The position numbers and the translations under genes are program-made. Positions 1-64,000 of a stretch of DNA of 64,000 nucleotides are shown piece by piece; the stretch's first letter is position 1, and the number at the start of each line of letters is the position of its first letter. Source of the DNA: Candidatus Dormiibacterota bacterium (GTDB lineage Bacteria > Patescibacteriota > Saccharimonadia > UBA4664 > DATLOE01); the NCBI GenBank assembly GCA_035536395.1, contig DATLOE010000018.1, positions 16,193-80,192 on the forward strand. Reading direction: 5' to 3'. Below the pieces are notes generated by a model. It had not been told where the DNA came from. It did no database searches and saw only the letters and a list, made by a program, of their open reading frames with translations.

Positions 1-1118
1 CTGCGGTAGAGTATGTTACTGAGGTATTAAACTTGAACCCAACAGCACTGGCTCCATCGGCTACGCTTGAGAACAGTATGCCGGCTGAAGTGTCTACCCC
101 TAGGTAGGTAGTAGCTCCGGCATCGTTCTGGACTCTAAAGGCAGTGGTTGAGGTCTTTTGGATAGAGTTAGTATTAGAGAAGGTATTGGCTGCACTTAAG
201 AGGGCTACATTACTACTTAAGGCACTGTCTGCTACCTTGCCAGCTGTCGAGATAGTATTAAGTTTAGAGTCAGCTATAGAGCCGGCTAGTTCAGCATTCT
301 CTATCAGCTGGCCTAAGAGTGAGACCGAGGAGTTTAGTCTGGCGTTATCTACTGTGCCAGAGGTTAGTTGAGTGGCATTAAGGGAGGTAAGTAAGACTCC
401 GGAAACAGCTGGCAGTTGGGTGGAGGCGTTTAGCTGTACCAACTGAGAAACCCCATTGAAGGTGTTGCCCTGGATGGTGACGTTGGAGCTTAGTGCACTA
501 TCTGCCACCTTGCCGGCAGTGGAGATTGTCAGCAGTTTACTATCAGAAATACTACCGGCCAGTTCTGCATTCTCTATGGTTTGGCCCAGTAGAGATACAT
601 TGGCAGACAGTCTCCCATCGGCTAGGGTGCCGGAAGATATATTAGTGGCATTAAGGGAGGTTAGTGAAGCACCTGAGCCGCTGAAAGTAGAGGCGATGAT
701 AGTGCCTGAAACATTGATGTTGCCGGTCTCTTGGACTCCGGGAGATGTGGCTTGCAACGATACACAAGTGCCATTAGGGCAGGTGGCAGTGCCAGAAGGG
801 CCCTGGGCACCAGTTGCACCTGTTGCACCAGTGGGGCCAGTTGAGCCTTGAAGACCTTGTTCTCCTTGCGGGCCGGCTGAGCCTTGGAGGCCGGTGGGGC
901 CTGGGGTACCGGCTGAGCCCTGGGGGCCTTGAGGCCCTGCCTCGCCAATCAAACCAACAGTGCCTTGTGATCCAACTGCACCCGTCATCCCCTGCTCGCC
1001 TTTGGGACCACGTTCACCGGGGTAGACAAGATGTCGGTCTGCCAAGAAGCCCGAGGTGGCACCTATAATGGTGGTGATTACAGATATTACTGCGAGCTTG
1101 CCGAAAGTAAGCTTCATA
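1..1118 (-). CDS. Collagen-like-repeat surface protein, partial (C-terminus beyond window start); paralog of 16159-18465
   Basis: Reverse-strand reading from ATG at 1116-1118 gives [43 protein letters not shown]..., i.e. a TM anchor, an ADR..YPGERG motif, then about 30 Gly-X-Y triplets ([28 protein letters not shown]...). Ser/Thr/Asn-rich repeats follow ([33 protein letters not shown] twice). There is no stop before position 1. Confidence 0.6.
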
Positions 1119-1284
1119 GGCAATAGTTCCCACCAGAAATATGCACGGATATATACTCCAACATATTCTCATTATATTGCTTATGCTTACCTGATGCAAC
1201 AGATTATGACTAATTGACAAAGTATATTAAACATTATACTGTCGTATAACTTTCTGCTGTCAGAAGATCTCGGAAGGAGTACAA

Positions 1285-1626
1285 ATGGAAATCCAGTTTT
1301 TCATTGGGTTTATTATCACATTTACAGCTTTCGCTTTTCTGTTGCATGGTCGCAACGTGGGGATAGGGCTATTTCTTGGAGTAGTAGTGTGGACAGGCAT
1401 ATGGATGATGGTGGAGTCTACAGAAAATTCGGCCAAGGACAGCGTCCTGTCCAACCTCAGCAAGCGCTGTGTCATAGAAGGCACCGTGTACCAATACCCT
1501 GGGCAAGACGTAAAAGCCGAGACCAAGAAGCTGCGCGAGGCGGTCTTTGACCGAGCCAAGTGCACGGGGTCAATCAGTCTCAAGGTAGTAAAACCCGAAG
1601 CAGCTGGGGGAGTAAATGGCAAATAG
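1285..1626 (+). CDS. Hypothetical small membrane protein
   Basis: 113-aa ORF with a hydrophobic N-terminal segment (FFIGFIITFTAFAFLL, GIGLFLGVVVWTGIWMMV). A TTGACA -35-like box lies upstream at about 1215. Chosen over the antisense ORF 1260-1622. Confidence 0.35.
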   Translation: MEIQFFIGFIITFTAFAFLLHGRNVGIGLFLGVVVWTGIWMMVESTENSAKDSVLSNLSKRCVIEGTVYQYPGQDVKAETKKLREAVFDRAKCTGSISLKVVKPEAAGGVNGK

Positions 1627-1975
1627 ACTGTTTACTCTCGCAGCAATAGTGGCAGTTCCGGCTCTAGTGATGGCGGTTGCCTGGGAGAACGTTTGGCTGA
1701 CGATTGCCATTCTGCTTTGCGCGTCGGCAGTCGTAGCCATTCCCATAATCGCCCACCGCTGTACAGACAACGGCCTTTGGCAGAAGTCAGATACTAACCG
1801 CCGGCGCGAACACCGCGCGATAATCGGCGTGCTGCTGGTTTTCGGAATAGCAATATTACTGGCAGCTTTGGGGCGTAATGGTATTCATGAACTTTCGCTT
1901 GGCCTGCTGTGTATCGCCACTCTGCTCTTGGTAGCTGGAGTCGTACTGCAGCCAGCCAAAAAAAGTAAATCATGA
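1616..1975 (+). CDS. Hypothetical membrane protein (3-4 predicted TM helices)
   Basis: 119-aa ORF overlapping the previous stop (ATGGCAAATAG); multiple hydrophobic helices. Confidence 0.4.
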   Translation: MANRLFTLAAIVAVPALVMAVAWENVWLTIAILLCASAVVAIPIIAHRCTDNGLWQKSDTNRRREHRAIIGVLLVFGIAILLAALGRNGIHELSLGLLCIATLLLVAGVVLQPAKKSKS

Positions 1976-2032
1976 TGCCCAAAGGGGCGTGAGTAGTTCT
2001 TCCGGCAGCCGCCAGATGAACGAAAGCGCCCC

Positions 2033-2623
2033 TTAAACTTTTTTGTTTTTAATATCTAAAATCTCAATTAAACGGTCTATTAAAGCTTCGGGGTTATCAT
2101 CGAACAGCACGGTGTGGCGGCGGCGCCTGGCGGCCTTAAGCACCTCGGCAATCGCGTCACTTATCCCACCCGAGCCAATTATTACCCCAATCGGCGTCTT
2201 CTCCTCAAAAGCGATAGAGAACTCCTGCATGGTGCCGATTCGCCCGCCAATAGTCACCAGCGCATCGCTGGCCCGGACCAGCAACAAGTCGCGCCCGGTA
2301 TAGCCGAACCCGGTACATACTATACTGTCGTACGATTTATATGGAAGCTTATAGGTATTAATGTGTTCACGGCGGCTGATGGCCGGGGAGAAACCAATTG
2401 AAACCCCGCCGGCCTTTTTGGCACCCATAGCCGCAAAATCGGGCAGCCCGGTGGTGGCGCCGGTTAGAAGCACATGCCCGCGCTTAGCAACACATACACC
2501 GGCTCGCTCGGCCAGCAGGTAAGATTTTTTAACGCTGCTGCCGCGAGCAGCACCGGAGACGCATATTTGATAGGGGTACTTTTTGCTCATGCTTCTCCTA
2601 TCATCAAAGCTTTTCCGGGGCAA
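2033..2623 (-). CDS. LOG-family / TIGR00725-like Rossmann-fold nucleotide-binding protein
   Basis: Motifs LLTGATTGLPDFAAMGAKKAGGVSIGFSP and GGIGTMQE..GVIIGSGG are typical of the LOG/SLOG lysine-decarboxylase-like fold. The likely start is the internal ATG at about 2592 (MSKKYPYQ). Confidence 0.55.
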   Translation of the reverse strand: MPRKSFDDRRSMSKKYPYQICVSGAARGSSVKKSYLLAERAGVCVAKRGHVLLTGATTGLPDFAAMGAKKAGGVSIGFSPAISRREHINTYKLPYKSYDSIVCTGFGYTGRDLLLVRASDALVTIGGRIGTMQEFSIAFEEKTPIGVIIGSGGISDAIAEVLKAARRRRHTVLFDDNPEALIDRLIEILDIKNKKV

Positions 2624-3830
2624 TTAGATCATTATTCAGCTTAACCAGTAACTGCTCTTCTAGCACTTTCTGCCCCATATAGCGGGCAAAGATCTCATTC
2701 CACAGCGATTCCCGGAAATGATATAAGTACCGGTCTTGGTATTTGAGTCCGTTAGAATAACTAAGCGAAATATCCATGAGATTGAAAGTAACGGGACCGT
2801 CTGGCTTCATAACCGCCACATAATCCATATCGCGCCAGGCAGTAAGGTACGGATCGACTTCATACAGAAGTTCCTCAGCCTTGCGCCAATGTAAATCCTC
2901 TGGCTGAACGTGGGGTTCAAAAATCTCGGGATGCGGCTCATTTTTTAGCTTACCAAAGTAGCGCTGTATAACCCGCCAGTGGATGTTCTGCCCTTGGGTA
3001 ATCGGAATATTCGGGGTATCGGCAATTAGGGTAGTGGCGACAATTTCACCAAAGTTCTGCTTGTTCTTAATCAGTTTAAAGAAAGAGCTGTACAAGCGGA
3101 TTTCATTAAAATAGTGGAAGATTAGCGGCATAATTTTAAGCGTGACACCCGGCATATGTTTGATTTTAATCGGCAGAATACAGATGGCGCCTAGCTCTTT
3201 GAGGTTGGTAATGTTATGCAGCTTCTTGGCTACAAAATGCTCGGTAATGCCGCCCCACTTTTTAGCATCAAAGCGGATTATCTGAATGTCACGCGGCTCA
3301 AAATCGCTGTGTTTCAGCTGAGCATACTGTGCATTAAACTCGTTCAGCCAATCGGCAGTTTCGGCAAAGCGTAGTGCACCGTAGATTTCAAAAACGTTTT
3401 CGTTCCGCAGCATTTCGGCCAGGTTCTTATAGCCCAGATGCTTTATAACCTCCTTAGGCGGCATTTTCTTCAGCAGTGCTTCAGCGACCTTCACCTTCAG
3501 GAAGCAGCCGGAGCGCGGCATATCTACCTGCTGGACATGCTTAAGAATCAGTGGAATCATCTGCGCTACATCGGCTGGATCACTGCCCCCGATAGCCTCA
3601 GCTAGTTGATGATCGTGCTTGGCTACTTGATCTATTAATGCCTGATACAGCTCGGGACCGGTACATTCCGGATCTAGCTTTAAACGCTTAATAAACTCGG
3701 CCGATTTTGTAGCTACTTCCGCCGTCAGCGCCACATCTACACCCTTGCGCCCGCTGCGATCCTCTAGTTGTTTTAGTGCTGTATCAAAGAGCGGCTGTTT
3801 GGCCTGTAAAAATTCCCCCAAGCGGCTCAT
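2604..3830 (-). CDS. Hypothetical protein (408 aa), translationally coupled to the upstream PfkB kinase
   Basis: Long clean ORF; its start overlaps the stop of 3827-4801 (ATGA). No family recognised by eye. Confidence 0.5.
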   Translation of the reverse strand: MSRLGEFLQAKQPLFDTALKQLEDRSGRKGVDVALTAEVATKSAEFIKRLKLDPECTGPELYQALIDQVAKHDHQLAEAIGGSDPADVAQMIPLILKHVQQVDMPRSGCFLKVKVAEALLKKMPPKEVIKHLGYKNLAEMLRNENVFEIYGALRFAETADWLNEFNAQYAQLKHSDFEPRDIQIIRFDAKKWGGITEHFVAKKLHNITNLKELGAICILPIKIKHMPGVTLKIMPLIFHYFNEIRLYSSFFKLIKNKQNFGEIVATTLIADTPNIPITQGQNIHWRVIQRYFGKLKNEPHPEIFEPHVQPEDLHWRKAEELLYEVDPYLTAWRDMDYVAVMKPDGPVTFNLMDISLSYSNGLKYQDRYLYHFRESLWNEIFARYMGQKVLEEQLLVKLNNDLIAPEKL

Positions 3831-4801
3831 ATGGAGGCTCTTTTTACTTTCATCCGCTTAACTTTATGCCCTTCCCGTAAAATTCCGGCTTTGGCTCCGA
3901 TCTGCTCCACTACAGAGGTCGAATTAGCGCTGCCTAGGCTCATGGCGTCTTCTATCGGCATGCCTTTGGCAATCGCGGCTACGAACCCAGAGCAAAAGGC
4001 GTCACCCGCGCCCAGCCTATCCACCACCTTCACCTTCTTATACTGACCGGTGTAGTAAATGATATTACCGACGGTAGCATAGCTGCCGCGAGGGCCGTCT
4101 GTCATCACCACGTAATGGCATTCCGGCATCGCGTTTACCATAGTTTCTACCGGCGTTTCGCCGCCGAACAGCAGCTGCATCTCTTGGCGGTTGGCCATTA
4201 GTATATGCACTTGGCTGAGCAGTTTGCGCAGCTTAGCGGCATTGGCCAGTTCTCCCCCGCCGGGGTTGAGTGCTACTTTTATGTTGTACTTACTTGCATG
4301 CAGCAATAAGCGCTTGAGTAATTCCAGATTACCGCTAAGCGAAGAGATGTAGAACCAATCGGCATCCAGAACTTGATTATAAAAATCCTCAGGGCGCAAA
4401 TAACTGGAGGCTCCACGATAAGAGAGAATAGTACGCTCACCATTGGGGGCCAGCAGAATAGTGGAGTATCCGGTGCCATGCTTGTGGTCTATTTTTACAT
4501 GACTGGTAATAATGCCCTCTTTCTTGAGTACCCTCATAATCTCGGCGCCGGCCGGATCGCGGCCGATTTTGCCAGAATATGAACTAGTGAGGCCTTGGCG
4601 GGCAAAGGTCACGGCCGCATTAGCCGCTCCGCCGCCAGTATCGTAATGCACAGCCTCAATATCGAGCTTGGCGCCCAGCGGAAACTGCTCCACATAGCTA
4701 TGGGTGCGTACATCACGCTTAGCTGCCAAGTTCTTGCCCATTAAAAACACATCTTGAGTGGCCGAACCGATAGAAATTACTCTGATATGCGAATGATCCA
4801 T
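3827..4801 (-). CDS. PfkB-family carbohydrate/nucleoside kinase (ribokinase-like)
   Basis: PfkB signatures: N-terminal GGGAANAAV (adenosine/ribokinase-like diGly) and C-terminal DRLGAGDAFCSGFV (anion hole/GAGD motif). Confidence 0.8.
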   Translation of the reverse strand: MDHSHIRVISIGSATQDVFLMGKNLAAKRDVRTHSYVEQFPLGAKLDIEAVHYDTGGGAANAAVTFARQGLTSSYSGKIGRDPAGAEIMRVLKKEGIITSHVKIDHKHGTGYSTILLAPNGERTILSYRGASSYLRPEDFYNQVLDADWFYISSLSGNLELLKRLLLHASKYNIKVALNPGGGELANAAKLRKLLSQVHILMANRQEMQLLFGGETPVETMVNAMPECHYVVMTDGPRGSYATVGNIIYYTGQYKKVKVVDRLGAGDAFCSGFVAAIAKGMPIEDAMSLGSANSTSVVEQIGAKAGILREGHKVKRMKVKRASI

Positions 4802-4878
4802 TTGCCTTAATTATACCGGTTATGGTTTAAAAAATATATCGTTTTTTGCAAAGTTTTCAGATTAAAGCTTGTAAATAT

Positions 4879-5442
4879 TTACTGCAGTGGCTTGGCGGTT
4901 TCAAAGGCTTGCTTCAGAAGCTTTTTCTGCTTGTCGGCCAGGCCTTTGGCCTCAGCAATATCTGAGCAGTAGGCCTGAGGTTCAGAAAATTCCACATGCA
5001 CGCTGCCAACCTTCTTGGCAGCCCCCGAATTGGGCAGGCTCAGCACCGAAGGGTCGCTGCCGAATTTAGTCATGGCGCCGATGGGTCCTTGCGCGGCAGC
5101 GCAGCCGGTATCAAGCTTGAGAAGCGACTTAGTGCTGAAGTAAACATAGGTGGCAGTGTAGGCCTTGCCGTTTGCGTCTGTTTCCTGCTGGTCGGCCTTG
5201 GTGTAGTAGATTAAGTCATCAAGCCCTTCGGGCAGAGTCATCTTAATGCCGAGCTCTTTTATACTAATGCTGCTTTCTTTCTTCTTTTCGGTCTTTTGCT
5301 CTTTTGCGCTGTTTTCCTGCACGGTGCGAATCTGAGTAGCCTGCCAGTACGCAAACCCAGCCAGAGCCAGAATAATCACTATTAAGATTATCTCGAATAA
5401 AAGCGTTCCGCGTTGGTTCTTAATTAAGTTTTTCATGCTCAC
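4879..5442 (-). CDS. Type IV pilin-like / pseudopilin protein
   Basis: N-terminus KNQRG|TLLFEIILIVIILALAGFAYW resembles a class III (prepilin) signal, with Glu at +5 after the Gly cleavage site and a hydrophobic helix. Confidence 0.5.
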   Translation of the reverse strand: MSMKNLIKNQRGTLLFEIILIVIILALAGFAYWQATQIRTVQENSAKEQKTEKKKESSISIKELGIKMTLPEGLDDLIYYTKADQQETDANGKAYTATYVYFSTKSLLKLDTGCAAAQGPIGAMTKFGSDPSVLSLPNSGAAKKVGSVHVEFSEPQAYCSDIAEAKGLADKQKKLLKQAFETAKPLQ

Positions 5443-5499
5443 TTCCTTGATTCTTCTTATGCTTAATAATGCCTTTTTACGGCCAAAAAGTCAAATTCT

Positions 5500-6405
5500 C
5501 TACTGTTTATTTGTAGAGGCATCGTATACGGCTGCAATAGTATCCTCTAGCATCTTATTAAACTCTTCATCGGTCTGGCTGGCACTTAAGCCCTCCGAGA
5601 GTGCTCTGTTAAAGCTGGCTATAACATTATGATTGCGCTTTAAGCGAACGCAAGCTTCGCGGGTTCCATAGCCCCCTGATAGCGCCAGAACTCTGATGAC
5701 CCGAGGATGCTCGGTAAGCGGGCGGTAAAAATCATCCTCCTCCGGCAAGGTCAGCTTAAGCATGACTTCCTGACCTGGGTTTAGGGCATCCAGCTCTGAC
5801 TGCAGTTGGCTGCGCAGCTCCTGCTCGCACTCAGCCTTATCCGCGGCATGAATGTCTACTTCGGGTTCTACGATCGGTACCAACCCGGCAGCTGTCACTT
5901 GGCGCGCAAACTCAAACTGCTGGCTGACTGCCTCGGCGATACCGGCCTTGGAGTAGCTTTTGATAAGCGAGCGCATCTTGGTGCCGAAGATGTTCTTCCC
6001 AGCGGCAAACGCGAGCAGCTCTGGCAGTCCTGGCACCGGCTTCATTAGCTGCACCCCATTTGATTCCTCGGCTAAACCATTATCGGTCTTCAGGAATGGC
6101 ACAATCTGTTTACGCTGCCACAAGTAATCAGCGCTATCCAGACCGTCTATCTGGCTCTCCGCGGTAGCCTTGAATAGAATCGCGCCTAATATACACTCGC
6201 CGCTAAAGGCTGGGCTGGTGACTATTCTAGTGCGCATTTTGTGGACCAGCTCAAACATTTCGGCCTCACTGGAGTACGCGCTCTCTGGTATGCCGTAGCT
6301 AGCCAAGGCGCCAGGTGTGCTGCCGCCACTTTGATCTAGGGCCGCAATGAACCCTTTACCTTGTTTGATTTTTTCTAATTGCTCACTACGCATATCAGGC
6401 CTCAA
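5500..6405 (-). CDS. fba: Fructose-bisphosphate aldolase, class I
   Basis: EQLEKIKQGKGFIAALDQSGGSTPGAL matches the bacterial class I FBA N-terminus (PRK05377-type: GKGFIAALDQSxGSTPKAL). Length is about 296 aa. The likely start is MRSEQLEK. Confidence 0.75.
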   Translation of the reverse strand: MRPDMRSEQLEKIKQGKGFIAALDQSGGSTPGALASYGIPESAYSSEAEMFELVHKMRTRIVTSPAFSGECILGAILFKATAESQIDGLDSADYLWQRKQIVPFLKTDNGLAEESNGVQLMKPVPGLPELLAFAAGKNIFGTKMRSLIKSYSKAGIAEAVSQQFEFARQVTAAGLVPIVEPEVDIHAADKAECEQELRSQLQSELDALNPGQEVMLKLTLPEEDDFYRPLTEHPRVIRVLALSGGYGTREACVRLKRNHNVIASFNRALSEGLSASQTDEEFNKMLEDTIAAVYDASTNKQ

Positions 6406-6808
6406 TTAAAGCTAGGTTACCATTAATGATGGTCGGCTGCATTCCCAGTAACTCATCACGCAAGATGCCATTTGGTACTGGATTATAAAAAAATATTTTC
6501 TTACCTAGCTCAAACGCTTTGTAAATTTCTAAAAAAGTCGCTCCGCCAATATAATTTTCTTGATCGTCTTTCTTATAATTAATCACTAAGATCGCATCGT
6601 TCAAAGCAATCTTTTTATTTTGCTCCTTAATCATCTCTGCCTTCCACTCAGCATGAGTAAGTTCGCCTTTGACACGCATTTCATCTTCGCGAGCAGGATT
6701 ATCAAAACTGTTTGGAAGGGTTATGGTGTGACCAGCTTCCTCGAGTGGTTTTTTAATTTCTAAAACTTTGTCATAAAACGCCTTACTGCAAACGATGAAA
6801 ATTCTCAT
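6395..6808 (-). CDS. Nucleoside 2-deoxyribosyltransferase-fold protein (DNPH1/Rcl-like (deoxy)nucleotide N-glycosidase candidate)
   Basis: MRIFIVCSKAF...NDAILVINYKK...IGGATFLEIYKAFELGKKIFF parallels the Rcl/DNPH1 pattern (YFCGSI...DVVVAEVT..SLGVGYELG.A...KPIL). Confidence 0.45.
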   Translation of the reverse strand: MRIFIVCSKAFYDKVLEIKKPLEEAGHTITLPNSFDNPAREDEMRVKGELTHAEWKAEMIKEQNKKIALNDAILVINYKKDDQENYIGGATFLEIYKAFELGKKIFFYNPVPNGILRDELLGMQPTIINGNLALIEA

Positions 6809-7767
6809 TTAACAAGTTCCTCGACAATTTTAACAATATGCGGGGCGGTCAGACCGAAATGCTCAAGCAGCTCATCTGGCTTGCCCGATTCACCGAACCT
6901 ATCTTTCATTCCAATCCTTCTTAGCGGCACGGGGTGGTTTTCGCCGACTAGTTCGGCAATCGCTCCGCCCAGGCCGCCGTTAATCTGAGCTTCTTCAACC
7001 GTAACCACTCGGCCGGTCTTGCGGATGGAAGCCAGCAAGGTCATTGTATCAAGCGGCTTTACAACCGGCACGTTTATGACCTCGGCCTTAATCTTCTTTT
7101 TAGCGAGCATCTCCGCTGCCTCAAGCGCTTGGTAGACCATCGGCCCGCAGGCCGCTATTGTGACATCGCTGCCCTCGCGGAATACCTGGGCTTTGCCCAG
7201 TGCAAAAGGCGTCTCGGCCGTTGTTACAATCGGAGACTTTTCGCGCGCCAGGCGGATATAGGCCGGGCCGGTGTGGGCGGCAATGGCCATGGTAGCCTTT
7301 TCGGCCTCCAGGCTGTCGCAGGGCACTACTACCATCATATTCGGCAGCGCGCGCATTAGGGCGATGTCTTCCAGCATCTGGTGGGTGGCGCCGTCTGGGC
7401 CCACCGATACTCCAGCATGGGAGCCGGCAATTTTAACGTTAGTATCATTCAGGCAGATGGTGGTGCGAATCTGCTCCCAGTTGCGCCCGGGGGAGAATGC
7501 CGCGTAAGAGGAAACGAACGGTACCTTGCCCACAAGGGCCATTCCGGCCGCAACCGTCACTAAGTTCTGCTCGGCCACGCCGACTTCCACGAAACGTTCG
7601 GGGAAAGCCTTGGCGAATCCGTCCATTTTGGTCGATTCGGTCAGGTCCGCGCACAGAGCCACAATCTGCCCATTGCGCTCCCCGGCCGTCACTAGCCCAC
7701 GACCGAAGCCGACGCGAATCGCCTCCTGCTCAACCTCCTTCTTATGCAAGTCTGGGTTGAGCTTCAT
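6805..7767 (-). CDS. tktB: Transketolase, C-terminal (pyrimidine-binding + C-terminal domain) subunit
   Basis: 320 aa with GFGRGLV...EVGVAEQNLVTVAAGMA...DGATHQ..EDIALMRALPNM; overlaps the upstream tkt N-terminal subunit by 4 bp. Confidence 0.85.
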   Translation of the reverse strand: MKLNPDLHKKEVEQEAIRVGFGRGLVTAGERNGQIVALCADLTESTKMDGFAKAFPERFVEVGVAEQNLVTVAAGMALVGKVPFVSSYAAFSPGRNWEQIRTTICLNDTNVKIAGSHAGVSVGPDGATHQMLEDIALMRALPNMMVVVPCDSLEAEKATMAIAAHTGPAYIRLAREKSPIVTTAETPFALGKAQVFREGSDVTIAACGPMVYQALEAAEMLAKKKIKAEVINVPVVKPLDTMTLLASIRKTGRVVTVEEAQINGGLGGAIAELVGENHPVPLRRIGMKDRFGESGKPDELLEHFGLTAPHIVKIVEELVK

Positions 7768-8612
7768 TCGTGCTCTCCACGAATACGCCCTTTAAGCGTT
7801 CTCAATTCATGCAAAGCTTTTTTGGCCTCCTCTTTATTCGGCGGTTTGCCGTGCCAGCGGAAATCATGCTCCATAAAGTCCACTCCCTTGCCCGGTGTGG
7901 TGTAGGCGATTATTACGGTCGGTTGTTCGCTGACTGATTTAGCCATATTGCAGGCATCAATAACTTGCTGCATATTATGGCCGTCGATTTCAACTACGTG
8001 CCAGCCGAATGCCCGCCACTTGGCCGGCAGGTCTTCCAGCGGCATTACGGTCTCGGTTGGGCCATCGATCTGAATATTATTGCGGTCGATAATGGCGGTA
8101 AGATTATGCAGATTGTATTTGGCGCCGAACAGAGCGGCCTCCCAAATGTTCCCCTCCTCCAGCTCGCCGTCGCTCATCAAGCAGTATATACGTCTATCTT
8201 TTACGCCATCTATTTTCAGTGCCATTGCCATACCACAGGCCTGAGAAAGCCCGCTGCCCAAGGGGCCGCTAGTGGTTTCCATACCCGGCAGGCGTTTGCG
8301 CTCCGGATGGCCCTGCAGTCGGGAGCTGAATTTGCGCAGAGTCGCAAGCTCACTAACGGGAAAATACCCGGCCCTAGCCATAGTGGCATAACGCACCGGC
8401 ACAATGTGGCCATTCGAAAGCACTAGCCTATCGCGCTCCGGCCAATCGGGGTCCTTTGGGTCGTGGCGCAGAATTCTAAAGTACAGGGCCGTAAAAATAT
8501 CGGCCATGCCAAGCGGGCCGGCCGAGTGCCCGCTGCCGGCTTGTACCAGCATCTTAATTATGTCCTGCCGGATCTCGTTAGCCTGCTTCTCTAGCTGGGG
8601 TATCGTCATCAT
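7764..8612 (-). CDS. tktA: Transketolase, N-terminal (TPP-binding) subunit
   Basis: 282 aa with SGHSAGPLGMADIF...LVLSNGHIVPVRYA...GPLGSGLSQACGMA...MSDGELEEGNIWEA, the split-transketolase arrangement. Confidence 0.85.
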   Translation of the reverse strand: MMTIPQLEKQANEIRQDIIKMLVQAGSGHSAGPLGMADIFTALYFRILRHDPKDPDWPERDRLVLSNGHIVPVRYATMARAGYFPVSELATLRKFSSRLQGHPERKRLPGMETTSGPLGSGLSQACGMAMALKIDGVKDRRIYCLMSDGELEEGNIWEAALFGAKYNLHNLTAIIDRNNIQIDGPTETVMPLEDLPAKWRAFGWHVVEIDGHNMQQVIDACNMAKSVSEQPTVIIAYTTPGKGVDFMEHDFRWHGKPPNKEEAKKALHELRTLKGRIRGEHE

Positions 8613-9256
8613 CCCGATTTCCTCGCAGACTCAGCTGCGTTTACCAAAGTCTTATAAGCAGCTTGCGGATCCTGAGCAGAATGAATATACCCACCGGCAT
8701 AAAGCACGTCGGCGCCGGCCAGGGCCGCCTCGCGCGCGGTAGAATCATTAATTCCCCCGTCTACGCTAATCTCCAGCTCAGGCTTAAGCTGGCGGAGCTT
8801 TGCGATTTTTGCCAGCTGGTCGGCCTGGAACTTCCCGCCGTTATAGCCGAGATGTCCGGTAAATACCAATACGTGATCGATGCTAGGCAGCAAAGACTGA
8901 ACCATTTCAGGTGTGGAGCTCGGTAGCAGGGCCAGACCAGTACGAATATGCAGATCGCGGCACTTTTGCAATAAGGCAGCTTTATCTCCCTCTGACTCAA
9001 AATGAAAAATTATTAGGTCGGGCTTAAGGCTAGCGGCGGTTTCGAAGTGCTCGGCCGGGGTACCGACCATCAAATGCAGATCTAGCTTTACCTCGGGCAA
9101 GCCATAGGCCTGGGCCAGGCCGATGGTAGGATTATCGGTAAACTTGCCGTCTGAGATATCAATATGAATGCGCCTGGCAAAAGGTTTAAGCTTTTCTATC
9201 TTTAGCGCAAACTCCTCTTTGGAGGTAGCTAAAATTGTCGGTACGATTTCTATCAT
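8609..9256 (-). CDS. rpe: Ribulose-phosphate 3-epimerase family protein
   Basis: 215 aa TIM-barrel epimerase pattern HIDISDGKF...LDLHLMV...DLIIFH...SVDGGIN. Confidence 0.7.
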   Translation of the reverse strand: MIEIVPTILATSKEEFALKIEKLKPFARRIHIDISDGKFTDNPTIGLAQAYGLPEVKLDLHLMVGTPAEHFETAASLKPDLIIFHFESEGDKAALLQKCRDLHIRTGLALLPSSTPEMVQSLLPSIDHVLVFTGHLGYNGGKFQADQLAKIAKLRQLKPELEISVDGGINDSTAREAALAGADVLYAGGYIHSAQDPQAAYKTLVNAAESARKSG

Positions 9257-9259
9257 GGC

Positions 9260-9703
9260 TCAACCATATAATTGTTCTATCTGCTGGATCCTTCTCACAT
9301 ATCTCTCTTCGCCAGAGAACGCCTGCTCCAGAAAGTTATCCACAATCGCAAGCGCCGTGTCCATATCTATCATATGGGCGGGAAGTACTAGAATGTTGGC
9401 GTCGTCGTCGTGCCGGGCGGCCCTAGCCTCAGCCGGGCTCCAAATAAGCGCTGCACGTATGCCGCGTACACGGTTAGCCGCAATCGCCATACCCTGGCCG
9501 CTGCCGCAGACCAGAATACCAAATGCCTTTTCTTCCCCCAGTACCTCGGTGGCTACAGAGTAGGCATACTTAGGATAATCATCAGCCGCATCCAAAGTTA
9601 TTGCCCCCTTGTCTTCCACCTCATAATTCGAATGCTGCAGATGCTCGCGAATCGCATTCTTCATCTCAAATCCGTTGTGATCAGTTCCCAGAAAAACTTT
9701 CAT
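9260..9703 (-). CDS. rpiB: Ribose-5-phosphate isomerase B
   Basis: MKVFLGTDHNGFEMK...GILVCGSGQGMAIAANRVRGIRAALIW, canonical RpiB/LacAB. Confidence 0.85.
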   Translation of the reverse strand: MKVFLGTDHNGFEMKNAIREHLQHSNYEVEDKGAITLDAADDYPKYAYSVATEVLGEEKAFGILVCGSGQGMAIAANRVRGIRAALIWSPAEARAARHDDDANILVLPAHMIDMDTALAIVDNFLEQAFSGEERYVRRIQQIEQLYG

Positions 9704-9716
9704 GATTGCTCCTTAC

Positions 9717-10724
9717 TCAAATAGTTCTGCCTACTAGTACGATCTCTTCCACCATGCGATTGCAGTAACCCCATTCGTTATCGTACCAAGCTACGACCTT
9801 TACCAAATTACCGCCGACTACGTTTGTAAGCTTCAGGTCGGCAATGGCTGAAAAAGTATTACCAATGAAATCACTGGAAACAAGCTCCTCTTCGGTCACG
9901 GCCAAAATATGCTTGAGGCGCGGGCTTTGAGATGCATGTATTAGGGCTGCGTTTACCTCCTCTATCGTCGTATCCTTTTTGGTCACAAAGGTAAAATCGC
10001 TCAGGCTGACAACCGGTGTTGGCACCCGAATGCTCAGGCCCTCAAAAATACCCTTAAGCGCGGGGAAGGCCCGGGCGGCCGCCTTAGAGGCGCCGGTTGT
10101 AGTCGGCACAATGTTCTCAGCAGCATTGCGCGCCTCGCGCAGATCCTTGGCCGGCCCGTCCTGCAAGGCTTGGCTGGCGGTATAGGAGTGAATAGTGGTC
10201 ATCATGGCCTTTTCTATACCGAATTCGGCCTCTATTACAGCCGCTACCGGGGTAATGCTATTGGTGGTGCAGGAGGCATTGGAAACCACGGTGTCTTTGG
10301 CACTAATCTGATCTTCATTTACACCAATGACGTAGGTGGGAATAGTTTCTTCTTTGGCCGGAGCAGAAATAATTACGCGCTTAGCGCCAGCAGTCAGGTG
10401 CTTTTTGGCATCTTCATAATGGGTAAAACGGCCGGTACTCTCTACCACCACATCAATGGCCAGCTCTTTCCACGGCAGAGCGGCCGGATCTTTTTCGGCC
10501 AGTACCTGGACTTTATGCTTACCGACAATAATATGCTGTTCGTCGCAATCGACTTCTTGATGGTAAAGGCCGTAGTTCGAATCGTGTTTTAAGAGATGAG
10601 CCAGGGTCTTGGTATCAGTTAGGTCGTTGACAGCTACCACCTCCAGCTCCGGATTATCGAAGGCGATCTTGAAGGTATTGCGGCCAATGCGGCCAAACCC
10701 ATTAATAGCGACTCGAATAGCCAT
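9717..10724 (-). CDS. gap: Glyceraldehyde-3-phosphate dehydrogenase (type I)
   Basis: INGFGRIGR NAD-binding, ASCTTNS active-site region, WYDNEWGY C-terminal signature. Confidence 0.9.
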   Translation of the reverse strand: MAIRVAINGFGRIGRNTFKIAFDNPELEVVAVNDLTDTKTLAHLLKHDSNYGLYHQEVDCDEQHIIVGKHKVQVLAEKDPAALPWKELAIDVVVESTGRFTHYEDAKKHLTAGAKRVIISAPAKEETIPTYVIGVNEDQISAKDTVVSNASCTTNSITPVAAVIEAEFGIEKAMMTTIHSYTASQALQDGPAKDLREARNAAENIVPTTTGASKAAARAFPALKGIFEGLSIRVPTPVVSLSDFTFVTKKDTTIEEVNAALIHASQSPRLKHILAVTEEELVSSDFIGNTFSAIADLKLTNVVGGNLVKVVAWYDNEWGYCNRMVEEIVLVGRTI

Positions 10725-10790
10725 ATGTCTGTTTTTGCCTGTTTACAGGAGTAATTATATAAGCATTAGCGCTTTACTACAAGGTAATAA

Positions 10791-11324
10791 CTAGGGTACC
10801 AGCTCTGGTCCTTTATCGAGATGGCTTTTGTAAAATTCAATAATCTGCTTTTCATCGACATTATCGAGATTTAGGGTGTATGTCCAGGCCGCCAATTGGA
10901 CGGCGTTGCTGTTTTTGGCTCTTGGCACCACAATCGCTTTGATGCTGCCAAACTGTTGGCTGCGGGGCAAAGTATTAAACAAGTTCTTTAGCTTATCTAT
11001 CTGGGCCTTCGGCAGATCCGGCTTGTAAGCGATTACAATACCACCGTGCTCCATATTATGTATTAATGTCTCGTCGGCCAGCTCCTGCTCTTTTACCCCC
11101 CAGGGAGCAGGGCTTGTGTAATGCGGCCCAGAGCTGGGCAGATCGGAATTATAAGGCTCATGGGCAGCGCCGTTTGTAATGTGTTCCTGGCCCTGATCGG
11201 CATGCTTGGTACCGGCATTTGTCTTCGTGCTCGGAGTCTCGGCCGGCGGCTTGTTGCCCCCGCCTAAGTAAAAAACACCGATCATAACTGCTGCGACTGC
11301 AGCGACAGCTACACCTAACCACAT
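10791..11324 (-). CDS. DUF3105-like membrane-anchored protein
   Basis: N-terminal TM helix, then IHNMEHGGIVIAYKPDL and AIVVPRAKN...AAWTY, typical of DUF3105. Confidence 0.5.
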   Translation of the reverse strand: MWLGVAVAAVAAVMIGVFYLGGGNKPPAETPSTKTNAGTKHADQGQEHITNGAAHEPYNSDLPSSGPHYTSPAPWGVKEQELADETLIHNMEHGGIVIAYKPDLPKAQIDKLKNLFNTLPRSQQFGSIKAIVVPRAKNSNAVQLAAWTYTLNLDNVDEKQIIEFYKSHLDKGPELVP

Positions 11325-11377
11325 ATTACTTCCTTTGCGTACCGCTTAATAAAACAATAAATAGTATAACAAGCTTT

Positions 11378-11418
11378 AATAAAAAGCCGAACCCCGGACG
11401 CGTTATGCGTCCGGGGCT
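11378..11418 (-). terminator. Rho-independent terminator after 11430-11795
   Basis: On the minus strand: hairpin CCCCGGACGC-ATAAC-GCGTCCGGGG followed by TTCGGCTTTTTATT. Confidence 0.6.
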
Positions 11419-11429
11419 TATTGTTACCG

Positions 11430-11795
11430 CTATGCTGCAATGACCGTTTGCTGTTGCTTGCCCGATGTAACCGGCAAGCCTTTACCCCTGATCATGCTTC
11501 TGGAAACATCAACTGATCTGTATGACAGCCTCAGATGGCCGGCCTTAAGATGTTCTTCGCAGTGGATCAGGGCCTCCAAAAGCCGTTCACGCCGTACCAT
11601 CACCTTGACGCTGCGGAATTTGTCTCTCAGAACCCGATTACGATCGCGCTCAGTCAACCGATCCATAACCTCTCCGGTTTCCGTATGCACGCTCCGAAAG
11701 CCATTCCAGGCAAGCATCAGAGCTACGGCTTGAAGTCGGTTGTAGTCGGGTTCAAAGTGAACCAACTCCCACGTTCCGTCCATCTCCCACCTCAC
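11430..11795 (-). CDS. Hypothetical protein (121 aa), GC-rich, adjacent to an aberrant tRNA
   Basis: Clean ORF with its own terminator; no recognisable family. Confidence 0.4.
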   Translation of the reverse strand: MRWEMDGTWELVHFEPDYNRLQAVALMLAWNGFRSVHTETGEVMDRLTERDRNRVLRDKFRSVKVMVRRERLLEALIHCEEHLKAGHLRLSYRSVDVSRSMIRGKGLPVTSGKQQQTVIAA

Positions 11796-11816
11796 TAGCG
11801 GTTGTACTGTACAAGA

Positions 11817-11886
11817 TCAGGGTGGCTGGACTCGAACCAACAACCGACAGCTGTGCCATCCGCTCTACCAATTGAGCTACACCCTG
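11817..11886 (-). tRNA. tRNA-like gene with canonical acceptor/D/T arms but a non-canonical anticodon arm (identity undetermined; possible pseudo-tRNA)
   Basis: Minus-strand read CAGGGTG-TA-GCTCAATTGGTAGAGC-G-GATGGCACAGCTGTCGG-TT-GTTGGTTCGAGTCCAGC-CACCCTG-A. The 7-bp acceptor, D arm, T arm (GGTTCGAGTCC) and U8 are fine. The 17 nt where the anticodon arm should be do not fold into a 5-bp stem with a 7-nt loop carrying U33. The variable region is only 2 nt and no CCA is encoded. Confidence 0.45.
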
Positions 11887-11912
11887 AAGTTTTCCGTCGC
11901 AATAATGTCACT

Positions 11913-11938
11913 ATTAAAAACGGCCTCTGTTGAGGCCT
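11913..11938 (-). terminator. Rho-independent terminator after the cupredoxin gene
   Basis: Minus strand: GAGGCCTCAACAGAGGCC then GTTTTTAAT. Confidence 0.55.
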
Positions 11939-12089
11939 CTGTAACTTACTGCTTTTAGTTAGCGTACATGAAGCCTCACTGTTGCCGTATCGGCAGCAGC
12001 ACAACAAAGGCGCGAATAATTGCGTTGTGCGTGTAAGTCTTCACGAAGAATAAACTACTCCTGGTAGCCTCGGTTGTCAATCCCTCAGG

Positions 12090-12476
12090 CTACTCAGTGA
12101 CAATGACGGTACCTGTCATCCCTGCATGCGGCTGGCAAAGATAGGTATAAGTACCGGCTTTGGTAAAAGTAAAGCTGTAGCTTTCACCCTTACCCAAAAG
12201 TGCGCTCCTTGGGCCATCGGTCTGATCACTGATTACATCATGCAAGTCTGCATCTTGGTTGGTCCATGTGACTAGGGTGCCCTTTTTAATGGTGATGGTC
12301 TTGGGGTTAAAGGCAGTATTTTGCATGATAACCTCATTTGTGGCCACAGGGTTTTCAGATGAAGAAGCTGGCTGCTCCAATGTTTGTGGTTGTCTGCCAC
12401 CACCTAGGTACATATAGGTGCCGACTCCGGCGGCAGCTAGCAGAATTACTAGAACGATAATAGTAAACTTCTTCAC
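12090..12476 (-). CDS. Cupredoxin (plastocyanin/azurin-like type-1 copper protein), membrane-anchored
   Basis: N-terminal TM helix, with the His of DLHDV and a C-terminal YLCQPHAGMTG (Cys-x-x-His-x-x-Met blue-copper ligand set). Confidence 0.7.
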   Translation of the reverse strand: MKKFTIIVLVILLAAAGVGTYMYLGGGRQPQTLEQPASSSENPVATNEVIMQNTAFNPKTITIKKGTLVTWTNQDADLHDVISDQTDGPRSALLGKGESYSFTFTKAGTYTYLCQPHAGMTGTVIVTE

Positions 12477-13159
12477 TATTTCTCCTTGTATTTATCGTTA
12501 AATTGGCTGATCGCACCCTGAGCCAGCTGGTCGGCTAGCTGGCCTAGTTTGCCTACATCGGCCTTTTCCCGCTCGAACGATTTAGCATACTCCCCCGCCC
12601 GGTAAGCGTCTGCTACAGATTTAACCAAACCGATATGTTCATCTAGATGCTTCTTCAGGTTAGCTTTAGAGAGCTGGGGGTTAAGCTCGGCGAGCGAGCC
12701 GATGACTTTTTCTATGTTTGTATTCAGCTCAGAGGCTTTGGCGGTAATTGCAGTCTGGTCTCCTCCTTTAATCGCTTCTGCATAGGTCCGAATAGATTTG
12801 GTGTAAGTGTCCCAGGCAACTCTAACTTGCTTTGCTTTATCTTCCCCATAGTCATCGGCCAGCAGTTTCTGGAGATCACTGGAATTCTCATCCAGGCTGG
12901 CTGAAGCCAAATCAAGATAAGGCGCTCCGTCTAGTGTCGCCCGAGTTAATCTTGCTGAAAGGCCGGCATGTGCGCTAAAGACAGTGTTTAACTCCACCCG
13001 TAAATTGGCAGCCTTTGTGTAGGCATCCGCCTGGCTAGCGACTGGTGTAGTTGGAATAAGTTGGTTTGCGATTAGCACACTACCACCAAAACCTGCACCT
13101 ATGCCCAGTAACACAGATATTAAGGCTACCGTCAGACTTGATGTTTTATCTGGTTCCAT
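12476..13159 (-). CDS. Hypothetical membrane-anchored helical protein
   Basis: 227 aa, N-terminal TM, Ala/Lys-rich helical remainder. The stop overlaps the cupredoxin start, so it is probably co-transcribed. Confidence 0.45.
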   Translation of the reverse strand: MEPDKTSSLTVALISVLLGIGAGFGGSVLIANQLIPTTPVASQADAYTKAANLRVELNTVFSAHAGLSARLTRATLDGAPYLDLASASLDENSSDLQKLLADDYGEDKAKQVRVAWDTYTKSIRTYAEAIKGGDQTAITAKASELNTNIEKVIGSLAELNPQLSKANLKKHLDEHIGLVKSVADAYRAGEYAKSFEREKADVGKLGQLADQLAQGAISQFNDKYKEK

Positions 13160-13187
13160 GATTCTTACTTATTTTAGCATAAGCGCT

Positions 13188-14141
13188 TTAATACTGAGGC
13201 GATTTGGCAGGACGACGGTTCATGGAATCTATGTGATGGCGTATGGCAATAGCAGCTGTAACCCCCTCCCCCACGGCGCTTGCGATCTGGCCGGTAGAGC
13301 CCCCACGAATGTCGCCGGCCGCAAATACGCCAGGCTGACTGGCAGCAAAGTTCTTATCGACTTTTACAAACCCTCGTTCGTCCAACGCCACAGCACCCTT
13401 CACCCAACCGGTATTCGGAATAAGACCGATGAATACAAAAGCGCCGTCGGCCTGAATGTGGCTCACTTCACCGGTTTTGGTATTACGAATGGCAGCACCG
13501 GTAAACTTCCCTTCCTCACTATCAAAGCTATCAACCGCGGTATTAAACTGAATGTCGATCTTGGGGTTCTGCACCGCCTGCTCAGCCAGGATTTGTGTGC
13601 CTTTTAGGGCCGGTCCGCGCACCAGCATTGTCACTTTATCAGCAAACTTGGTTAAAAACTGACCTTCTTGCAGAGCCGAGTTACCGCCTCCTATAGCCAG
13701 CAAATGCTTACCGCGGTAAAAAGCGCCGTCGCAAGTAGCACAGTAATGCACCCCCTTGCCGGTCAGCTCCTTCTCTCCCAGTACACCCAGCTTTCGGTAT
13801 GCCGTACCCATGGCGAGCAAGATGGCCTTGGCTTTAAATTCCCCGCCTGAAGTCGTAACTGCTACACCTTCTTCATGGCTTGCAATCGATTGCACCCGAA
13901 TGCCGGTTTTTATCTCGGCGCCGAAGCGCTTAGCCTGCTTACATAAATTATCGGCCAGCTCAATACCGCCGATGCCCTCTGGGAACCCCGGGTAGTTATC
14001 GACATGCTCGGTGGTGGCTATCATTCCACCTACCACCTCAGCTTCCAAAACCATCGTCTTTAAATCTTCACGCGTAGTGTAGATGGCGGCAGCTAGGCCG
14101 GTGGGACCAGCACCGACTATGACTACATCATATTCCTCCAC
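13188..14141 (-). CDS. trxB: Thioredoxin-disulfide reductase
   Basis: VVIVGAGPTGLAAA FAD site, CATCDG redox-active disulfide, GGGNSA NADPH site, FAAGDIR. Confidence 0.9.
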   Translation of the reverse strand: MEEYDVVIVGAGPTGLAAAIYTTREDLKTMVLEAEVVGGMIATTEHVDNYPGFPEGIGGIELADNLCKQAKRFGAEIKTGIRVQSIASHEEGVAVTTSGGEFKAKAILLAMGTAYRKLGVLGEKELTGKGVHYCATCDGAFYRGKHLLAIGGGNSALQEGQFLTKFADKVTMLVRGPALKGTQILAEQAVQNPKIDIQFNTAVDSFDSEEGKFTGAAIRNTKTGEVSHIQADGAFVFIGLIPNTGWVKGAVALDERGFVKVDKNFAASQPGVFAAGDIRGGSTGQIASAVGEGVTAAIAIRHHIDSMNRRPAKSPQY

Positions 14142-14142
14142 G

Positions 14143-14397
14143 TTAAATCCCCAGTGCTTGGCTTAATCGCTGCTGATCGAATCCCAGAATATGCTCTTCA
14201 CTACCGTCGTTTTTTTGAATGACAGTAAAAGGCACTGCCAGCTGACCGCTGGCTTTTACCATCTCTTCGGCCGCTTTTTGGTCGGTATCCACCGCAACTT
14301 CTTCAAAAGCTATATTGTGTTCGGCAAGAAACTCTTTTTCGGCCCCGCAAAATTTACAGGTAGCCGTGGTGTAAATCTTAACTTTTGGCATAACCAT
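14143..14397 (-). CDS. Glutaredoxin-like protein (YruB/NrdH-like)
   Basis: 84 aa, KIYTTATCKFCG CxxC motif in a thioredoxin fold; immediately upstream of trxB. Confidence 0.7.
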   Translation of the reverse strand: MVMPKVKIYTTATCKFCGAEKEFLAEHNIAFEEVAVDTDQKAAEEMVKASGQLAVPFTVIQKNDGSEEHILGFDQQRLSQALGI

Positions 14398-14442
14398 CCT
14401 TTGTTCTTACACATTATACCAGTTAAGCACAAGCAGTTTAAT

Positions 14443-15018
14443 TTAATTTGGTTTGTTGTTGGGATTGCCTCTATTGCCGGGACTAGCCTTCACCTCATTA
14501 GTCTTGGCTTTTTGATCTTCGTGTTTGCCGCCAGCCGGGCTGTTTTTTTGAAGACCCAGGCCATTACCTGGTACAGCCTCTGGCCTGCCTGGCGTGGTCG
14601 GTGCAGCAGGAGCCGGAAGAATAATTGATGCCGGCTGGGTACCTGGAATTTTCTGGGCAGCATTAGGCGCAGCGGGCACAGTACCGGGTACCTGGCTCCA
14701 TATCCCGCGCATTATCTTAGTATCGGACTCTGTAATGGGGGCTGTTTTCTGTCTCTCGCCTAAGATACGGGTAAACTGTTTGGTGTCATATAAGAGCAAG
14801 GCCGCATTAGCGACAATTAAGACAGTCATTAGCATTGGTGGGAGGATTCCTCTTAAAAACTTATGGCGGAGCCTAATAGCTCGGCGCACTTTTTCTAAAT
14901 CCTGCCCGCTCAAGTATTTTTCCAGCTCAGTCGGGCAGACACGGCTAGTTGCACCATCCCCGAAAGATAATAGAACAGTTTGATCGCTCTCTACACTGAA
15001 ATCTTTTAATACCCTCAT
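14443..15018 (-). CDS. Hypothetical protein with one TM segment and a Pro-rich C-terminal tail
   Basis: 191-aa ORF; low-complexity PAAPNAAQKIPGTQPASIILPAPAAPTTPGRPEAVPG. Confidence 0.4.
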   Translation of the reverse strand: MRVLKDFSVESDQTVLLSFGDGATSRVCPTELEKYLSGQDLEKVRRAIRLRHKFLRGILPPMLMTVLIVANAALLLYDTKQFTRILGERQKTAPITESDTKIMRGIWSQVPGTVPAAPNAAQKIPGTQPASIILPAPAAPTTPGRPEAVPGNGLGLQKNSPAGGKHEDQKAKTNEVKASPGNRGNPNNKPN

Positions 15019-15134
15019 AGTTAAATTATATCAAGTAATATCACCATTAGGCTTTAAAAACATTAAAAACGTAAGTTCTATCTGTTATTTAAAAGCATAA
15101 ACCCATTGGAACCAGCTTCCTATATAATGGTGAT

Positions 15135-16118
15135 ATGAAGAAGATTCCGATTACTGCCATTACCGGCTTTTTGGGCTCAGGCAAGACCACCCTGCTCAAC
15201 CATATTCTGGAAAACAACCAGGGTTTAAAAATCGGCGTGGTCGTGAATGATTACGGGCAGATTAATATCGATTCCAAGCTGATTGCCGCCCGCACAGATA
15301 AAACGCTAGAGCTGACCAACGGCTGTATGTGCTGCAGTTTGAGTTCGCTAGAGCTAGATGAAGCCATTAGCCAGTTCGCCCACCCCGGCAGCCAGATAGA
15401 TTACATTATTATAGAAGCAAGTGGACTGGCCGAGCCTTCAGACCTGGCCGCCACCCTGCGCGCTGCCATGGGCCGCTACACCCGGCTAGACAGCATCATT
15501 GCGATTATTGATGCCTACAATTTAGAGAAGAATGCCGCAGAACACGATTCGGCTATACGTCAGATAGAATACAGCGACTTTGTGATTATTAATAAGACCG
15601 ATCTGGTGCCGAAGAGCAAAGTCGATGATATAACCAAACTGATTAAAGGCATGAACGAACGGGTGCGCATTTTTACGGCCAAGCACGCCCAGGTGGATGT
15701 GCGTTTGCTCCTGGGTCAGGAACCGGAGCGGGCTGAGCACAAGGAACCAGGGCATAAACACAAGCACGCGCATGATGATTATTCCAGTGTCAGCTTTGAG
15801 ACAGATAAGGCCTTAGACCCGCTGAAGTTCCAGAACTTCGTGAACAAGCAAATACCAAATGAAGTTTACCGGGCTAAAGGCTTCGTGAACTTAGGTAATA
15901 AAGGCCACCGACGCAAATATCTCTTTCAGTTGGTAGGCAAACGAGCCGACATTACCTGGACAGACTGGGGCGAGGAAAAGCCCCAGACTGCTCTGGTGTT
16001 TATAGGCAAAGGGTTCGATAAAGCCAAGACACTCGCGCAAATTGAGGCTTGTATTGATCCGGAACCAACTAAGTACGATCCTGGTATTGAGGTGGTACTC
16101 CCCCGCCGGGAGCTATAG
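15135..16118 (+). CDS. CobW/COG0523-family GTPase (zinc metallochaperone-like)
   Basis: GFLGSGKTTLL P-loop, GCMCC (CxCC) motif, His-rich tract HKEPGHKHKHAHDD, CobW C-terminal domain. Confidence 0.85.
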   Translation: MKKIPITAITGFLGSGKTTLLNHILENNQGLKIGVVVNDYGQINIDSKLIAARTDKTLELTNGCMCCSLSSLELDEAISQFAHPGSQIDYIIIEASGLAEPSDLAATLRAAMGRYTRLDSIIAIIDAYNLEKNAAEHDSAIRQIEYSDFVIINKTDLVPKSKVDDITKLIKGMNERVRIFTAKHAQVDVRLLLGQEPERAEHKEPGHKHKHAHDDYSSVSFETDKALDPLKFQNFVNKQIPNEVYRAKGFVNLGNKGHRRKYLFQLVGKRADITWTDWGEEKPQTALVFIGKGFDKAKTLAQIEACIDPEPTKYDPGIEVVLPRREL

Positions 16119-16158
16119 CTTACTGTTTGCTATCTGTTCACCTTCAAGGCAAGTGTAG

Positions 16159-18465
16159 TTATTCTTGAACCATATAATAGAAGACTCTCTCGATTGTATC
16201 CGGTTCGGCTATTTTTATGGTAAAGCCGATTTTATCGCTTTCTATAGAGTAAATTATAGGCGTGCCTACTGGGCTGGCAACAATGAATGGTTTGGTGCTG
16301 TATGGTTTTAGGAAAGCTTTATGGACAGATGTCTGCCCCGCTGGAATTACAACTTCTCCTCTAGTGTCTTCGTTGCCTTTTATGTGGCCGGCAATCGTTA
16401 TGCCCCCTTCGAAGGTGGCAGTACCGGTTACTACTAAGTTATTAATGGTAGCTGTACCGGATACGTTTAGGTTTGCGAAGTCACTGCCCTGACCCTGCAC
16501 TTGCTCTAGAGTCGCAATTCTTTGTTCAAGGCCTTTGGTTTTTGCATCAAGTTCTGTAGTGGCTTTAATGTTCAGGATGCCCAGGCCGGTGTAGTCTAGG
16601 GTTTTATAACCATTGCTGTCGGTTGAGACTAAGCTTGGGAATAGTAGTTCTACGTCTTGGGCAATTAGACCGGTTTGAGTAGCCGTGCCAAAGTTGTACT
16701 CTGGGAACTCATCACTGCGCCAATCATAATTCACGACCTTTAGCTGGCCGAAGCTAGAGAGTATATCTGATACATTCGTAATGTTCTTTTTTAACCTTTC
16801 ATCTGAGGAACAGCTGCCGGCTATGACTGTGGCATCGGCATCCTTCACACAGCCGGTGGTACCAGTTCCAACCCTCAGATCATCATCGGTTCTAAGTTCA
16901 TTAGCCGCCCCGCGGTAGAGGTTGGTATCGGCGACATTGGTACCATCGCTCCAGTCATGCTTGCCAGTAGCATTAATTACAAAGCGATTTTGTGTTTCTC
17001 CGCTGACAAAGGTAGTGAAAGAATTACCAGCAGTAGTCTGGTTAATTGAACCGATTCGCCCACCCGTGACTCCTGTTCCTCCTACAATAAAACCGCCAGT
17101 TTGATCGGTACGAAGCACCGGGAGCCCCGCACTGGTAGATCTGTAAAGACTGGTGTCGCGGACACTGGCTCCACCTGGACCCCATTCCATAGACCCGTCC
17201 GCCCTGATGGCAAAGCGATTGATGCTATCGCTAGTAACAGCTGACAAATATGCAAGATCGCTAGCCGATGCCCTAAGAGATCGTAATGAGCCGTCAGTTT
17301 GTAATACTCCTACTCCTTGGCGATAGAGGTTAGTGTCGGTGCCAAAAGTTATACCCCCAGCAGCGGTTCCCCCAGTATCAGACAGCTGCAAGGTATAGGT
17401 ATCAGCCTTGGCGATCCTGACTCCGATATCCGAGATAATACCCGCAGTCTGGCCGGCAACATCAATCCCAACAGAATTTTGCAGTAAGTTATTGTTTGAG
17501 CTACTATTCTGCACCAACAAGCCGGTTGCCCTAGTAACAGTGCCAGTGATGGCTGTCGCAGCAAACTCGGCCAACCCCTGGACTTGAGCACCGTATGTAT
17601 TGGTAATAGTACCAAAGCTTTGGCCAGCACCTGGAATCCAGGTAGCCAACCGGCCGCCTATAAGTGATGTCGCGCTGCCACTACCCTGCCATCGGGTTTC
17701 GAAATGTCCGCCCATGACATTACCAGTAAGTGTTTGGGTATTGGTGGTTGGAACTTCCGCTGACATTACGAACGATCGAAACTCAGTCGAGGAGCTTGAA
17801 GCTGGGTTGACCATGATTGAACTATGTACACCAGCAGTAGCACCAGGCGCAGTATTACTAAGGGTGCCAAAGAAATTTACAAACCCATCTGTAATTAACC
17901 CCGCTCCAACCCCCAAGCTACCCATTACATGCAAGTTCCGGCTCGGCGTAGCAGTGCCAATGCCCACATAGCCATTGCTGGTATCGACATTTAGAATCGT
18001 ACCCCCTGCCGTATTCTGTACGCCGAAAGCAGTAGTAGAATCGGTATTATTCCTAAACAGCTGATTATTACCAGTGAAAGTCTGGGAGTTGCGGTCGAGT
18101 AAGGCGACGTTAGAAGATAATTGGGAGTCGCCAATGCTGCCACTAGGGCCTTCGGGGCCTTGGTCGCCAATGGCACCTTGCAAACCCTGTGGGCCAATCT
18201 CGCCTGCTAGACCTATGGTGCCATCTTGCCCATCTATGCCATTAGCACCGTTAATCCCGGCTGTTCCGGTTTGGCCACGCTCACCTGGGTAGGTAATGAA
18301 CCGGTCGGCTATAAGGCCAGCCGAAGCTCCGATGATGACAACTGTAGTTAATAAGAAGAGTTTATTTAAAAGGAGGTGGCCAGATTGGTTTCGGAGCGGG
18401 AATAAATCACTACCACCCCCTCCTAGTCGGGGGTGGAGTTGTATGGATTTAGAAAGATTAAGCAA
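16159..18465 (-). CDS. Membrane-anchored collagen-like fibre protein with phage-tail-fibre peptidase S74 (intramolecular chaperone) domain
   Basis: 768 aa. TM anchor and ADRFITYPGERG motif are followed by 18 Gly-X-Y triplets at about 18135-18300. A long Gly/Thr/Ser/Asn-rich beta-rich region follows. SDERLKKNITNV...VVNYDWRSDEF...GLIAQDVELLFPSLV (S74 auto-processing motif, Ser-Lys dyad) sits at about 16480-16815. Then a coiled coil and a C-terminal domain shared with the giant protein. Confidence 0.7.
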   Translation of the reverse strand: MLNLSKSIQLHPRLGGGGSDLFPLRNQSGHLLLNKLFLLTTVVIIGASAGLIADRFITYPGERGQTGTAGINGANGIDGQDGTIGLAGEIGPQGLQGAIGDQGPEGPSGSIGDSQLSSNVALLDRNSQTFTGNNQLFRNNTDSTTAFGVQNTAGGTILNVDTSNGYVGIGTATPSRNLHVMGSLGVGAGLITDGFVNFFGTLSNTAPGATAGVHSSIMVNPASSSSTEFRSFVMSAEVPTTNTQTLTGNVMGGHFETRWQGSGSATSLIGGRLATWIPGAGQSFGTITNTYGAQVQGLAEFAATAITGTVTRATGLLVQNSSSNNNLLQNSVGIDVAGQTAGIISDIGVRIAKADTYTLQLSDTGGTAAGGITFGTDTNLYRQGVGVLQTDGSLRSLRASASDLAYLSAVTSDSINRFAIRADGSMEWGPGGASVRDTSLYRSTSAGLPVLRTDQTGGFIVGGTGVTGGRIGSINQTTAGNSFTTFVSGETQNRFVINATGKHDWSDGTNVADTNLYRGAANELRTDDDLRVGTGTTGCVKDADATVIAGSCSSDERLKKNITNVSDILSSFGQLKVVNYDWRSDEFPEYNFGTATQTGLIAQDVELLFPSLVSTDSNGYKTLDYTGLGILNIKATTELDAKTKGLEQRIATLEQVQGQGSDFANLNVSGTATINNLVVTGTATFEGGITIAGHIKGNEDTRGEVVIPAGQTSVHKAFLKPYSTKPFIVASPVGTPIIYSIESDKIGFTIKIAEPDTIERVFYYMVQE

Positions 18466-18634
18466 TCTTAGTTTCAGCTGACTTCCCTCTCACTCACAAA
18501 CCTTAAATCTGAATATTATTATAATGGTTATGGTTAAGGCTGGCAACAGGTTTGTTGCCAAAGTTTACAGATTACAGTTTTCAGCTTGCAGTTCTCGCTT
18601 CGCCTTCTATTGCAAGGGGGCTCCTTGCAAGAAG

Positions 18635-19036
18635 CTACCAAACGGCGAGCAGGCCGCCCATTAGAATAAGGGCTAGCAGCGGGTAGCCGGCATTAATGGC
18701 AAACAGCTTCCTGCCCTTTTCTTCAAAGACGGCATTGGCGCCCATAGTCGGCAGTACAAAGCCAAGCCAGGCCCACAGGCCGGTCTGAGCTCCCTGGTAG
18801 AAAGTAGCCGCTCCGGTATAATCGATGAATACCGCCAATACGAACGCCATAATGAGCGAACCGATAGTAGTTAGGGCGTAGCCGGTTGTGGCGCCACCCA
18901 TATCCTCCATCTTCTTACCAACTGCCTTAGCCCAGGCGTCGCCAAACGCCGGCCGGGAATACCAGGCCGCTCCGGCTGCCATATTAAGTATTGCTGCTAC
19001 TACCACCGCCACATAATTTACATCTGCTTCGGGCAT
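18635..19036 (-). CDS. DUF1761-family membrane protein
   Basis: 133 aa with four hydrophobic helices; YVAVVVAAILNMAAGAAWYSRPAFGDAWAKAVGK is typical of DUF1761. Confidence 0.55.
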   Translation of the reverse strand: MPEADVNYVAVVVAAILNMAAGAAWYSRPAFGDAWAKAVGKKMEDMGGATTGYALTTIGSLIMAFVLAVFIDYTGAATFYQGAQTGLWAWLGFVLPTMGANAVFEEKGRKLFAINAGYPLLALILMGGLLAVW

Positions 19037-19103
19037 ATCATACCCTCCCTTTACTTTGCCCTAACTTTAAACCTCTTACTTAGACGTTGTCAAACAGTAT
19101 CAA

Positions 19104-19631
19104 CTAAATTTTAAGCTTGGAGGCAAACTGGTGCTTTAATTTCTGTAGTTTGGGATTAATGACTACCCGGCAGTAGGCCTCCTCTGGGTGGCGGGCAAAG
19201 TAATCGCGGTGGTATTCCTCTGCCGGATAAAACTCCGTAAGCGGCAGAAGTTCGGTAGTAATCGGATCCTTCCATAAACTAGCCGCCTTGCGTATAGAGG
19301 CACTGGCTGAGGCTTTTTGCTCGTGATTATGATAGAAAATCACCGAACGGTACTGAGAGCCGATGTCATTCCCCTGCCTATTTCGGGTGGTCGGGTCGTG
19401 TATCGCCCAAAAGATATCCAGTAGTTCGCCAAAGCTTACCATATTCGGGTTGAATTCTATTTGAACAGCCTCGGCGTGGCCGGTAGACCCGCCGCATACT
19501 TGCTCGTATGTCGGATTAGGAACGCTGCCTCCGACATATCCGTTGGTTACAGTGTGAACTCCCTTTACCTGCTGGTAGGCCGCCTCCAAGCACCAAAAGC
19601 AGCCGCCAGCTAAGGTCGCCTTCTGCGTCAC
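19104..19631 (-). CDS. msrA: Peptide-methionine (S)-S-oxide reductase
   Basis: GGCFWCLEA active site and YHRDYF. Confidence 0.9.
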
Positions 19632-20050
19632 TTGGTGTCTCCACCTGGTTTCACTGACTCAAATTCCAGTGCTAACGAATTAATGCAGTAACGCTTGCCG
19701 GAAGGCTTCGGCCCGTCATTAAAAACATGACCCAGGTGCGCCCCGCAATGGGCACAAATCACTTCCGTGCGCTCCATACCGAGGCTGGTATCCGAATGCA
19801 GCTCTACCGCGCCTTCGCTAGCAGCCTGGTAAAAACTAGGCCAGCCGGTGCTGGAATCGAACTTGGTATTAGATGAAAACAGCGACTGCCCGCAGGCCAC
19901 ACATTTATACATCCCGTTGTCTTTATTATCCAAATACACACCGCTAAAAGCCGGCTCGGTGCCCTTGCCGCGAATAATCTGATACTGCTCGGGTGTCAGC
20001 TTCCGACGCCAGTACTCATCTGGCGTTTTTTTAAGGTCTGAATCTTTCAC
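19628..20050 (-). CDS. msrB: Peptide-methionine (R)-S-oxide reductase
   Basis: Two CxxC pairs (CVACG, CAHCG), HLGHVF and SelR-domain motifs; overlaps msrA by 4 bp. Confidence 0.9.
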
Positions 20051-20121
20051 TTACCCTCTAATTAACTCTATTCAATTATGCCACACCACTGAGCAGCAGT
20101 CTTTGATATAATCAATAACCT

Positions 20122-20382
20122 ATGGTTGTACTAAATTGGACTCGTAAATTCGTAATAACTTTAATCGGCTTTGCGGTACTGGCGGCCGGCCTAGGCTTGG
20201 CCCTGCCTGGCATACCCGGCCCCGGCCTACTTCTAATGATCGCCGGCTTTGCCATTCTAGGGCTGGAATACACATGGGCAAAATCGGCTCTTGATTCCTC
20301 CAAGCAGAAATTAAGAAGGATCACCCAGCCAATGCAGAAAACCAAAGCCAAAACCGACCCACAGGAAAACAAACCCAAATGA
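20122..20382 (+). CDS. PGPGW-motif small membrane protein
   Basis: LALPGIPGPGLLLMIAGFAILGLEYTWAK is the PGPGW family signature; preferred over the antisense ORF 20112-20402. Confidence 0.55.
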   Translation: MVVLNWTRKFVITLIGFAVLAAGLGLALPGIPGPGLLLMIAGFAILGLEYTWAKSALDSSKQKLRRITQPMQKTKAKTDPQENKPK

Positions 20383-20726
20383 TTTACGACGATCTTCTGC
20401 AAACGGTTGTGGCCCTTGCAGAAAAAGCAGACAGCAGAGAGGTTGCCGCCAATGAAGATTTCGGTTTGGAGTTAGATGGCAAGATAATCTACGATTCATG
20501 CAAGGCGACTAGCCCCGAAGGGCCGATTGAAATCAATTTAACCCGCGACTACGCGCGGCCGCCGTTCGAGTGGCTGGCCGAAATTACTCTTGATGGTAAG
20601 CCATTTCGCCACTTCCTTTTAACTAGTGAACAAACCGTTATAGAAACTTATGGCAAACAGGTTTTGCCAGTCAGTGAGCAAGATGCCAAATGGCTGCTCG
20701 CGGTTTTAAACAGCGCGGACGTCTAA
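20379..20726 (+). CDS. Hypothetical protein (115 aa), translationally coupled to the PGPGW protein
   Basis: ATGA overlap with the previous gene; acidic, no TM segment. Confidence 0.45.
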   Translation: MIYDDLLQTVVALAEKADSREVAANEDFGLELDGKIIYDSCKATSPEGPIEINLTRDYARPPFEWLAEITLDGKPFRHFLLTSEQTVIETYGKQVLPVSEQDAKWLLAVLNSADV

Positions 20727-20747
20727 GATTTTGTATAATAATTAGTA

Positions 20748-21188
20748 ATGAAGCTTATTAGTCCAGTTTTCGAAAACAATTCAGCTATACCCCCCAAGTA
20801 CACCTGCCAGGGCGAAAATATTAATCCGCCTTTGAACTATGTAGATGTGCCAGAGGATGCCCAAAGCCTGGCGCTGGTGGTAGATGATCCCGATGCTCCT
20901 AGCGGAAATTTTGTGCATTGGCTGGTATGGGATATAGACCCGGCTACTCCTGGAATAGGCGAAAACAGTGTACCCGAACATGCCGTGCAGGGCCGTAACG
21001 ACTTTGGCCGACAGAATTACGGCGGCCCCTGCCCGCACTCCGGTACCCACCGATACTGCTTTAGGCTCTATGCCTTAAAAACCAAACTCAACCTGCCACC
21101 TTCGGCCTCAAAATCTGAATTAGAGGAAGCCATGAAAGACAAAATAATAAAGCACGCCGAGATAGGCGGGCAGTATGTTAAGCAGTAA
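20748..21188 (+). CDS. YbhB/YbcL-family phosphatidylethanolamine-binding protein (PEBP)
   Basis: VVDDPDAPSGNFVHWLVWDI and GYGGPCPHSGTHRYCFRLYAL are the PEBP DPDxP/HW motifs. Confidence 0.8.
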   Translation: MKLISPVFENNSAIPPKYTCQGENINPPLNYVDVPEDAQSLALVVDDPDAPSGNFVHWLVWDIDPATPGIGENSVPEHAVQGRNDFGRQNYGGPCPHSGTHRYCFRLYALKTKLNLPPSASKSELEEAMKDKIIKHAEIGGQYVKQ

Positions 21189-21193
21189 GCACA

Positions 21194-21928
21194 ATGGCTT
21201 TTGATCAAATTCCCCTGAATGCCTACGCCTGGACCATGGGCGGAATTGCCCTATTCTTTTTCGCGCTTAGAAGTTACCGCAACCACCAGGAAACAAAAAA
21301 CCCGGTAGCCTGGATGTATTTTTTATTGGGAGCTCCCATTGCGGTGGCTTTCTTTTTATACGGCATTCCGCCGATGCTCTCGAAGGACCCCGACGTCGTA
21401 ATACAGACCTACTACTTAGCCGATATGTTTGTAATGATCAGTATGATAGCCCAATCCCGGCTGATGTGGTTTATCGGGCTTAAAAACCGTATCCGGTACG
21501 CCTGGGTTGCATTGCCTACTATAATGCTGACCCTAACGATTTTACTGCTGGAATTCGGCACCTCCAAGGCGGCCTTTGGGAACAACCTGACGCTGTATAC
21601 CGATATTGAGCCTGTTCTATATGCAAAATCACTCCTTTACCTCCTCATCTGCTTCCCTATCGGGTACTTCTTCATTCATCAGGGCGCTCTTAACCCTGAA
21701 ACCCGTGCCAAGGCAAAATCGATTATAACCGGTGTGGCTTTTATTCTGGTAAGTGCCGCTGCGATCTCCAGCAGTCTGCTTCAGCAAGGCAGTGATACGC
21801 ATGAAAGCGCCATTTCTAACTTTTTCGTATTTCTGTTGTTCCTCATAATTAACACTCTGCCCAGAAAAAAGCTACTCACTGCTGCTGCTACCCCTCCGGA
21901 TACTACAACGAACCAAAGAAGCTCTTAG
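21194..21928 (+). CDS. Hypothetical polytopic membrane protein
   Basis: 244 aa, about 7 hydrophobic helices; no recognised family. Confidence 0.5.
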   Translation: MAFDQIPLNAYAWTMGGIALFFFALRSYRNHQETKNPVAWMYFLLGAPIAVAFFLYGIPPMLSKDPDVVIQTYYLADMFVMISMIAQSRLMWFIGLKNRIRYAWVALPTIMLTLTILLLEFGTSKAAFGNNLTLYTDIEPVLYAKSLLYLLICFPIGYFFIHQGALNPETRAKAKSIITGVAFILVSAAAISSSLLQQGSDTHESAISNFFVFLLFLIINTLPRKKLLTAAATPPDTTTNQRSS

Positions 21929-23597
21929 TCTCGGCCACGACCACTTTGCTATGGTCTTTCTTGAGCTGGCTGTATGGTGGCACCCGCAGGTAAAATGTAG
22001 ATCCCTGGTTTAATTCACTTTCAAACCAAACCTCTCCATTCAAACGGTCGGCCAGTTTTTTAACGATGTAGAGGCCCAGCCCGGTTCCGCCCGTTTCCCG
22101 GGTACGGAAATCTTCGGAGCGAAAGAATTTGGTGAATATCTTCTTCTGGTCAGCGGAAGCAATGCCAATGCCGGTATCGGTTACGCCGAATATAATGCCA
22201 TCCTTGGGGTTCTCGGCATACTTCGCGCTAATAGTCACCGAGCCTTTTTTGGTGTATTTAATGGCGTTTGTCACAAAGTTGTGCAAAATCTCCTTAACCC
22301 GATACTCGCTTGAAAGTACCGGCGCAAGCACAGCCGGATATTCTGTTTTAATCTCCAAATTCTTAGCTGCCGCTTCTTCTTTATGATCGCTCTTAATCTG
22401 CTCAATAAATGCCCCTGCATCTATCGGGTCGAGATCCACATCCAGAATGTCCTGCTCAGCCTTGGAGAGTGTAGTGAGATCGGTGATGATATCGCCCAAA
22501 AATTTAATGTTGCGGTGGGCTTGGTTCATCATCCTCAAGGTATCCTTATTGTCGGATGCATAAGCCGGTAGTAAAGCTGTAGAAATATTGGCTTCGGCAA
22601 TCGCAACCGGAGTTCGCAGCTCATGTGAGGCCACGGAAATGAACTCCTCCTGCTGCTGCTCAAGTGTTTTTTCTCTGGTAATGTCCCGTACCACCATCAC
22701 AAAACCTTTATTATCCTCTTTATCCCCTTGCGCCACGATGTATGGGGTAAGGTTGACCTCGATATTAATCAAGCTACCGTCGGGCATTTTCAGCCCCAAA
22801 TCACGTCGCTTTACGCTGCCGGTGGCAGATTTCTGAATCTGGTTGAACTCTACCGGCCGGTTTTTGGCATCAGTCAGCCGCAGGAGTTCATTTATGCTTT
22901 GGTCTGCAATCTTCTGGTTGCCCATCATATGCAGAGCCATTTGGTTATGCAAGATAATCCGTCCCTCCTTACTTACCACTAGCACAGCGTCTACCATGTT
23001 ATTAATCAGCGCCAACAGTCTTTGACGCTCCTGATCAATCTGCACGCTTATCTTAGAGAGATTCACCCTCTCATTGCGCTCGGCCCTTGTAAGCCGGGCA
23101 GCATATAGGCCGACGCAGGTAAAGATCAGACATCTCAGAGCAATACCGGTTAAGTGTATGGGGTTAAACTGCCCGAGCAGTGCCGAAACCGCCAAGATAC
23201 CGGCCGTCTGGCCAGCGCTCACAATAAATACTGCCGGGGTACCCCACCAGAAGCCGGCCGAAATCAGCATGAATACCAGAATACTGTAATACGGGCTGTC
23301 GGCGCCGCCTGTCAGATAAAGCAGCGAAAGGGTAAATACATTGTCTATTCCAATCATCAGTGGCTTAGAAACAAACCATTTTTGCTTCAGCATCACCGGG
23401 ATATGCATGCCGATGTTGTAGACCAAAGCCGAAACGATCAGCCAGCTCAGCTCCCAAAACTCGTTAGGGGCGATAAAGGCGTAGGTGAGAATTACAATTG
23501 CTATCACCAGCCAGCGTACAAAGCGCGTGGCCTGCTCATAAAAGCTGGTGCGGCTAGCCAGAATCTCCTGCGGCTCTATTTTCTGAGGTGTATCCAA
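21903..23597 (-). CDS. Sensor histidine kinase (membrane domain + PAS + HisKA + HATPase_c)
   Basis: N-terminal multi-TM region, PAS-like segment, H-box SVASHELRTP, N/G boxes NFVTNAIKYT, GVTDTGIGI, GGTGLGLYIVKKLA. Confidence 0.8.
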   Translation of the reverse strand: MDTPQKIEPQEILASRTSFYEQATRFVRWLVIAIVILTYAFIAPNEFWELSWLIVSALVYNIGMHIPVMLKQKWFVSKPLMIGIDNVFTLSLLYLTGGADSPYYSILVFMLISAGFWWGTPAVFIVSAGQTAGILAVSALLGQFNPIHLTGIALRCLIFTCVGLYAARLTRAERNERVNLSKISVQIDQERQRLLALINNMVDAVLVVSKEGRIILHNQMALHMMGNQKIADQSINELLRLTDAKNRPVEFNQIQKSATGSVKRRDLGLKMPDGSLINIEVNLTPYIVAQGDKEDNKGFVMVVRDITREKTLEQQQEEFISVASHELRTPVAIAEANISTALLPAYASDNKDTLRMMNQAHRNIKFLGDIITDLTTLSKAEQDILDVDLDPIDAGAFIEQIKSDHKEEAAAKNLEIKTEYPAVLAPVLSSEYRVKEILHNFVTNAIKYTKKGSVTISAKYAENPKDGIIFGVTDTGIGIASADQKKIFTKFFRSEDFRTRETGGTGLGLYIVKKLADRLNGEVWFESELNQGSTFYLRVPPYSQLKKDHSKVVVAETKSFFGSL

Positions 23598-23816
23598 TTA
23601 CTATGCTTCTTATGCTTATATTCTACATCAATTCAGAGCATCTATTAAGGTGAAAGAGACAGCAACAAAAAGAGGAGCCTTTTAAGGGGCTCCTCTAGTG
23701 GTAGCACTATTGCTAATGCTACCGTGCCACCTCACGATGGCAATTACAATTTTAGTCCTGCTTAATTTGCGATGCAAGCATGAGCGCTTTAAAGCCCCAA
23801 TCATAAGATTGGGGCT

Positions 23817-24356
23817 TTATTTTATGGCTTGGGCCTCGTCCAAGTTTTCCACAGCCTGCTTGAGATTGGCGATGCCATCTTTTTCAGGCAGTAGTCCTTT
23901 CACAAGCACTCTAGCCGCACCTGCCACCTGCAGAAGGGCCGAGGTTTCATCGGGTTGGGACTGCCGTGCTCGGCGCGCGTTGCGCATCCACCTGCAATTA
24001 ATACCACCCCTGCAATGCTCATCGCAATCGGCAACGATCTGTCCGTCTACACACATTATTCAGTCGGCACACGATTCGCTGATTTCCATCCGGCTTTTTT
24101 GCGAGAGAGCACCCCAATCTTGCTCACACATAACCAGGCGAACGCCATCTTCTCCCCGGTAGAACCGACAGTAACGACAGAAGCAATCAGGCTTTACGTC
24201 TGACCGAGGCCGATCGTCTCCTTTTCTTGCGCCGAGATGGTCATAAGCCTTCATTGCCATCTCGTGGCGCCCGTACCTTTCAGCCTCCTCATGATTTATT
24301 GGCCCGCCAGGTTTGCCAATAAGCGGGGTCAGGTCAACAATCTCTACAGCTGTCAT
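23817..24356 (-). other. Cys-rich reading frame interrupted by a single in-frame TGA (24060-24062); possible pseudogene or recoded gene
   Basis: ORFs 24060-24356 and 23817-24056 are in the same frame, separated only by TGA and one Ile codon: ...EISESCAD*IMCVDGQIVADCDEHCRGGINC... Multiple CxxC-type pairs (CFCRYCRF, CDEHC). Confidence 0.25.
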
Positions 24357-24467
24357 CTTTTGCCTCCTAGGAACAAAATGAGCGTTACCGCTACTTCAAG
24401 ACAACTTTATCAGATTAAGAGAAATATTAAAGCCGTTTTTTAGGCATCAGCGGAGTAAGCCAAGAAT

Positions 24468-25607
24468 TTATAGCTTGGTTGGATTAACAACATAAATCTT
24501 ATCGTCGCCGGCTAGGGGGTTGCCGCGCCCGTCGCGATTGCTGACGGTAATATATAGCAGGCCATCCGGCCCCACTACCACCTCGCGCACTCGCCCTAGC
24601 TCACCGGCAAAGTGTTTAACCGGCGCGGTTGGTTCGCCTAGAGTGACCATAAACAGCGCTTGCCCGCGCAGCCCGCCGAAGTACAGCTTCTGCTTAAGCG
24701 TTGCCGTACCGGAAGGCGCCCAAGTATCGGCCCCGCTTTGCACCACCGGCGCCGCCATCCCCTCTCTCTGTTGCTCACCCCGTACAGTCGGCCAGCCATA
24801 ATTGCCGCCCGCAGTTATTTTATTCACCTCATCTTGGGTAATCTGGCCATGCTCCGTTGCCCATAGCTGGCCGCGGCTATCCCAAGCTAAACCCTGCGGG
24901 TTACGGTGGCCATAGGAATAGACGCGGCTGCCGAAGGGATTTCCTGGCGCCGGCTTGCCGTCATCGGTCACCCGTAATATTTTGCCGGCTAAAGCATTCT
25001 TATCTTGGGCCAGGGAAGGTTCTTGCGCGTCGCCGGTTGCAATATATAAGAACCTGTCCGGACCGAACTTAATGCGGCCGCCATTATGATTGTTCGCGCC
25101 CGGTATGCCATCTACCACCATGCTCCGGCTTGTAAGTTTATCTCCCTCAAGTCTGTACCGTACAACTCGGTTAAAAGTATTCTCCCCCACCCCGCCGTAT
25201 GTGTAATACAAGTAAACAAGGCGGTTTTTTGAAAATTCCGGGTGTACTGCAATACCTAGTAGGCCGCCCTCACTCTGTGCCCAGACATCATCTAGCACCA
25301 AGAGAGGCTCGGACTTAAGCTTGCCGTCGGCGCCCACCAGCCTTACCTTGCCGGGCCGCTCCGTTACCAATAGACTTTTATCAGGCAGAAAAGCTATGGC
25401 CCAAGGGATTTCCAGATTTTCTGCCAGCACCGCTATGCGTGGAGCAGCTTTATTTTCTTTTTGGGGAATGTCGGTTTTCGGCTGCGGTCTTTGGTAGTAA
25501 GCAAAATATTGTATGGCGCCAAGCACCAGCGCGCCTGATATTAAGCCTGCAACTATCCATTTAAGCCATTTCTTCATAATTTGATTATAGACCCGGTATA
25601 GATGTAT
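24468..25607 (-). CDS. PQQ-dependent sugar dehydrogenase (soluble glucose/sorbosone dehydrogenase family beta-propeller)
   Basis: Signal-anchor MKKWLKWIVAGLISGALVLGAI, then PWAIAFLPD..LLVTER, GGLLGIAVHPEF, NHNGGRIKFGPD, YSYGHRNPQGLAWD and GGNYGWP motifs typical of the GSDH family. The start is set at MKKW rather than the track's upstream extension. Confidence 0.8.
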   Translation of the reverse strand: MHLYRVYNQIMKKWLKWIVAGLISGALVLGAIQYFAYYQRPQPKTDIPQKENKAAPRIAVLAENLEIPWAIAFLPDKSLLVTERPGKVRLVGADGKLKSEPLLVLDDVWAQSEGGLLGIAVHPEFSKNRLVYLYYTYGGVGENTFNRVVRYRLEGDKLTSRSMVVDGIPGANNHNGGRIKFGPDRFLYIATGDAQEPSLAQDKNALAGKILRVTDDGKPAPGNPFGSRVYSYGHRNPQGLAWDSRGQLWATEHGQITQDEVNKITAGGNYGWPTVRGEQQREGMAAPVVQSGADTWAPSGTATLKQKLYFGGLRGQALFMVTLGEPTAPVKHFAGELGRVREVVVGPDGLLYITVSNRDGRGNPLAGDDKIYVVNPTKL

Positions 25608-25629
25608 GTATATGAAAAGCCCGGGGTGG

Positions 25630-26004
25630 TTAAACCCCGGGCTTACTGGCTGTGGCGGATTCGAGAGTGTCGAAAAGCTCAAAAACCCTATGCAGCCCAG
25701 TGATCTCGAACATTCTTGCAATACCTTCGTATGAAGATACAATGTGCAGCAAGCCGCCTAGATGCCGTACTTGTTTGTGCGCAGTGACTAGAGCGCCCAA
25801 AGTCATAGAATCAAGGTATTTCACCTGGCTGAGATCTATCACCATCGGTACAGCATCCTTCATTTCGCCCTGTATGGCAGCTTTGAAGTTCTCGGCCATA
25901 TACAGGTCGATTTCTTCTTCTACGACGCGTAAAACCACCCAACCGTTTTGGCGTGAAACCGAAACCTCACAAGGCTCTGCCTGAATTCCCTCCGAAACAC
26001 TCAT
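25630..26004 (-). CDS. STAS-domain anti-sigma-factor antagonist (SpoIIAA-like)
   Basis: 124 aa; DLSQVKYLDSMTLGALV and a following helix are typical of STAS/SpoIIAA. Confidence 0.7.
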   Translation of the reverse strand: MSVSEGIQAEPCEVSVSRQNGWVVLRVVEEEIDLYMAENFKAAIQGEMKDAVPMVIDLSQVKYLDSMTLGALVTAHKQVRHLGGLLHIVSSYEGIARMFEITGLHRVFELFDTLESATASKPGV

Positions 26005-26109
26005 TTCTCGCTCCGATGTAGGCCTTTTAAAGAACTCGGGTAATTATAAAATTAAACCCTGACTTTGTCTATAAAATTTAAAAAAGACCCGACCGTGGTC
26101 AGACCCTTT

Positions 26110-26184
26110 TGGCTGGGATGCTAGGACTCGAACCTAGAATCTCCTCGTCCAGAGCGAGGCGCCTTACCATTTGGCCACATCCCA
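26110..26184 (-). tRNA. tRNA-Gln (anticodon CTG)
   Basis: Minus strand: TGGGATG-TG-GCC-AAATGGTAA-GGC-G-CCTCG-CTCTGGA-CGAGG-AGATT-CTAGG-TTCGAGT-CCTAG-CATCCCA-G-CCA. Perfect cloverleaf with U1-A72 as in bacterial tRNA-Gln; CCA is encoded. Confidence 0.85.
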
Positions 26185-26352
26185 TCGTCTAAACCGAGCT
26201 TCAATTTTCAGACATTGCCTGCAACGTCTTCCAATTTACACTGCGGTTTCTCCTCCCGAAATCGCAAACAGGCAAAGCCTTGGTTTACAATTTCGCTAGG
26301 CTACTTCAAGAGATTTTAGCAGTTTGGGAAGTTTTCTACAATCTGTGCGTGG

Positions 26353-26658
26353 TCAGAATAGAGTTTTAGAAAACAGAACAGAAAGCAGAATTGCGGTAAT
26401 GGCGCCAAAGGCGGCGATTGTGCGCAGAAAGAAGCTAGCAGCCACTTTCTTTTTGCCATCCAGATAGAGGGTGAGCGGCTGGTACACGAACAGGTAGCCC
26501 ATAACAGCAGCCGATAAAGTGAATAGAGACATGAAGACAATCGGGGCAAGAATGTTGTCTTCTTCCGGGGCCGACTTTGATCCATAAAACATTACCAAGG
26601 CTACAATGGTTATATAAGCCAAAGCTGCCAAGGCATTAATAATTGGGTTTTTACTCAT
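26353..26658 (-). CDS. Hypothetical small membrane protein (3 TM helices)
   Basis: 101 aa, hydrophobic; chosen over the same-strand overlapping ORF 26316-26585, which is in a different frame. Confidence 0.45.
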   Translation of the reverse strand: MSKNPIINALAALAYITIVALVMFYGSKSAPEEDNILAPIVFMSLFTLSAAVMGYLFVYQPLTLYLDGKKKVAASFFLRTIAAFGAITAILLSVLFSKTLF

Positions 26659-26690
26659 GGTCTAATTTTACCACGCGAATTAAGCTCTTT

Positions 26691-27182
26691 TTACTTAGCT
26701 GATTCGAATGCCTCTTTGAGCTTGGGCAGATCCAGCTTAACCATCGGCATCATAGCCGCCATTAAGGCCTTCTTTTGGGCCGGGGTGCCCTTCTCCATCA
26801 TTTCCCCAAACTCACGGGGAGTAATCTGCCAGGTGGTACCGAATTTATCGACTATCCAGCCGCACTGCTGAGGCTTGCCGCCTTCTAGCAGCTTCTCCCA
26901 GACAGCGTCTATCTCCTCCTGAGTGTCGAATTCCACCAACAATGATATATTGCCGCCAGGCTTAAACAACGGTCCGCCGTCCAGGCACATCAACTTTAAG
27001 CCATAGACCTCAAAAATTCCCGTTAGCACCTTACCCTTTAGTTCCTTCTCTCCCGGTATGCCCTGATCGCCGGCATAGCGTTCGATCTCTATTATTTTAG
27101 AGTTGGGAAAAGCTGAGGTATAAAAGTTCATTGCCTCCTCAGCGTTACTTTCGAACCAGATGCATGGTATGACTTTTTGCAT
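26691..27182 (-). CDS. VOC-family (glyoxalase/PhnB-like) protein
   Basis: MQKVIPCIWFESNAEEAMNFYTSAF N-terminus is characteristic of the PhnB/3-demethylubiquinone-methyltransferase-like VOC fold. Confidence 0.65.
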   Translation of the reverse strand: MQKVIPCIWFESNAEEAMNFYTSAFPNSKIIEIERYAGDQGIPGEKELKGKVLTGIFEVYGLKLMCLDGGPLFKPGGNISLLVEFDTQEEIDAVWEKLLEGGKPQQCGWIVDKFGTTWQITPREFGEMMEKGTPAQKKALMAAMMPMVKLDLPKLKEAFESAK

Positions 27183-27203
27183 AATTTTACTCCTTACTAA
27201 TTA

Positions 27204-27668
27204 TTATTCTGCCTGGCGGCGGGAGCCGAGTGCATGCAAGTGCTTGCGGCTGCGCTCAAAAAAACTCTCATAAAAACCCTTGGCATCGATTGCTATCTTA
27301 CCCAACCCGTCATTGTCGCTGCCCTCGGCTACTCCTTCTATCAGCTCCCAGTGCACAATGGCGGCGCCGCAAAAGAAGCCCATCCACTCATATAGTTCGG
27401 TAATGTCATCCCAGCTGTCGCCTATGTAGGTATCGCGCATTACTCTCAGTTTCTTATTCGTGGCCTCGGCTTTCGCCAAAGTAACATCTAGCTTACCAGC
27501 CGCATCGGCCGCGGCTTTTATAGCCTGTGTGTGGTTATGGCTTAGCTCACTAAATTGCTTGGTGTCCAAACTTTCGCTACTAAAAGCTTCGGCGCCCCGC
27601 TCAAGCGTATCGTTAAATGTTTCGGCAAAAGCCAGTACTTCTCCTAATTTGCGTGCGGAAAAATCATT
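27204..27668 (-). CDS. Hypothetical protein (about 154 aa), immediately downstream of sod
   Basis: ORF from MNDFSARK; its start overlaps the sod stop. Helical, no family recognised. Confidence 0.45.
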   Translation of the reverse strand, partial: NDFSARKLGEVLAFAETFNDTLERGAEAFSSESLDTKQFSELSHNHTQAIKAAADAAGKLDVTLAKAEATNKKLRVMRDTYIGDSWDDITELYEWMGFFCGAAIVHWELIEGVAEGSDNDGLGKIAIDAKGFYESFFERSRKHLHALGSRRQAE

Positions 27669-28267
27669 CATGCTGAATAACGCCTTTCTACTTCCGGCCA
27701 ATTGACCACATTCCACCAGGCATCGGTATAATCAGGGCGTTTGTTCTGATATTTCAGGTAGTAAGCATGCTCCCAGATATCCAAGCCCAAGATTGGTATA
27801 TGGCCATCACTTAGCGGGCTGTCTTGATTAGCCGTGGAGCAAATGTGTAGGCCATCCGCGTCTTTGCAAAGCCAAGCCCAGCCGCTGCCGAACCGGCCGA
27901 TGGCGGCCTCCTTAAACTTAGCCTTAAACTCCTCAAAGCCGCCGAATGCGGATTTAATAGCCTCCGCCAATTCTCCGCCTGGTTCGCCACCACCATCAGG
28001 CGACATAATAGTCCAGAAAAAGCTGTGGTTGGCGTGGCCGCCACCATTATTGCGTACTGCCGTCCTTTTATCTTCCGGAACTTCATCAATATTCTGGATG
28101 AGTTCATTAATATCCAACGCCAGCAGTTCGTCATTTCCTTTTAAAGCATCGTTCAGCTTATCTACATAGGTCTGATGGTGCTTGGTGTGGTGGATTTCCA
28201 TCGTACGCGCGTCTATATGCGGCTCCAGGGCATCGTAATCGTATGGCAGTTTAGGCAACTCAAACAT
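27668..28267 (-). CDS. sodA: Superoxide dismutase (Fe/Mn family)
   Basis: HHTKHHQTY, metal ligands in [16 protein letters not shown]; 199 aa. Confidence 0.9.
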
Positions 28268-28384
28268 ATTTATCCTTTCTTAAGGGCTTTTTTATATTGT
28301 ACATCACATGGGCAGGCGTGTGCTTGAGCATACTTACAAACGCGGTTCGTTTGCAAACTGCTTACGCTGGTTTAGAATATAGAT

Positions 28385-29431
28385 ATGAGCGTGTACGTGG
28401 ATGGAATAAGCCGCCGTGGGAATGTATTGGATCTGTCGGTCTACCGGCCGCCTGCCAGGCCGGTAGAGGCTATGTCACCTGCGGCGCCGCAAGGGGCGAT
28501 GGACGGAGTTCATAGAAAGGTGTTCCAGCCAGAAACTGCGACCAGTGCCGCTGCTGCAGTAAAGCCGCCCAGGGATTGGGCCAGAACGGCCGTTGATGTT
28601 CTGCCGCTAGCACTGCTGGCTGCCACAGCCGCTATTACGCCCCTGGTTTACCCAAAGATAATATTGCGGGAAGCACCGCCAGTCTTAACCGCCCAGCCTG
28701 CTCCGGTTCAGCCGACCCAACACGCGGTTGCTCCGCTGACAGACATTCAGAACGCACTGAATGAGTATTCTGCCGGCAGCGCCGTACCAATTAGCGCAAT
28801 GATGATAGATCTGAAAACCGGCGCCCAAGCCGGCACCGGGGCCGAAAAAGTGTTTACCAGCGCCAGCCTGTACAAACTTTTTGTGGCCCAAGCCGTTTAC
28901 AAAATGGTAGATTCCGGTAGCCTCACGTTGAGTTCAGCCGTTAAGGGTACAGGGCTGAGTGTGGAACAATGCCTAAACCGTATGATAACCGTATCTGACA
29001 ACCCCTGTGCTATGGCTCTGGGCTCAGTAATCGGCTGGGAAAAGCAAAATACTACTCTGGCTGCGGCTGGTTACACCGGTACTACCCTCCACCGCACCAA
29101 TCCGCTTAAAACCACCGCCGGCGATACCGCCCTTTTGCTAAAGCGGCTCTACGATGGCACGCTGCTTAGCCCCAATAGCACCCAGCACTTTTTGGATTTG
29201 CTGAAAGCCCAGAAGATTAACAACCGCCTGCCTGCCAGTTTGCCTGCCGGCACGGTAGTGGCTCACAAAACCGGCGATCTAGATGGCCTCAGCCACGATG
29301 CCGGTATAGTTTACGGACCCAAAGGCGATTACGTGATTGCCGTTATGAGCGGCCCTTGGTCGAATATGGGCCAAGCCGCCACAAGCATTGCCCAGCTCTC
29401 AGTCACTGTTTACGGTTTGGCTAACAGATAG
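28385..29431 (+). CDS. Class A beta-lactamase-fold serine hydrolase (beta-lactamase/PBP-like), secreted
   Basis: SxxK (FTSASLYK), SDN (VSDNPCA) and KTG (HKTGDLDG) triad in the correct order and spacing. The Ala/Pro-rich N-terminal approximately 100 aa is unusual, and the real start may be internal (MSPAAPQG or MDGVHRK). Confidence 0.75.
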   Translation: MSVYVDGISRRGNVLDLSVYRPPARPVEAMSPAAPQGAMDGVHRKVFQPETATSAAAAVKPPRDWARTAVDVLPLALLAATAAITPLVYPKIILREAPPVLTAQPAPVQPTQHAVAPLTDIQNALNEYSAGSAVPISAMMIDLKTGAQAGTGAEKVFTSASLYKLFVAQAVYKMVDSGSLTLSSAVKGTGLSVEQCLNRMITVSDNPCAMALGSVIGWEKQNTTLAAAGYTGTTLHRTNPLKTTAGDTALLLKRLYDGTLLSPNSTQHFLDLLKAQKINNRLPASLPAGTVVAHKTGDLDGLSHDAGIVYGPKGDYVIAVMSGPWSNMGQAATSIAQLSVTVYGLANR

Positions 29432-29452
29432 CTTCCCTGTAAACTATATTTC

Positions 29453-30124
29453 ATGAAAATCGATATTATTACTTTATTCCCAGAGATGTTCAAAGGGCCG
29501 TTTGACACCAGTATGCTCTGGAAAGCTCAAAAAGACGGCTTAGCCGAAATTAAAATCCACAATCTGCGCGAGTACGGAATCGGTGAACGCAGAACAGTGG
29601 ACGATACGCCCTATGGCGGTGGAGACGGTATGCTGCTTAAACCGGAGCCGGTAGTAAATGCGATTGAGGCTGCCAAAAAAGATAATCCTAAGGCCAAAGT
29701 AATCATTCTCTCCCCGCAAGGCAAGAGGTTTGATCAGGCAGAAGCCCAAAAACTATCAATTGAAACAGGCTTAATTTTAGTAGCCGGCCGGTACGAAGGC
29801 TTTGATGAGCGCATTATGGAGTTTGCTGATGCAGAGCTTTCTGTAGGCGATTACGTTCTAACCGGCGGCGAGTTGCCAGCCATGGTAGTAACCGATGCGG
29901 TTGTAAGACTACTGCCCGGGGTGCTTGGCGGAGAGTACAGCTTGGCCGATGAGACCTTTAATGAGGGTTTGCTTGAGTATCCGCAGTACACGCGGCCGGT
30001 TGAGTTCCGCGGACATAAGGTGCCAGACATTTTGCAGGCCGGTAATCATGGTGAAATTAAAAAATGGCGCAAAGAGAAATCAGTAGAAAAAACCAAGCGT
30101 AACCGCCCGGATTTGCTTAATTAG
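29453..30124 (+). CDS. trmD: tRNA (guanine37-N1)-methyltransferase
   Basis: MKIDIITLFPEMF...YGGGDGMLLKPEP...VAGRYEGFDERI...LTGGELPAMVV canonical TrmD. Confidence 0.9.
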   Translation: MKIDIITLFPEMFKGPFDTSMLWKAQKDGLAEIKIHNLREYGIGERRTVDDTPYGGGDGMLLKPEPVVNAIEAAKKDNPKAKVIILSPQGKRFDQAEAQKLSIETGLILVAGRYEGFDERIMEFADAELSVGDYVLTGGELPAMVVTDAVVRLLPGVLGGEYSLADETFNEGLLEYPQYTRPVEFRGHKVPDILQAGNHGEIKKWRKEKSVEKTKRNRPDLLN

Positions 30125-30233
30125 AACTAGTAAATTTTAGTGCAGTGCGCGAAAAAACCGAAGCCCGCAAACGAGGCGTAGTTGGCCTACGCCGAATGCG
30201 TACTGCAGGTTTTGACAAAGCAATGTGCAAAAT

Positions 30234-30623
30234 TTACAGTTCTAAGTCGGCTAGTTCTTGGGCTTCCCTCTTAGTCTGCTCATGCAAATCCCTGTGGTCG
30301 TCCTCTAGCTTTGGTTCTGCAATCTCTTGAACCTCTTCTGCCTCGTCGGCCGGTACTACAGCATCGGTTGTACCATCTGGCTCCACGATCTTAAGCGGCA
30401 GAGGCGGCAGGTCGTCTTTGGCACCCACTACTCTGAGTAACGTGCGAATACTTTTGGCGGTAGCACCGGCCTTACCGATGACCTTACCCATATCGGCCGC
30501 GTCCACGGTTAGTTCTATAAACTCCCCTTTGTCGTCTTGCTTTCTTTCAATTCTCACCGCCTCTGGAGTAGCTACCAGAGATTTAACTACGTAATCGATG
30601 AACTGTTCCCGTAAGTCTGCCAT
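30234..30623 (-). CDS. KH-domain RNA-binding protein (YlqC-like, rpsP-associated)
   Basis: GKVIGKAGATAKSIRTLL KH motif; located directly downstream of rpsP as in many bacteria; acidic C-terminal tail. Confidence 0.65.
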   Translation of the reverse strand: MADLREQFIDYVVKSLVATPEAVRIERKQDDKGEFIELTVDAADMGKVIGKAGATAKSIRTLLRVVGAKDDLPPLPLKIVEPDGTTDAVVPADEAEEVQEIAEPKLEDDHRDLHEQTKREAQELADLEL

Positions 30624-30689
30624 TTGGCCCTCTTTATGGTTTTACGCCTTTATTGTAACGCAAAACTTAAGCTAAGCACTACCTTTTTA

Positions 30690-31394
30690 CTATTTTGAAT
30701 CAGCTTCTTCGGCTGCTTCAGCCGCATTGTCGGCGGCCGTTTCTTCTGCTTTTTCGGCGTCTTCTATTACGTCTTCGGTATCTTCAGCTGTTTCGGTCTT
30801 TTCTTCCGAAGGGGCATTCTCTTCTATCTTCTGCTCGTTTTCGCTAGCTGCAACTGCTACGCGCTCGCCTTCAGCTTCTGGTTCGGCCGGCTTGGCCTCT
30901 TCCGCTACGGGCTCCTCAACGGTTTCTTCAGGAGCTGGCTCAGATTCAGCATCTTGAGTCTCTTCGGCTTTTGGCTCTTCGGCCGGAGCTTCTAGCTGAG
31001 CTTCGGTTGGTGCCTCTTGTTGAGCGTCCTTAGTTTCGTCTGCTTCCGCGGCTGGAGCCTCTTCTGGTGCAGCCTCCGCCTTAGCCTCTGATGCAGGCTC
31101 CTTTACAACCGGTTCCTTTTTTGGCTTACGATTCTTGGTTTTAAGCTCTACCCACTCAGGCAGTTCAAACTTTTCTTTCTGCAGCAGTCTAACTACTGAG
31201 TTTGAGGGCTGGGCGCCATTGCTGATCCGCTTTAAGGTCTCTTCCTTTTTTATTGTGAGCTCCTTGGTGTGTGGGTTGTAGTTGCCCAAAATCTCCACAA
31301 ACTTACCAGTCGCAGCCCGGGATGATTCGGCTGCAACTATACGGTAGGTAGCATAATTTTTACGGCCCGTTCGGGCCAAGCGGATAACTAGCAT
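30690..31394 (-). CDS. rpsP: 30S ribosomal protein S16 with a long acidic Ala/Glu-rich C-terminal extension
   Basis: MLVIRLARTGRKNYATYRIVAAESSRAATGKFVEILGNYNP is the canonical S16 N-terminus; about 150 aa of low-complexity extension follows (EAPAAEADETKDAQQEAPTEAQ...). Confidence 0.85.
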   Translation of the reverse strand: MLVIRLARTGRKNYATYRIVAAESSRAATGKFVEILGNYNPHTKELTIKKEETLKRISNGAQPSNSVVRLLQKEKFELPEWVELKTKNRKPKKEPVVKEPASEAKAEAAPEEAPAAEADETKDAQQEAPTEAQLEAPAEEPKAEETQDAESEPAPEETVEEPVAEEAKPAEPEAEGERVAVAASENEQKIEENAPSEEKTETAEDTEDVIEDAEKAEETAADNAAEAAEEADSK

Positions 31395-31501
31395 ATTTCC
31401 TTAAAAATAACGGATTAATGTTATCTGTTTTAACCTGAAAAGTCAATTCTCTGTTAGTAATAAAAGCTTTCCCCCGCCCCTTTTAAAGGGCGGGGGCTAT
31501 A

Positions 31502-32227
31502 TTAAGCCGCTTGGAGAGCCAGATCTTGGTCGGTCTCCAATTGACGCGGGTATGGACCCTCGAGCAGTTGGGACATAATGCCCAATGCCTCGGAATCACG
31601 GATGATGCTGAAGTGATTCAGCTCGTGCCGGGTTGGGATCCAAACCGCATCATGCGGCAGCTTGTCGGGTTGCTGGCGGGCTAAAACGTAGTTCTCGGCC
31701 CCCGGTATAAGGCCCGAATGCCATGGCAGTACTATGCCGTCGCGGTAAGCCACAATGCATACGACCCTGGGCTGATCTTGCTGCGGCAGACTGGCCCGCA
31801 TCTCTGCAAACTCGGCCTGTACCTCCAGCAAGTAAGCGCTATTTGGAGCCAGATCATGTGAGCATGGAAACTGGCTCAGAATACGCCTGGTTGCAAGCTG
31901 TGAACCAAAATGAGCTCCTGCTACCGAAAACACTACCGGGAACTTTTCTGGGTTATTGCATGCCAGCCTCAAGAAATGGCTGGGGGGCTGAGAATGGCCC
32001 ACGAAACCAATAGGCCCCTTGAGCTTCTCTGTCTCCCTCTTAAACCACTGGTAGGTGTGCTCCATTCGGAGAATGCCGGCCATTTGCATGCATTGCATCG
32101 GAGCCTCACCAAATATGCCCTGAAGCTGACGATATGCACGGCCTAGACCAAATCGTTCAAAATGAAGCGGTCCAAAATGCCCCAGTACCCCCGTACCGGA
32201 GCTGACTTTCCATGTCAGACCGGTCAC
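31502..32227 (-). CDS. Putative alpha/beta-hydrolase-like protein (lipase/esterase-type GHSQ nucleophile elbow)
   Basis: 241 aa; IGFVGHSQPP resembles a GxSxG nucleophile elbow; GC-rich. Assignment is weak. Confidence 0.4.
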   Translation of the reverse strand: MTGLTWKVSSGTGVLGHFGPLHFERFGLGRAYRQLQGIFGEAPMQCMQMAGILRMEHTYQWFKRETEKLKGPIGFVGHSQPPSHFLRLACNNPEKFPVVFSVAGAHFGSQLATRRILSQFPCSHDLAPNSAYLLEVQAEFAEMRASLPQQDQPRVVCIVAYRDGIVLPWHSGLIPGAENYVLARQQPDKLPHDAVWIPTRHELNHFSIIRDSEALGIMSQLLEGPYPRQLETDQDLALQAA

Positions 32228-32306
32228 GTTCCACCCCGCTATGTCGAAGGACTAAACTATATCTGTAATAGCATAAGCGTAATGAAAATACAAGGATAAA
32301 GTGTTA

Positions 32307-32999
32307 TTAATACTTTTTGAGAGCGGCAGCGGCGGCTTGCTGTTGCGCAGCCTGCTTGCTCGAACCTTGGCCTTTGCCCAGCAGGCGTTTACCGACATAG
32401 ACGCCAACCGTAAATGTCTTATCGTGGTCCGGTCCCGATTCATCTAGCACCTTATAGCGCGGAGTGTGACCTTCTTTGTCTTGGGCCATTTCCTGAAACT
32501 TGCTTTTTGGGTCCACCCAACTGCCTTCCGCAAGAATACTAGGCAGAGTACTAATAATGCACTCATCTATAAACTTCCCGGCGGCGGCATATCCTTGATC
32601 TATGTAAATCGCTCCAATAACGGCCTCTACGCAGTTAGCAAGTATAAGGGCTCGGCTGCGGGCATTACCCTTGGATTCACCCCGGCTGAGCTTAAGGTAC
32701 TGGTCTAGTTCTAGTTTGTCGGCTACCGCGCTTAGTGATTCGGTCTTAACCAAAGCACTACGCCAGTTAGTCAGATCTCCTTCTGGATTGGGGTAGTTAC
32801 GGTACAGATAATCGGTAACCACCAGCTCTAGTACCGCGTCGCCCAGAAACTCTAGCCTTTCATTATGCTCCAGGCCGGCCTTAGGGTGCTCATTTAAATA
32901 CGAGCGATGTATAAAAGCGCGCTCTAGCAAGCTTTGATCCTTAAAATGGGTGTTTAAATCTTGCTGCAGTTCACTTAATGATTTTTTGGTTTTTTCCAT
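32307..32999 (-). CDS. rnc: Ribonuclease III
   Basis: RNase III signature ERLEFLGDAVL plus a C-terminal dsRBD (GKGQGSSKQAAQQQAAAAAL). Confidence 0.9.
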   Translation of the reverse strand: MEKTKKSLSELQQDLNTHFKDQSLLERAFIHRSYLNEHPKAGLEHNERLEFLGDAVLELVVTDYLYRNYPNPEGDLTNWRSALVKTESLSAVADKLELDQYLKLSRGESKGNARSRALILANCVEAVIGAIYIDQGYAAAGKFIDECIISTLPSILAEGSWVDPKSKFQEMAQDKEGHTPRYKVLDESGPDHDKTFTVGVYVGKRLLGKGQGSSKQAAQQQAAAAALKKY

Positions 33000-33008
33000 G
33001 TGTCTATA

Positions 33009-33506
33009 TTATACCTTTTGCAGCTTAGCCAGGCCCAGCCTGAAAAGATGTTCTGTGTCTTTATATTCAATCAGTTCCAGCGCCTTCTCGCGCGAGAACC
33101 ACTTAACATCTACGATCCCCTCGCTGTTCTCTAAAACCAGAGCATTGGTATCACCTAAGGCTTCTATTAGGAACACATGGGTAGTCATAAAAATCAACCG
33201 CCCTTCGCGCCGGTAAAAAAAGTGGATTTTATCGAGCTTATCGCGAATCGCCAGCTCTTTTAGGCCGGTCTCCTCAGAAACCTCCCGCAAAGCCGTCTGT
33301 TGCAGGTTCTCCCCTGCTTCCACATGACCCTTTGGGATCGTCCAGCGGCCCAGGCGGTCTTGGATCATCAGAATATCGATGTCCTTACCCGACTGGCTAT
33401 GGCGAAACACCATTCCTCCGGCCGTGTATTCACGGACAGCCCTAGTCCTGGGTTTGGACTGGGGCTTGTTACTCTTTCGCTTTTTCTTCTTCTGGTTCGT
33501 ATACAT
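33009..33506 (-). CDS. NUDIX hydrolase
   Basis: Nudix box GHVEAGENLQQTALREVSEETGL. The start is ambiguous: MYTNQ at 33506 overlaps nusB, while MVFRH at 33413 does not; a poly-Lys N-terminal tract lies between them. Confidence 0.7.
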   Translation of the reverse strand: MYTNQKKKKRKSNKPQSKPRTRAVREYTAGGMVFRHSQSGKDIDILMIQDRLGRWTIPKGHVEAGENLQQTALREVSEETGLKELAIRDKLDKIHFFYRREGRLIFMTTHVFLIEALGDTNALVLENSEGIVDVKWFSREKALELIEYKDTEHLFRLGLAKLQKV

Positions 33507-33924
33507 CACTTTCACGATAAATTGTACCCAGCACACCGTTCACAAATTTGCTGGAGTTTTCGCCGCCAAAGGCCTTGGCCAGTTCTACGGCTTCGTTAAT
33601 TACGACTTTGGGTGGAACTTCGCGCTTTATTAGTAGCTCGTAAACACCCATCCTAAGAATTACCTTATCTATTTTTGCAATCTGCTCCACTGGCCACTCC
33701 GGGGCGGCCGGACCTATGATGCCGTCTATCTTTTCGTAATTTTCCTGAACGCCTTGGATCAAATCGCGCACAAACTCTTTATCTTCAATCGCGTTTGAGA
33801 ACTCGCCCAGATTGCGGGCCATAATCGTTTTTTTGTCGGTATCAATGCCAGCGCCTTCACGAAAATCATATTCGTAAAGAGTCTGCATTGCGACTATTCG
33901 GCCAAGATGTCGGTTTGATGCCAT
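33469..33924 (-). CDS. nusB: Transcription antitermination factor NusB
   Basis: RHLGRIVAMQTLYEYDF...ILRMGVYELL... is the canonical NusB. Confidence 0.85.
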   Translation of the reverse strand: MASNRHLGRIVAMQTLYEYDFREGAGIDTDKKTIMARNLGEFSNAIEDKEFVRDLIQGVQENYEKIDGIIGPAAPEWPVEQIAKIDKVILRMGVYELLIKREVPPKVVINEAVELAKAFGGENSSKFVNGVLGTIYRESDVYEPEEEKAKE

Positions 33925-34089
33925 TTAGGTCCGCTTAATCTTTACCAGTCCCAGCTTAATCGCCTTATGCAGGCGGCGGGCTACATTCCTGCCATCTGAG
34001 GCCGGCTGCAACTGCGGCGCTGCCAGCGCGTGATGGCTGCGGCGGTTACGGATGCGAGATTTTGATGTGCGTTTCTTGGGTACTGCCAC
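33925..34089 (-). CDS. rpmF: 50S ribosomal protein L32 (GTG start; below the ORF-track size cutoff)
   Basis: Minus strand GTG GCA GTA CCC AAG AAA CGC ACA TCA AAA TCT CGC... translates to VAVPKKRTSKSRIRNRRSHHALAAPQLQPASDGRNVARRLHKAIKLGLVKIKRT*, the L32 signature AVPKKRTSKSR. An AGGAG Shine-Dalgarno sits 6 nt upstream; the stop abuts the nusB start. Confidence 0.8.
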   Translation of the reverse strand: MAVPKKRTSKSRIRNRRSHHALAAPQLQPASDGRNVARRLHKAIKLGLVKIKRT

Positions 34090-34101
34090 TAGGTGCTCCT
34101 T

Positions 34102-34554
34102 TTAACTTTCACTTTTTTTCATTTTTATTCCGGCACAATCAGCCGCGCAGAGTTGCTTCGGCGGCAAGTGTACCACTATTTCCTGCCGGGCCGCTTCATC
34201 TAGATCCACCCTACCGGAAGAGGTAATGGGAAACTGATCGTCGGCCGGCTCTAAACTGAATTCCGCCGTAAAGGGGAAGTCTAGCTCGTGGACAAAAGAA
34301 CGCAAACAGCGATGACATTCCAGCTCTACACTAGTTTGCAACCTGCCAGCCAGCTCCAATCCAGTTTTGGTTCGGGCAAATTTAAGCTGGCCGTTAACCG
34401 GCGAAGCAAGAGTGACATCTTCAAGCTCAGGCTGTTCGCCTGCAATATTAAATTCGGCGGTTGTGCCTTCGTCTGAAGCTAAAATGTCACTTACATCTAC
34501 GTGCATATGCGCGCTCTTGAGGGAAATTATAACAGCTTTTGCCCCTTCAGGCAA
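34102..34554 (-). CDS. yceD: YceD/DUF177-family protein (large-subunit rRNA accumulation protein)
   Basis: 150 aa, acidic, with CHRCLRS...CAADC Cys pairs; sits directly upstream of rpmF as in the conserved yceD-rpmF pair. Confidence 0.7.
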   Translation of the reverse strand: MPEGAKAVIISLKSAHMHVDVSDILASDEGTTAEFNIAGEQPELEDVTLASPVNGQLKFARTKTGLELAGRLQTSVELECHRCLRSFVHELDFPFTAEFSLEPADDQFPITSSGRVDLDEAARQEIVVHLPPKQLCAADCAGIKMKKSES

Positions 34555-34596
34555 ACATTATACAAAGTAATGCCATTGCCCCGCTGGCCCTGAATT

Positions 34597-37023
34597 TCAT
34601 TCCTTTACTACGAAGTTCACCAGCTTATCTGGTACGTAAATCTCTTTAATGATTTTCTTGTCCTCGGTGTGACGCTGCACCGCCTCATGGGCTTTGGCTA
34701 GCTCCACTATATCTGCCTGACTTGCGCCCGGAGCAGCCGAAAGCGCAGCCCGCACCTTGCCATTTATCTGTACCACCACCTCTATCAGTTCATCTTGTGT
34801 CAGCTTTTCGTCAAAAACCGGCCAGCTGGTAATGTGAATACTCTCTTTATGGCCCAACTGCTGCCACAGCTCTTCTGTAATATGCGGCGCGAACGGTGCC
34901 AGTATTTTAAGCAATATCTCTAGGCTTTCCTGCCACACATCACCTCTCAGCGGCAAATCTTTCTTGAGCTTATACATCTCGTTCACCAGCTCCATCTGGG
35001 CGGCAATGGCGGTATTAAAGCCGAATACCTGCAAATCTTCGGTTACCTTTTTGAGTGTCTTATGGGTAGCACTGGCCAGGGCTGCTTCTAGGGCTTGATC
35101 TGTGCCTTTATCTTCCAGTGTATCCTTAGAGGACAAGTACTCCTGTGTAAGCACCCAAACTCGGTTCAAAAAGCGCTTAGTGCCATCTATGCCACTGGGG
35201 TTAAACGGCCCACCCTGCTCGTATGGACCCATAAACATTAGATAAATGCGGAAGGTATCGGCGCCGTAATCGCCCACCCAATCATCGGGGTTAATCACGT
35301 TCCCGCGCGATTTGCTCATTTTCTGCCCGTCCGGCCCCAAGATTAGCCCTTGATTAAACAGGCGCTTAAAAGGCTCATTAAACTCAATCTCTTTCGCGTC
35401 GTGCAAAACCTTAGTAATGAACCGGGCGTAAAGCAGGTGCAGAATAGCATGCTCCACTCCGCCTATGTACTGATCGACCGGCAGCCAATGCTTGGTTTTT
35501 TCTTTATCAAAAGCCGCCTTATTATTATTTGGGTCAGGGTAGCGCAAAAAGTACCAGCTGGAATCAACAAACGTATCCATAGTGTCTGTTTCGCGCCGGG
35601 CAGGGCCTTTGCATTTAGGGCACTTAGCCTCGTAAAAATCGGGGCTTTCTGAAAGAGGGGATTTACCAGTCGGCTTGAACTTTACCTCCAGCGGCAGTTC
35701 CACCGGCAGCTGATCCTCTGGTACCGGCTGGGTGCCGCACGTGTCACAATAAACAATCGGGATCGGCGCACCCCAGTAGCGCTGGCGGCTTATCAGCCAG
35801 TCGCGCATTTTATAGTTCACCTTCTCACGGCCAAACTGTTTGGTCATTTTTTCACGAGCTTCAGCCGAATTCTGGCCATCAAACTCCCCCGAGTTTGTTA
35901 TTTCCCCCTCACCTGAGTAAGGCAGCTCGCCGGCCTTAATTACTTCTGTAACGGTCAAATCGAATTTTTTGGCAAACTCATAATCACGCTCATCATGAGC
36001 CGGCACCGCCATAATAGCGCCTGTACCGTAGCCAGCCAGTACGTAATCGGCCACCCATACTGGAATCTTTTCCTTTGTAGCAGGGTTAATGGCGTAAGCG
36101 CCGGTAAACACGCCGGTTTTAGCACGCTCGGTATCCATCCGTTCCACTTCAGATTTTGAAGCCGCTTGGCGGGTGTACTTTTCTACCTCATGCTGATGCT
36201 CGCTAGTCGTAACTCTACCCACCAACTCGTGCTCTGGCGCTAGCACCATATAGGTAGCACCGTAAATCGTATCGGCGCGGGTGGTAAAGACTTTAATGGC
36301 CGATTTGGAACCTTCAATCTTAAATTCCAGCTCCGCCCCCACGCTGCGGCCTATCCAGTTGCGCTGCATCTGCTTGATCTTCTCGGGCCATTCAATCTCT
36401 TCCAAGCCTTCTAATAGCCTGTCGGCGTACTCAGTAATCTTAAAAAACCACTGCTCGAGCTCTTTCTTGGTAACCGGCGTGCCGCAGCGCTCACACTCAT
36501 TATTCGGCCCTATAACCTGCTCGTTTGCTAGCACGGTCTGACAGGAGGGGCACCAGTTCTGCCAGCCCTTGGCGCGGTAAGCTAGCTTTTGCTCGTATAA
36601 TTTTAAAAACAGCCATTGGGTCCAGCGGTAGTACTCTGGCCTGGATGTATCTATGGACTTACTCCAATCGTACATAGCACCCATCGATTTCAGCTGGGCG
36701 GTCATAGTTTTAACGTTCCCGGCGGTCCATTTGGCCGGAGCTATATCGCGCTTAATGGCCGCGTTTTCGGCCGGCAGCCCGAAGGCGTCGAACCCAATCG
36801 GGTGCAGTACTTTCTTGCCCTGCATACGGTTAAAGCGGGCAAATGTATCGCTCGGGCCGAAGCAGTACCAATGACCGGAGTGCAGATCGCCCGAAGGGTA
36901 TGGGAACATTACCAGGCAGTAGAATTTATGCCTAGACTTATCGGTTTCGGTTTTGTACAAGCCGGTTTCTTCCCAAATCTTCTGCCATTTGGACTCGACC
37001 GTTTTTGGATTATAGCTGTTCAT
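34597..37023 (-). CDS. leuS: Leucine--tRNA ligase
   Basis: 808 aa; HMGH-type motif (PYPSGDLHSGH), KMSKS (QKMSKSRGN), CP1 editing and anticodon-binding regions. Confidence 0.95.
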   Translation of the reverse strand: MNSYNPKTVESKWQKIWEETGLYKTETDKSRHKFYCLVMFPYPSGDLHSGHWYCFGPSDTFARFNRMQGKKVLHPIGFDAFGLPAENAAIKRDIAPAKWTAGNVKTMTAQLKSMGAMYDWSKSIDTSRPEYYRWTQWLFLKLYEQKLAYRAKGWQNWCPSCQTVLANEQVIGPNNECERCGTPVTKKELEQWFFKITEYADRLLEGLEEIEWPEKIKQMQRNWIGRSVGAELEFKIEGSKSAIKVFTTRADTIYGATYMVLAPEHELVGRVTTSEHQHEVEKYTRQAASKSEVERMDTERAKTGVFTGAYAINPATKEKIPVWVADYVLAGYGTGAIMAVPAHDERDYEFAKKFDLTVTEVIKAGELPYSGEGEITNSGEFDGQNSAEAREKMTKQFGREKVNYKMRDWLISRQRYWGAPIPIVYCDTCGTQPVPEDQLPVELPLEVKFKPTGKSPLSESPDFYEAKCPKCKGPARRETDTMDTFVDSSWYFLRYPDPNNNKAAFDKEKTKHWLPVDQYIGGVEHAILHLLYARFITKVLHDAKEIEFNEPFKRLFNQGLILGPDGQKMSKSRGNVINPDDWVGDYGADTFRIYLMFMGPYEQGGPFNPSGIDGTKRFLNRVWVLTQEYLSSKDTLEDKGTDQALEAALASATHKTLKKVTEDLQVFGFNTAIAAQMELVNEMYKLKKDLPLRGDVWQESLEILLKILAPFAPHITEELWQQLGHKESIHITSWPVFDEKLTQDELIEVVVQINGKVRAALSAAPGASQADIVELAKAHEAVQRHTEDKKIIKEIYVPDKLVNFVVKE

Positions 37024-37063
37024 TAATGCTTATTGTAACCTGATAGCCGCCTAGTGTCATCTG

Positions 37064-37101
37064 AAAAAAGAACACCCCGGAAAACGAGGTGTTCTCCGGG
37101 G
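37064..37101 (-). terminator. Rho-independent terminator between 37105-37542 and leuS
   Basis: Minus strand: CCCCGGAGAACACC-TCGTTTTCC-GGGGTGTTC followed by TTTTTTC. Confidence 0.6.
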
Positions 37102-37104
37102 CTA

Positions 37105-37542
37105 TTAACGGTTGACCGTACGGCACTCGCTGCGAGCCTGGTGCGGCTTGCCGATGCGCTTGCCATCTTTGTCGTAGACAGCCACTGTATGCACCGCCCT
37201 TATGCGCACCTGGCTGAGCCTGGGCGCCCTGATGCGATACCAGCTTTTGTAATAGGCGTTTCTGCTTTCTCCGGCCTGAGGCAGATTACGGGTATGCGAG
37301 TAGGTCTCGCCCCGTTTTTGAAAGCCTCCATCTTTCAGGCAGCGGTAAAAGCTGATGCTTTTTTTGATGGCACCTGGCTGCTTGCCCGTGCTCTGCATCT
37401 GGTAGTAGGCCGTTACCTGCTTTTGAGCGAGCTTTACTTTGACCTGTACGGTAACATCCGTACGGCTGTCTATGTACTTCTTGATCTGCCAGCCGCCAAG
37501 CACCACGACAGCTATAACCACGAAAACTTTGAGTTTGCCCAT
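37105..37542 (-). CDS. Hypothetical secreted basic protein
   Basis: Signal-peptide-like MGKLKVFVVIAVVVLGGWQ with its own terminator downstream; preferred over the overlapping plus ORF 37054-37596. Confidence 0.45.
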   Translation of the reverse strand: MGKLKVFVVIAVVVLGGWQIKKYIDSRTDVTVQVKVKLAQKQVTAYYQMQSTGKQPGAIKKSISFYRCLKDGGFQKRGETYSHTRNLPQAGESRNAYYKSWYRIRAPRLSQVRIRAVHTVAVYDKDGKRIGKPHQARSECRTVNR

Positions 37543-37629
37543 ACTCTCTCCTCAGATCGAGCTGTAAAGAACAATAGCCACTTTATGCGGCTGTAATTGC
37601 GGTAACTTTAGTATCTTTTTGCTAGTATG

Positions 37630-38220
37630 TCAAACCTTGGGCGGAATGATAGAGCCAGCACCCTCGGGGCTGATAAATGAATTAACATAATCCGGCTTAA
37701 ATACCGATTTAGGATTACGGGCATCAGGGTCAATTACCGTTACCTTCTCGTCCTCCCACTCTGCAATGATAATGGCATGAATGTTTTTATTTTCCGGGCT
37801 ACCAAAGCCGGGCTTCATGGTTACAATTACCGGAAAGCCCTGACGCACTATTTGCTCCACAGATTTTCCAAGCACGTTTTTATTGTAAAAATCTACCTCC
37901 TCGGTGGTTTCAATGTAGCCGGCCGCTTTCATTTTGGAGAAATCGGTTGGCTGCGGCCCGTTGATCTGCCAGGAAACTATCGGCGCATGGTATTTGTGGC
38001 GCAGAACCTTGGAAAGAAGCGGGCGCTTCCAGTCCTGGCCCTGGGTTTTCAGTAAGCGGCCATCTAAGTCCAGGCAAAATTGGCTGGGCTGTATGGTTTT
38101 ATCTAAATAACCGGCGGCGGCCAGCAACATATAAAAATCGATCGGCGCGCAGCTGCGCATAGCACGGTGTTCGCCCAGTTGGCCGTTCAAAGATTGAAGT
38201 GTAATAGGGTCTATTGTCAT
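37630..38220 (-). CDS. Hypothetical protein (196 aa)
   Basis: Clean ORF upstream of murF; has a Cys near the N-terminus, but no family recognised. Confidence 0.45.
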   Translation of the reverse strand: MTIDPITLQSLNGQLGEHRAMRSCAPIDFYMLLAAAGYLDKTIQPSQFCLDLDGRLLKTQGQDWKRPLLSKVLRHKYHAPIVSWQINGPQPTDFSKMKAAGYIETTEEVDFYNKNVLGKSVEQIVRQGFPVIVTMKPGFGSPENKNIHAIIIAEWEDEKVTVIDPDARNPKSVFKPDYVNSFISPEGAGSIIPPKV

Positions 38221-38224
38221 TGGG

Positions 38225-39502
38225 CTATTTTAGCGGAAACTGGTCTTGCTTTCGAGCCTGCCAAGCTTCACCTTGGCGAACTAGCTTGGCCTTGTCGGCC
38301 TGGTCAGAGAGCAGCAGTGCAACTGCCTCCTCGGCAAACACACCGTTCTGCGAGCCTTTAGCTAGCACCGTATCGCCACCTTTAAGCTTACGGGCTAAGA
38401 AGCGGCCGGCTTCATAAGGGGAATTGAACCGGTGGATTTTGCTCTCGTCTAAGCCCGCACCCCTAGCGGCCGATGCTAGATGCTTGTTAGCGTTTTCGCC
38501 AATCGTTAAAAGCATATCAATACTACTGCAAGCCTTGCCGACCTCCTGGTGGCCGGCTTCAGCGTAGCTGCCAAGTTCGTTCATTGAACCGAGTATGGCG
38601 ATTTTACGGCCGCCGTTTGATTGCTTTAAGGTTTCAAGGGCGCAAAGGACGGCTTTGGGGCTGGAATTGTAGGTATCATCAATAATCACCGAGCCTCGCT
38701 TGCCGGGCAAGAGCTGCATGCGGCCAGGTACCGGAGTTATTTTAGCAATACCTTCAGCCAGTTGTTTTTCGGTTAGGCCCAGCAACTTGGCTACGGCGGC
38801 GGCGGCGGCTACTATTCGCAGGCTGTGCTCACCCACCAGTTCCGTCTTAAACTTTACGCTCTTTTTGCCCCACTTTAGCGCACCCGAATACCCTTTTGCT
38901 TGGCGTTTGAAGTTTTCGAAATGAAAATCACCCTGCTTCAGGCCATAAGAATATAGTTTGCCGCCGATTTGCTGAACCTCTTCTACCGTGCGAGGATCAT
39001 CGGCATTGTACACCACCTGACGGCTACCCGAAGCTAGTGCCGTTTTTTCGCGAATGATTGCCGTAAGTGAGCCGAAACCCTCCATGTGCACCTGCTGAAT
39101 GGCAGTAACCACCCCTACGTCGGGCTGTATGTAACGCATAAACTGCTGGATCTCACCCGGGCGGTCGGCTCCCATTTCTAGCACCAAAACATCATATGGG
39201 TATGGCTCGCCTAGCCGCCTATCTATTTGCCTAAGAATTTTCAACCACTCTGCCGGTTGAGTTAAGTTCTCTGGCACATCAAGCTCAAAGATAGATAGGG
39301 GCAGGCCGATTTCGGTATTGTAATTACCTTGGTGGGCCAGCACTCTAAATTTTTGGCCAAGCACAGCGGCGATAGCTAGTTTAGTGCTGGTCTTACCGAC
39401 ACTGCCGGTAATAGCCACTATCTTAAGGTTGTTTTTCTTAATTAATTTTTTAACCCGTCGCTCAAGCTGACGGGCAATTGCACGGCGGAGCAATGTTTTC
39501 AT
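38225..39502 (-). CDS. murF: UDP-N-acetylmuramoyl-tripeptide--D-alanyl-D-alanine ligase (Mur ligase family, MurF-like, short form)
   Basis: IVAITGSVGKTSTK P-loop, GNYNTEIGLPLSIFEL (MurF GNxNNxIGxPLT motif), Mur ligase middle and C-terminal domains; 425 aa. Confidence 0.8.
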   Translation of the reverse strand: MKTLLRRAIARQLERRVKKLIKKNNLKIVAITGSVGKTSTKLAIAAVLGQKFRVLAHQGNYNTEIGLPLSIFELDVPENLTQPAEWLKILRQIDRRLGEPYPYDVLVLEMGADRPGEIQQFMRYIQPDVGVVTAIQQVHMEGFGSLTAIIREKTALASGSRQVVYNADDPRTVEEVQQIGGKLYSYGLKQGDFHFENFKRQAKGYSGALKWGKKSVKFKTELVGEHSLRIVAAAAAVAKLLGLTEKQLAEGIAKITPVPGRMQLLPGKRGSVIIDDTYNSSPKAVLCALETLKQSNGGRKIAILGSMNELGSYAEAGHQEVGKACSSIDMLLTIGENANKHLASAARGAGLDESKIHRFNSPYEAGRFLARKLKGGDTVLAKGSQNGVFAEEAVALLLSDQADKAKLVRQGEAWQARKQDQFPLK

Positions 39503-39544
39503 AACATTATTGTATCTGATAATACGAGGTAAATAAAAGAAAAC

Positions 39545-39935
39545 ACCCCCACCTTAACGCAGTGGGGGTATGGAGGCAGTGCCTCAGCGGCTCCCGGTAG
39601 GAAGCATTTGCTGCTTTCGTCCGCTGTTGGGAGAACTCGGCAGCAAAGAATCGTAGCATAGATGCCAGACGGTCTCGGGACCCGCCTATAGGCACCTATG
39701 CCTTCCGATGCAGACGATGAGTGCATCGGCCCCCTTGGTGAGGTAAGCTACCCGAGAAGTACCCAGGTATGGCCTGGGAGGCCGCGGCGCCTGTGAATAG
39801 GCTGCCTGCGGACTGGCAATAGCCTTAAGCTGAACGCCAGCTATTCAGCATAGTGCTCAAACGCAACCGCCAGAGGCGCGGAGCACCGGCGATCCGGCCA
39901 GTACAGACTGTTGGCGAATTTACTGTACTGTGTTG
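39545..39935 (+). ncRNA. GC-rich structured ncRNA, candidate RNase P RNA (rnpB-like); strand and identity tentative
   Basis: About 400 nt with no credible ORF, GC markedly above flanks, dense helices (GAGGC-AGU-GCCUC; CAGCGG...CCGCUG; CAGUACAG...CUGUACUG). Plus-strand segments resemble type-A RNase P blocks: CAUAG..AUGCCAG, GGUGAGGUAAGCUACC versus GGUGCGGUAAGAGCGCACC, and AUAGGCUGCCUG..CUGGCAAUAGCC versus the P15/16 GGCUGCUUG..CUGGCC region. The 39545-39569 hairpin with a flanking A/T tract could alternatively be a minus-strand terminator. Confidence 0.32.
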
Positions 39936-40187
39936 CCAGACCATCTTGGCCGCTAACAGCGGCAAGTTGTGATTTCAACACCTTTTAAAGGTAAGACAAT
40001 TTTATGCCCGTAATAAACTCGTGTCAAACTCAATTAAATTGTAAAGCCAACTAAATTTTACATAAATCGGTTGCCTCGTAAAACAAAAGCATGTACACTT
40101 ATCCACACCTTGACAACCCGGCACAAGAAGGGTTTTATAGGCTACTCGTACGGCCTCCTGCACCTTCAAATCGAAGAGGTGAATAGC

Positions 40188-40517
40188 ATGAAGCGATACA
40201 TTAAAACCCTGCTCGTGACTGCACTAGTCATCCTGGGAATAGGCCAGGCGGTCCCGGCATCGGCAAACGCCTCATATGTATACAGCGAGCACGATTCCTG
40301 GGTGCAACTGATGGCATCGCCATCGCCAAGGAGCTGGACGAAGATCTGGGTCCATAACCGAGCCACGTTCTGGATGCGATGCTGGACCGACGCTTCCTGG
40401 GCAGCCGGAAATTACGGGTCCAGACGCTGGTTCTACGGCAAGGTGCCACCTTACGACAACTGGGGATGGATACACTCCAGCTACGTCAGAAGTCAGGTGA
40501 GAACCCCGCACTGCTGA
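40188..40517 (+). CDS. Small secreted Trp-rich protein (hypothetical)
   Basis: RBS GAAGAGGTG precedes MKRYIKTLLVTALVILGIGQAVPASA (signal peptide with AxA site); mature protein about 85 aa with 8 Trp. Confidence 0.45.
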   Translation: MKRYIKTLLVTALVILGIGQAVPASANASYVYSEHDSWVQLMASPSPRSWTKIWVHNRATFWMRCWTDASWAAGNYGSRRWFYGKVPPYDNWGWIHSSYVRSQVRTPHC

Positions 40518-40700
40518 CATAGCACAGGACTAACATAGCTGCATACGCTTGGATTTGTCCGCCAAGCCTGGCTCCCTTACGGAGCCAGATCCAGTGTGCA
40601 GCACCCTTACGCTTAGCGTCTGATGAGACCTGGGAAGTTCAGGTCGAAAGGGTGAATATCTGTTCAAAATTTTGAGAGGAAGAAGAGCAGATGTAAACTA

Positions 40701-40776
40701 GTGATTATGGGGCATTGGCGCAGTTGGTAGCGCGCATCCATGGCATGGATGAGGTCATCGGTTCGAACCCGATATG
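40701..40776 (+). tRNA. tRNA-Ala (anticodon GGC)
   Basis: GGGGCAT-TG-GCGC-AGTTGGTA-GCGC-G-CATCC-ATGGCAT-GGATG-AGGTC-ATCGG-TTCGAAC-CCGAT-ATGCTCC-A-CCA. Cloverleaf is perfect, with the G3:U70 Ala identity pair and encoded CCA. Confidence 0.85.
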
Positions 40777-40847
40777 CTCCACCAAAATGATTTAACGGCT
40801 AGCTTGGGCAGTTGTGTCCGGCAGCATTATGGGCGCTAGGTACTGAA

Positions 40848-41558
40848 ATGAAACGGGCTACGATGATATTGCTAGTATTTATTCTGGTCTATGCCATATT
40901 TGAGATTATAAGGGTTAAAATGCTGATTAGCCGCGCCAATAAGCTGGTTGTGCAGTCTAAGCCATACGAACAATCACAAGCTAAACCTCGTTACCGTGTA
41001 CTTATTATCGGCGACAGCACGGGGGTCGGCACGGGGGTTAGTAGTCCCGAAAAGTCATTAGCAGGCCTACTCGGCGCTGAATTCCCTGAAGCTGAGATTA
41101 TTAATCGCTCTATAAACGGCTTGCGCAGCGACCAGTTAGCGGAAAGTCTTGAAAGTCTTCCAGAGAGTAAGTTTAATCTCGTAATCATCCACATCGGTGG
41201 CAATGACCTGATTCGGTTTAAATCTCTTAGGAAAGTGCAAAGTAATATCAAGCTGGTTTTGGACTACGCCAGCAATAGATCGGACAAAGTTGCACTATTC
41301 ACAACCGGCGACCTGAGCAAGACAAGCTTCTTCCCTCTGGCGGCGAGACCCTGGTATGGAAACTCTTCTTCTCGTTTACGCAGCAGTATGAAGAAGCTAG
41401 CCACCGAATATGACAATGTCGCTTATATCGACTTATTTAGCTATCCTGATCTCAGCGAAATAAATGGGTATGCCGTAGATGGTCTTCATCTCAATGACGC
41501 AGGATACGGGTTATGGTATAAGGCTCTGAAAGATACAATAAAAAAGCCGCTATTTTGA
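40848..41558 (+). CDS. SGNH/GDSL-family hydrolase, membrane-anchored
   Basis: Block I GDSTGVG, block III GGNDL, block V DGLHLN, after an N-terminal TM helix; start taken at MKRATM. Confidence 0.75.
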   Translation: MKRATMILLVFILVYAIFEIIRVKMLISRANKLVVQSKPYEQSQAKPRYRVLIIGDSTGVGTGVSSPEKSLAGLLGAEFPEAEIINRSINGLRSDQLAESLESLPESKFNLVIIHIGGNDLIRFKSLRKVQSNIKLVLDYASNRSDKVALFTTGDLSKTSFFPLAARPWYGNSSSRLRSSMKKLATEYDNVAYIDLFSYPDLSEINGYAVDGLHLNDAGYGLWYKALKDTIKKPLF

Positions 41559-41609
41559 ACTTACCCGTGCGGCAATCACGCTATACTAAATACATTATAC
41601 GAGAATATT

Positions 41610-42008
41610 ATGAGCGATTATTCGATAGTTAAATTAAGCGAGGTCAAAAACTTCTTTAAGGAGAAGGGCTGGCCGGGCGAAATGCGGTTTATGTCTAAGC
41701 CGCTAGCAACCGAGCAGGTGGCAGTGAGCTACCGAAAGATGCCGACCGGTAGCGGTGGCAAGGGCGGCTACGGCCACCGGCACAAGGTGCAGGAGGAGGT
41801 TGTGTTTGTGCTGGCGGGAGAGCTGGAATTCAAGCTAGATGACAAAATAGAGAAAGTTAAAGCCCCGGCGGCGGTCCGCATTGCACCGCATGTCTTCCGC
41901 TCCATCTGGAACAGTCAGCCCAAAGAGGCTGAACTGCTGATTATTTCTAAGAAAATCGAAAACTTAGATGATGATGTGGAGTATAAAGAGAATTTCTGGC
42001 CGGAATAG
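41610..42008 (+). CDS. Cupin-domain protein
   Basis: GYGHRHKVQEEVVFVLAGELEF fits cupin motif 1 (G-x5-HxH-x3,4-E-x6-G); motif 2 around PHVFRSIWN. Confidence 0.7.
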   Translation: MSDYSIVKLSEVKNFFKEKGWPGEMRFMSKPLATEQVAVSYRKMPTGSGGKGGYGHRHKVQEEVVFVLAGELEFKLDDKIEKVKAPAAVRIAPHVFRSIWNSQPKEAELLIISKKIENLDDDVEYKENFWPE

Positions 42009-42081
42009 AAAAAGGCTCTGCAATATGCAGAGCCTAAGTCTTGTATCTACGCCAATCTTGATTCGAGTTCGCTGAGCTCGC

Positions 42082-42942
42082 CTATGAGATCGGGGGTTCT
42101 TCAGGCCAATCGGTATAGAATTTTATGTCTTTCGGGTCGACCTGCTTTAGCCCATCCAGTATTTTTGTTACCTCCGCACGAGAAATAGCGTTATAGGTGA
42201 TAATAATCGTGGTTTGGTCTCTAGTTACGATTCCAATATGATCATCTTTGGTGTAACCACGATCTATATCTCTATCATTAAGCGAATACCAGTAGTGCGT
42301 GGGGTCCTTGTAGATCTTTTCGCATCTAGGATGGCCCTCAATTGTTGTTACTACAAAAGAATTGGAGAATAAACACTTGCCATCTTCTTCCACAATTTTA
42401 GTTTTTGCCATTTCTGTAATCTCAATTCTTTTTTTCGCTTGAGTATTTCGATGTTTACCAGGTGATCCGTTGTAATAACGGAATTCAATAGTCCGCGAGA
42501 AATCATTAACTTTGTTTTCAGCAAGCTGGTATCCTGCTGGCAAGTATTTAGGCTCATAGACTGGGAAGTTTATTTTTGATAACTTCTGCTGATTTACATT
42601 TTGAAAACGCTGGCCCCCCATTGTCTTGGTGATCATTGAGTAGGCAAAGAAGGCCAGGCTGGTAAACACTAAAGCGCCAACTAGCATGATAATCATAAGT
42701 CTTTTGATACTAATCTGCCACTTAAAGATTCGCTGACCAACTCGAGCCAGGATAAAAAGCAAGATAATCAAACCAATCAGATAACCCGCCCAGCTAGCGA
42801 AGACAAGGGCATAAATAATACTGCATTGTATTATGCCTTCACAGCCTAAGCCGAAAGCGTATGTCGGCGAGGGAGTCAAAAATAATGATGCACTGACCAA
42901 AAACCCTCCCAGTATTGAGGCTATTTTTGTTTTCTTGGACAT
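42082..42942 (-). CDS. Hypothetical membrane protein (AT-rich gene)
   Basis: 286 aa, 4-5 N-terminal TM helices and a hydrophilic C-terminal domain; base composition clearly more AT-rich than neighbours. Confidence 0.5.
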   Translation of the reverse strand: MSKKTKIASILGGFLVSASLFLTPSPTYAFGLGCEGIIQCSIIYALVFASWAGYLIGLIILLFILARVGQRIFKWQISIKRLMIIMLVGALVFTSLAFFAYSMITKTMGGQRFQNVNQQKLSKINFPVYEPKYLPAGYQLAENKVNDFSRTIEFRYYNGSPGKHRNTQAKKRIEITEMAKTKIVEEDGKCLFSNSFVVTTIEGHPRCEKIYKDPTHYWYSLNDRDIDRGYTKDDHIGIVTRDQTTIIITYNAISRAEVTKILDGLKQVDPKDIKFYTDWPEEPPIS

Positions 42943-43015
42943 TTGACGATACCTGCTTTCGAATTACACATGCTATATGGTTTACCATAATTGTAATGTT
43001 TAAGAGGTAACTCGT

Positions 43016-44272
43016 CTACCAGGTGAATTTATGATGGCCTATATGAACAATATCGCCCGGGTTTATGCCCTGACGGTCAAGCTCACGGGTTACGCCGACT
43101 TTTCGCAAAATATCGCGCAGGCGCTCCACGGAGGCATCATTACTCCAATCGGTTCGGGTGGCAAAGCTTTCTATCTTCTGGCCTTCAATTCTATAGCCCT
43201 CACCCTCCGAAATCACCTGCCACAAGTCTGGCTGCGTTGCCTCATCTATTACCGGTATGGCGGCTTCAACACGGGCCTCTGCTTGCTGCTCTCTGGCAAT
43301 TTTTACTAATTTTACAGTTTCGGCCAACAGCTCACTCAGCCCGGTATGGGCGGGGGCAGAAATCGTATATACCGCTTGGCCCGCGGCCTTTTTTATGGCC
43401 TTCTGCTTAGACTCCAGCTCTTTTTTATCCACGGCATCGGCTTTGGTTAGAATAACCAGCTGCGGCTTGCCCGTAAGGTCGATCTTATACTGCGAGAGTT
43501 CGCCCATGATCGTTTTGTAGTCACTTATTACATCTTCTGAAGTGGCATCGATTAAGTGCAGAATTACGGCAGTTCTTTCTATATGGCGCAGGAATTCATC
43601 GCCCAAGCCCTTGCCCTGGCTGGCGCCTTCTATCAGCCCAGGGATATCGGCTACTAAAAAGCTGTAATTGCGAAAATCGACTACCCCCAGATTGGGGATT
43701 AAAGTCGTAAAGGGATAATCGGCAATTTCGGGCTTGGCATTAGAGATAACCGAAAGCAGGGTAGATTTGCCGGCATTCGGCAGGCCCACTAAACCGACAT
43801 CGGCTACCAGTTTTAGTTCCAGAGTCAGCTGGCGGTGCTCCCCCGGCTCACCTAATTCTGCTGCCCGGGGTGCTTGGCGGGCAGAAGCGGTAAAGTGAGC
43901 ATTGCCAAAGCCGCCGCGGCCGCCGTGGGCAATGATCTGGCTCATACCCTCTTGGGCTAGGTCCCCCAAAAGCTGATCGCCATCCCAGATAGTCGTGCCC
44001 TGCGGGACTTTAATAATTACATCTTCGCCGGCTTTGCCATGTTTGCGGTTTGACCCGCCCGGCTGACCGTCGCCAGCTGCTAGTTTGCGCTTGCGGCGGT
44101 ACTCGGCTAGCGTGTTTAAGTTGTGATCGGCTTCAAAGACCACATTACCGCCCCGGCCGCCATCGCCGCCATCGGGGCCGCCCATAGCCCGATACTTTTC
44201 ATGGCGGAAATTCACCCGGCCATCACCGCCTTTACCGGCCTGTATTTCGATTTCGACTTTATCTGCAAACAC
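43016..44272 (-). CDS. obg: GTPase Obg/CgtA
   Basis: Obg fold N-terminus MFADKVEIEIQAGKGGDG...GGRGG, G domain GLVGLPNAGKSTLL, DIPGLIEGA, LTKAD, and a C-terminal OCT domain. Confidence 0.9.
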   Translation of the reverse strand: MFADKVEIEIQAGKGGDGRVNFRHEKYRAMGGPDGGDGGRGGNVVFEADHNLNTLAEYRRKRKLAAGDGQPGGSNRKHGKAGEDVIIKVPQGTTIWDGDQLLGDLAQEGMSQIIAHGGRGGFGNAHFTASARQAPRAAELGEPGEHRQLTLELKLVADVGLVGLPNAGKSTLLSVISNAKPEIADYPFTTLIPNLGVVDFRNYSFLVADIPGLIEGASQGKGLGDEFLRHIERTAVILHLIDATSEDVISDYKTIMGELSQYKIDLTGKPQLVILTKADAVDKKELESKQKAIKKAAGQAVYTISAPAHTGLSELLAETVKLVKIAREQQAEARVEAAIPVIDEATQPDLWQVISEGEGYRIEGQKIESFATRTDWSNDASVERLRDILRKVGVTRELDRQGINPGDIVHIGHHKFTW

Positions 44273-44348
44273 GTCTTGTTTACTCTTATCACCTTATTAT
44301 AACTAGAAAACCGCTTCTAAGAGCGGTTTTCGTAAGATATGTGTTTTA

Positions 44349-45551
44349 TTAATAGATATATTTGAAGCTTGAAGCCGGTACAGTCCGCTTAGTAACCCTG
44401 TTCCAGTTACCGTTGTAGTTCATCTCCGAAACGGTCACAGAATCACCGCTGACTGCCTCTACGTAGGCAACGTGGCCGTAGTAACCGCCGCCGCCCCAGG
44501 CAATGGCACCAACTGCTGGAGCCGAACCGGTTTTGTAGCCGCCAGCCCGCGCGTTGTAGAGCCAGCTGACAGCGTTACCCCAGCCCGAAGGCACTGGGCG
44601 CCGCATGGCTACATAGTAAGTACAGTAACCGTACGCGTAGTTGCCGCCATTGCCGCCGATGGTAAATTTACCACCTGCAGGCGTGGAAGCCGAAGCAACT
44701 GCTTGGGTTGCTGCCGGGCGCCGACCAGGCTCATTAATGACGCCGTCAGGTATTACCACTGTATCACCGGCTTTGAGACCAGTAACTTCCGCGTTATTAA
44801 AGGCAATTATCTGAGCCGCATTAGATTGGTACTTGGCTGCCAGGCTATCGGCGGTTTCGCCGGCTGCTAGCTTGTGCTGCACGCCCGAGACAGGCAGTAT
44901 GGTCAGTTTTTGGCCGACCTTCAGAGCTTCGTCGCCCTTTAAGCCGTTAGCCCAGCGAACAGTGTCGGTCGTAACGTTATATTTGGCAGCTAATGTGGCC
45001 AAAGTATCACCGGTCTCTACCTTGTGAGTCTTAATGTCACGACTTACAACACCGGCTGTGTCTACCACTGCGCGGTTAGCCAGAGTGTCATCGCCCGCAG
45101 TTATAATGCTGGCTTGTGAATTCAAGGCCTGAGCGGTACTGGTGGCCTCCGAAGCTACAAGTAAATTAGTTTGATCGGCAACCTTTGCAGCCACATCGGC
45201 TGAAGCGGCTTCGTCTAATACGGAGCCGTATCCGCCTTGGCTGGCTAGGGGGCTGAGGCGAGTAGTCTGACCGGTAGAACCGGTGAGCACTACGGCCAGC
45301 ACTAAGCCAACCCCAACGGTGTGCGAAACATACCTGGGAGTTGCCTTAAACCCGGCTAGGGCCTTGATTGAAGTTTGAATAACGCGCCCTAAAGGTGTGA
45401 GGGTCGCGGTTTTTTGATTTTTTCGAGTTTTGGGTAGACTTACTACCTGCGGAAATTTTAGTTTGGAAGTCGATCCGGCACCCCTGATTCCGAACCCTAA
45501 GGTTTGAAGTGAGCTACCAACAGCTTCTCTAGTACTAATTTTATTCTCCAC
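44349..45551 (-). CDS. Peptidoglycan hydrolase with two LysM domains and a C-terminal CHAP domain
   Basis: Two LysM repeats (HKVETGDTLATLAAKYNVT...; HKLAAGETADSLAAKYQSN...) and a CHAP Cys/His pair (NYAYGYCTYYVA ... GHVAYVEAV). Confidence 0.8.
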   Translation of the reverse strand: MENKISTREAVGSSLQTLGFGIRGAGSTSKLKFPQVVSLPKTRKNQKTATLTPLGRVIQTSIKALAGFKATPRYVSHTVGVGLVLAVVLTGSTGQTTRLSPLASQGGYGSVLDEAASADVAAKVADQTNLLVASEATSTAQALNSQASIITAGDDTLANRAVVDTAGVVSRDIKTHKVETGDTLATLAAKYNVTTDTVRWANGLKGDEALKVGQKLTILPVSGVQHKLAAGETADSLAAKYQSNAAQIIAFNNAEVTGLKAGDTVVIPDGVINEPGRRPAATQAVASASTPAGGKFTIGGNGGNYAYGYCTYYVAMRRPVPSGWGNAVSWLYNARAGGYKTGSAPAVGAIAWGGGGYYGHVAYVEAVSGDSVTVSEMNYNGNWNRVTKRTVPASSFKYIY

Positions 45552-45919
45552 CCCATCCGCTTATGCGGACTTTAAATGGGTTTAACTTGCTTGTATGTCT
45601 TTCTTCCGCACATATATGCGGAAAGGGACAGATTCGACCTAAGTTAACTCTCCGTGCGACATTTCAAACAGGTAATTGATAGACGTAAAAGCAAAACCAA
45701 CTGATGTAATAACCCTTACGCTTATCAATGTACTCGAGTAGTGTAACAAGCGTGGCAAAGACTGTCAATATGGTGTTTTTGGCTCTAGTGAGCCAAAAAA
45801 CGACAGTTTTCAGGGTAATTTTAATTAAAAATGACATTTTTGACGAAATATGGTGTAATAATATAAAGCTTATGCTCTAAGCAGTTTAAAAAAGGCGGCT
45901 AGGAAGCCCTAATCTGGTA

Positions 45920-46921
45920 TTACTTCAGGTATTTAGCGATATTCTGCTCGTGCTCGGCCAAGGTTTTAGCAAAATGATTTTTGCCATCCTTACCGGAAAT
46001 AAAGTAGAGGTAATCATTCGGCTTGGGGTTGGCCACGGCGCGCATTGCAGAGATCCCAGGATTACAGATAGGCCCGGGCGGCAGACTGTTAACTTTATAG
46101 GTGTTATAGGGCGAATCAATCCCGACATCAAGCTGTTTTTTGCCAATCAGCTCGCCGGCATAAGCTGCAGTTGGATCGGCCTGCAGCGGCATACCCCTTT
46201 TTAAGCGGTTCAAGTATAACTGGGCTACCATCGGACGGTCTTCCTCTTGGTGTACTTCGCGCTCAACGATTGAGGCCAGGGTAAGGCCCTGGTGGAGATT
46301 CAACCCTTGGGCAGCCCAGCCGTCTGTTACCTTAGATTCCTTAATTTTAGCCCCGAAATTTTCGAGCATTTCCGCGACTAGCAGCTTTGCCTGTACCGGT
46401 TTAATAAGATCGTAACTGTCTGGAAACAAGTAGCCCTCCAAGGAAACTTCGGCCGGCTTGGATGCTAGAAAATCATAAGTGTACGGCTGTCCCAGTGCGG
46501 CATCGAAATCGGCCGGATTAATTCCCTTATCTCCTAAAATCTGCTTCATCTTAATTATCGTCGTCCCTTCCGGGAATACTGCTCTGTTCACCGCTACCCT
46601 CCCTTCGGCAATTTTTTTGGCTATTTCTCTGGTTGATTCATTGGCTGCGAATTCATAACTGCCGGCCTGCAGCCGACTGCGCAACCCATGCAGTGTGACG
46701 TATATATTAAAGGCCGGGGCGCTTCTAATCAGCTTTTTGGTTTTCAGTTCCCGAGAAAGCTGCTCCACACCTACACCTTTTTTGAGCACATAGGTTTTAG
46801 ATTCAGCAGAATTTAAATTAATCGGCCTCAGACTCAACTGATACCAAGAGAAAAATCCGAACAGCGCTCCCAAAACGACCGAACCGGCCAACATAATATA
46901 ATTACGCGGTATCATATTCAT
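45920..46921 (-). CDS. mltG: Endolytic murein transglycosylase MltG (YceG-like)
   Basis: N-terminal TM, then the YceG domain with GSYEF, LASIVEREV and PLQADPT..Y motifs. Confidence 0.85.
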   Translation of the reverse strand: MNMIPRNYIMLAGSVVLGALFGFFSWYQLSLRPINLNSAESKTYVLKKGVGVEQLSRELKTKKLIRSAPAFNIYVTLHGLRSRLQAGSYEFAANESTREIAKKIAEGRVAVNRAVFPEGTTIIKMKQILGDKGINPADFDAALGQPYTYDFLASKPAEVSLEGYLFPDSYDLIKPVQAKLLVAEMLENFGAKIKESKVTDGWAAQGLNLHQGLTLASIVEREVHQEEDRPMVAQLYLNRLKRGMPLQADPTAAYAGELIGKKQLDVGIDSPYNTYKVNSLPPGPICNPGISAMRAVANPKPNDYLYFISGKDGKNHFAKTLAEHEQNIAKYLK

Positions 46922-47312
46922 TCAGATAATCCTCCAAAATAATTACGGCCGCCTCTTGGTCAACCAAACCCTTCTCTTTACCGCGCGCCTTTTTTGCACC
47001 CAGCCGATCTATAGCTGCCTCGCTAGTGCCAGCTTCATCGACCATCTCAACCGGTACGCCTAGTTCAGCCTGCAGCTCTTTGGCAAAGGCGGCCGCCAGC
47101 TTTGTTTGAGCCGTTTCCTCCCCCTCGAGGCTCCTGGGCAGGCCGACCACAACAGTATCTACATCCTCTGACGCCACTATTTGCTTGAGGCGCTCGAATA
47201 AATCATCATTATTGGAAAGAGTAGTGAAGGGTACTGGAAATTTGGCTTCCATGTCGGCAAAAGCCAGGCCAACCCGCTTTAAGCCGTAATCAATGCCTAG
47301 AACTTTAGCCAT
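46902..47312 (-). CDS. ruvX: Holliday-junction resolvase-like RuvX/YqgF
   Basis: LGIDYGLKRVGLAF...VVGLPRSLEG is canonical YqgF. Confidence 0.85.
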   Translation of the reverse strand: MAKVLGIDYGLKRVGLAFADMEAKFPVPFTTLSNNDDLFERLKQIVASEDVDTVVVGLPRSLEGEETAQTKLAAAFAKELQAELGVPVEMVDEAGTSEAAIDRLGAKKARGKEKGLVDQEAAVIILEDYLNEYDTA

Positions 47313-48934
47313 TACTGATTGTTTTCACCTAGGCCTGCGACCTTAATCTCTATCTTAATCCGCTTAACCAGCGGCGGCATATTGGTGGCCCAGACCGGAG
47401 AGAGCTTAATTTCAGCCCGTTCCACTCCAGGCTGGCGGGCAGCCAGCTCCACAGCTTCACCATACTTCTTGCCTTTCATTTCTTTGGCTAGGCTGCCGCG
47501 GTCGATCCTCGCCCCGGCGTAAGCCTCCACCGCGGCATCGAACTTACCACCCTCTTTCTTGGTCAGCTTAATGGTATCCGTGCCATCATCATAAATCTCA
47601 TTCTGGTCGCCTATCTGCTTCTGAATCTGCTTTTTGACCAGTTCCGAGAATTGGTTTTTATCAACCGCCAGAGCAGTGTAGGCGACCTCCATATTGATAG
47701 TCACTTGAGCGCCCTCTTGGTCAACTCCTGGAGTAGGAACGGCCGCGGTCACCTTTTGCTCAATCGATTCATTCAGCACCCGTTTGTCCTTGGCTTTAGC
47801 AACAAGCTCCTTGGTTGAACCTGGCTTGTCTTTCTCCAAGGCCGCCGTTTTGGCCTTATCTATATCACTTTGGGTTACCACCTGAATCGTTTTGGTCGTA
47901 CCGCCCTGCATTTGAGTGCCGCTGATCCTGAAATTAGAGTTTAGCGCCGGACTGGTATAGCTCCTGGGTCCCAGATTGTAATCATCGCCGTTTTGGGCGG
48001 CTGTCACATTCACATCAACAGTAGATGAATTACAGACGCTGCCACCGCCGCTAAATGACCCGCCAGGAACAGTTACAGCATTGTCTGTTGTGAAGTTCTT
48101 ACCCGAAGCGGTCATTACGGTTCCGGCCGGCAAGCTGCGTGAGCTGGAATCCTCACAGTTTTTAATACTGACCGAACCGCTTGCCTTGGTACCCACATCT
48201 TTTTTGCCAGTAGCCGGTCCTTTGGCCGTTAGGGTTTTGGAGACGTCCAGAGCAGTCGCCGGTATAATGCCGTCTTCATAATGAGGCTCCTGGGCATTAG
48301 TATCGGCCGTAAAACTGAAACTAGCATTCACCTGAGCAGCTTTGGCGAATAATGTTACCTTTGCGCTAGCCAAAAAGTAATTAGCGGCCAGTAAAAGAAT
48401 GAGAGCAACTACACCAGCAATAATCCACAGTGTGCGCTTCTGCAGCTGGTTAAAATCCGGTATGCGCTTCTTCTTAGCACCAGCCGGTTTAGCGGCCGCG
48501 GCTAGGGGAGTGGCGGCTGGCTCGGCCAGAGGGGTCTTGTGTACGGCGGGCGGTTCCGGCTCTGAGTGGACTGGCGGGGGAGGGGGAGGCGGGGGAGTAC
48601 CGACTTCCCCTGCATCTACCTCCTCTTCTGGTCCCACCGGAGCTGCCGAGGGCGGGATGCGCGGCTCTTCGCCAACCTTGGAAGCAACTGGTATCCCCAC
48701 CCGGCCGGCCAAGTTACTCGCCTGCTTGTCGTTGGTTACCAGTACCAGCTTCTTGCCGGCATCATCGGCCGCTTTTTTAATCAGTTTCTGGTTTATGACA
48801 GATTGGAAAAGTGTGGAGCGTCCAGCCGCTACCACCTGCACGGTATCACTGTCGAAATGCAGCAGCTTATCTATCGCCGAAGTAATGTCTTCGTCGGTTT
48901 CCAGGTATATTGCGTTGTCTTTGTTTGCTGCCAT
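47312..48934 (-). CDS. Hypothetical bitopic membrane protein with poly-Pro linker, between the ftsA-like gene and ruvX
   Basis: 540 aa; N-terminal soluble domain, PPPPPPPP linker, TM helix LWIIAGVVALILLLAANYFLA, large Thr/Ser/Gly-rich extracytoplasmic domain. Overlaps the ftsA-like stop (ATGC) and the ruvX start. Confidence 0.5.
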   Translation of the reverse strand: MAANKDNAIYLETDEDITSAIDKLLHFDSDTVQVVAAGRSTLFQSVINQKLIKKAADDAGKKLVLVTNDKQASNLAGRVGIPVASKVGEEPRIPPSAAPVGPEEEVDAGEVGTPPPPPPPPVHSEPEPPAVHKTPLAEPAATPLAAAAKPAGAKKKRIPDFNQLQKRTLWIIAGVVALILLLAANYFLASAKVTLFAKAAQVNASFSFTADTNAQEPHYEDGIIPATALDVSKTLTAKGPATGKKDVGTKASGSVSIKNCEDSSSRSLPAGTVMTASGKNFTTDNAVTVPGGSFSGGGSVCNSSTVDVNVTAAQNGDDYNLGPRSYTSPALNSNFRISGTQMQGGTTKTIQVVTQSDIDKAKTAALEKDKPGSTKELVAKAKDKRVLNESIEQKVTAAVPTPGVDQEGAQVTINMEVAYTALAVDKNQFSELVKKQIQKQIGDQNEIYDDGTDTIKLTKKEGGKFDAAVEAYAGARIDRGSLAKEMKGKKYGEAVELAARQPGVERAEIKLSPVWATNMPPLVKRIKIEIKVAGLGENNQ

Positions 48935-50211
48935 TATGCCTGTAGGGTTTTGCTTAATTTTTGCATAACACTTTCCGTAATGCTACCGGTATTAATTACA
49001 TCCAGGCCCAGGTTTGCCAGTCCCATCGGGGTAATATCGGCATGGCTTGTCAGTTGGCCGGTCTTATCTACTACCCTATTCACTTCCTTGGGAGAAATAT
49101 GGCTCACGATAGGCTGGCGGGCAAAATGCAGACGTTTGTACCACTCTCCCTGTAAAGCCTGTACCACTTGGGGTAGACCGGTACCGCCACCACAAAGCAG
49201 AATTTTAGCCGGCAGGTGGTCGAGCCGGGTGAATTCGGCCAGCGAAAGCTCCACTCCGGAAAGCCAGACATTAATGTCGGCATTCACGGCCTCTTCGACT
49301 GCCTTACGGTCCTCCGGCTTCTCCATTTTACCGGCCGAATACTCCAGTTTCATCTGCTCGGCTTTCTCAAAGCTGACTCCAGCAATCTGGGCAATACGCT
49401 TGGTAAACGAACGGCCACCAATAGCAAACATTTTAGTGCCCTCTACGCCACCATTATTTACCACGGCTATATCTGTAGTGCCGCCGCCGATATCTATGAA
49501 TATGGCGCTGAAATCCGCCGATTGATCATCTCCTACCGATTTAGCTACAGCAAACGGCTCGGCCGCGATATTGATGAGGTTCAGATCTAGATTATTAGCC
49601 ACGCTCTGTAGTGCGCCAATGTGCACCATGGGCGCAAAGGCGTTAAAAAGCTGAATCGTTACATCTCTCCCCTGGAACCCAATCGGATTGGTAACCCGAT
49701 AGCCATCAATCTGCACATCTACAATTGCGGTATTCACCATCTTCACATCTATGTCCTGCTGGCCGGTTTCCCAAGCCAAATTCTCTTTGGCCTTGTCGTA
49801 TGCTTTCACCTGTACGCGATCTAAGATTTTGCGCAGCTCGAGCATTTCTATACGATCGGTGGGGTTCGTCCGCTTGTATCTGACTGTGGTAGAGGTGCCC
49901 TTTACAAGTTCCCCGGCAATTCCCACCACCGCATCGCGGGCCACTACCCCACTCATCTTTTCGGCTGCTTTCAGGGCAGCGTCGCAATTATCTACCACGC
50001 CGGCAATATCTGTGACGGCACCAGACTGCATATCGGTCAGCCTCTGGCGCTGCCGTCCTACACCGAGTATTTCTACAGTTTGATTACCGCCCGGATCGCC
50101 GACAACCTGGCCAACCAGCGCCTTGACGAATTCGGTGCCGATATCTAGTGCTACCAGATATTGCGCGGCTTGACCGCCCTTTTTAAATTTTTCAATAAAT
50201 TTTAAAGCCAT
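48934..50211 (-). CDS. ftsA: Actin-like ATPase of the FtsA/PilM family (probable cell-division FtsA)
   Basis: LVALDIGTEFVKALVG, FIDIGGGTTDIAVV and LCGGGTGLP are actin-fold phosphate/adenosine motifs; 425 aa is closer to FtsA than PilM. Confidence 0.6.
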   Translation of the reverse strand: MALKFIEKFKKGGQAAQYLVALDIGTEFVKALVGQVVGDPGGNQTVEILGVGRQRQRLTDMQSGAVTDIAGVVDNCDAALKAAEKMSGVVARDAVVGIAGELVKGTSTTVRYKRTNPTDRIEMLELRKILDRVQVKAYDKAKENLAWETGQQDIDVKMVNTAIVDVQIDGYRVTNPIGFQGRDVTIQLFNAFAPMVHIGALQSVANNLDLNLINIAAEPFAVAKSVGDDQSADFSAIFIDIGGGTTDIAVVNNGGVEGTKMFAIGGRSFTKRIAQIAGVSFEKAEQMKLEYSAGKMEKPEDRKAVEEAVNADINVWLSGVELSLAEFTRLDHLPAKILLCGGGTGLPQVVQALQGEWYKRLHFARQPIVSHISPKEVNRVVDKTGQLTSHADITPMGLANLGLDVINTGSITESVMQKLSKTLQA

Positions 50212-50293
50212 ATGCCCTTTTTTAGCACATTCACTCTCTTATTTTAACCTTAACCAGCTCCGATTACCATAAGCAGATTGGCCCATTTTGGAA

Positions 50294-50322
50294 TTGACAA
50301 TTTAAACCTTTTGTGCTTAAAT
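50294..50322 (+). promoter_or_regulatory. Sigma70-like promoter for the plus-strand islet
   Basis: TTGACA, a 17-nt spacer, then TTAAAT, about 40 nt upstream of the GGAGAGG RBS and ATG at 50364. Confidence 0.35.
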
Positions 50323-50363
50323 ACCCCTTATCGGTTTTGTCCCGCGTACCCTTTGGAGAGGAT

Positions 50364-50822
50364 ATGATCATCAACCAGGACTTGCTCACAAGAGTTCAGC
50401 ACTGCTATGACTCATGTGACCCACAACGATTCGCATTCCGGATCGTCGGCAAGATGCTCACCAATGAAGACGAGGAATTGGTAGCTGGCCAGTTGAAGGA
50501 GATACAGAAGCTTGTGTACTACCAACTGGCGACTTGCGAGGAGGGTACGACAGCAGAAGTGATACTTGATGAGCTCTGTTCGCGCCATGAAGTACAGCTT
50601 TTAACCCACCAGATACTAGCCATTCTGGCTATGCCATTTGGTACTAGAACAGTTGTGATTCAATATTACGACTGCGTTGGAGGCTCGTTCTGTTGGGATG
50701 AGCTGGAGGAAACACTCCCGCCCGACACCCGCCGGCTCAACGAAGAAAGTCTTTTCTGGACCGACATCAAGAGCCGCAAAAAGCGCCGCCGTGGAAATCT
50801 GCGGCTAGTGCACAGCGCTTGA
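50364..50822 (+). CDS. Hypothetical protein (about 152 aa), Cys-containing, acidic
   Basis: GGAGAGG RBS and ATG at 50364; tandem intrinsic terminators follow. Confidence 0.45.
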   Translation: MIINQDLLTRVQHCYDSCDPQRFAFRIVGKMLTNEDEELVAGQLKEIQKLVYYQLATCEEGTTAEVILDELCSRHEVQLLTHQILAILAMPFGTRTVVIQYYDCVGGSFCWDELEETLPPDTRRLNEESLFWTDIKSRKKRRRGNLRLVHSA

Positions 50823-50840
50823 CCCAACCCCACTTAAAGC

Positions 50841-50916
50841 AAGAACACTTGCCCTAGGCGGGGTTCTTGCTTTTTAAAAATAAAAAAATCGCCTCTGTTT
50901 TGGAGGCGAATTTTTT
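50841..50916 (+). terminator. Two tandem rho-independent terminators
   Basis: AAGAACACTTGCCCTAGGCGGGGTTCTTGC-TTTTT, then AATCGCCTC-TGTTTTG-GAGGCGAA-TTTTTT. Confidence 0.6.
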
Positions 50917-50924
50917 ACTACTGT

Positions 50925-51095
50925 GAGACTTGGGCTGTGGAAACGCTCTGGGCGTTTGACCCCTGCACCGTCAGCTGTCCGGGCGGATGCTGCACGATGT
51001 AGACTGCAACTGTGATGATGGCTGCAAAAAGCAACCCGATGGTCAGCTGCAGAACAGCAGACCCGCTGTCTGCATGATCGTTAATCATTTTGTTT
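50925..51095 (-). CDS. Possible small membrane protein (56 aa)
   Basis: Minus-strand ATG at 51095 gives MINDHADSGSAVLQLTIGLLFAAIITVAVYIVQHPPGQLTVQGSNAQSVSTAQVSQ*, with one TM helix. Below the track cutoff and weakly supported. Confidence 0.3.
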
Positions 51096-51285
51096 TTCCC
51101 CTCTTATTTGTTTTTGTTCTAAAGGTTACTTTAAAAGTATCAGAAACGCTTATGCTTTGGCAAGAGTTTTTTTCGTTTTTATAAATAAAGGTGTGATTCA
51201 CCAAATTTCCGTCACTAAACATTGACATTTTTGTCATATTTTGTAATTATTCATCCATTCTATCCCCATCCTGGAGGAGGGAAGT

Positions 51286-51770
51286 TGACAGCTGAAGCGA
51301 CCGTAACCGATGTACGTATCTCAGATGATGAGATAGTGCGTACCGTTCGCCGGTGCCAGCGAGAACTCAGAGACGCCAGGCACCGCTGCGTTCGGAGGCT
51401 ATGCGAACTCGTTCTGGACAGAGAACCCACAGTTAAGGAAGTGAGCCTGATGGTTCACCGCCTGCGCCATCTGAGCAAGCAAGGAAGGCTTCGCTGCAGC
51501 TGGAACAAAAAGGATTTGATCGTGGCAATCAAGCCGCCTCGGCAGAAGCGAGCGGCAAGAGAGGGTTCTAGGCACCAGAAGAAGCATCCGCCCAAGACCC
51601 GGCCGCATAAGGTTCGGCCGGCACTGGCAACGGTGGGCGAGGTTCGCTCCTTCAGTCCAGACCCCCCGCAGCCACCACGGCAGCGGATCACCGGTCCGCG
51701 GAAAAAGAGAGTAGTCCATGGCGAAGACCTGAGCTACCTCATGAGCTCCAACCGGGCAGCCGGCTTCTAA
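51286..51770 (+). CDS. Hypothetical highly basic (Arg/Lys/His-rich) protein, TTG start
   Basis: GGAGGAGGGAAG RBS directly precedes TTG at 51286 (LTAEATVTDVRISDDEIVRTVRRCQRELRDARHRC...). C-terminal half KPPRQKRAAREGSRHQKKHPPKTRPHKVRP suggests nucleic-acid binding. A strong terminator follows. Confidence 0.4.
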
Positions 51771-51820
51771 CCCGCCCTTTGCAGAAAATCCCGTTCTGCC
51801 AAAGGGCGGGATTTTCTTTT
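51771..51820 (+). terminator. Rho-independent terminator
   Basis: CCCGCCCTTTGCAGAAAATCCCGTTCTGCCAAAGGGCGGG followed by ATTTTCTTTT. Confidence 0.6.
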
Positions 51821-52421
51821 ATAGCTTTTCTGCAATAATGTCGTAAGCTTCAATTTTGACTATATGGGGTACGTATTTAGAAACAGCCGAACCCTTTTTA
51901 AACGACCGGATGACAAAGCCTATGTTGGTCAGCATCTTCCTGATATCTTCTGATTTATATGAGTATTTATCAAAAATGTATTCAGACATTTTATGAACAC
52001 CGCCGCCCGCGGTATAGCCGATCACTAAAACCCCTCCGGGCTTCAGCGCTTTAAACGATTTCGCTAGTAATTTTTGCAATAGTGATTTATCTAGATACTG
52101 AATGAGGCGGGTCATTAGGATCGCATGGTATGAATCTGATTTAAGTTCAAAGTCGCTCACATCGGATTTCACAAAATTAATCCGGGATTTCACTTCAGGA
52201 TCTGTTATGGCTGATACCCAGCTCAAATCAGCCAGGTCCACGGCGTCTACCTTGTGACCTAAACCAGCCAGGTGGATTGCATTGCGTCCGCCCCCGCAGC
52301 CTAGATCTGCCACTCTGGATTCAGGTAGTAAACCAGGCTCAATAGCCCGCACAACTACGCTTGGGTTAGCGGTGTTTATATAGAACTGCCTGCTATCGTA
52401 AGCTCTTTGCCACTCGTTCAC
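51819..52421 (-). CDS. Class I SAM-dependent methyltransferase (TehB-like)
   Basis: VADLGCGGGRNAIHLA (motif I) and LKPGGVLVI (motif II/III). Confidence 0.8.
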   Translation of the reverse strand: MNEWQRAYDSRQFYINTANPSVVVRAIEPGLLPESRVADLGCGGGRNAIHLAGLGHKVDAVDLADLSWVSAITDPEVKSRINFVKSDVSDFELKSDSYHAILMTRLIQYLDKSLLQKLLAKSFKALKPGGVLVIGYTAGGGVHKMSEYIFDKYSYKSEDIRKMLTNIGFVIRSFKKGSAVSKYVPHIVKIEAYDIIAEKL

Positions 52422-54238
52422 TTAACTGTTGCTTTTATACGGCGCACGCCTGCGCTGGAAGATTCTTCTTTTGTGATTTTAAATTGGCCTATCTCCCCCG
52501 TGCGCTCCACGTGCGGTCCGCCGCAGATTTCCACGCTGTATGGCTTTTGGCCAGGCTTACCAATTGTATAAACTCTCACCGTCTCGCCATACTTATCGCC
52601 AAAGGCCCCTTTAGCCCCAAGCTTAAACGCCTCTTTGGTAGGATGCTCATTCATGCTCACTGGCAGGTTGGCCTGAATCTGCTCGTTTACTATCCGCTCC
52701 ACCTCCCTCTTCTGCTCATCGGTCATCTTTTCAGAATGAGAAAAATCGAACCGTAGCCTGTCGCTATTCACGTTCGAGCCGCGCTGCACCACGTGTTCGC
52801 CCAGTACCCGCCGCAATGCCTCGTACATCAGGTGGGTGGCGGTGTGGTGGCGGATTGTACCTGATTCATGGTCGGCCAATCCCCCTTTAAACTCCCCCGC
52901 CCCGGCCGTACGCGAACGCTCACGCTGCTGGTTCATTAAGCGCTGAAAATCTTCATCCCACGCCGGGTCGATTGGGATCTTTAAGGTCTTGGCATCTTCA
53001 ATACTAAGCTCTGGCGGAAAACCGTAGGTATCAAAGAGAGTAAAGACGATTTCGCCTGTGAGTTTATCTTTCGCGATTTTGGTAAACTCTCTCACTCCCC
53101 TCTCTAGAGTCTGGCGAAACTGGCTCTCTTCCCGGCTCAAAACATCCAAAATTTGATTCCGGTTTTTCTCGAGCTCGGGGTAGGCCTGTTTGTAGAGATC
53201 TATTATGGTCGGCACCACGTTTTCGCACAGGTCAACGCGGATGCCCAACACCAAGCCTTGCCTGATGGCGCGGCGCGTAAGCCGGCGCATGACATACCCC
53301 CGTCCGATGTTGGAGGGAGCTAGACCATCAGCTGCCATAAATACGGCACTGCGCAAGTGATCGGTAATAATCCTCCCGGCGCGGCCAAGATCGCTATCTA
53401 TCTCGTGGTAGACCTGCTCAAACTCACGGTCTGCTACCTCGAACACCTTATGGGTAATGGCTGCCAGTTGGTCGGTTTTAAATACGGAATCAACTCCCTG
53501 TATCATGGCGGCTGTGCGCTCGAGGCCCATACCGGTATCCACGCTCTTGGTTTTAAGCGGAGTATACTCCCCGCCTGTCTCGCGCTGATACTGCATAAAG
53601 ACGTTATTCCAAATTTCTATGAACTGGTCGCTAAATGGATCGAATTTCGGCTGCTTCTCTTCGCCAATATAGTAGAAAATTTCCGTATCCGGACCGGCCG
53701 GGCTGGTTTCGGCGCCGGTAATCTCCCACCAATTGTCTTTTTTGCCCAGAGCCATAATGCGCTCACCTTCTTTGGCCTCTATTCCCAGTTTTTTGAACTC
53801 GTTCTGCCAGATTTTTATAGATTCATCATCTTTCGGCACCTGCGCCCCGCCCTCATAAACCGTAATGTAGAGCCGGGTTGGGTCGAGCGCCAGCCACTTT
53901 TTATCTACCAAAAATTCCATGCTCCAGGCAATCGATTCGTTTTTAAAGTAATCGCCCAGGCTCCAATTGCCCAGCATCTCGAACATTGTCAGGTGACGGT
54001 TATCCCCCACATCCTCGATATCTACGGTACGGATGCATTTTTGGCTGTTAGCTAAGCGCTTGCCCTTAGGGTGCGCGGCGCCAAGCAAATACGGCACCAG
54101 CGGCTGCATACCGGCGGTGGTAAACAGTACGGTGGGGTCATTCTCCAGGTAAACCGGAGCCGAGGGAATTATTTCATGATCTTTTGATTTAAAGAATTCC
54201 AGAAACTTCTTGCGGATCTCATTCGTTGTCATAGGCAT
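52418..54238 (-). CDS. alaS: Alanine--tRNA ligase, short form lacking the C-Ala domain
   Basis: Class II catalytic core ([18 protein letters not shown]), tRNA-recognition region and editing domain HxxxH ([24 protein letters not shown]), but only 606 aa. Confidence 0.9.
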   Translation of the reverse strand: [606 protein letters not shown]

Positions 54239-54247
54239 TATTCTACC

Positions 54248-55279
54248 TTAGGCAGCGGTAATTATGCCACCGCCTAAAACTAAATCGCCATCGTAGATAA
54301 CGGCCGATTGGCCGGCAGCGATAGCCCGCTGCGGTTTAGCGAACTTGATTGTATCGCCATTAACTTCACAATCCACTAATTCACCGCGATGGCGCAGGCG
54401 TACCTGATACTCCTTACCGTCTTTCGGCGGCTCGTTAATCCAATGCGCGTTCGTAATCCGGATCACCCTACTCTGCAGTTCCAAATCATCAGGATTATCT
54501 GTTACATACACCTCATTCTTTTTCATATCTTTGCCGGTTACAAAGTATGGCTTGCCGCCGCCCACACCCAAACCGTGGCGTTGGCCAATAGTGTAGAATA
54601 TGGCCCCATCGTGAGCACCAATTACTTTGCCATCGCAAGTCTTAATATCCCCCGGCTCGGCCTCTACATACTGCTGCAAAAAAGCCTTCATGCCCACCGG
54701 GCCGATAAAGCAGATACCCTGGGAATCTTTTTTGCCAGCATTTGGTAAGCCGAACTTTTCTGCCAGTTTGCGCACCTCACTCTTTGGGTAGGCGCCGATT
54801 GGCATTAAACTTTTGGCCAAGGCCTGGCTGGTTACGCGGTACAAAAAGTAGGTCTGGTCTTTACCCTCATCGGCCGCTTTGTACAGTTTGCCCCTGGCCG
54901 TCTTGGCATAATGGCCGGTAGCGATTCCGTCGGCTCCGTCGGCCAATGCGGCCTGTAGAAACAGCTGGAACTTAATCTCTTGGTTGCACATTACATCCGG
55001 ATTCGGGGTAAGCCCTTGCTTGTACTCCTCTACCATGTAATCAACCACCTTCTGTTTGTATTCCTTTTGAAAGTCAAAGACTTTGAATGGAATATTGAGC
55101 GCAGCGGCCACGGCGCGGGCATCGGCTAAGTCTTCCTTCCACGGGCACTCGGCTCCAGGCAAAACTTGTGTCCAGTTCTTCATATGCGCGCCCACCACGC
55201 TATAGCCCTCTTTCTGCAAAAGAGCGGCCGTTACGGAGCTATCCACCCCGCCACTTAAACCGACATAGACCTTTTTCAT
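54248..55279 (-). CDS. mnmA: tRNA-specific 2-thiouridylase MnmA
   Basis: PP-loop VGLSGGVDSSV and catalytic Cys regions (NPDVMCNQEIKF, QGICFIG); start taken at MKKVYVGL. Confidence 0.9.
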   Translation of the reverse strand: MKKVYVGLSGGVDSSVTAALLQKEGYSVVGAHMKNWTQVLPGAECPWKEDLADARAVAAALNIPFKVFDFQKEYKQKVVDYMVEEYKQGLTPNPDVMCNQEIKFQLFLQAALADGADGIATGHYAKTARGKLYKAADEGKDQTYFLYRVTSQALAKSLMPIGAYPKSEVRKLAEKFGLPNAGKKDSQGICFIGPVGMKAFLQQYVEAEPGDIKTCDGKVIGAHDGAIFYTIGQRHGLGVGGGKPYFVTGKDMKKNEVYVTDNPDDLELQSRVIRITNAHWINEPPKDGKEYQVRLRHRGELVDCEVNGDTIKFAKPQRAIAAGQSAVIYDGDLVLGGGIITAA

Positions 55280-55371
55280 AACAAGATAATATAATCTCTT
55301 CTTCCCCAAAGAAGCAAATTATTATGGGGAATCAAAAAAGCCCCGGGAGGGGCTTTTTAATAAGCTTTTAT

Positions 55372-55848
55372 TTATCTTTTTGCTGGGGCGGGTGTTTGAG
55401 TTTGGGTTTCTTTATTGATGTTAAGTGTAGCAACTTCAATCAGCTTGTTGCTGGTAGGGCGATACAGATAAGCCTTTTTGGCCTTGGTGTACAAAAGCAC
55501 CTTGTCGCCGTTCTGGGCGTTAGCAAAGAAGGGTTGGCTCTTGAGCTTACTGGCATCTACCACAGTAGCTACAGTAGGCTCCTCATCGCCAGGAAGAGCA
55601 ACAATGGCGCCCACCTTTTTTATTAGGCTCTGTGCTTCTTCCTTGCTGGCCTGCTGCGGGTTACCGAGTTTCTTCAGCTTGGCCTGAGCTTGCACGTTCT
55701 GATAATACAAGAAGCCGCTTAGCGCTAGCAGTACTGCAATGGCGCCAATAATCGCCCATTTCTTCCATCTGCTCGACTCTTCTAATTTAAGATTTTGAAA
55801 TGAGCTGGGTGGCTGTGCCGGGGCAGGACCTGTGCCGAACTGATTCAT
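55372..55848 (-). CDS. Hypothetical membrane-anchored protein
   Basis: 158 aa; Pro/Gln-rich N-terminus, one TM helix (WAIIGAIAVLLALSGFLYY), soluble C-terminal domain. Confidence 0.45.
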   Translation of the reverse strand: MNQFGTGPAPAQPPSSFQNLKLEESSRWKKWAIIGAIAVLLALSGFLYYQNVQAQAKLKKLGNPQQASKEEAQSLIKKVGAIVALPGDEEPTVATVVDASKLKSQPFFANAQNGDKVLLYTKAKKAYLYRPTSNKLIEVATLNINKETQTQTPAPAKR

Positions 55849-55933
55849 GTATCTCCCTCACATAATTACTTATTACCTACCCAGTATATCCAAGCCCCTT
55901 ATGCTGGTCAAATCCAAGTTTGGTTATGCCTGA

Positions 55934-58900
55934 TTAGGGTTGGTTAATGCTGGTTTTGGCGTTATTCACACCTAGCGCGATCCACGAGAACTGCATATTA
56001 TCGGCTGCTGGCTGCTTAAGTACAATGTCGAACCCATTCGGCGTTATGTTGGTGTAAGAGTATTCGCTAAACTGCCCGCCGCCGATATTCACCGAAATAG
56101 CCGGGGTTACGGCGTACTGCCTATCGAACTTCACGGTTACTTTCTGCTCACCGGCTTTAATCACGGCGAATCCTGCGGTATCACTGTTAAACGTGGGCCG
56201 GCCCGCAAACTCCACATCGGCGTTAAATAGGACATTGCCGAAGAAGGTGGCTATCTTTTCAAAGAAGCTTTCGCCCTTGAACCTGGCCGGGCCGTTCACG
56301 GTCAGCCCGCCGCCTACACTAAGGTCCATTGCTACTGTTAGTGATTGCGCGTTCAGACTCTGCAGGTCGGTTTCGGTTGAGCTGGCGCCCGATGTATCAG
56401 ACTCCTTGGCACCACTTAAGCCCTCTACCTTACTCTCTAGCTCTTCTATCCGGTTGGTGATGGAGGTTAAGTCCTCGCCAATAGCGCCATTGCTGTAGCC
56501 GCCGCCCACAATGGCCAGCGTACTACCCACACCGGTACCGCTGAACGGCATAGCCGCCCGGCCGATGATGGCACCCTGCTTAGTAGCCCGCATAGCTACA
56601 CCGGGGGTGGAAGAGGACGTAAGCGGATCGCCGGCCGCTACCGGGCCGTTCTCTGTGCTGACCTTTACCGGCACCTTACCGCTAATGGCCACAATCGTTT
56701 CCTGGCCGCTGGCCTCCCTGCCCTCACTTATTACCAAGTTAGGCGCGCTGGTAACCACACCGACTAAGTTTGTATCGTACTGAGTCTGGGATTTAACGAC
56801 CTTGTCTGGGTCGGCAGTATCTATGGAGACCACATCGCCAGTGGTAATAGATTTATCGCTGGCAAAGTACTTTTCTCCCAGGTCGGCTCCAATTACTTGA
56901 TTTGCCCTTAAGATATCCGCACTTACTTCGCCGGTAAAGCTCGCAGATGTTTGCGATTCGGTTGAGCTTGATGATTTAGCCTCAAGCTCAGCAATCCGTG
57001 AATCCAGCCCGGTTATCTGCGTATCTACCCCAGCAAGTTTTTGTGTATATTTCTCATCTAGACTTTGCAGCCCGTCGGAAGCCAGTAGTGCATTGGCATC
57101 CACCTTGTTGTCTAATTCTTGTATTGCCAGTGCTAGATGTGCCGTAATAAATATATAGTCGATTCCGCGAATTAGGCTAGGGTTGTCTGGCTCATAAAAA
57201 ACCAGACGAGGATCTATTTCAGCAACTTCTTCAGCTATAAAACCAATCGAAGATTTATTGTTTTCGTTAAACTCATAGCTTACTGGCCTTAAGGCATTAA
57301 CTATATCAAGCCCGCTTTCAGAAGCGCTAAGGTTCTCTATGTTGTGCTTGTAGCGCTCAGATGACACCGTGCAAGAAGTGGTGCTTCCGGCGCTCACTAT
57401 ACGGCCTGAACCCGATGTGCTGATCTGGCAGACAACGGCATTGGTGGCTGATGCATCGGTGCCAAGGTTATTAATTGTTAATGAGCCGTTTACATTCATA
57501 GTAAAAGCGCCGTTACTAGCGATACGCATTCTCTCTGTGTCTGAAAGACCACCAGCTGCTACAGTATAGAATGATAAACGGCCGGGTGCGCTCGTACTGG
57601 TGAATGTTCCATCAGCTTGGCCCAAGATATATGCTCCGGTATGGAACCCGGAACCACCACTTCCCCTGAAGCTGATGGCCCCAAGGTTGTCATTGGCCAC
57701 GACTGCTGTCTGTGTACCCAAAGTATCTGACTTGCTGCGATTAAAGTCGAGGAGACCTTGTTCGTTAGCGGTGGAGTAGTGACTAATAGTTAATCCACCA
57801 TAGTTGTTAGTTCCACCCGCGGATACAAGCTCTTGCTGTTGACCGAATCGTATCCCTTGCCCCGCAGTTGCTCCCATAATAAGCCTTCCTGAGCTGTCAA
57901 AGACAGTCGGCGTGGTGTCTGCATCGCCAGTTTGGTCATTGATACGCAGTGAGAGGCCGGTACCGAGATTGGTGATCATCGCGAGAGTCCCGGCGTTATT
58001 GGCGCCAGTCGAGGAAATCCTAAGACCTGTGCCGGTGTTAGCAGCATTGTTACCGCTCATCATTATGTCTACCATCTTGCCCGTGAATGCAGCCGAACTA
58101 CTGGTCACTAATAGTCCCGTACCAGAGGTAATGGAGTTGGCAGTTATAGTTTCTAGGCCGGTACCGGTATATGCACCGGTGGTAGTGATGTTCAAGCCGC
58201 TGCCAACTGTAGCGGCGCCCATAATTAGGTCTACCAGCTCACCGGCTGCCAGTAAGTTTGCGCCTCCACCAGTTATAGACAAGCCAGTGCCTGACGTCTG
58301 GGCAGTTTGAGACAAAGTCACACCCGTACCACTAGTAAGGGCATCCATCGTAAATGTCCAAGGGTTTTGGGTAGTAGCAGTGCTCCAATTGAACAGCGTA
58401 GTAAATGCCTGGTGATCAAGCACTAGGTTGCCAGTTGGAGCCGTCAGCTGGTTCCAGGCACCGGCCGCGTCAAGGTCAGATAGCGCGCCATTCTGACATT
58501 TCTTTAGCAGGTTTTCGGTAGCGTTAGCCCAGATGCGGAACTCGCCGAGGGCACAACCGGCTGGGTTACCGGCCTCTTCAGTAAAGCTTAAGTAGTCACT
58601 GCCAGAACCGTTGCCTACAAGCATTAGCCCTGAGGTTTGAGTGGTCGGGGCACTGAACAAAAGCGTGCCATCGCTGACATTGCTAATGGTTTCGCCGTTT
58701 TGCAACCGAATATCTATGCCTGTACTTGGGGCGAAGCTAAGGCCGACGTCCCAGCCGCCACCTATATTAATCGCTGTGGATGTCAGCCGAGCTGCATCAG
58801 CACCTTCGGTGAGAGCACCAATCTTAAGCCCGTTTATGGTATCAGTCCCAGCCGCATTTGTTGGGCTAAAGGCATCGGTCTCAATAATGTTGTAGGTTAA

Positions 58901-61900
58901 AGCGTCAGTAGCGCCGCCAGCGAAGCTAGGGGTGAGGTGTAATACGTCTCCACTGGCATTGGAAGAGGCGTGGGAAATGTAGAGTCCGTCTACGCCACTA
59001 GTGGCAGCGGCTTGGCCGGAGTTAGAAATTACCACCATGTCTACAGTGGGAGCGGCCGAAGCGGTAATTTGGGTATTCGATCCAGCGGCTTGATTAATTA
59101 CAAAATCGCCAGATGAGTTTTGAGTAAACGTAATATTACTCGTGCCATTATTCGTAATGGTGTAGGCTGGGTTGTCAGTTGAGTCTAGGGTGTAGGCGTA
59201 GGCTCCGGTGTCGCTGATGTTGAGGAACTCGACGCCAGCATCTTGCATGATGAAGTCGCCTGTTGATGAGAGGTTGGTGACATAGTTACCCGCACCATTA
59301 AGTATCCAGGTGAATGTATTAGCCCCTAAGCTCGAGCTAGTCACTTCATCCAAGGCCATCGCATTTGATATGTCATCCCAGTCGATACAGTCGGTGCAAT
59401 TAAAGGTTGTTACAGGCGCTGCATCGATTAATGCTCCATCCAGGAAAAGCGAGCCGTCGACTTCGAGGTCATCCTGAAGGTAGAGGTCATTGTCGGCAGT
59501 CACCTCCCCGGCAGCCGTATGGGAGGCAGCGCCACCGGCGTTAGAGATAGCGTTGTAGGCCAGTCCAGCAGCTACGCCGCCGATGGCAAAAGTATCTGTG
59601 TCGCCGAAGATGATGTTGCCGGCACCGGAGTCGGCATTTAGAGTAATGTCTCCTGAACCAGCATTGATGGTGGTAGCTGAGGCGGCAGATGTTGAGCCCA
59701 TGATAATTGTCTGGGTTGAAGTGCCGCCATTGCCAATGCGGATGTCATGAGCGGTCGTAGAGTTGCCGATCTGCAGTGAGCTTGCGCCTGAACCGGCATC
59801 AAGTGACAAGGTCGTGCCGGCTACATTGTTACCTATAGTTATGACGTCGGCCGTGGTACCGCCATCGCCAATGTGGATCGTGTCGGCAGCCGAGCCCACC
59901 CCGATGTTAATCGTGCTGGCGGCTGCTGCCTTACCCAGGGTTATGGTGCCGTCATCCAGGAACTGCACGAACGGAGTGCCGGCATCCTGCACAATGAAGT
60001 CGCCGGTGGAAGAGAGATTATTCACAATATTCCCGCTGCCGGCCGCCGTGGTAGTAATAGCACCTGAGCCATTATTAGTAATGGTGTAGGCTGGGTTGTC
60101 AGTTGAGTCTAGGGTGTAGGTGTAGGCTCCGGTGTCGCTGATGTTGAGGAACTCGACGCCGGCATCCTGCACAATGAAGTCGCCTGTTGATGAGAGGTTG
60201 GTGACATAATTGCCAGCACCATTAAGTGCCCAGGTGAAGTTATGAGCACCTAGGCTTGAGGTAGTTGGGGCGTCTAGGGCCATGGCATCAGAGATGTCAT
60301 CCCAGTCGATACAGTCGGTGCAGTTAAGCAAAGTAACGGGTGTAAGATCAACGGTGGTGCCATCGACTTCCAGATCTCCCTGGATATATAGGTCATTGTC
60401 AGAGCTAATAGCAGCGTTCGAGGCTGCGCCGCCGGAGTTAGTTAAGGCATTGTAAGTTAATGCGTCATTATTAACACCGCCTATATGAATAACATCGCCG
60501 TCTGTAAAGCGGACTTCGTTTGAGCTGGAATCAAGGACTAGATCCCCGCCCCCGCCGGATTTTAAGAAGACCGAATCTATACCGGTGTAGGCCTGGGCGG
60601 CGGAAATAGTTACGGTGCCATTGGCGTCAACATCAAAGTTATCAAAATCTATCGTACCAGTGGTTCCTAATATACGGTTCGGCCCGATAGAAAGAGCGTT
60701 TACAATCGAGGCATCAGAAGCATCAAAGGCTGTAGTAACTGGATTGCCGCCAGAGCTGGTGACTAATATCCCCTGAGTAAGAGTAGAGTCAGCATCGGCA
60801 TGATCAAGCCGGAGTAAAGTTTCGGTGGCACCGCCGCCGACAACGTTGTTGTTCTGGATCTGTACCAGCCTCTGTGAATTATTGTCGGTCGTAGCATCAT
60901 TGGTAAGCGCGAAGGTAAAACCATTAAAAGCTGCTGCAGTTGCTGCAGTATCCCAGGTAAAGAGTGTTGCATACTCTGAGTGATTTAACCCTAAGTTGTT
61001 GTTTGGGTTTGTCAAATCGGACCAAACAGTACTACCACCGCCACCGCCACCGCCACCGCAGGTTTGCCATTCGAATTGGGAGGAACTAGATTCAAAACTT
61101 AGACACTCTTCGTCCCCCGGCGCGTCGAGCGAATTCAAATCCGAAGTACCGATTGTACCATCGAGTATTTCGCTTGAACTAATTGAGCCATTAGGCAGAA
61201 CAACTTCCGTATCCCCCAGCCCGTCAGTGTTTACTACGAGACTTGTTGTAAGTCCACCGCCTAATGTCAAGCCGGCCGCACCGCCGGGCATAATGGTAAG
61301 CGCGGCGTTGGAATCATCATCTTTAGCTGTCAGAGTCACCGTACCTGAGTCGTTTCGCCCAAAGGTAATTGTGCCGTCAGTGTTACTAGAAAGACTCTCG
61401 CTGGTGCCAAAAAACAAATCGCCACCAGACGCAGTCAGGTCGCCAGAAATTGTAACGTTGCCAATAGTACCGGCGTCTGAAATTGTAAGTAAATTATTTG
61501 CTCCGTCGGTAATAGTGAGTGATCCGCCATTGCTAATTGCGACAAACGGCGCACCATTGGAGAATGTGATAGGTGTCGCAGACGAAAAGGTCCATGAACC
61601 AGAAATTGTTTCGTTTTGGTTCTTGCGTGTAATTAGAGAATTCACGTAGTCAATTACTATGTTTGCCTCGCCAGCGGGAGATTGATTTACGTCAAAATCC
61701 GACCCAAAGAAGTCGATCGTCGAAGCACTTGGAGCCACAGAAATATCATTTTCTTCAATGCTTACGCTTCCGCCCAAATCAGAACCACATTGCCAAATAT
61801 TGTTGGTGTTATCCCATTTTAGAATTTCATTGTTAACACAGCCCTGAAGCAAAGTCAGCTGGTTATTGGAGCCACCCTGGAACTCAAGTCCGGAGTTGCT

Positions 61901-64000
61901 TGATGTCCCGCCAGTGCCATCTGCACTGGTCAACAAGTTAACACTTAAGCTATGGCTAATATTTTCACCTGATCCCGCACCGGTTGTAGAAATACCGTTG
62001 CCGGCTGTGATGTTAGCTGTATAGTCACCTGCAGTATCCGCTCCCAGCGCCACTGAGTTTGGCTGGATGGTAGTTAGTCCTACGCTGTTTATCGAGACGT
62101 CACCTGACAAACTAGTGCTGTTCCACTGAGAACCATCACCTACCAGCAAATTGCCAGACGTTGCAGTAGTACTGCCTAGTGTTGCCCCATTAATTTTGGC
62201 GACCGTTGGGTTGGGATAAGTGCCACTTAAGTCACCGCCGGCCGCGCCGCCTGGTGTGGTTCCAGATATTGTTACGTTGCCGGCAAAAGTCAGACGGCCT
62301 TTTGAATCAACTGTGTATTGCCCTACCTGGGTAGCGCTGCCGTAGGTGCCAGGGCTAACTGCCGTATTGGCTAGAGTCAGAGCCCCTGAGCTAGCTAGGG
62401 TTGCATCACCTCCCAGTGTTACGAAGGTTGGTACACCGCTAGCGTTAGCCACAACCAGCTGCCCGCTAGTGCCAGCAGCTGTAGATTGTAGCGCTCCAGA
62501 TCCATTCCCATACAACAAGCCATTTGAGATAAAGTTGGTGGCTCCGGTGCCGCCGTATTGGACAGCAATAGTGCCGCCCTGCCAGGTTCCGCTGGTGACT
62601 GTGCCTACAGTTGTGATGTCGGTAAGGTTGCCGGTAGTTATGAGGGTGCCGTTAACATTCGGTGCCGTGAAGGTGCGGGTGGTGCCTGGGCTGATGCCTG
62701 AGGCTTCAAAGGCGATTTGCTTGGTTAGGTCGGCGTCATCAAAAAGTCTAAATAGCGCATCACTAAAGGTGTTGTTACTGGTATTGTCATCGGTAGCACA
62801 GACCCATTGGTTGGAGGCGTTGTATTTAAGTACCTGGCTAGTAGCACAATCTATTAAACTGACTCCGTTGCTATCTACCTCTAGGCCTTTGTTTGCCTGG
62901 ACGGCTACGGCAATATCGTTGGCGCTAGCTGTTATACCGTTACCGGCGCCGATGTTAAGAGTTACTGTATCTGTCGCACTCACTGCAGAGGTTAGCCCTG
63001 CCCCGCCGGCTACAGTCAGGGTGTTGCCATCATTGATGGACTCAGGGGCGCCGCTGTCTCCGGCTAAGCTGAAGCTAGAAAAACTACCGCCACCATCTGT
63101 CGCACACGCCCAAGCCAAGCCGTTCCACTTGAGGATTTCGGTATTTGCACAACTTCGAATAAGCGAAAGTCCACTAATGCTGGTCTGCAGCCCTGAACCG
63201 CTCTGCAGGTTCAATCCAATCGTGTCAGCCCCAGCACTCAGGCCATCGCCAACCCCGACATTCAGGGTTACATCCCCGGTGTCACCCCCGCCTGCCAAGC
63301 CTGTGCCGGCATTCACGGTCGTAATATCGCCACTGCCGCCGCCACCTGAATCAGTCGTAGTGGTCAGGATGGTAGTACCGCCTCCCCCGCTAGGCTGCAA
63401 CTGAACAGCGGTCGTACCGCCTGGCCCCGGAGCACAGACACCGACAATTGCCAAATTACCCTTTTCACAACCCGGCACTTTACCGCGTAGGAGATCGGAG
63501 TTCAGGTTCTGCACCAAACCCGTGTCGGGGATTCTAAGATAAGACGTGTCGGGAATCGTGAATGTGTACAGGCTGGTAATATTACCCTCTCCATCGGGAG
63601 CAAACACATCATTCACATCTGGGATGCGAGGAAACGGCGCTACCCTATTACGCAGCTCTGGGTTGATCTTCTCTAGTACGTTCAGTGATGTCTGACTGAA
63701 GGGCTTAAGCTGCCGAGCCAGGAAGGAATTAGGGGTTTGGAATACGAATTTCTTCGAAGCCGGACTTTTCTTAAAGTAGCCGAGAGTTTTGGCCGTACTA
63801 TCAGGAAAAAGTATAAAGAGAAGCGTAATAATAGTAATAAGCGTCAGGAAAATTCCGGCCAGTACGCTTGCAGCGGTAATGCTAACCTTGCGAAACCTGT
63901 GTAGTTTGTGGATAGCGGTATGGTGTTCGCCTATAAGCGCATGGGCGACGGGATCGTGAATCGTCTTTTTGCCGTTACCGCCATTTTGCGCCTCGGGGCC
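55934..64000 (-). CDS. Giant membrane-anchored fibre/adhesin-like surface protein (>2,680 aa; N-terminus beyond window end) with C-terminal peptidase S74 intramolecular chaperone domain
   Basis: The track ORF (55934-63616, GTG start) has no stop upstream in frame. The frame stays open to position 64000 and encodes a TM anchor (...[29 protein letters not shown]) with no ATG/GTG/TTG upstream, so the true start lies beyond the window. Body: Gly/Thr/Ser/Asn/Ala-rich beta-type repeats, three Cys-bracketed modules (C..EILKWNG..W.CATD), two near-identical about 100-aa repeats, and a GGGGGGGG tract. C-terminus: S74 motif [12 protein letters not shown]...[24 protein letters not shown] at about 57000-57370, a coiled coil, then a terminal domain homologous to the C-terminus of 16159-18465. 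Confidence 0.75.
59140..59460. repeat. Intragenic direct repeat copy A (about 300 bp, roughly 90% identical to 60070-60390)
   Basis: Long runs such as tgtaggctgggttgtcagttgagtctagggtgtagg[c/t]gtaggctccggtgtcgctgatgttgaggaactcgacgcc and gtcatcccagtcgatacagtcggtgca recur at both places. Confidence 0.8.
60070..60390. repeat. Intragenic direct repeat copy B
   Basis: See copy A; encodes ...[77 protein letters not shown] twice. Confidence 0.8.
61037..61066. repeat. (GGT/GGC)n microsatellite encoding poly-Gly inside the giant gene
   Basis: accaccgccaccgccaccgccaccgca on plus, encoding [10 protein letters not shown] on minus. Confidence 0.8.

Follow-up and report, generated by a model that had tools for sequence, protein, structure and literature searches.

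The window, as the whole analysed stretch of 64,000 nucleotides is called here, carries on its minus strand a tRNA-like gene and, directly 3′ of it, an orphan open reading frame, ORF121. The two form a unit of about 0.56 kb that runs from a terminator-like hairpin at 11937..11922 to an intrinsic terminator at 11418..11390, and that lies between a p227-cupredoxin operon and the DUF3105-GAPDH genes. In the order in which they would be transcribed, the features of the locus are as follows.

11922..11937, minus strand: terminator-like hairpin GGCCUCAACAGAGGCC followed by U5, about 35 nt upstream of the tRNA-like gene; it closes the p227-cupredoxin operon
11817..11886, minus strand: tRNA-like gene, a putative tRNA-Pro derivative by Rfam, fold and tRNA-Pro matches, with C1 at 11886 and the discriminator A73 at 11817
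11846..11860, minus strand: miniature 'anticodon arm' GAUGGCACAGCUGUC within the tRNA-like gene, 15 nt, predicted by folding as 6 bp with an ACA triloop
11802..11814, minus strand: small hairpin UUGUACAGUACAA in the 3′ trailer, between the tRNA-like gene and the ribosome-binding site, from the fold of 11925..11750
11784..11793, minus strand: Shine-Dalgarno-like sequence GAGGUGGGAG, read from the sequence, directly 5′ of the ATG at 11783
11430..11783, minus strand: orphan ORF121 from the ORF list, 117 aa long with the ATG at 11783 as start and 121 aa with a GTG at 11795
11390..11418, minus strand: intrinsic terminator past ORF121, with a 12-bp stem that has nine G-C pairs and a T-rich tail

Body, arm and parentage of the tRNA-like gene

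Read from the sequence, the layout of the tRNA-like is CAGGGUG-UA-GCUC-AAUUGGUA-GAGC-G-GAUGGCACAGCUGUC-GGUU-GUUGG-UUCGAGU-CCAGC-CACCCUG-A, followed by UCU. The acceptor stem (CAGGGUG/CACCCUG) is a perfect helix of 7 bp, and the D arm (GCUC-AAUUGGUA-GAGC) and the T arm (GUUGG-UUCGAGU-CCAGC) are both canonical, just as the original prediction had described them and as sequence and fold confirm. The body has all the parts of a canonical tRNA, namely the 7-bp acceptor stem, a D arm with G18 and G19 and a T arm with the GTTCRA loop. The nucleotides that make the tertiary contacts are all present as well (U8, A14, A15/U48, G18, G19, A21, G53, U54, U55, C56, A58 and C61). The minimum-energy fold of the cloverleaf lies at -28.3 kcal/mol with a z of -2.4, and all 22 bp of the acceptor, D, T and miniature-arm helices are intact. 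At the 3′ end no CCA is encoded and A73 continues into UCU, whereas both canonical tRNAs of the window, a tRNA-Gln and a tRNA-Ala, have an encoded CCA.

The distinctive feature of the gene is the segment between the D stem and the T stem. It spans 20 nt and consists of G26, a 15-nt hairpin and a 4-nt variable region, GGUU; the original prediction had counted 17 nt and a variable region of 2 nt, or 19 nt in all, and is corrected on both points. The hairpin is 2 nt short of the canonical 17 nt. Its 6-bp stem includes a U.G and a G.U pair, and a DNA palindrome, ACAGCTGT, lies inside it. The elements of a canonical anticodon arm, a 5-bp stem and a 7-nt loop with U33 and a purine at 37, are absent.

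The RNA programs respond to this segment in different ways. Rfam model RF00005 scores the tRNA-like at 46.5 bits (E 9e-7 for the window), above the gathering threshold of 29, vs 68.6 and 62.4 bits for the two normal tRNAs of the window. In its alignment the anticodon arm is passed over as a local end, with 15 positions of the model set against 13 of the sequence. ARAGORN calls a 73-nt 'tRNA-Cys(ACA)' at 11815..11887. This structure has an 8-bp acceptor, a G.G mismatch and two wobble pairs, and its anticodon stem of 4 bp plus a mismatch closes a loop, GCACAGC, without U33. The intron-aware mode returns the same forced call, and neither an intron nor odd processing is indicated, contrary to the earlier suggestion of a tRNA in need of unusual processing. 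The prediction had further held that no standard 5-bp stem with a 7-nt loop and U33 could form here, and this is borne out by the fold, by the local end in the Rfam alignment and by the misfit of the ARAGORN model. The score exceeds the gathering threshold, but only with the anticodon arm skipped. No other RNA family gives a credible match at 11300..12150 with E up to 10 in Rfam, tRNA is the sole Rfam family that reaches its gathering score, and ARAGORN reports no tmRNA in the window. An alternative fold that pairs the tRNA-like with the ribosome-binding site was considered and is absent from the prediction for 11925..11750.

The sequence itself is found again in an assembly made with a different pipeline. 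In the Logan assembly of run SRR8544467, a contig (L261) located through the neighbouring cupredoxin is 100% identical to the window over 455 aligned bases across the tRNA-like, so that an assembler error is unlikely.

The body is best described as a derivative of tRNA-Pro, judged by its acceptor end, its 5′ half and its body scores. In bacteria, the acceptor signature of tRNA-Pro is C1-G72 with A73. The tRNA-like has this C1-G72 pair and A73, identical to those of the tRNA-Pro(UGG) in locus L204. A metagenome collection was scanned with a query made of the 5′ half (25 nt), GGTTCGA and, between them, a free gap of 18-28 nt. The scan recovered two loci only, L203 and L204, both with a canonical tRNA-Pro(UGG), and the 5′ half of the tRNA-like is identical to both in 25/25 positions. 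These genes lie at 3791..3866 in L204 and at 2303..2228 in L203, and viral contig L226 has the same sequence. Genes for tRNA-Pro of the CAGGGTG type are likewise found in viral contigs L226 and L259.

With the anticodon arm left out, the body was compared with about 550 distinct tRNAs taken from all fetched loci, a set skewed to tRNAs with the same D arm. The best non-self matches are tRNA-Pro, and the median body score is highest for Pro, at 27, and at most 21 for every other named isotype in this set. Parentage from tRNA-Asn, to which the T arm of two phage tRNA-Asn matches had pointed, was dropped in favour of tRNA-Pro on the 5′ half and the body scores.

The tRNA-like and the canonical tRNA-Pro(UGG) genes have in common the acceptor 5′ strand, U8 and A9, the D arm, C1-G72, A73 and the T loop UUCGAGU; the acceptor 3′ strand, CACCCUGA, is shared with the L204 gene. 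They differ in other parts. In the canonical genes the arm is 17 nt long with the loop UUUGGGA, the variable region measures 5 nt and CCA is encoded; in the tRNA-like the hairpin takes 15 nt and the variable region 4 nt, CCA is missing and the T stem is not the same.

The major anticodon identity elements for bacterial prolyl-tRNA synthetase (ProRS) are G35 and G36. No 7-nt loop of its arm can accommodate an NGG triplet, so the tRNA-like lacks these elements. According to our enumeration, the CACAG of the loop cannot be obtained from any YU-NGG-RN loop by a 2-nt deletion alone and needs at least two further substitutions. An intact body together with a loop that lies beyond a single deletion is an asymmetry that uniform neutral decay would not predict. 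A very recent single remodelling event would account for it, as would selection on the body. Lacking a Pro anticodon, U33, a 7-nt loop and an encoded CCA, the tRNA-like is, by its predicted structure, unable to decode. The aberrant arm in this way lends support to the part of the original prediction that had seen a disrupted tRNA, or pseudo-tRNA.

The orphan gene and the chromosomal slot

ORF121 encodes a basic product. Its GTG start at 11795 has no ribosome-binding site, whereas the ATG at 11783 directly follows the Shine-Dalgarno-like sequence. A word-indexed search of 5.8 billion proteins and an exhaustive phmmer search of 1.84 billion representatives each return only ORF121 itself, the self-match being a protein of the NCBI MAG that is labelled Candidatus Dormibacteraeota. 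No Pfam, PHROG or PADLOC family matches it, and tblastn against phages and against plasmids gives no match. AlphaFold2 models it poorly (pLDDT 55.7), and a Foldseek search with this model against the PDB gives weak, generic ferredoxin-like matches, the best with an E of 0.06 and none significant.

The coding statistics are those of an atypical gene. The codon-usage score of ORF121 is 0.003, compared with a mean of 0.288 and a 5th percentile of 0.116 for 120-codon windows of the genes of this window, and with a 95th percentile of -0.018 for off-frame windows. Its frame is the best of the six, and the GC1/2/3 pattern is gene-like, with a GC3 of 0.59 vs 0.54 for the genes of the window. ORF121 is probably a real gene, though by its codon usage and isolation a foreign or young one. 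The original prediction of an ORF that belongs to no recognisable family agrees with the family and homolog searches, and the terminator it had assigned to this ORF is there, a strong one, at 11418..11390. The elevated GC content that it had noted does not stand: over ORF121 and the tRNA-like, GC in 300-nt windows is 0.48-0.54, which lies inside the local range of 0.40-0.58 and compares with 0.50 for the whole window.

The unit sits in a part of the chromosome that differs from one relative to the next. The gene order Grx-TrxR-[variable 2-4 kb]-(DUF3105)-GAPDH-RpiB-Rpe-Tkt (TktN-TktC) is conserved in relatives, and the variable slot corresponds in the window to 11325..13187, between TrxR (13188..14141) and DUF3105 (10791..11324). 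Here the slot holds p227, the cupredoxin, the tRNA-like and ORF121, and in relatives it holds H+-PPase, MarR, lipase, acetyltransferase or GDPD genes. Three relatives found via DUF3105 (L205, L206 and L207) have the order H+-PPase-DUF3105-GAPDH. In another, found via the cupredoxin (L210), TrxR is followed by a p227-like protein (33% identity, E 1e-29) and then a cupredoxin. Neither a tRNA nor a tRNA-like nor an ORF121 relative lies between TrxR and GAPDH in any of the syntenic relative loci examined. The unit of about 0.56 kb would thus be a lineage-specific insertion.

Relatives of the tRNA-like itself were sought by several routes. The metagenome scan with the 5′ half gave only canonical tRNA-Pro and the syntenic loci gave none, so that the tRNA-like is known from one organism. 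The exact aberrant arm has no match in viral contigs, and blastn of the whole unit against phage genomes gives only generic tRNA similarity.

A search of the minus strand from the upstream terminator to the tRNA-like gave no sigma-70-like promoter. The two canonical tRNAs, at 26110..26184 (minus) and 40709..40784 (plus), each precede a co-oriented ORF (25630..26004 and 40812..41558, respectively) by 28-105 nt. Since these real tRNAs stand just 5′ of co-oriented ORFs, co-transcription of tRNA and mRNA is plausible in this genome, and their placement suggests that it may be common in a genome this compact.

The organism also deserves comment. The NCBI label of the source MAG is Candidatus Dormibacteraeota, yet its GAPDH, its DUF3105 protein and its synteny point to Saccharibacteria/Saccharimonadales; the GAPDH relatives are MAGs of this group with 70% identity or less. 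In view of these relatives the NCBI taxon label looks wrong. Several GTDB matches that have this gene order carry the labels Gammaproteobacteria, Nevskiaceae or Bdellovibrionales, a sign that contigs of Saccharibacteria may have been mis-binned. The naming of the gene calls for similar caution in annotation, as ARAGORN would enter it as a tRNA-Cys(ACA).

Two large proteins are encoded elsewhere in the window. One, of 768 aa (16159..18465, minus), combines collagen triple-helix repeats with a Peptidase_S74 (endosialidase chaperone) domain, an architecture typical of the tail fibres of phages. It is encoded 4.3 kb away from the tRNA-like and may be what is left of a prophage or else a protein of the cell surface. 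The other is a giant ORF of 2560 aa at 55934..63616 (minus).

Miniature-arm tRNA-likes in viral contigs

Viral contigs contain many genes of comparable build. They were scanned for the same type of D arm and the same T loop at a spacing 1-5 nt below canonical. This gave at least 120 matches, with 70 distinct sequences among the matches listed. Most fold as perfect cloverleaves in which the anticodon arm is a stem of 4-6 bp with a loop of 3-6 nt, and the spacing is shorter than canonical by 1-5 nt, mostly by 2-3 nt. A complete scan with a narrower pattern gave 57 matches, nine of them with a gap below canonical. Examples from loci L081-L200 are the following, and families are typified by L082 and L081.

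L179, 3736..3804: viral miniature-arm tRNA-like
L184, 5773..5846: viral miniature-arm tRNA-like
L116, 2413..2484: viral miniature-arm tRNA-like
L083, 9863..9935: viral miniature-arm tRNA-like

Some of the viral genes are located within phage tRNA arrays and others are solitary; some encode CCA, and some adjoin small ORFs. In two multi-member families, the part of the arm that the search pattern leaves free varies at 17-19% of its columns, compared with 69-92% of those in the 200-nt flanks. Variation so far below that of the flanks indicates purifying selection in these two families, and the viral miniature-arm tRNA-likes appear, from these alignments, to be conserved. No description of such a class was found in the literature searched.

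Like the tRNA-like of the window, the viral genes combine perfect acceptor, D and T arms with a reduced anticodon arm. Unlike it, they lie in viral contigs rather than among housekeeping genes and have other neighbouring proteins, and there is no specific sequence homology between the two. No partner protein is shared 3′ of the viral genes across families in general, and none there resembles ORF121. In three viral contigs (L091, L108 and L249), different miniature-arm tRNA-likes each have a homologous protein of about 260 aa 9-59 nt 3′. It has an N-terminal hydrophobic, membrane-like segment and is the only downstream protein common to different tRNA-likes.

Readings of the locus

The reading preferred here, given about an even chance of being right, is that the gene is a tRNA relic, dead for translation and carried on an acquired cassette, which may still serve as a processing or transcription module. 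A non-decoding derivative of tRNA-Pro and an orphan gene would together make up the unit of about 0.56 kb between the two terminators. This unit would be lineage-specific, probably acquired horizontally and possibly from a phage, and the derivative would have arrived with the orphan gene, or arisen beside it, in the variable slot. The tRNA-like seems to keep everything that the tRNA L-shape needs. As these parts are intact, enzymes that read the acceptor and T arm, namely RNase P, the 3′ processing nuclease and the CCA-adding enzyme, would be expected to recognise it. With a mini-hairpin for an anticodon arm and no CCA, it is unable to read codons, and the anticodon identity elements for ProRS are missing. 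The only likely residual role would be that of a transcription or processing module ahead of the mRNA of the orphan gene. A phage source is suggested by the phage-like nature of L203 (an array of 19 tRNAs and strong PHROG matches), by the CAGGGTG-type tRNA-Pro genes in viral L226 and L259 and by the orphan state of the ORF, in a sample in which most fetched loci are viral by construction. The second canonical locus, L204, has no PHROG match, and its Pfam matches are two weak ones below threshold, both on the same ORF.

A regulatory or otherwise functional tRNA-like RNA is possible on the same sequence features. The body would then be under selection and the arm deliberately reduced, so that the RNA could act outside translation as a handle, competitor or decoy for proteins that recognise tRNA. 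Its targets might be processing enzymes or tRNA-targeting nucleases, or it might work in partnership with the basic orphan protein, perhaps as part of a wider miniature-arm class in phages. The pristine body and the perfect hairpin of the arm favour such a role, as does a loop that, by inference, one deletion does not explain. The viral contigs add that short-spaced tRNA-likes are frequent there (nine of the 57 in the matched scan), that in two families the arm is far less variable than the flanks, and that some examples are solitary and some carry CCA. It is this apparently conserved class that keeps a functional reading of the window gene in play. Against it, no ortholog of this gene and no promoter ahead of it were found, its similarity to the viral families is limited to generic tRNA features, the ORFs 3′ of the viral elements are unrelated to ORF121, and the literature searched yielded no account of such a class. 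On balance a function of this kind is possible but rather unlikely. The fuller version is somewhat more doubtful still; in it a selected, non-decoding tRNA-like of an undescribed and largely phage-borne miniature-arm class was captured, with a small basic orphan protein, by a Saccharibacteria genome. RNAs of such a class would interact with enzymes that recognise tRNA, or with defence nucleases that target it, and would stay out of translation.

Integration of a mobile element into a tRNA gene, proposed in the original prediction, would explain the locus differently. The element would have entered a resident tRNA-Pro with a crossover in the anticodon loop and left behind a chimeric tRNA and ORF121 as its remnant. 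Integrases reportedly often target tRNA genes, and the crossover is said to fall often in the anticodon loop. The defect is indeed limited to the anticodon loop and the variable region, and the ORF directly 3′ is an orphan with atypical codon usage. In both respects, a defect at the anticodon loop and foreign-looking DNA 3′ of the tRNA, the locus resembles known tRNA-gene att sites and scars. It differs from them in its lack of an att repeat, an integrase and a resident tRNA in relatives. The 64-kb window was searched for a duplicated tRNA 3′ fragment, a check that the prediction had proposed for the genome. With up to three mismatches allowed, neither the 3′ 22-mer nor the 5′ 25-mer occurs in it a second time, and blastn-short gave nothing longer than 11 nt there except mismatched matches of 13 nt and 17 nt (E 17); neither half of the tRNA thus has a direct repeat in the window. 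Pfam identifies no integrase or transposase among the larger ORFs within about 10 kb, a set that covers most of those of at least 120 aa; these either have housekeeping or redox functions or match nothing in Pfam. The slot holds no tRNA gene in relatives, and the genes past ORF121, from DUF3105 and GAPDH onward, belong to the conserved core synteny. A scar of this kind is improbable. What survives of the earlier proposal is the element remnant as foreign or lineage-specific DNA, for which the absence from the slot in relatives, the orphan ORF and its codon usage speak; insertion into a tRNA gene does not.

That the gene is a working tRNA with an odd arm, either the tRNA-Cys(ACA) of ARAGORN with its 4-bp stem and 7-nt loop or one whose loop has 5 nt, is very improbable in spite of the ARAGORN call and the RF00005 score above gathering threshold. 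Position 33 of the loop GCACAGC is a C, and the pairs G32-C38 and C33-G37 reduce this loop to a triloop. CCA is missing, unlike in the other tRNAs of the genome, and Rfam skips the arm. The ACA anticodon of that call, A73 and the Pro-type acceptor are a poor fit to Cys identity. An error of sequencing or assembly in an ordinary tRNA-Pro gene is hardly credible. It would suit a metagenome-assembled source and an arm exactly 2 nt short, but the second assembly is identical, restoring 2 nt gives no Pro anticodon loop, and the variable region is shorter and CCA absent as well.

Whatever its role, the gene is one more pseudo-tRNA or tRNA-like gene, of a kind already known, in an uncultured, genome-reduced bacterium. 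Among such genes, tRNAOther of Bacillus cereus keeps a full anticodon arm. It is presented as a pseudo-tRNA that flanks a genomic island and has no role in translation (PMC3399842). As far as that account goes, the two are alike in being tRNA-shaped and non-translating, in adjoining non-core DNA and in having a possible non-translational role; they differ in that phenotypic evidence exists for tRNAOther, while the gene of the window is known from its sequence alone. The tRNA-like domain of tmRNA is similar in having a tRNA body without a decoding anticodon, but the tRNA-like has G3-C70 and no G3-U70, and ARAGORN makes no tmRNA call in the window. The mascRNA of MALAT1 and the t-elements of plant mitochondria are eukaryotic or organellar. 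They are cloverleaf-like, with a reduced or non-functional anticodon arm, lie next to another transcript, and are cut by RNase P or RNase Z, which defines RNA ends. The gene of the window resembles them in its reduced arm beside a putative transcript, and the features seen here are the structural prerequisites only, the acceptor/T-arm stack and the elbow nucleotides.

If the viral miniature-arm class is truly common and conserved, this would hint at a use of the tRNA body outside translation, for instance as a decoy, a processing handle or a protein partner. If that class is functional, the window locus would be a cellular example of it. Dense phage arrays of tRNA genes are found in L126 at 1651..5767 (16 genes) and in L203 at 1..3974 (19 genes). 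The L126 array includes several duplicated His, Lys and Trp genes and one for which ARAGORN calls a 4-base anticodon (gcca).

Follow-up and report, generated by a model that had tools for sequence, protein, structure and literature searches.

Repeated CxxC modules and a glycine hinge in a giant, putatively surface-exposed fiber protein of a Saccharimonadales-like bacterium

A giant gene in a Saccharimonadales-like chromosome contains two long, similar DNA segments and a run of glycine codons, which raises the question whether these features make the gene a variable locus or rather reflect the way in which the encoded protein evolves. The initial annotation of the stretch of DNA analyzed here (64,000 nucleotides; hereinafter, the window) took the former view, proposing that both features are substrates for RecA-mediated deletion or duplication and for slipped-strand mispairing and, therefore, could drive length or phase variation of a surface fiber. 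The sequence comes from a metagenome-assembled genome, in which the gene is located among housekeeping genes. The features discussed below are listed in Table 1.

The repeat pair turned out to be close to its original description as two segments of approximately 300 bp that are roughly 90% identical and lie some 930 bp apart. We measured a gap-free direct repeat of 274 nt with 86.9% identity, in which the starts of the two copies are 924 nt apart (308 codons, that is, 3 x 308 nt). With a blastn E-value of 2e-91 in the 64-kb window, the pair is well beyond chance expectation. The other long repeat in the window is a single 177-nt pair with 69% identity at the far left end. Within the giant gene, the DNA-level search detected no further internal repeat, and the remaining protein-level repeats are 36-47% identical, so that the module copies are indeed far more alike than the other repeats, as originally claimed. 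Both copies are translated in frame with the giant ORF, as ORF residues 1098-1183 and 1406-1491, and the presence of two copies of a module, of roughly 90 residues, is confirmed. The DNA repeat is present in two copies, which are separated by some 650 nt of unrelated sequence. Copies A and B differ by 36 mismatches, and the three longest stretches of exact identity are 43, 39, and 35 nt. The identity is distributed unevenly, with 79% over the first 119 nt and 96% over the following 141 nt. Homology extends for approximately 75 residues upstream of each copy, at an amino acid identity of just 51% (57% nucleotide identity between the left parts of modules B and A). A third, short copy of the repeat stretch, which coincides with the start of the next beta-unit, is located 180 nt downstream of its counterpart in copy B.

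Table 1. Features of the giant gene and its surroundings (window coordinates)
Feature	Position	Strand	Remarks
Giant gene	55934..64000	-	ORF open to base 64000; 5' end beyond the window
Putative single TM helix	63806..63880	-	from the translation; basic HKLHRFRK before the helix
Gly8 hinge	61034..61057	-	(GGTGGC)x3 + GGTGGT; 24 nt, 8 codons
Module B, diverged left part	60341..60559	-	ORF residues 1020-1092
Copy B, N-terminal copy of the CxxC module core	60054..60327	-	ORF residues about 1097-1188
Recently homogenized patch in copy B	60068..60208	-	141 nt, 6 mismatches with copy A (96%)
Third short copy of the repeat stretch	59978..60034	-	90% over 42 nt
Module A, diverged left part	59417..59665	-	ORF residues 1318-1400
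Copy A, C-terminal copy of the CxxC module core	59130..59403	-	ORF residues about 1405-1496
Partner of the homogenized patch, in copy A	59144..59284	-	141 nt
Peptidase_S74 (intramolecular chaperone), SSERYK motif	57200..57364	-	Pfam PF13884; ORF residues 2085-2139
Conserved 158-aa single-TM partner ORF	55372..55848	-	immediately downstream of the giant gene

The full product of the giant gene, HVE81114.1, consists of 2882 amino acids (100% match to P0001), of which the window covers approximately residues 194-2882. It encompasses two MerR-type HTH domains, one transmembrane (TM) helix, a fiber of about 2600 amino acids, a Peptidase_S74 domain, and a conserved C-terminus. The match to PF13884 is significant (E = 2.2e-11, 44.3 bits against the cut-off of 22), and PHROG 7841 and 1210 also match this domain. 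At its start, the domain has a candidate Ser...Lys cleavage motif, and SSERYKHNI aligns with SDERLKREI of the tail-fiber chain 8jov, with a weak E-value of 0.07 and matching motif columns. The approximately 420 residues that follow the S74 domain consist of a coiled-coil-like region and a weak H_lectin-like end, and this tail is among the best-conserved parts of the protein in homologs. In the N-terminal part, the hydrophobic helix comes after a basic stretch and two HTH domains of the cytoplasmic type; this arrangement, as read from the translation, implies a predicted cytoplasmic N-terminus with the fiber outside, and the giant protein is, presumably, a surface-located fiber. In L008 and L009, the giant-gene homologs are followed by ORFs that share 49-53% identity with the small partner ORF, which has no Pfam match. 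The module itself, that is, the CxxC motif together with the beta-unit, matched no Pfam family either. An AlphaFold2 model of one module, based on a 9-row alignment, reached a mean pLDDT of 53 and a pTM of 0.31, and the PDB sequence search with the whole protein produced nothing useful. In the full-text literature, we did not find this family described in Saccharibacteria or the Candidate Phyla Radiation.

What keeps the two copies so similar? One possible answer is an old duplication followed by highly uneven purifying selection, with a slowly evolving core and no exchange between the copies. Such selection is consistent with the family-wide conservation of two motifs, one of them TGDF...DNPAYTITN, as well as with the first third of the core, which is 79% alike in protein and yet shows 46% synonymous differences, as constraint predicts. 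To assess the synonymous sites, codons for residues that are identical in both copies were classified as differing or not and compared using the Fisher test. Such codons differ in 20 of 37 cases in the left part of the module and in 12 of 26 cases in the first 33 codons of the core. In the last 61 core codons, by comparison, only 7 of 54 differ (13%), against 32 of 63 (51%) in the rest of the alignment (P = 1.3e-5), a contrast to which codon bias could contribute by somewhat reducing the synonymous differences in this patch. Two controls show what can be expected from constraint. Between the window and the closest relative, L001, orthologous stretches with 90-95% amino acid identity differ in 53-61% of the identical-residue codons (52-61% between orthologs overall, and 31-56% for the homogenized stretch itself over the part available in L001), and the two module copies of P0003 (L008), which are 89% identical in protein, are 74% identical in DNA and differ in 58% of such codons. 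Thus, because both orthologs and paralogs still differ widely, protein constraint does not preserve synonymous sites here, and selection on the protein leaves the identical third positions of the patch unexplained. With constraint as the sole origin of the similarity ruled out by these controls, we consider the scenario without exchange unlikely.

The similarity of the repeats is composite, with approximately 120 nt kept by protein constraint and 141 nt forming a homogenized patch. We read the patch as a recent gene conversion or the copying of a unit from one copy to the other; two sequences do not suffice to tell gene conversion and a recent partial duplication apart. Compared to copy 2 of P0003 and copy 2 of P0101, copy B contains an additional 60-residue beta-unit, and the patch falls inside this unit. 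Two complete homologous genes contain no DNA repeats of comparable similarity; homogenization is, therefore, sporadic, and the process is apparently rare.

Comparison of homologs points to a longer history of change at the same sites. Homologous genes differ by the presence or absence of the exact inter-repeat period, with the junction located within the module. Specifically, P0003 is collinear with P0001 over residues 1178-1470 and then jumps to residues 1800-1967, so that one period is absent. L001 tracks residues 1180-1359 and thereafter is closer to copy A (76-85%) than to copy B (68-75%); its module has both indels in common with copy A but a B-like left part and, accordingly, is a mosaic of the left of B and the right of A. 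P0138 contains two modules 306 residues apart, in a layout that resembles the one in the window. The number of CxxC modules varies from one to four per protein among 40 proteins, and within-protein copies are closer to each other than between-protein copies in P0127 (96%), P0001, P0131, and P0003. The family as a whole includes 124 members among 1.84 billion representatives, with 1-23 matched stretches per protein. Repeat numbers that differ between relatives, with junctions inside the repeats, albeit among distant homologs only, support probable recombination at these repeats on the evolutionary time scale, with each event being compatible with either a deletion in the relatives or an insertion in the window.

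The set of relatives available for these comparisons is sparse. No protein among about 15 billion is at least 90% identical to the giant protein, the 90% cluster of which has a single member, and exact-sequence look-ups returned nothing on record. When GTDB genomes, JGI metagenomes, and IMG/VR were scanned, a single relative at 74% and a further two, distant relatives came up, with no close relatives in the JGI metagenome and IMG/VR scans. The only close relative is L001, with 74% amino acid identity and a contig that ends inside the module. The AlaRS neighborhoods of the two closest relatives lack an orthologous giant gene.

The glycine tract, annotated as (GGT/GGC)9 encoding eight glycines, does encode eight glycines but consists of eight codons, not nine: three GGT GGC pairs followed by two GGT codons. 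TRF reports a perfect hexamer with 4.2 copies, and no homopolymer run in the tract is longer than 2 nt. The tract is located immediately behind a Cys-loop motif (…FEWQTC), and the conserved STVWSDL domain comes next. At the same linker, the glycine run consists of 6, 6, 6, 7, or 8 residues in five homologs, that is, the length of the hinge differs by 0-2 residues among homologs that are 35-74% identical. The tract in the window shows perfect 6-nt periodicity (P about 0.0065, as estimated from glycine codon usage), whereas that in L001 has a different DNA periodicity, (GGCGGAGGC)x2.

Do the repeats and the hinge generate variation of the kind initially proposed? Phase variation does not follow from either feature. 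The 924-nt spacing is a multiple of three, and the glycine repeat unit is 6 nt long, so every deletion, duplication, or slippage step keeps the frame and, because of this, only the length or the cassette content can change. Both features permit in-frame change only, and on/off switching is thus excluded in kind. Length variation fares better in that in-frame change of length or cassettes is possible, but it is seen between distant homologs. Likewise, the role of the repeats as recombination substrates is borne out by past exchange and by the gain and loss of periods, but, given 87% identity, exact blocks of at most 43 nt, and approximately four hexamer units, the substrates are weak compared to known variable loci. 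Slippage at the glycine tract is suggested by the differences in hinge length and DNA periodicity between homologs, with the reservation that about four hexamer units offer little to slip on. Taken at this strength, the repeats and the hinge can yield in-frame variants of length or cassette content at a low rate and do not constitute an on/off switch.

A stronger version of the claim is that this is a programmed, high-frequency locus, at which RecA-dependent deletion and duplication, along with slipped-strand mispairing, are generating length or phase variants at present. In an episymbiont lineage, in-frame direct repeats in a surface protein that presumably contacts the host are what such a locus might look like, and the footprints of past exchange, the gain and loss of periods, and the differences in hinge length between homologs all fit. 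Apart from the lack of frame-breaking events, which precludes on/off switching, this possibility is hard to reconcile with two copies at 87% identity, 650 nt apart, with a longest exact block of 43 nt and only about four hexamers in the hinge, with the two homologous genes that have no similar DNA repeats, and with a hinge that differs by 0-2 residues at 35-74% identity and, hence, is not hypervariable. We regard a programmed variable locus as quite improbable.

Because the source is a metagenome-assembled genome, an assembly artifact (a collapse, a wrong path through the graph, or a strain chimera) had to be considered as well, and the contig of the only close relative ends exactly inside the module, which shows that assemblers struggle here. 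However, there are 36 differences between the copies, and their longest exact match, at 43 nt, is shorter than the final k-mer sizes expected to be typical of assemblers. Furthermore, the extra unit of copy B has a unique 3' part (compare TSNITFTQ) and six private differences, the frame is intact over 8 kb, and the two-module layout with a spacing of approximately 306-308 residues recurs independently in P0138. An artifact is, accordingly, very unlikely. Diversity-generating retroelements have been reported in Patescibacteria and rely on a pair of near-identical repeats of about 100-150 nt, but the chance that the copies are a template and a variable repeat is negligible and was ruled out by the mismatch spectrum (the 36 mismatches affect all four bases in each copy and show no preference for adenine), by the coding, mid-gene location of both copies, and by the absence of a reverse transcriptase-like ORF (in a crude motif check of the 64-kb window, no ORF of at least 200 residues other than the giant gene contained an [FY]xDD motif).

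On balance, it appears probable that the two segments are paralogs derived from one module by an old duplication, followed by recent exchange of a patch within the gene, with in-frame gain and loss of periods and a drifting Gly8 hinge. Under this scenario, each module would consist of a conserved CxxC motif and a subsequent beta-unit of roughly 45-60 residues, and the module would recur at intervals of 200-400 residues along the extracellular portion of a giant fiber protein anchored in the membrane. The duplication would be old because synonymous sites in the left parts of the modules are saturated. The 141-nt stretch would have been homogenized recently within the gene, either by conversion or by the copying of one 60-residue beta-unit between the modules, and the exchange was probably anchored on shared stretches, including NLSSTGDFI(V/M)QDAG. 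On the evolutionary time scale, the modules would serve as crossover points at which whole 300-residue periods are gained or lost in frame, resulting in fibers that vary in the number and order of their cassettes. The Gly8 tract would be a conserved flexible hinge behind the Cys-loop motif, with the length drifting via slippage by 6 or 9 nt. The repeats, the homogenized synonymous sites, the gain and loss of modules with joints inside the module, and the different hinge lengths are directly observed, whereas we infer the mechanism of recombination and the surface location, as well as any functional effect of length.

Several known systems share parts of this picture. Alpha C/Rib of group B Streptococcus and Aap/SasG are length-variable repeat surface proteins of Gram-positive cocci. 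As in these proteins, the repeats here are in frame in a large, presumably surface-exposed protein, so that units can be lost or gained without a frame break, and repeat numbers vary between relatives. The genes for alpha C/Rib and Aap/SasG, however, contain many head-to-tail, identical or nearly identical DNA repeats that vary between strains and during infection, whereas the giant gene has two copies that are 87% identical (96% in the 141-nt patch) and lie 924 nt apart, with unrelated sequence in between, and variation is seen only between distant homologs. In giant adhesins of the Bap/Esp and RTX types, domain arrays undergo concerted evolution, and the resemblance extends to within-protein copies that are more alike, homogenized patches, and copy numbers that vary across the family. 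Unlike in those adhesins, the module here matches no Pfam family and is rare, being present in 124 proteins among 1.84 billion representatives, and the carrier combines a cytoplasmic pair of MerR-type HTH domains with Peptidase_S74.

The latter domain invites comparison with phage fibers and tailspikes, such as the K1F endosialidase and the L-shaped fiber of T5, in which Peptidase_S74 is an intramolecular chaperone. Common to these and the giant protein are a significant S74 domain, the Ser...Lys motif, a long fiber-like part rich in Gly, Ser, and Thr, and mosaic, cassette-like evolution. In contrast to the phage proteins, the giant gene resides in a bacterial chromosome among housekeeping genes, there is an N-terminal TM anchor behind DNA-binding domains, and the S74 domain, rather than being the released C-terminal end, is followed by about 420 conserved residues. 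Finally, the hinge is reminiscent of the simple-sequence contingency loci of Neisseria and Haemophilus, being a short, perfect tandem repeat in a putative surface-protein gene with a length that differs between relatives; but the 6-nt unit keeps the frame, there are only about four units, and slippage alters the length of the hinge rather than expression.

Such repeats are ordinary in giant repeat proteins. If the explanation we favor is correct, the fiber gene evolves like the genes of other giant repeat proteins, with modules being exchanged, gained, and lost in frame. More interesting than the repeats is the gene that carries them. Dozens of Patescibacteria proteins show the same combination, in which two HTH domains, a TM helix, a fiber of more than 2000 amino acids, and Peptidase_S74 go together with a conserved small partner gene. 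In episymbionts, such a giant protein is a candidate host-attachment factor, and changes in its cassettes would bear on host range. A far more speculative proposition, which we consider a long shot, is that the fiber gene and its partner represent an undescribed, widespread Patescibacteria system, a contact-sensing, membrane-tethered regulator in which one membrane helix physically links a host-contacting fiber to the pair of MerR-type DNA-binding domains, with extracellular cassettes that are reshuffled via recombination at the CxxC modules and track changing host surfaces. In that case, the repeats would be the working joints of host-range diversification rather than passive leftovers of duplication. 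At a more practical level, the modules are relevant for assembly and annotation because contigs break at them, as is the case in L001, and they can also guide the delineation of domain boundaries.

The repeats and the glycine tract lie inside a single, very long minus-strand ORF that runs past the right end of the window (see the table). The frame is open up to the final base of the window, so the listed start at 63616 is wrong; ORF residues are numbered here from the valine at that position, residue 323 of P0001 (NCBI HVE81114.1), a 100% identical database protein of 2882 aa. The gene contains one DNA repeat pair, copies A and B of the core of a CxxC module, which align without gaps over 274 nt at 86.9% identity (E ~1e-91), with a spacing of 924 nt (3 x 308) from copy B to copy A. 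The repeat finder, self-blastn of the giant gene and blastn of the whole window gave the pair alike; the self-comparison recovered it as the only long internal DNA repeat, along with a short third copy, and neither this search nor the repeat finder detected any further DNA repeat inside the gene. The initial annotation, which described segments of ~300 bp, ~90% identical and ~930 bp apart, is borne out with these corrected values, as is its statement that the two copies are far more alike than the other repeats of the gene, which are 36-47% identical in protein. At the protein level, homology extends beyond the span originally proposed (residues 1020-1190 align with 1318-1498), falls into three zones and stops abruptly past ...TNNG, where identity is 23%.

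Coordinates and properties of features in the giant gene, its protein and the rest of the window
Feature	Position	Strand	Properties
Giant ORF	55934 to past 64000	-	
Copy A	59130-59403	-	274 nt
Copy B	60054-60327	-	274 nt
Third short copy	59978-60019		42 nt, 90% identity
Left part of homology, 72 codons			aa identity 51%, nt 57%; synonymous differences in 20/37 identical-residue codons
Core, first 33 codons			aa identity 79%, nt 75%; synonymous differences in 12/26 identical-residue codons
Core, last 61 codons			aa identity 89%, nt 90%; synonymous differences in 7/54 identical-residue codons
141-nt run within the last 61 core codons	60068-60208 and 59144-59284		six mismatches
Gly tract	61034-61057		eight codons, (GGT GGC)3 GGT GGT
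Two MerR/excisionase-type HTH domains	P0001 residues ~72-177		
Basic stretch, then one hydrophobic helix	63806-63880	-	after the HTH pair
~2600 residues rich in Gly, Thr, Ser, Asn, Asp	after the hydrophobic helix of P0001		
Cys-loop motifs, five copies	ORF residues ~156-172, 258-275, 591-607, 836-852, ~1700; window ~63.1, 62.8, 61.8, 61.1, 58.5 kb		D/G-rich linker after each
Peptidase_S74 domain	ORF residues 2085-2139		Pfam, E = 2.2e-11, above Pfam cut-off; within the ~2600-residue part
Conserved C-terminal part			~420 residues, weak H_lectin-like end; within the ~2600-residue part
Partner ORF	55372-55848	-	158 aa, single TM, directly downstream of giant gene
Second fibre-like gene	1 to ~1130, off left end	-	TM helix, then ~75 residues of collagen-like G-X-Y repeats
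Repeats of second fibre-like gene, after G-X-Y	216-392 and 489-665		two of ~59 residues, 69% nt identity
tRNA-Cys (ARAGORN)	11815-11887	-	anticodon ACA
Protein adjoining FtsA	47312-48934	-	540 aa, weak GlxA beta-barrel match

When copy B is aligned with its counterparts in two homologous proteins (copy 2 of P0003 and of P0101), which run directly from ...TGDF..QD.G..F to the next stretch, it proves to be longer by exactly 60 residues (180 nt), the extra unit ending at its second NLSSTGDF stretch; the two NLSSTGDF stretches are 180 nt apart, as fits a 180-nt extra unit. An assembly artefact is an unlikely source of the repeats, given that the copies differ at 36 sites, that the extra unit of copy B contains private sequence and that the two-module layout recurs in another homologue, P0138. 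The alternative that constraint without exchange accounts for the similarity fails on the synonymous sites. Synonymous differences are concentrated outside the last 61 core codons (7/54 vs 32/63; Fisher P = 1.3e-5). Between the window and L001, the contig with the only close relative, 53-61% of identical-residue codons differ in stretches with 90-95% aa identity; within P0003 (locus L008), two module copies that share 89% protein identity over 83 codons differ in 58% of identical-residue codons, with a DNA identity of 74%. As judged from these sequence comparisons, the two controls show that selection at the protein level does not hold third positions alike in the giant gene, and the 141-nt patch has therefore become nearly identical in recent time: the copies apparently exchanged sequence after divergence from the L001 lineage. 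The homogenised patch lies inside the extra 60-residue unit of copy B. On the simplest reading, conversion, with the short shared stretches as anchors, would have transferred one beta-unit from module A to module B or in the opposite direction. Distant family members, for example, P0014 and P0121, contain many repeats of such units, of the form NL.GTGDF..QD.G..F.T.SD.GA....LDATDNP.Y.ITN.GS... The mismatch spectrum between the copies excludes a diversity-generating retroelement, and a simple motif search of the window found no RT-like ORF.

The modules also mark the sites where homologues differ in architecture. The only close relative (CAYLLP010000031.1; 74% identity over 298 residues) has the same HTH pair, TM helix and Cys-loop motifs, and its contig stops inside the module. 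This module is a clean mosaic, copy B-like up to ...YNAL and then copy A-like, sharing a 3-residue and a 6-residue indel with copy A (76-85% identity of the second stretch to copy A vs 68-75% to copy B). Deletion of one 308-residue period between B and A would produce such a joint, and so would conversion of the right half. P0003 runs collinear with residues 1178-1470 of P0001 before resuming at 1800-1967; at the site of the two modules of the window, it has one, and the spacer cassette (ITLGKAAAA...) lies between copies 2 and 3 of P0003, further along the protein. P0138 has a window-like layout, with two modules 306 residues apart, and P0137 has one module. Altogether, the CxxC motif is present in 40 of the 244 retrieved family proteins, 1 to 4 times each, at a spacing of roughly 200-1060 residues; when 1.84 billion representatives were searched with the module profile, only 124 proteins matched at E <= 1e-3, each in 1-23 stretches. 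In P0127, P0001, P0131 and P0003, module copies of the same protein resemble each other more than they resemble any copy from a different protein. Breakpoints that fall in the repeated module were probably left by homologous recombination between its copies. P0014 and P0127 contain very large, nearly identical internal repeats, several hundred residues long, and the CxxC-module copies of P0127 reach 96% aa identity; therefore, wholesale recent duplication occurs elsewhere in the family.

The proposal that the repeats and the Gly tract are substrates for recombination and slippage holds on the evolutionary time scale, where both leave footprints, but these are poor substrates beside known variable loci. 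The repeats are 87% identical overall, with longest exact blocks of 43, 39, 35 and 29 nt; the minimal RecA processing segment in Escherichia coli is ~25-30 nt, which these blocks barely exceed, and mismatches further lower exchange. Phase variation, which had also been suggested, is excluded because both the 924-nt (3 x 308) period and the 6-nt unit of the Gly tract are in frame, which leaves length and cassette content as the only properties that can vary. Of the two complete homologous genes, L009 lacks DNA repeats and the best one in L008 is 250 nt at 74%, so that neither has comparably similar repeats and homogenisation is thus occasional. No protein in the databases is within 90% identity of P0001, and scans of JGI metagenomes and IMG/VR yielded no close relatives of the giant gene.

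The Gly tract, previously given as (GGT/GGC)9, comprises eight codons, not nine. It follows the fourth of the five Cys-loop motifs and precedes a conserved domain opening with S[ST]VWSDL. Runs of six (P0003, P0138, L001) or seven (P0137) glycines at the equivalent linker point to a conserved hinge that apparently varies a little in length. The tract in the window is perfectly 6-nt periodic (chance ~0.0065 given the Gly codon usage of the gene) and that in L001 is (GGCGGAGGC)x2; the differing periodicities thus indicate a small internal duplication particular to each lineage, which would fit past replication slippage. With four in-frame hexamer units, the tract makes a poor substrate for slippage, which would in any case leave the reading frame intact.

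The behaviour of the repeats appears to match a known kind, that is, surface-protein repeats that evolve in concert and change number in frame, as in alpha C/Rib type proteins and giant adhesins. However, the identical tandem repeats that define length-variable surface proteins and the frame-shifting units that define contingency loci are both lacking. Like phage fibres, the carrier protein has an S74 domain (its SSERYK motif lines up with SDERLK of a tail fibre of solved structure), but unlike these, it is chromosomal, appears to be membrane-anchored behind DNA-binding domains and has a long conserved tail beyond the S74 domain. The combination PF12728/PF00376/PF13411, often with PF13884, recurs in ~40 of the best 120 matches, all 1800-4500 aa. 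The architecture that joins an HTH pair, a TM helix and a giant fibre to S74 is more unusual than the repeats themselves, and a full-text literature search found no description of it. Residues 1-260 of P0001 are predicted to form a cytoplasmic DNA-binding head, fused via the single TM helix to an extracellular fibre of >2600 aa; the NCBI name is only 'MerR family transcriptional regulator'. The Cys-loop motif, C-x5-[IL]-[LK]-[WY]-x6-8-W-x-C, is kept in L001, P0003, P0137 and P0138.

The neighbours of the giant gene are housekeeping genes (MnmA, AlaRS, methyltransferase, FtsA, YceG, LysM-CHAP hydrolase), G+C is even along the window, AlaRS is 75-76% identical to that of Candidatus Saccharimonadales and the named sequences nearest to this AlaRS all come from Saccharibacteria or Patescibacteria. 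These features argue for a chromosomal gene of a Saccharimonadales-like bacterium rather than a prophage. At NCBI, the source MAG bears the label Candidatus Dormibacteraeota, probably a mis-classification, as its AlaRS most resembles that of Candidatus Saccharimonadales (75%); L001 is labelled uncultured Gammaproteobacteria, yet carries a Saccharimonadales-type giant gene. The loci of the closest relatives by AlaRS (L004 and L005, 75-76%) share the order ColicinV/CAP-MnmA-AlaRS...FtsA-GlxA-RuvX-YceG. Upstream of MnmA, in comparison with window positions 54248-64000, they lack the giant gene, which together with its partner ORF therefore sits at a synteny break. In L008 and L009, a conserved counterpart (49-53% aa identity) of the partner, which has no Pfam match, lies downstream of the homologous giant gene, and giant gene and partner look like a conserved two-gene cassette.

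A second fibre-like gene runs off the left end of the window (see the table). Homologues of the 540-aa neighbour of FtsA in L005 and L006 also weakly match Baseplate_J. The tRNA-Cys is odd or decaying, with C at position 33, one G.G mismatch and two G.U pairs in the anticodon stem, and an Rfam tRNA score of 46.5 bits vs 62-69 for the other two tRNAs of the window.
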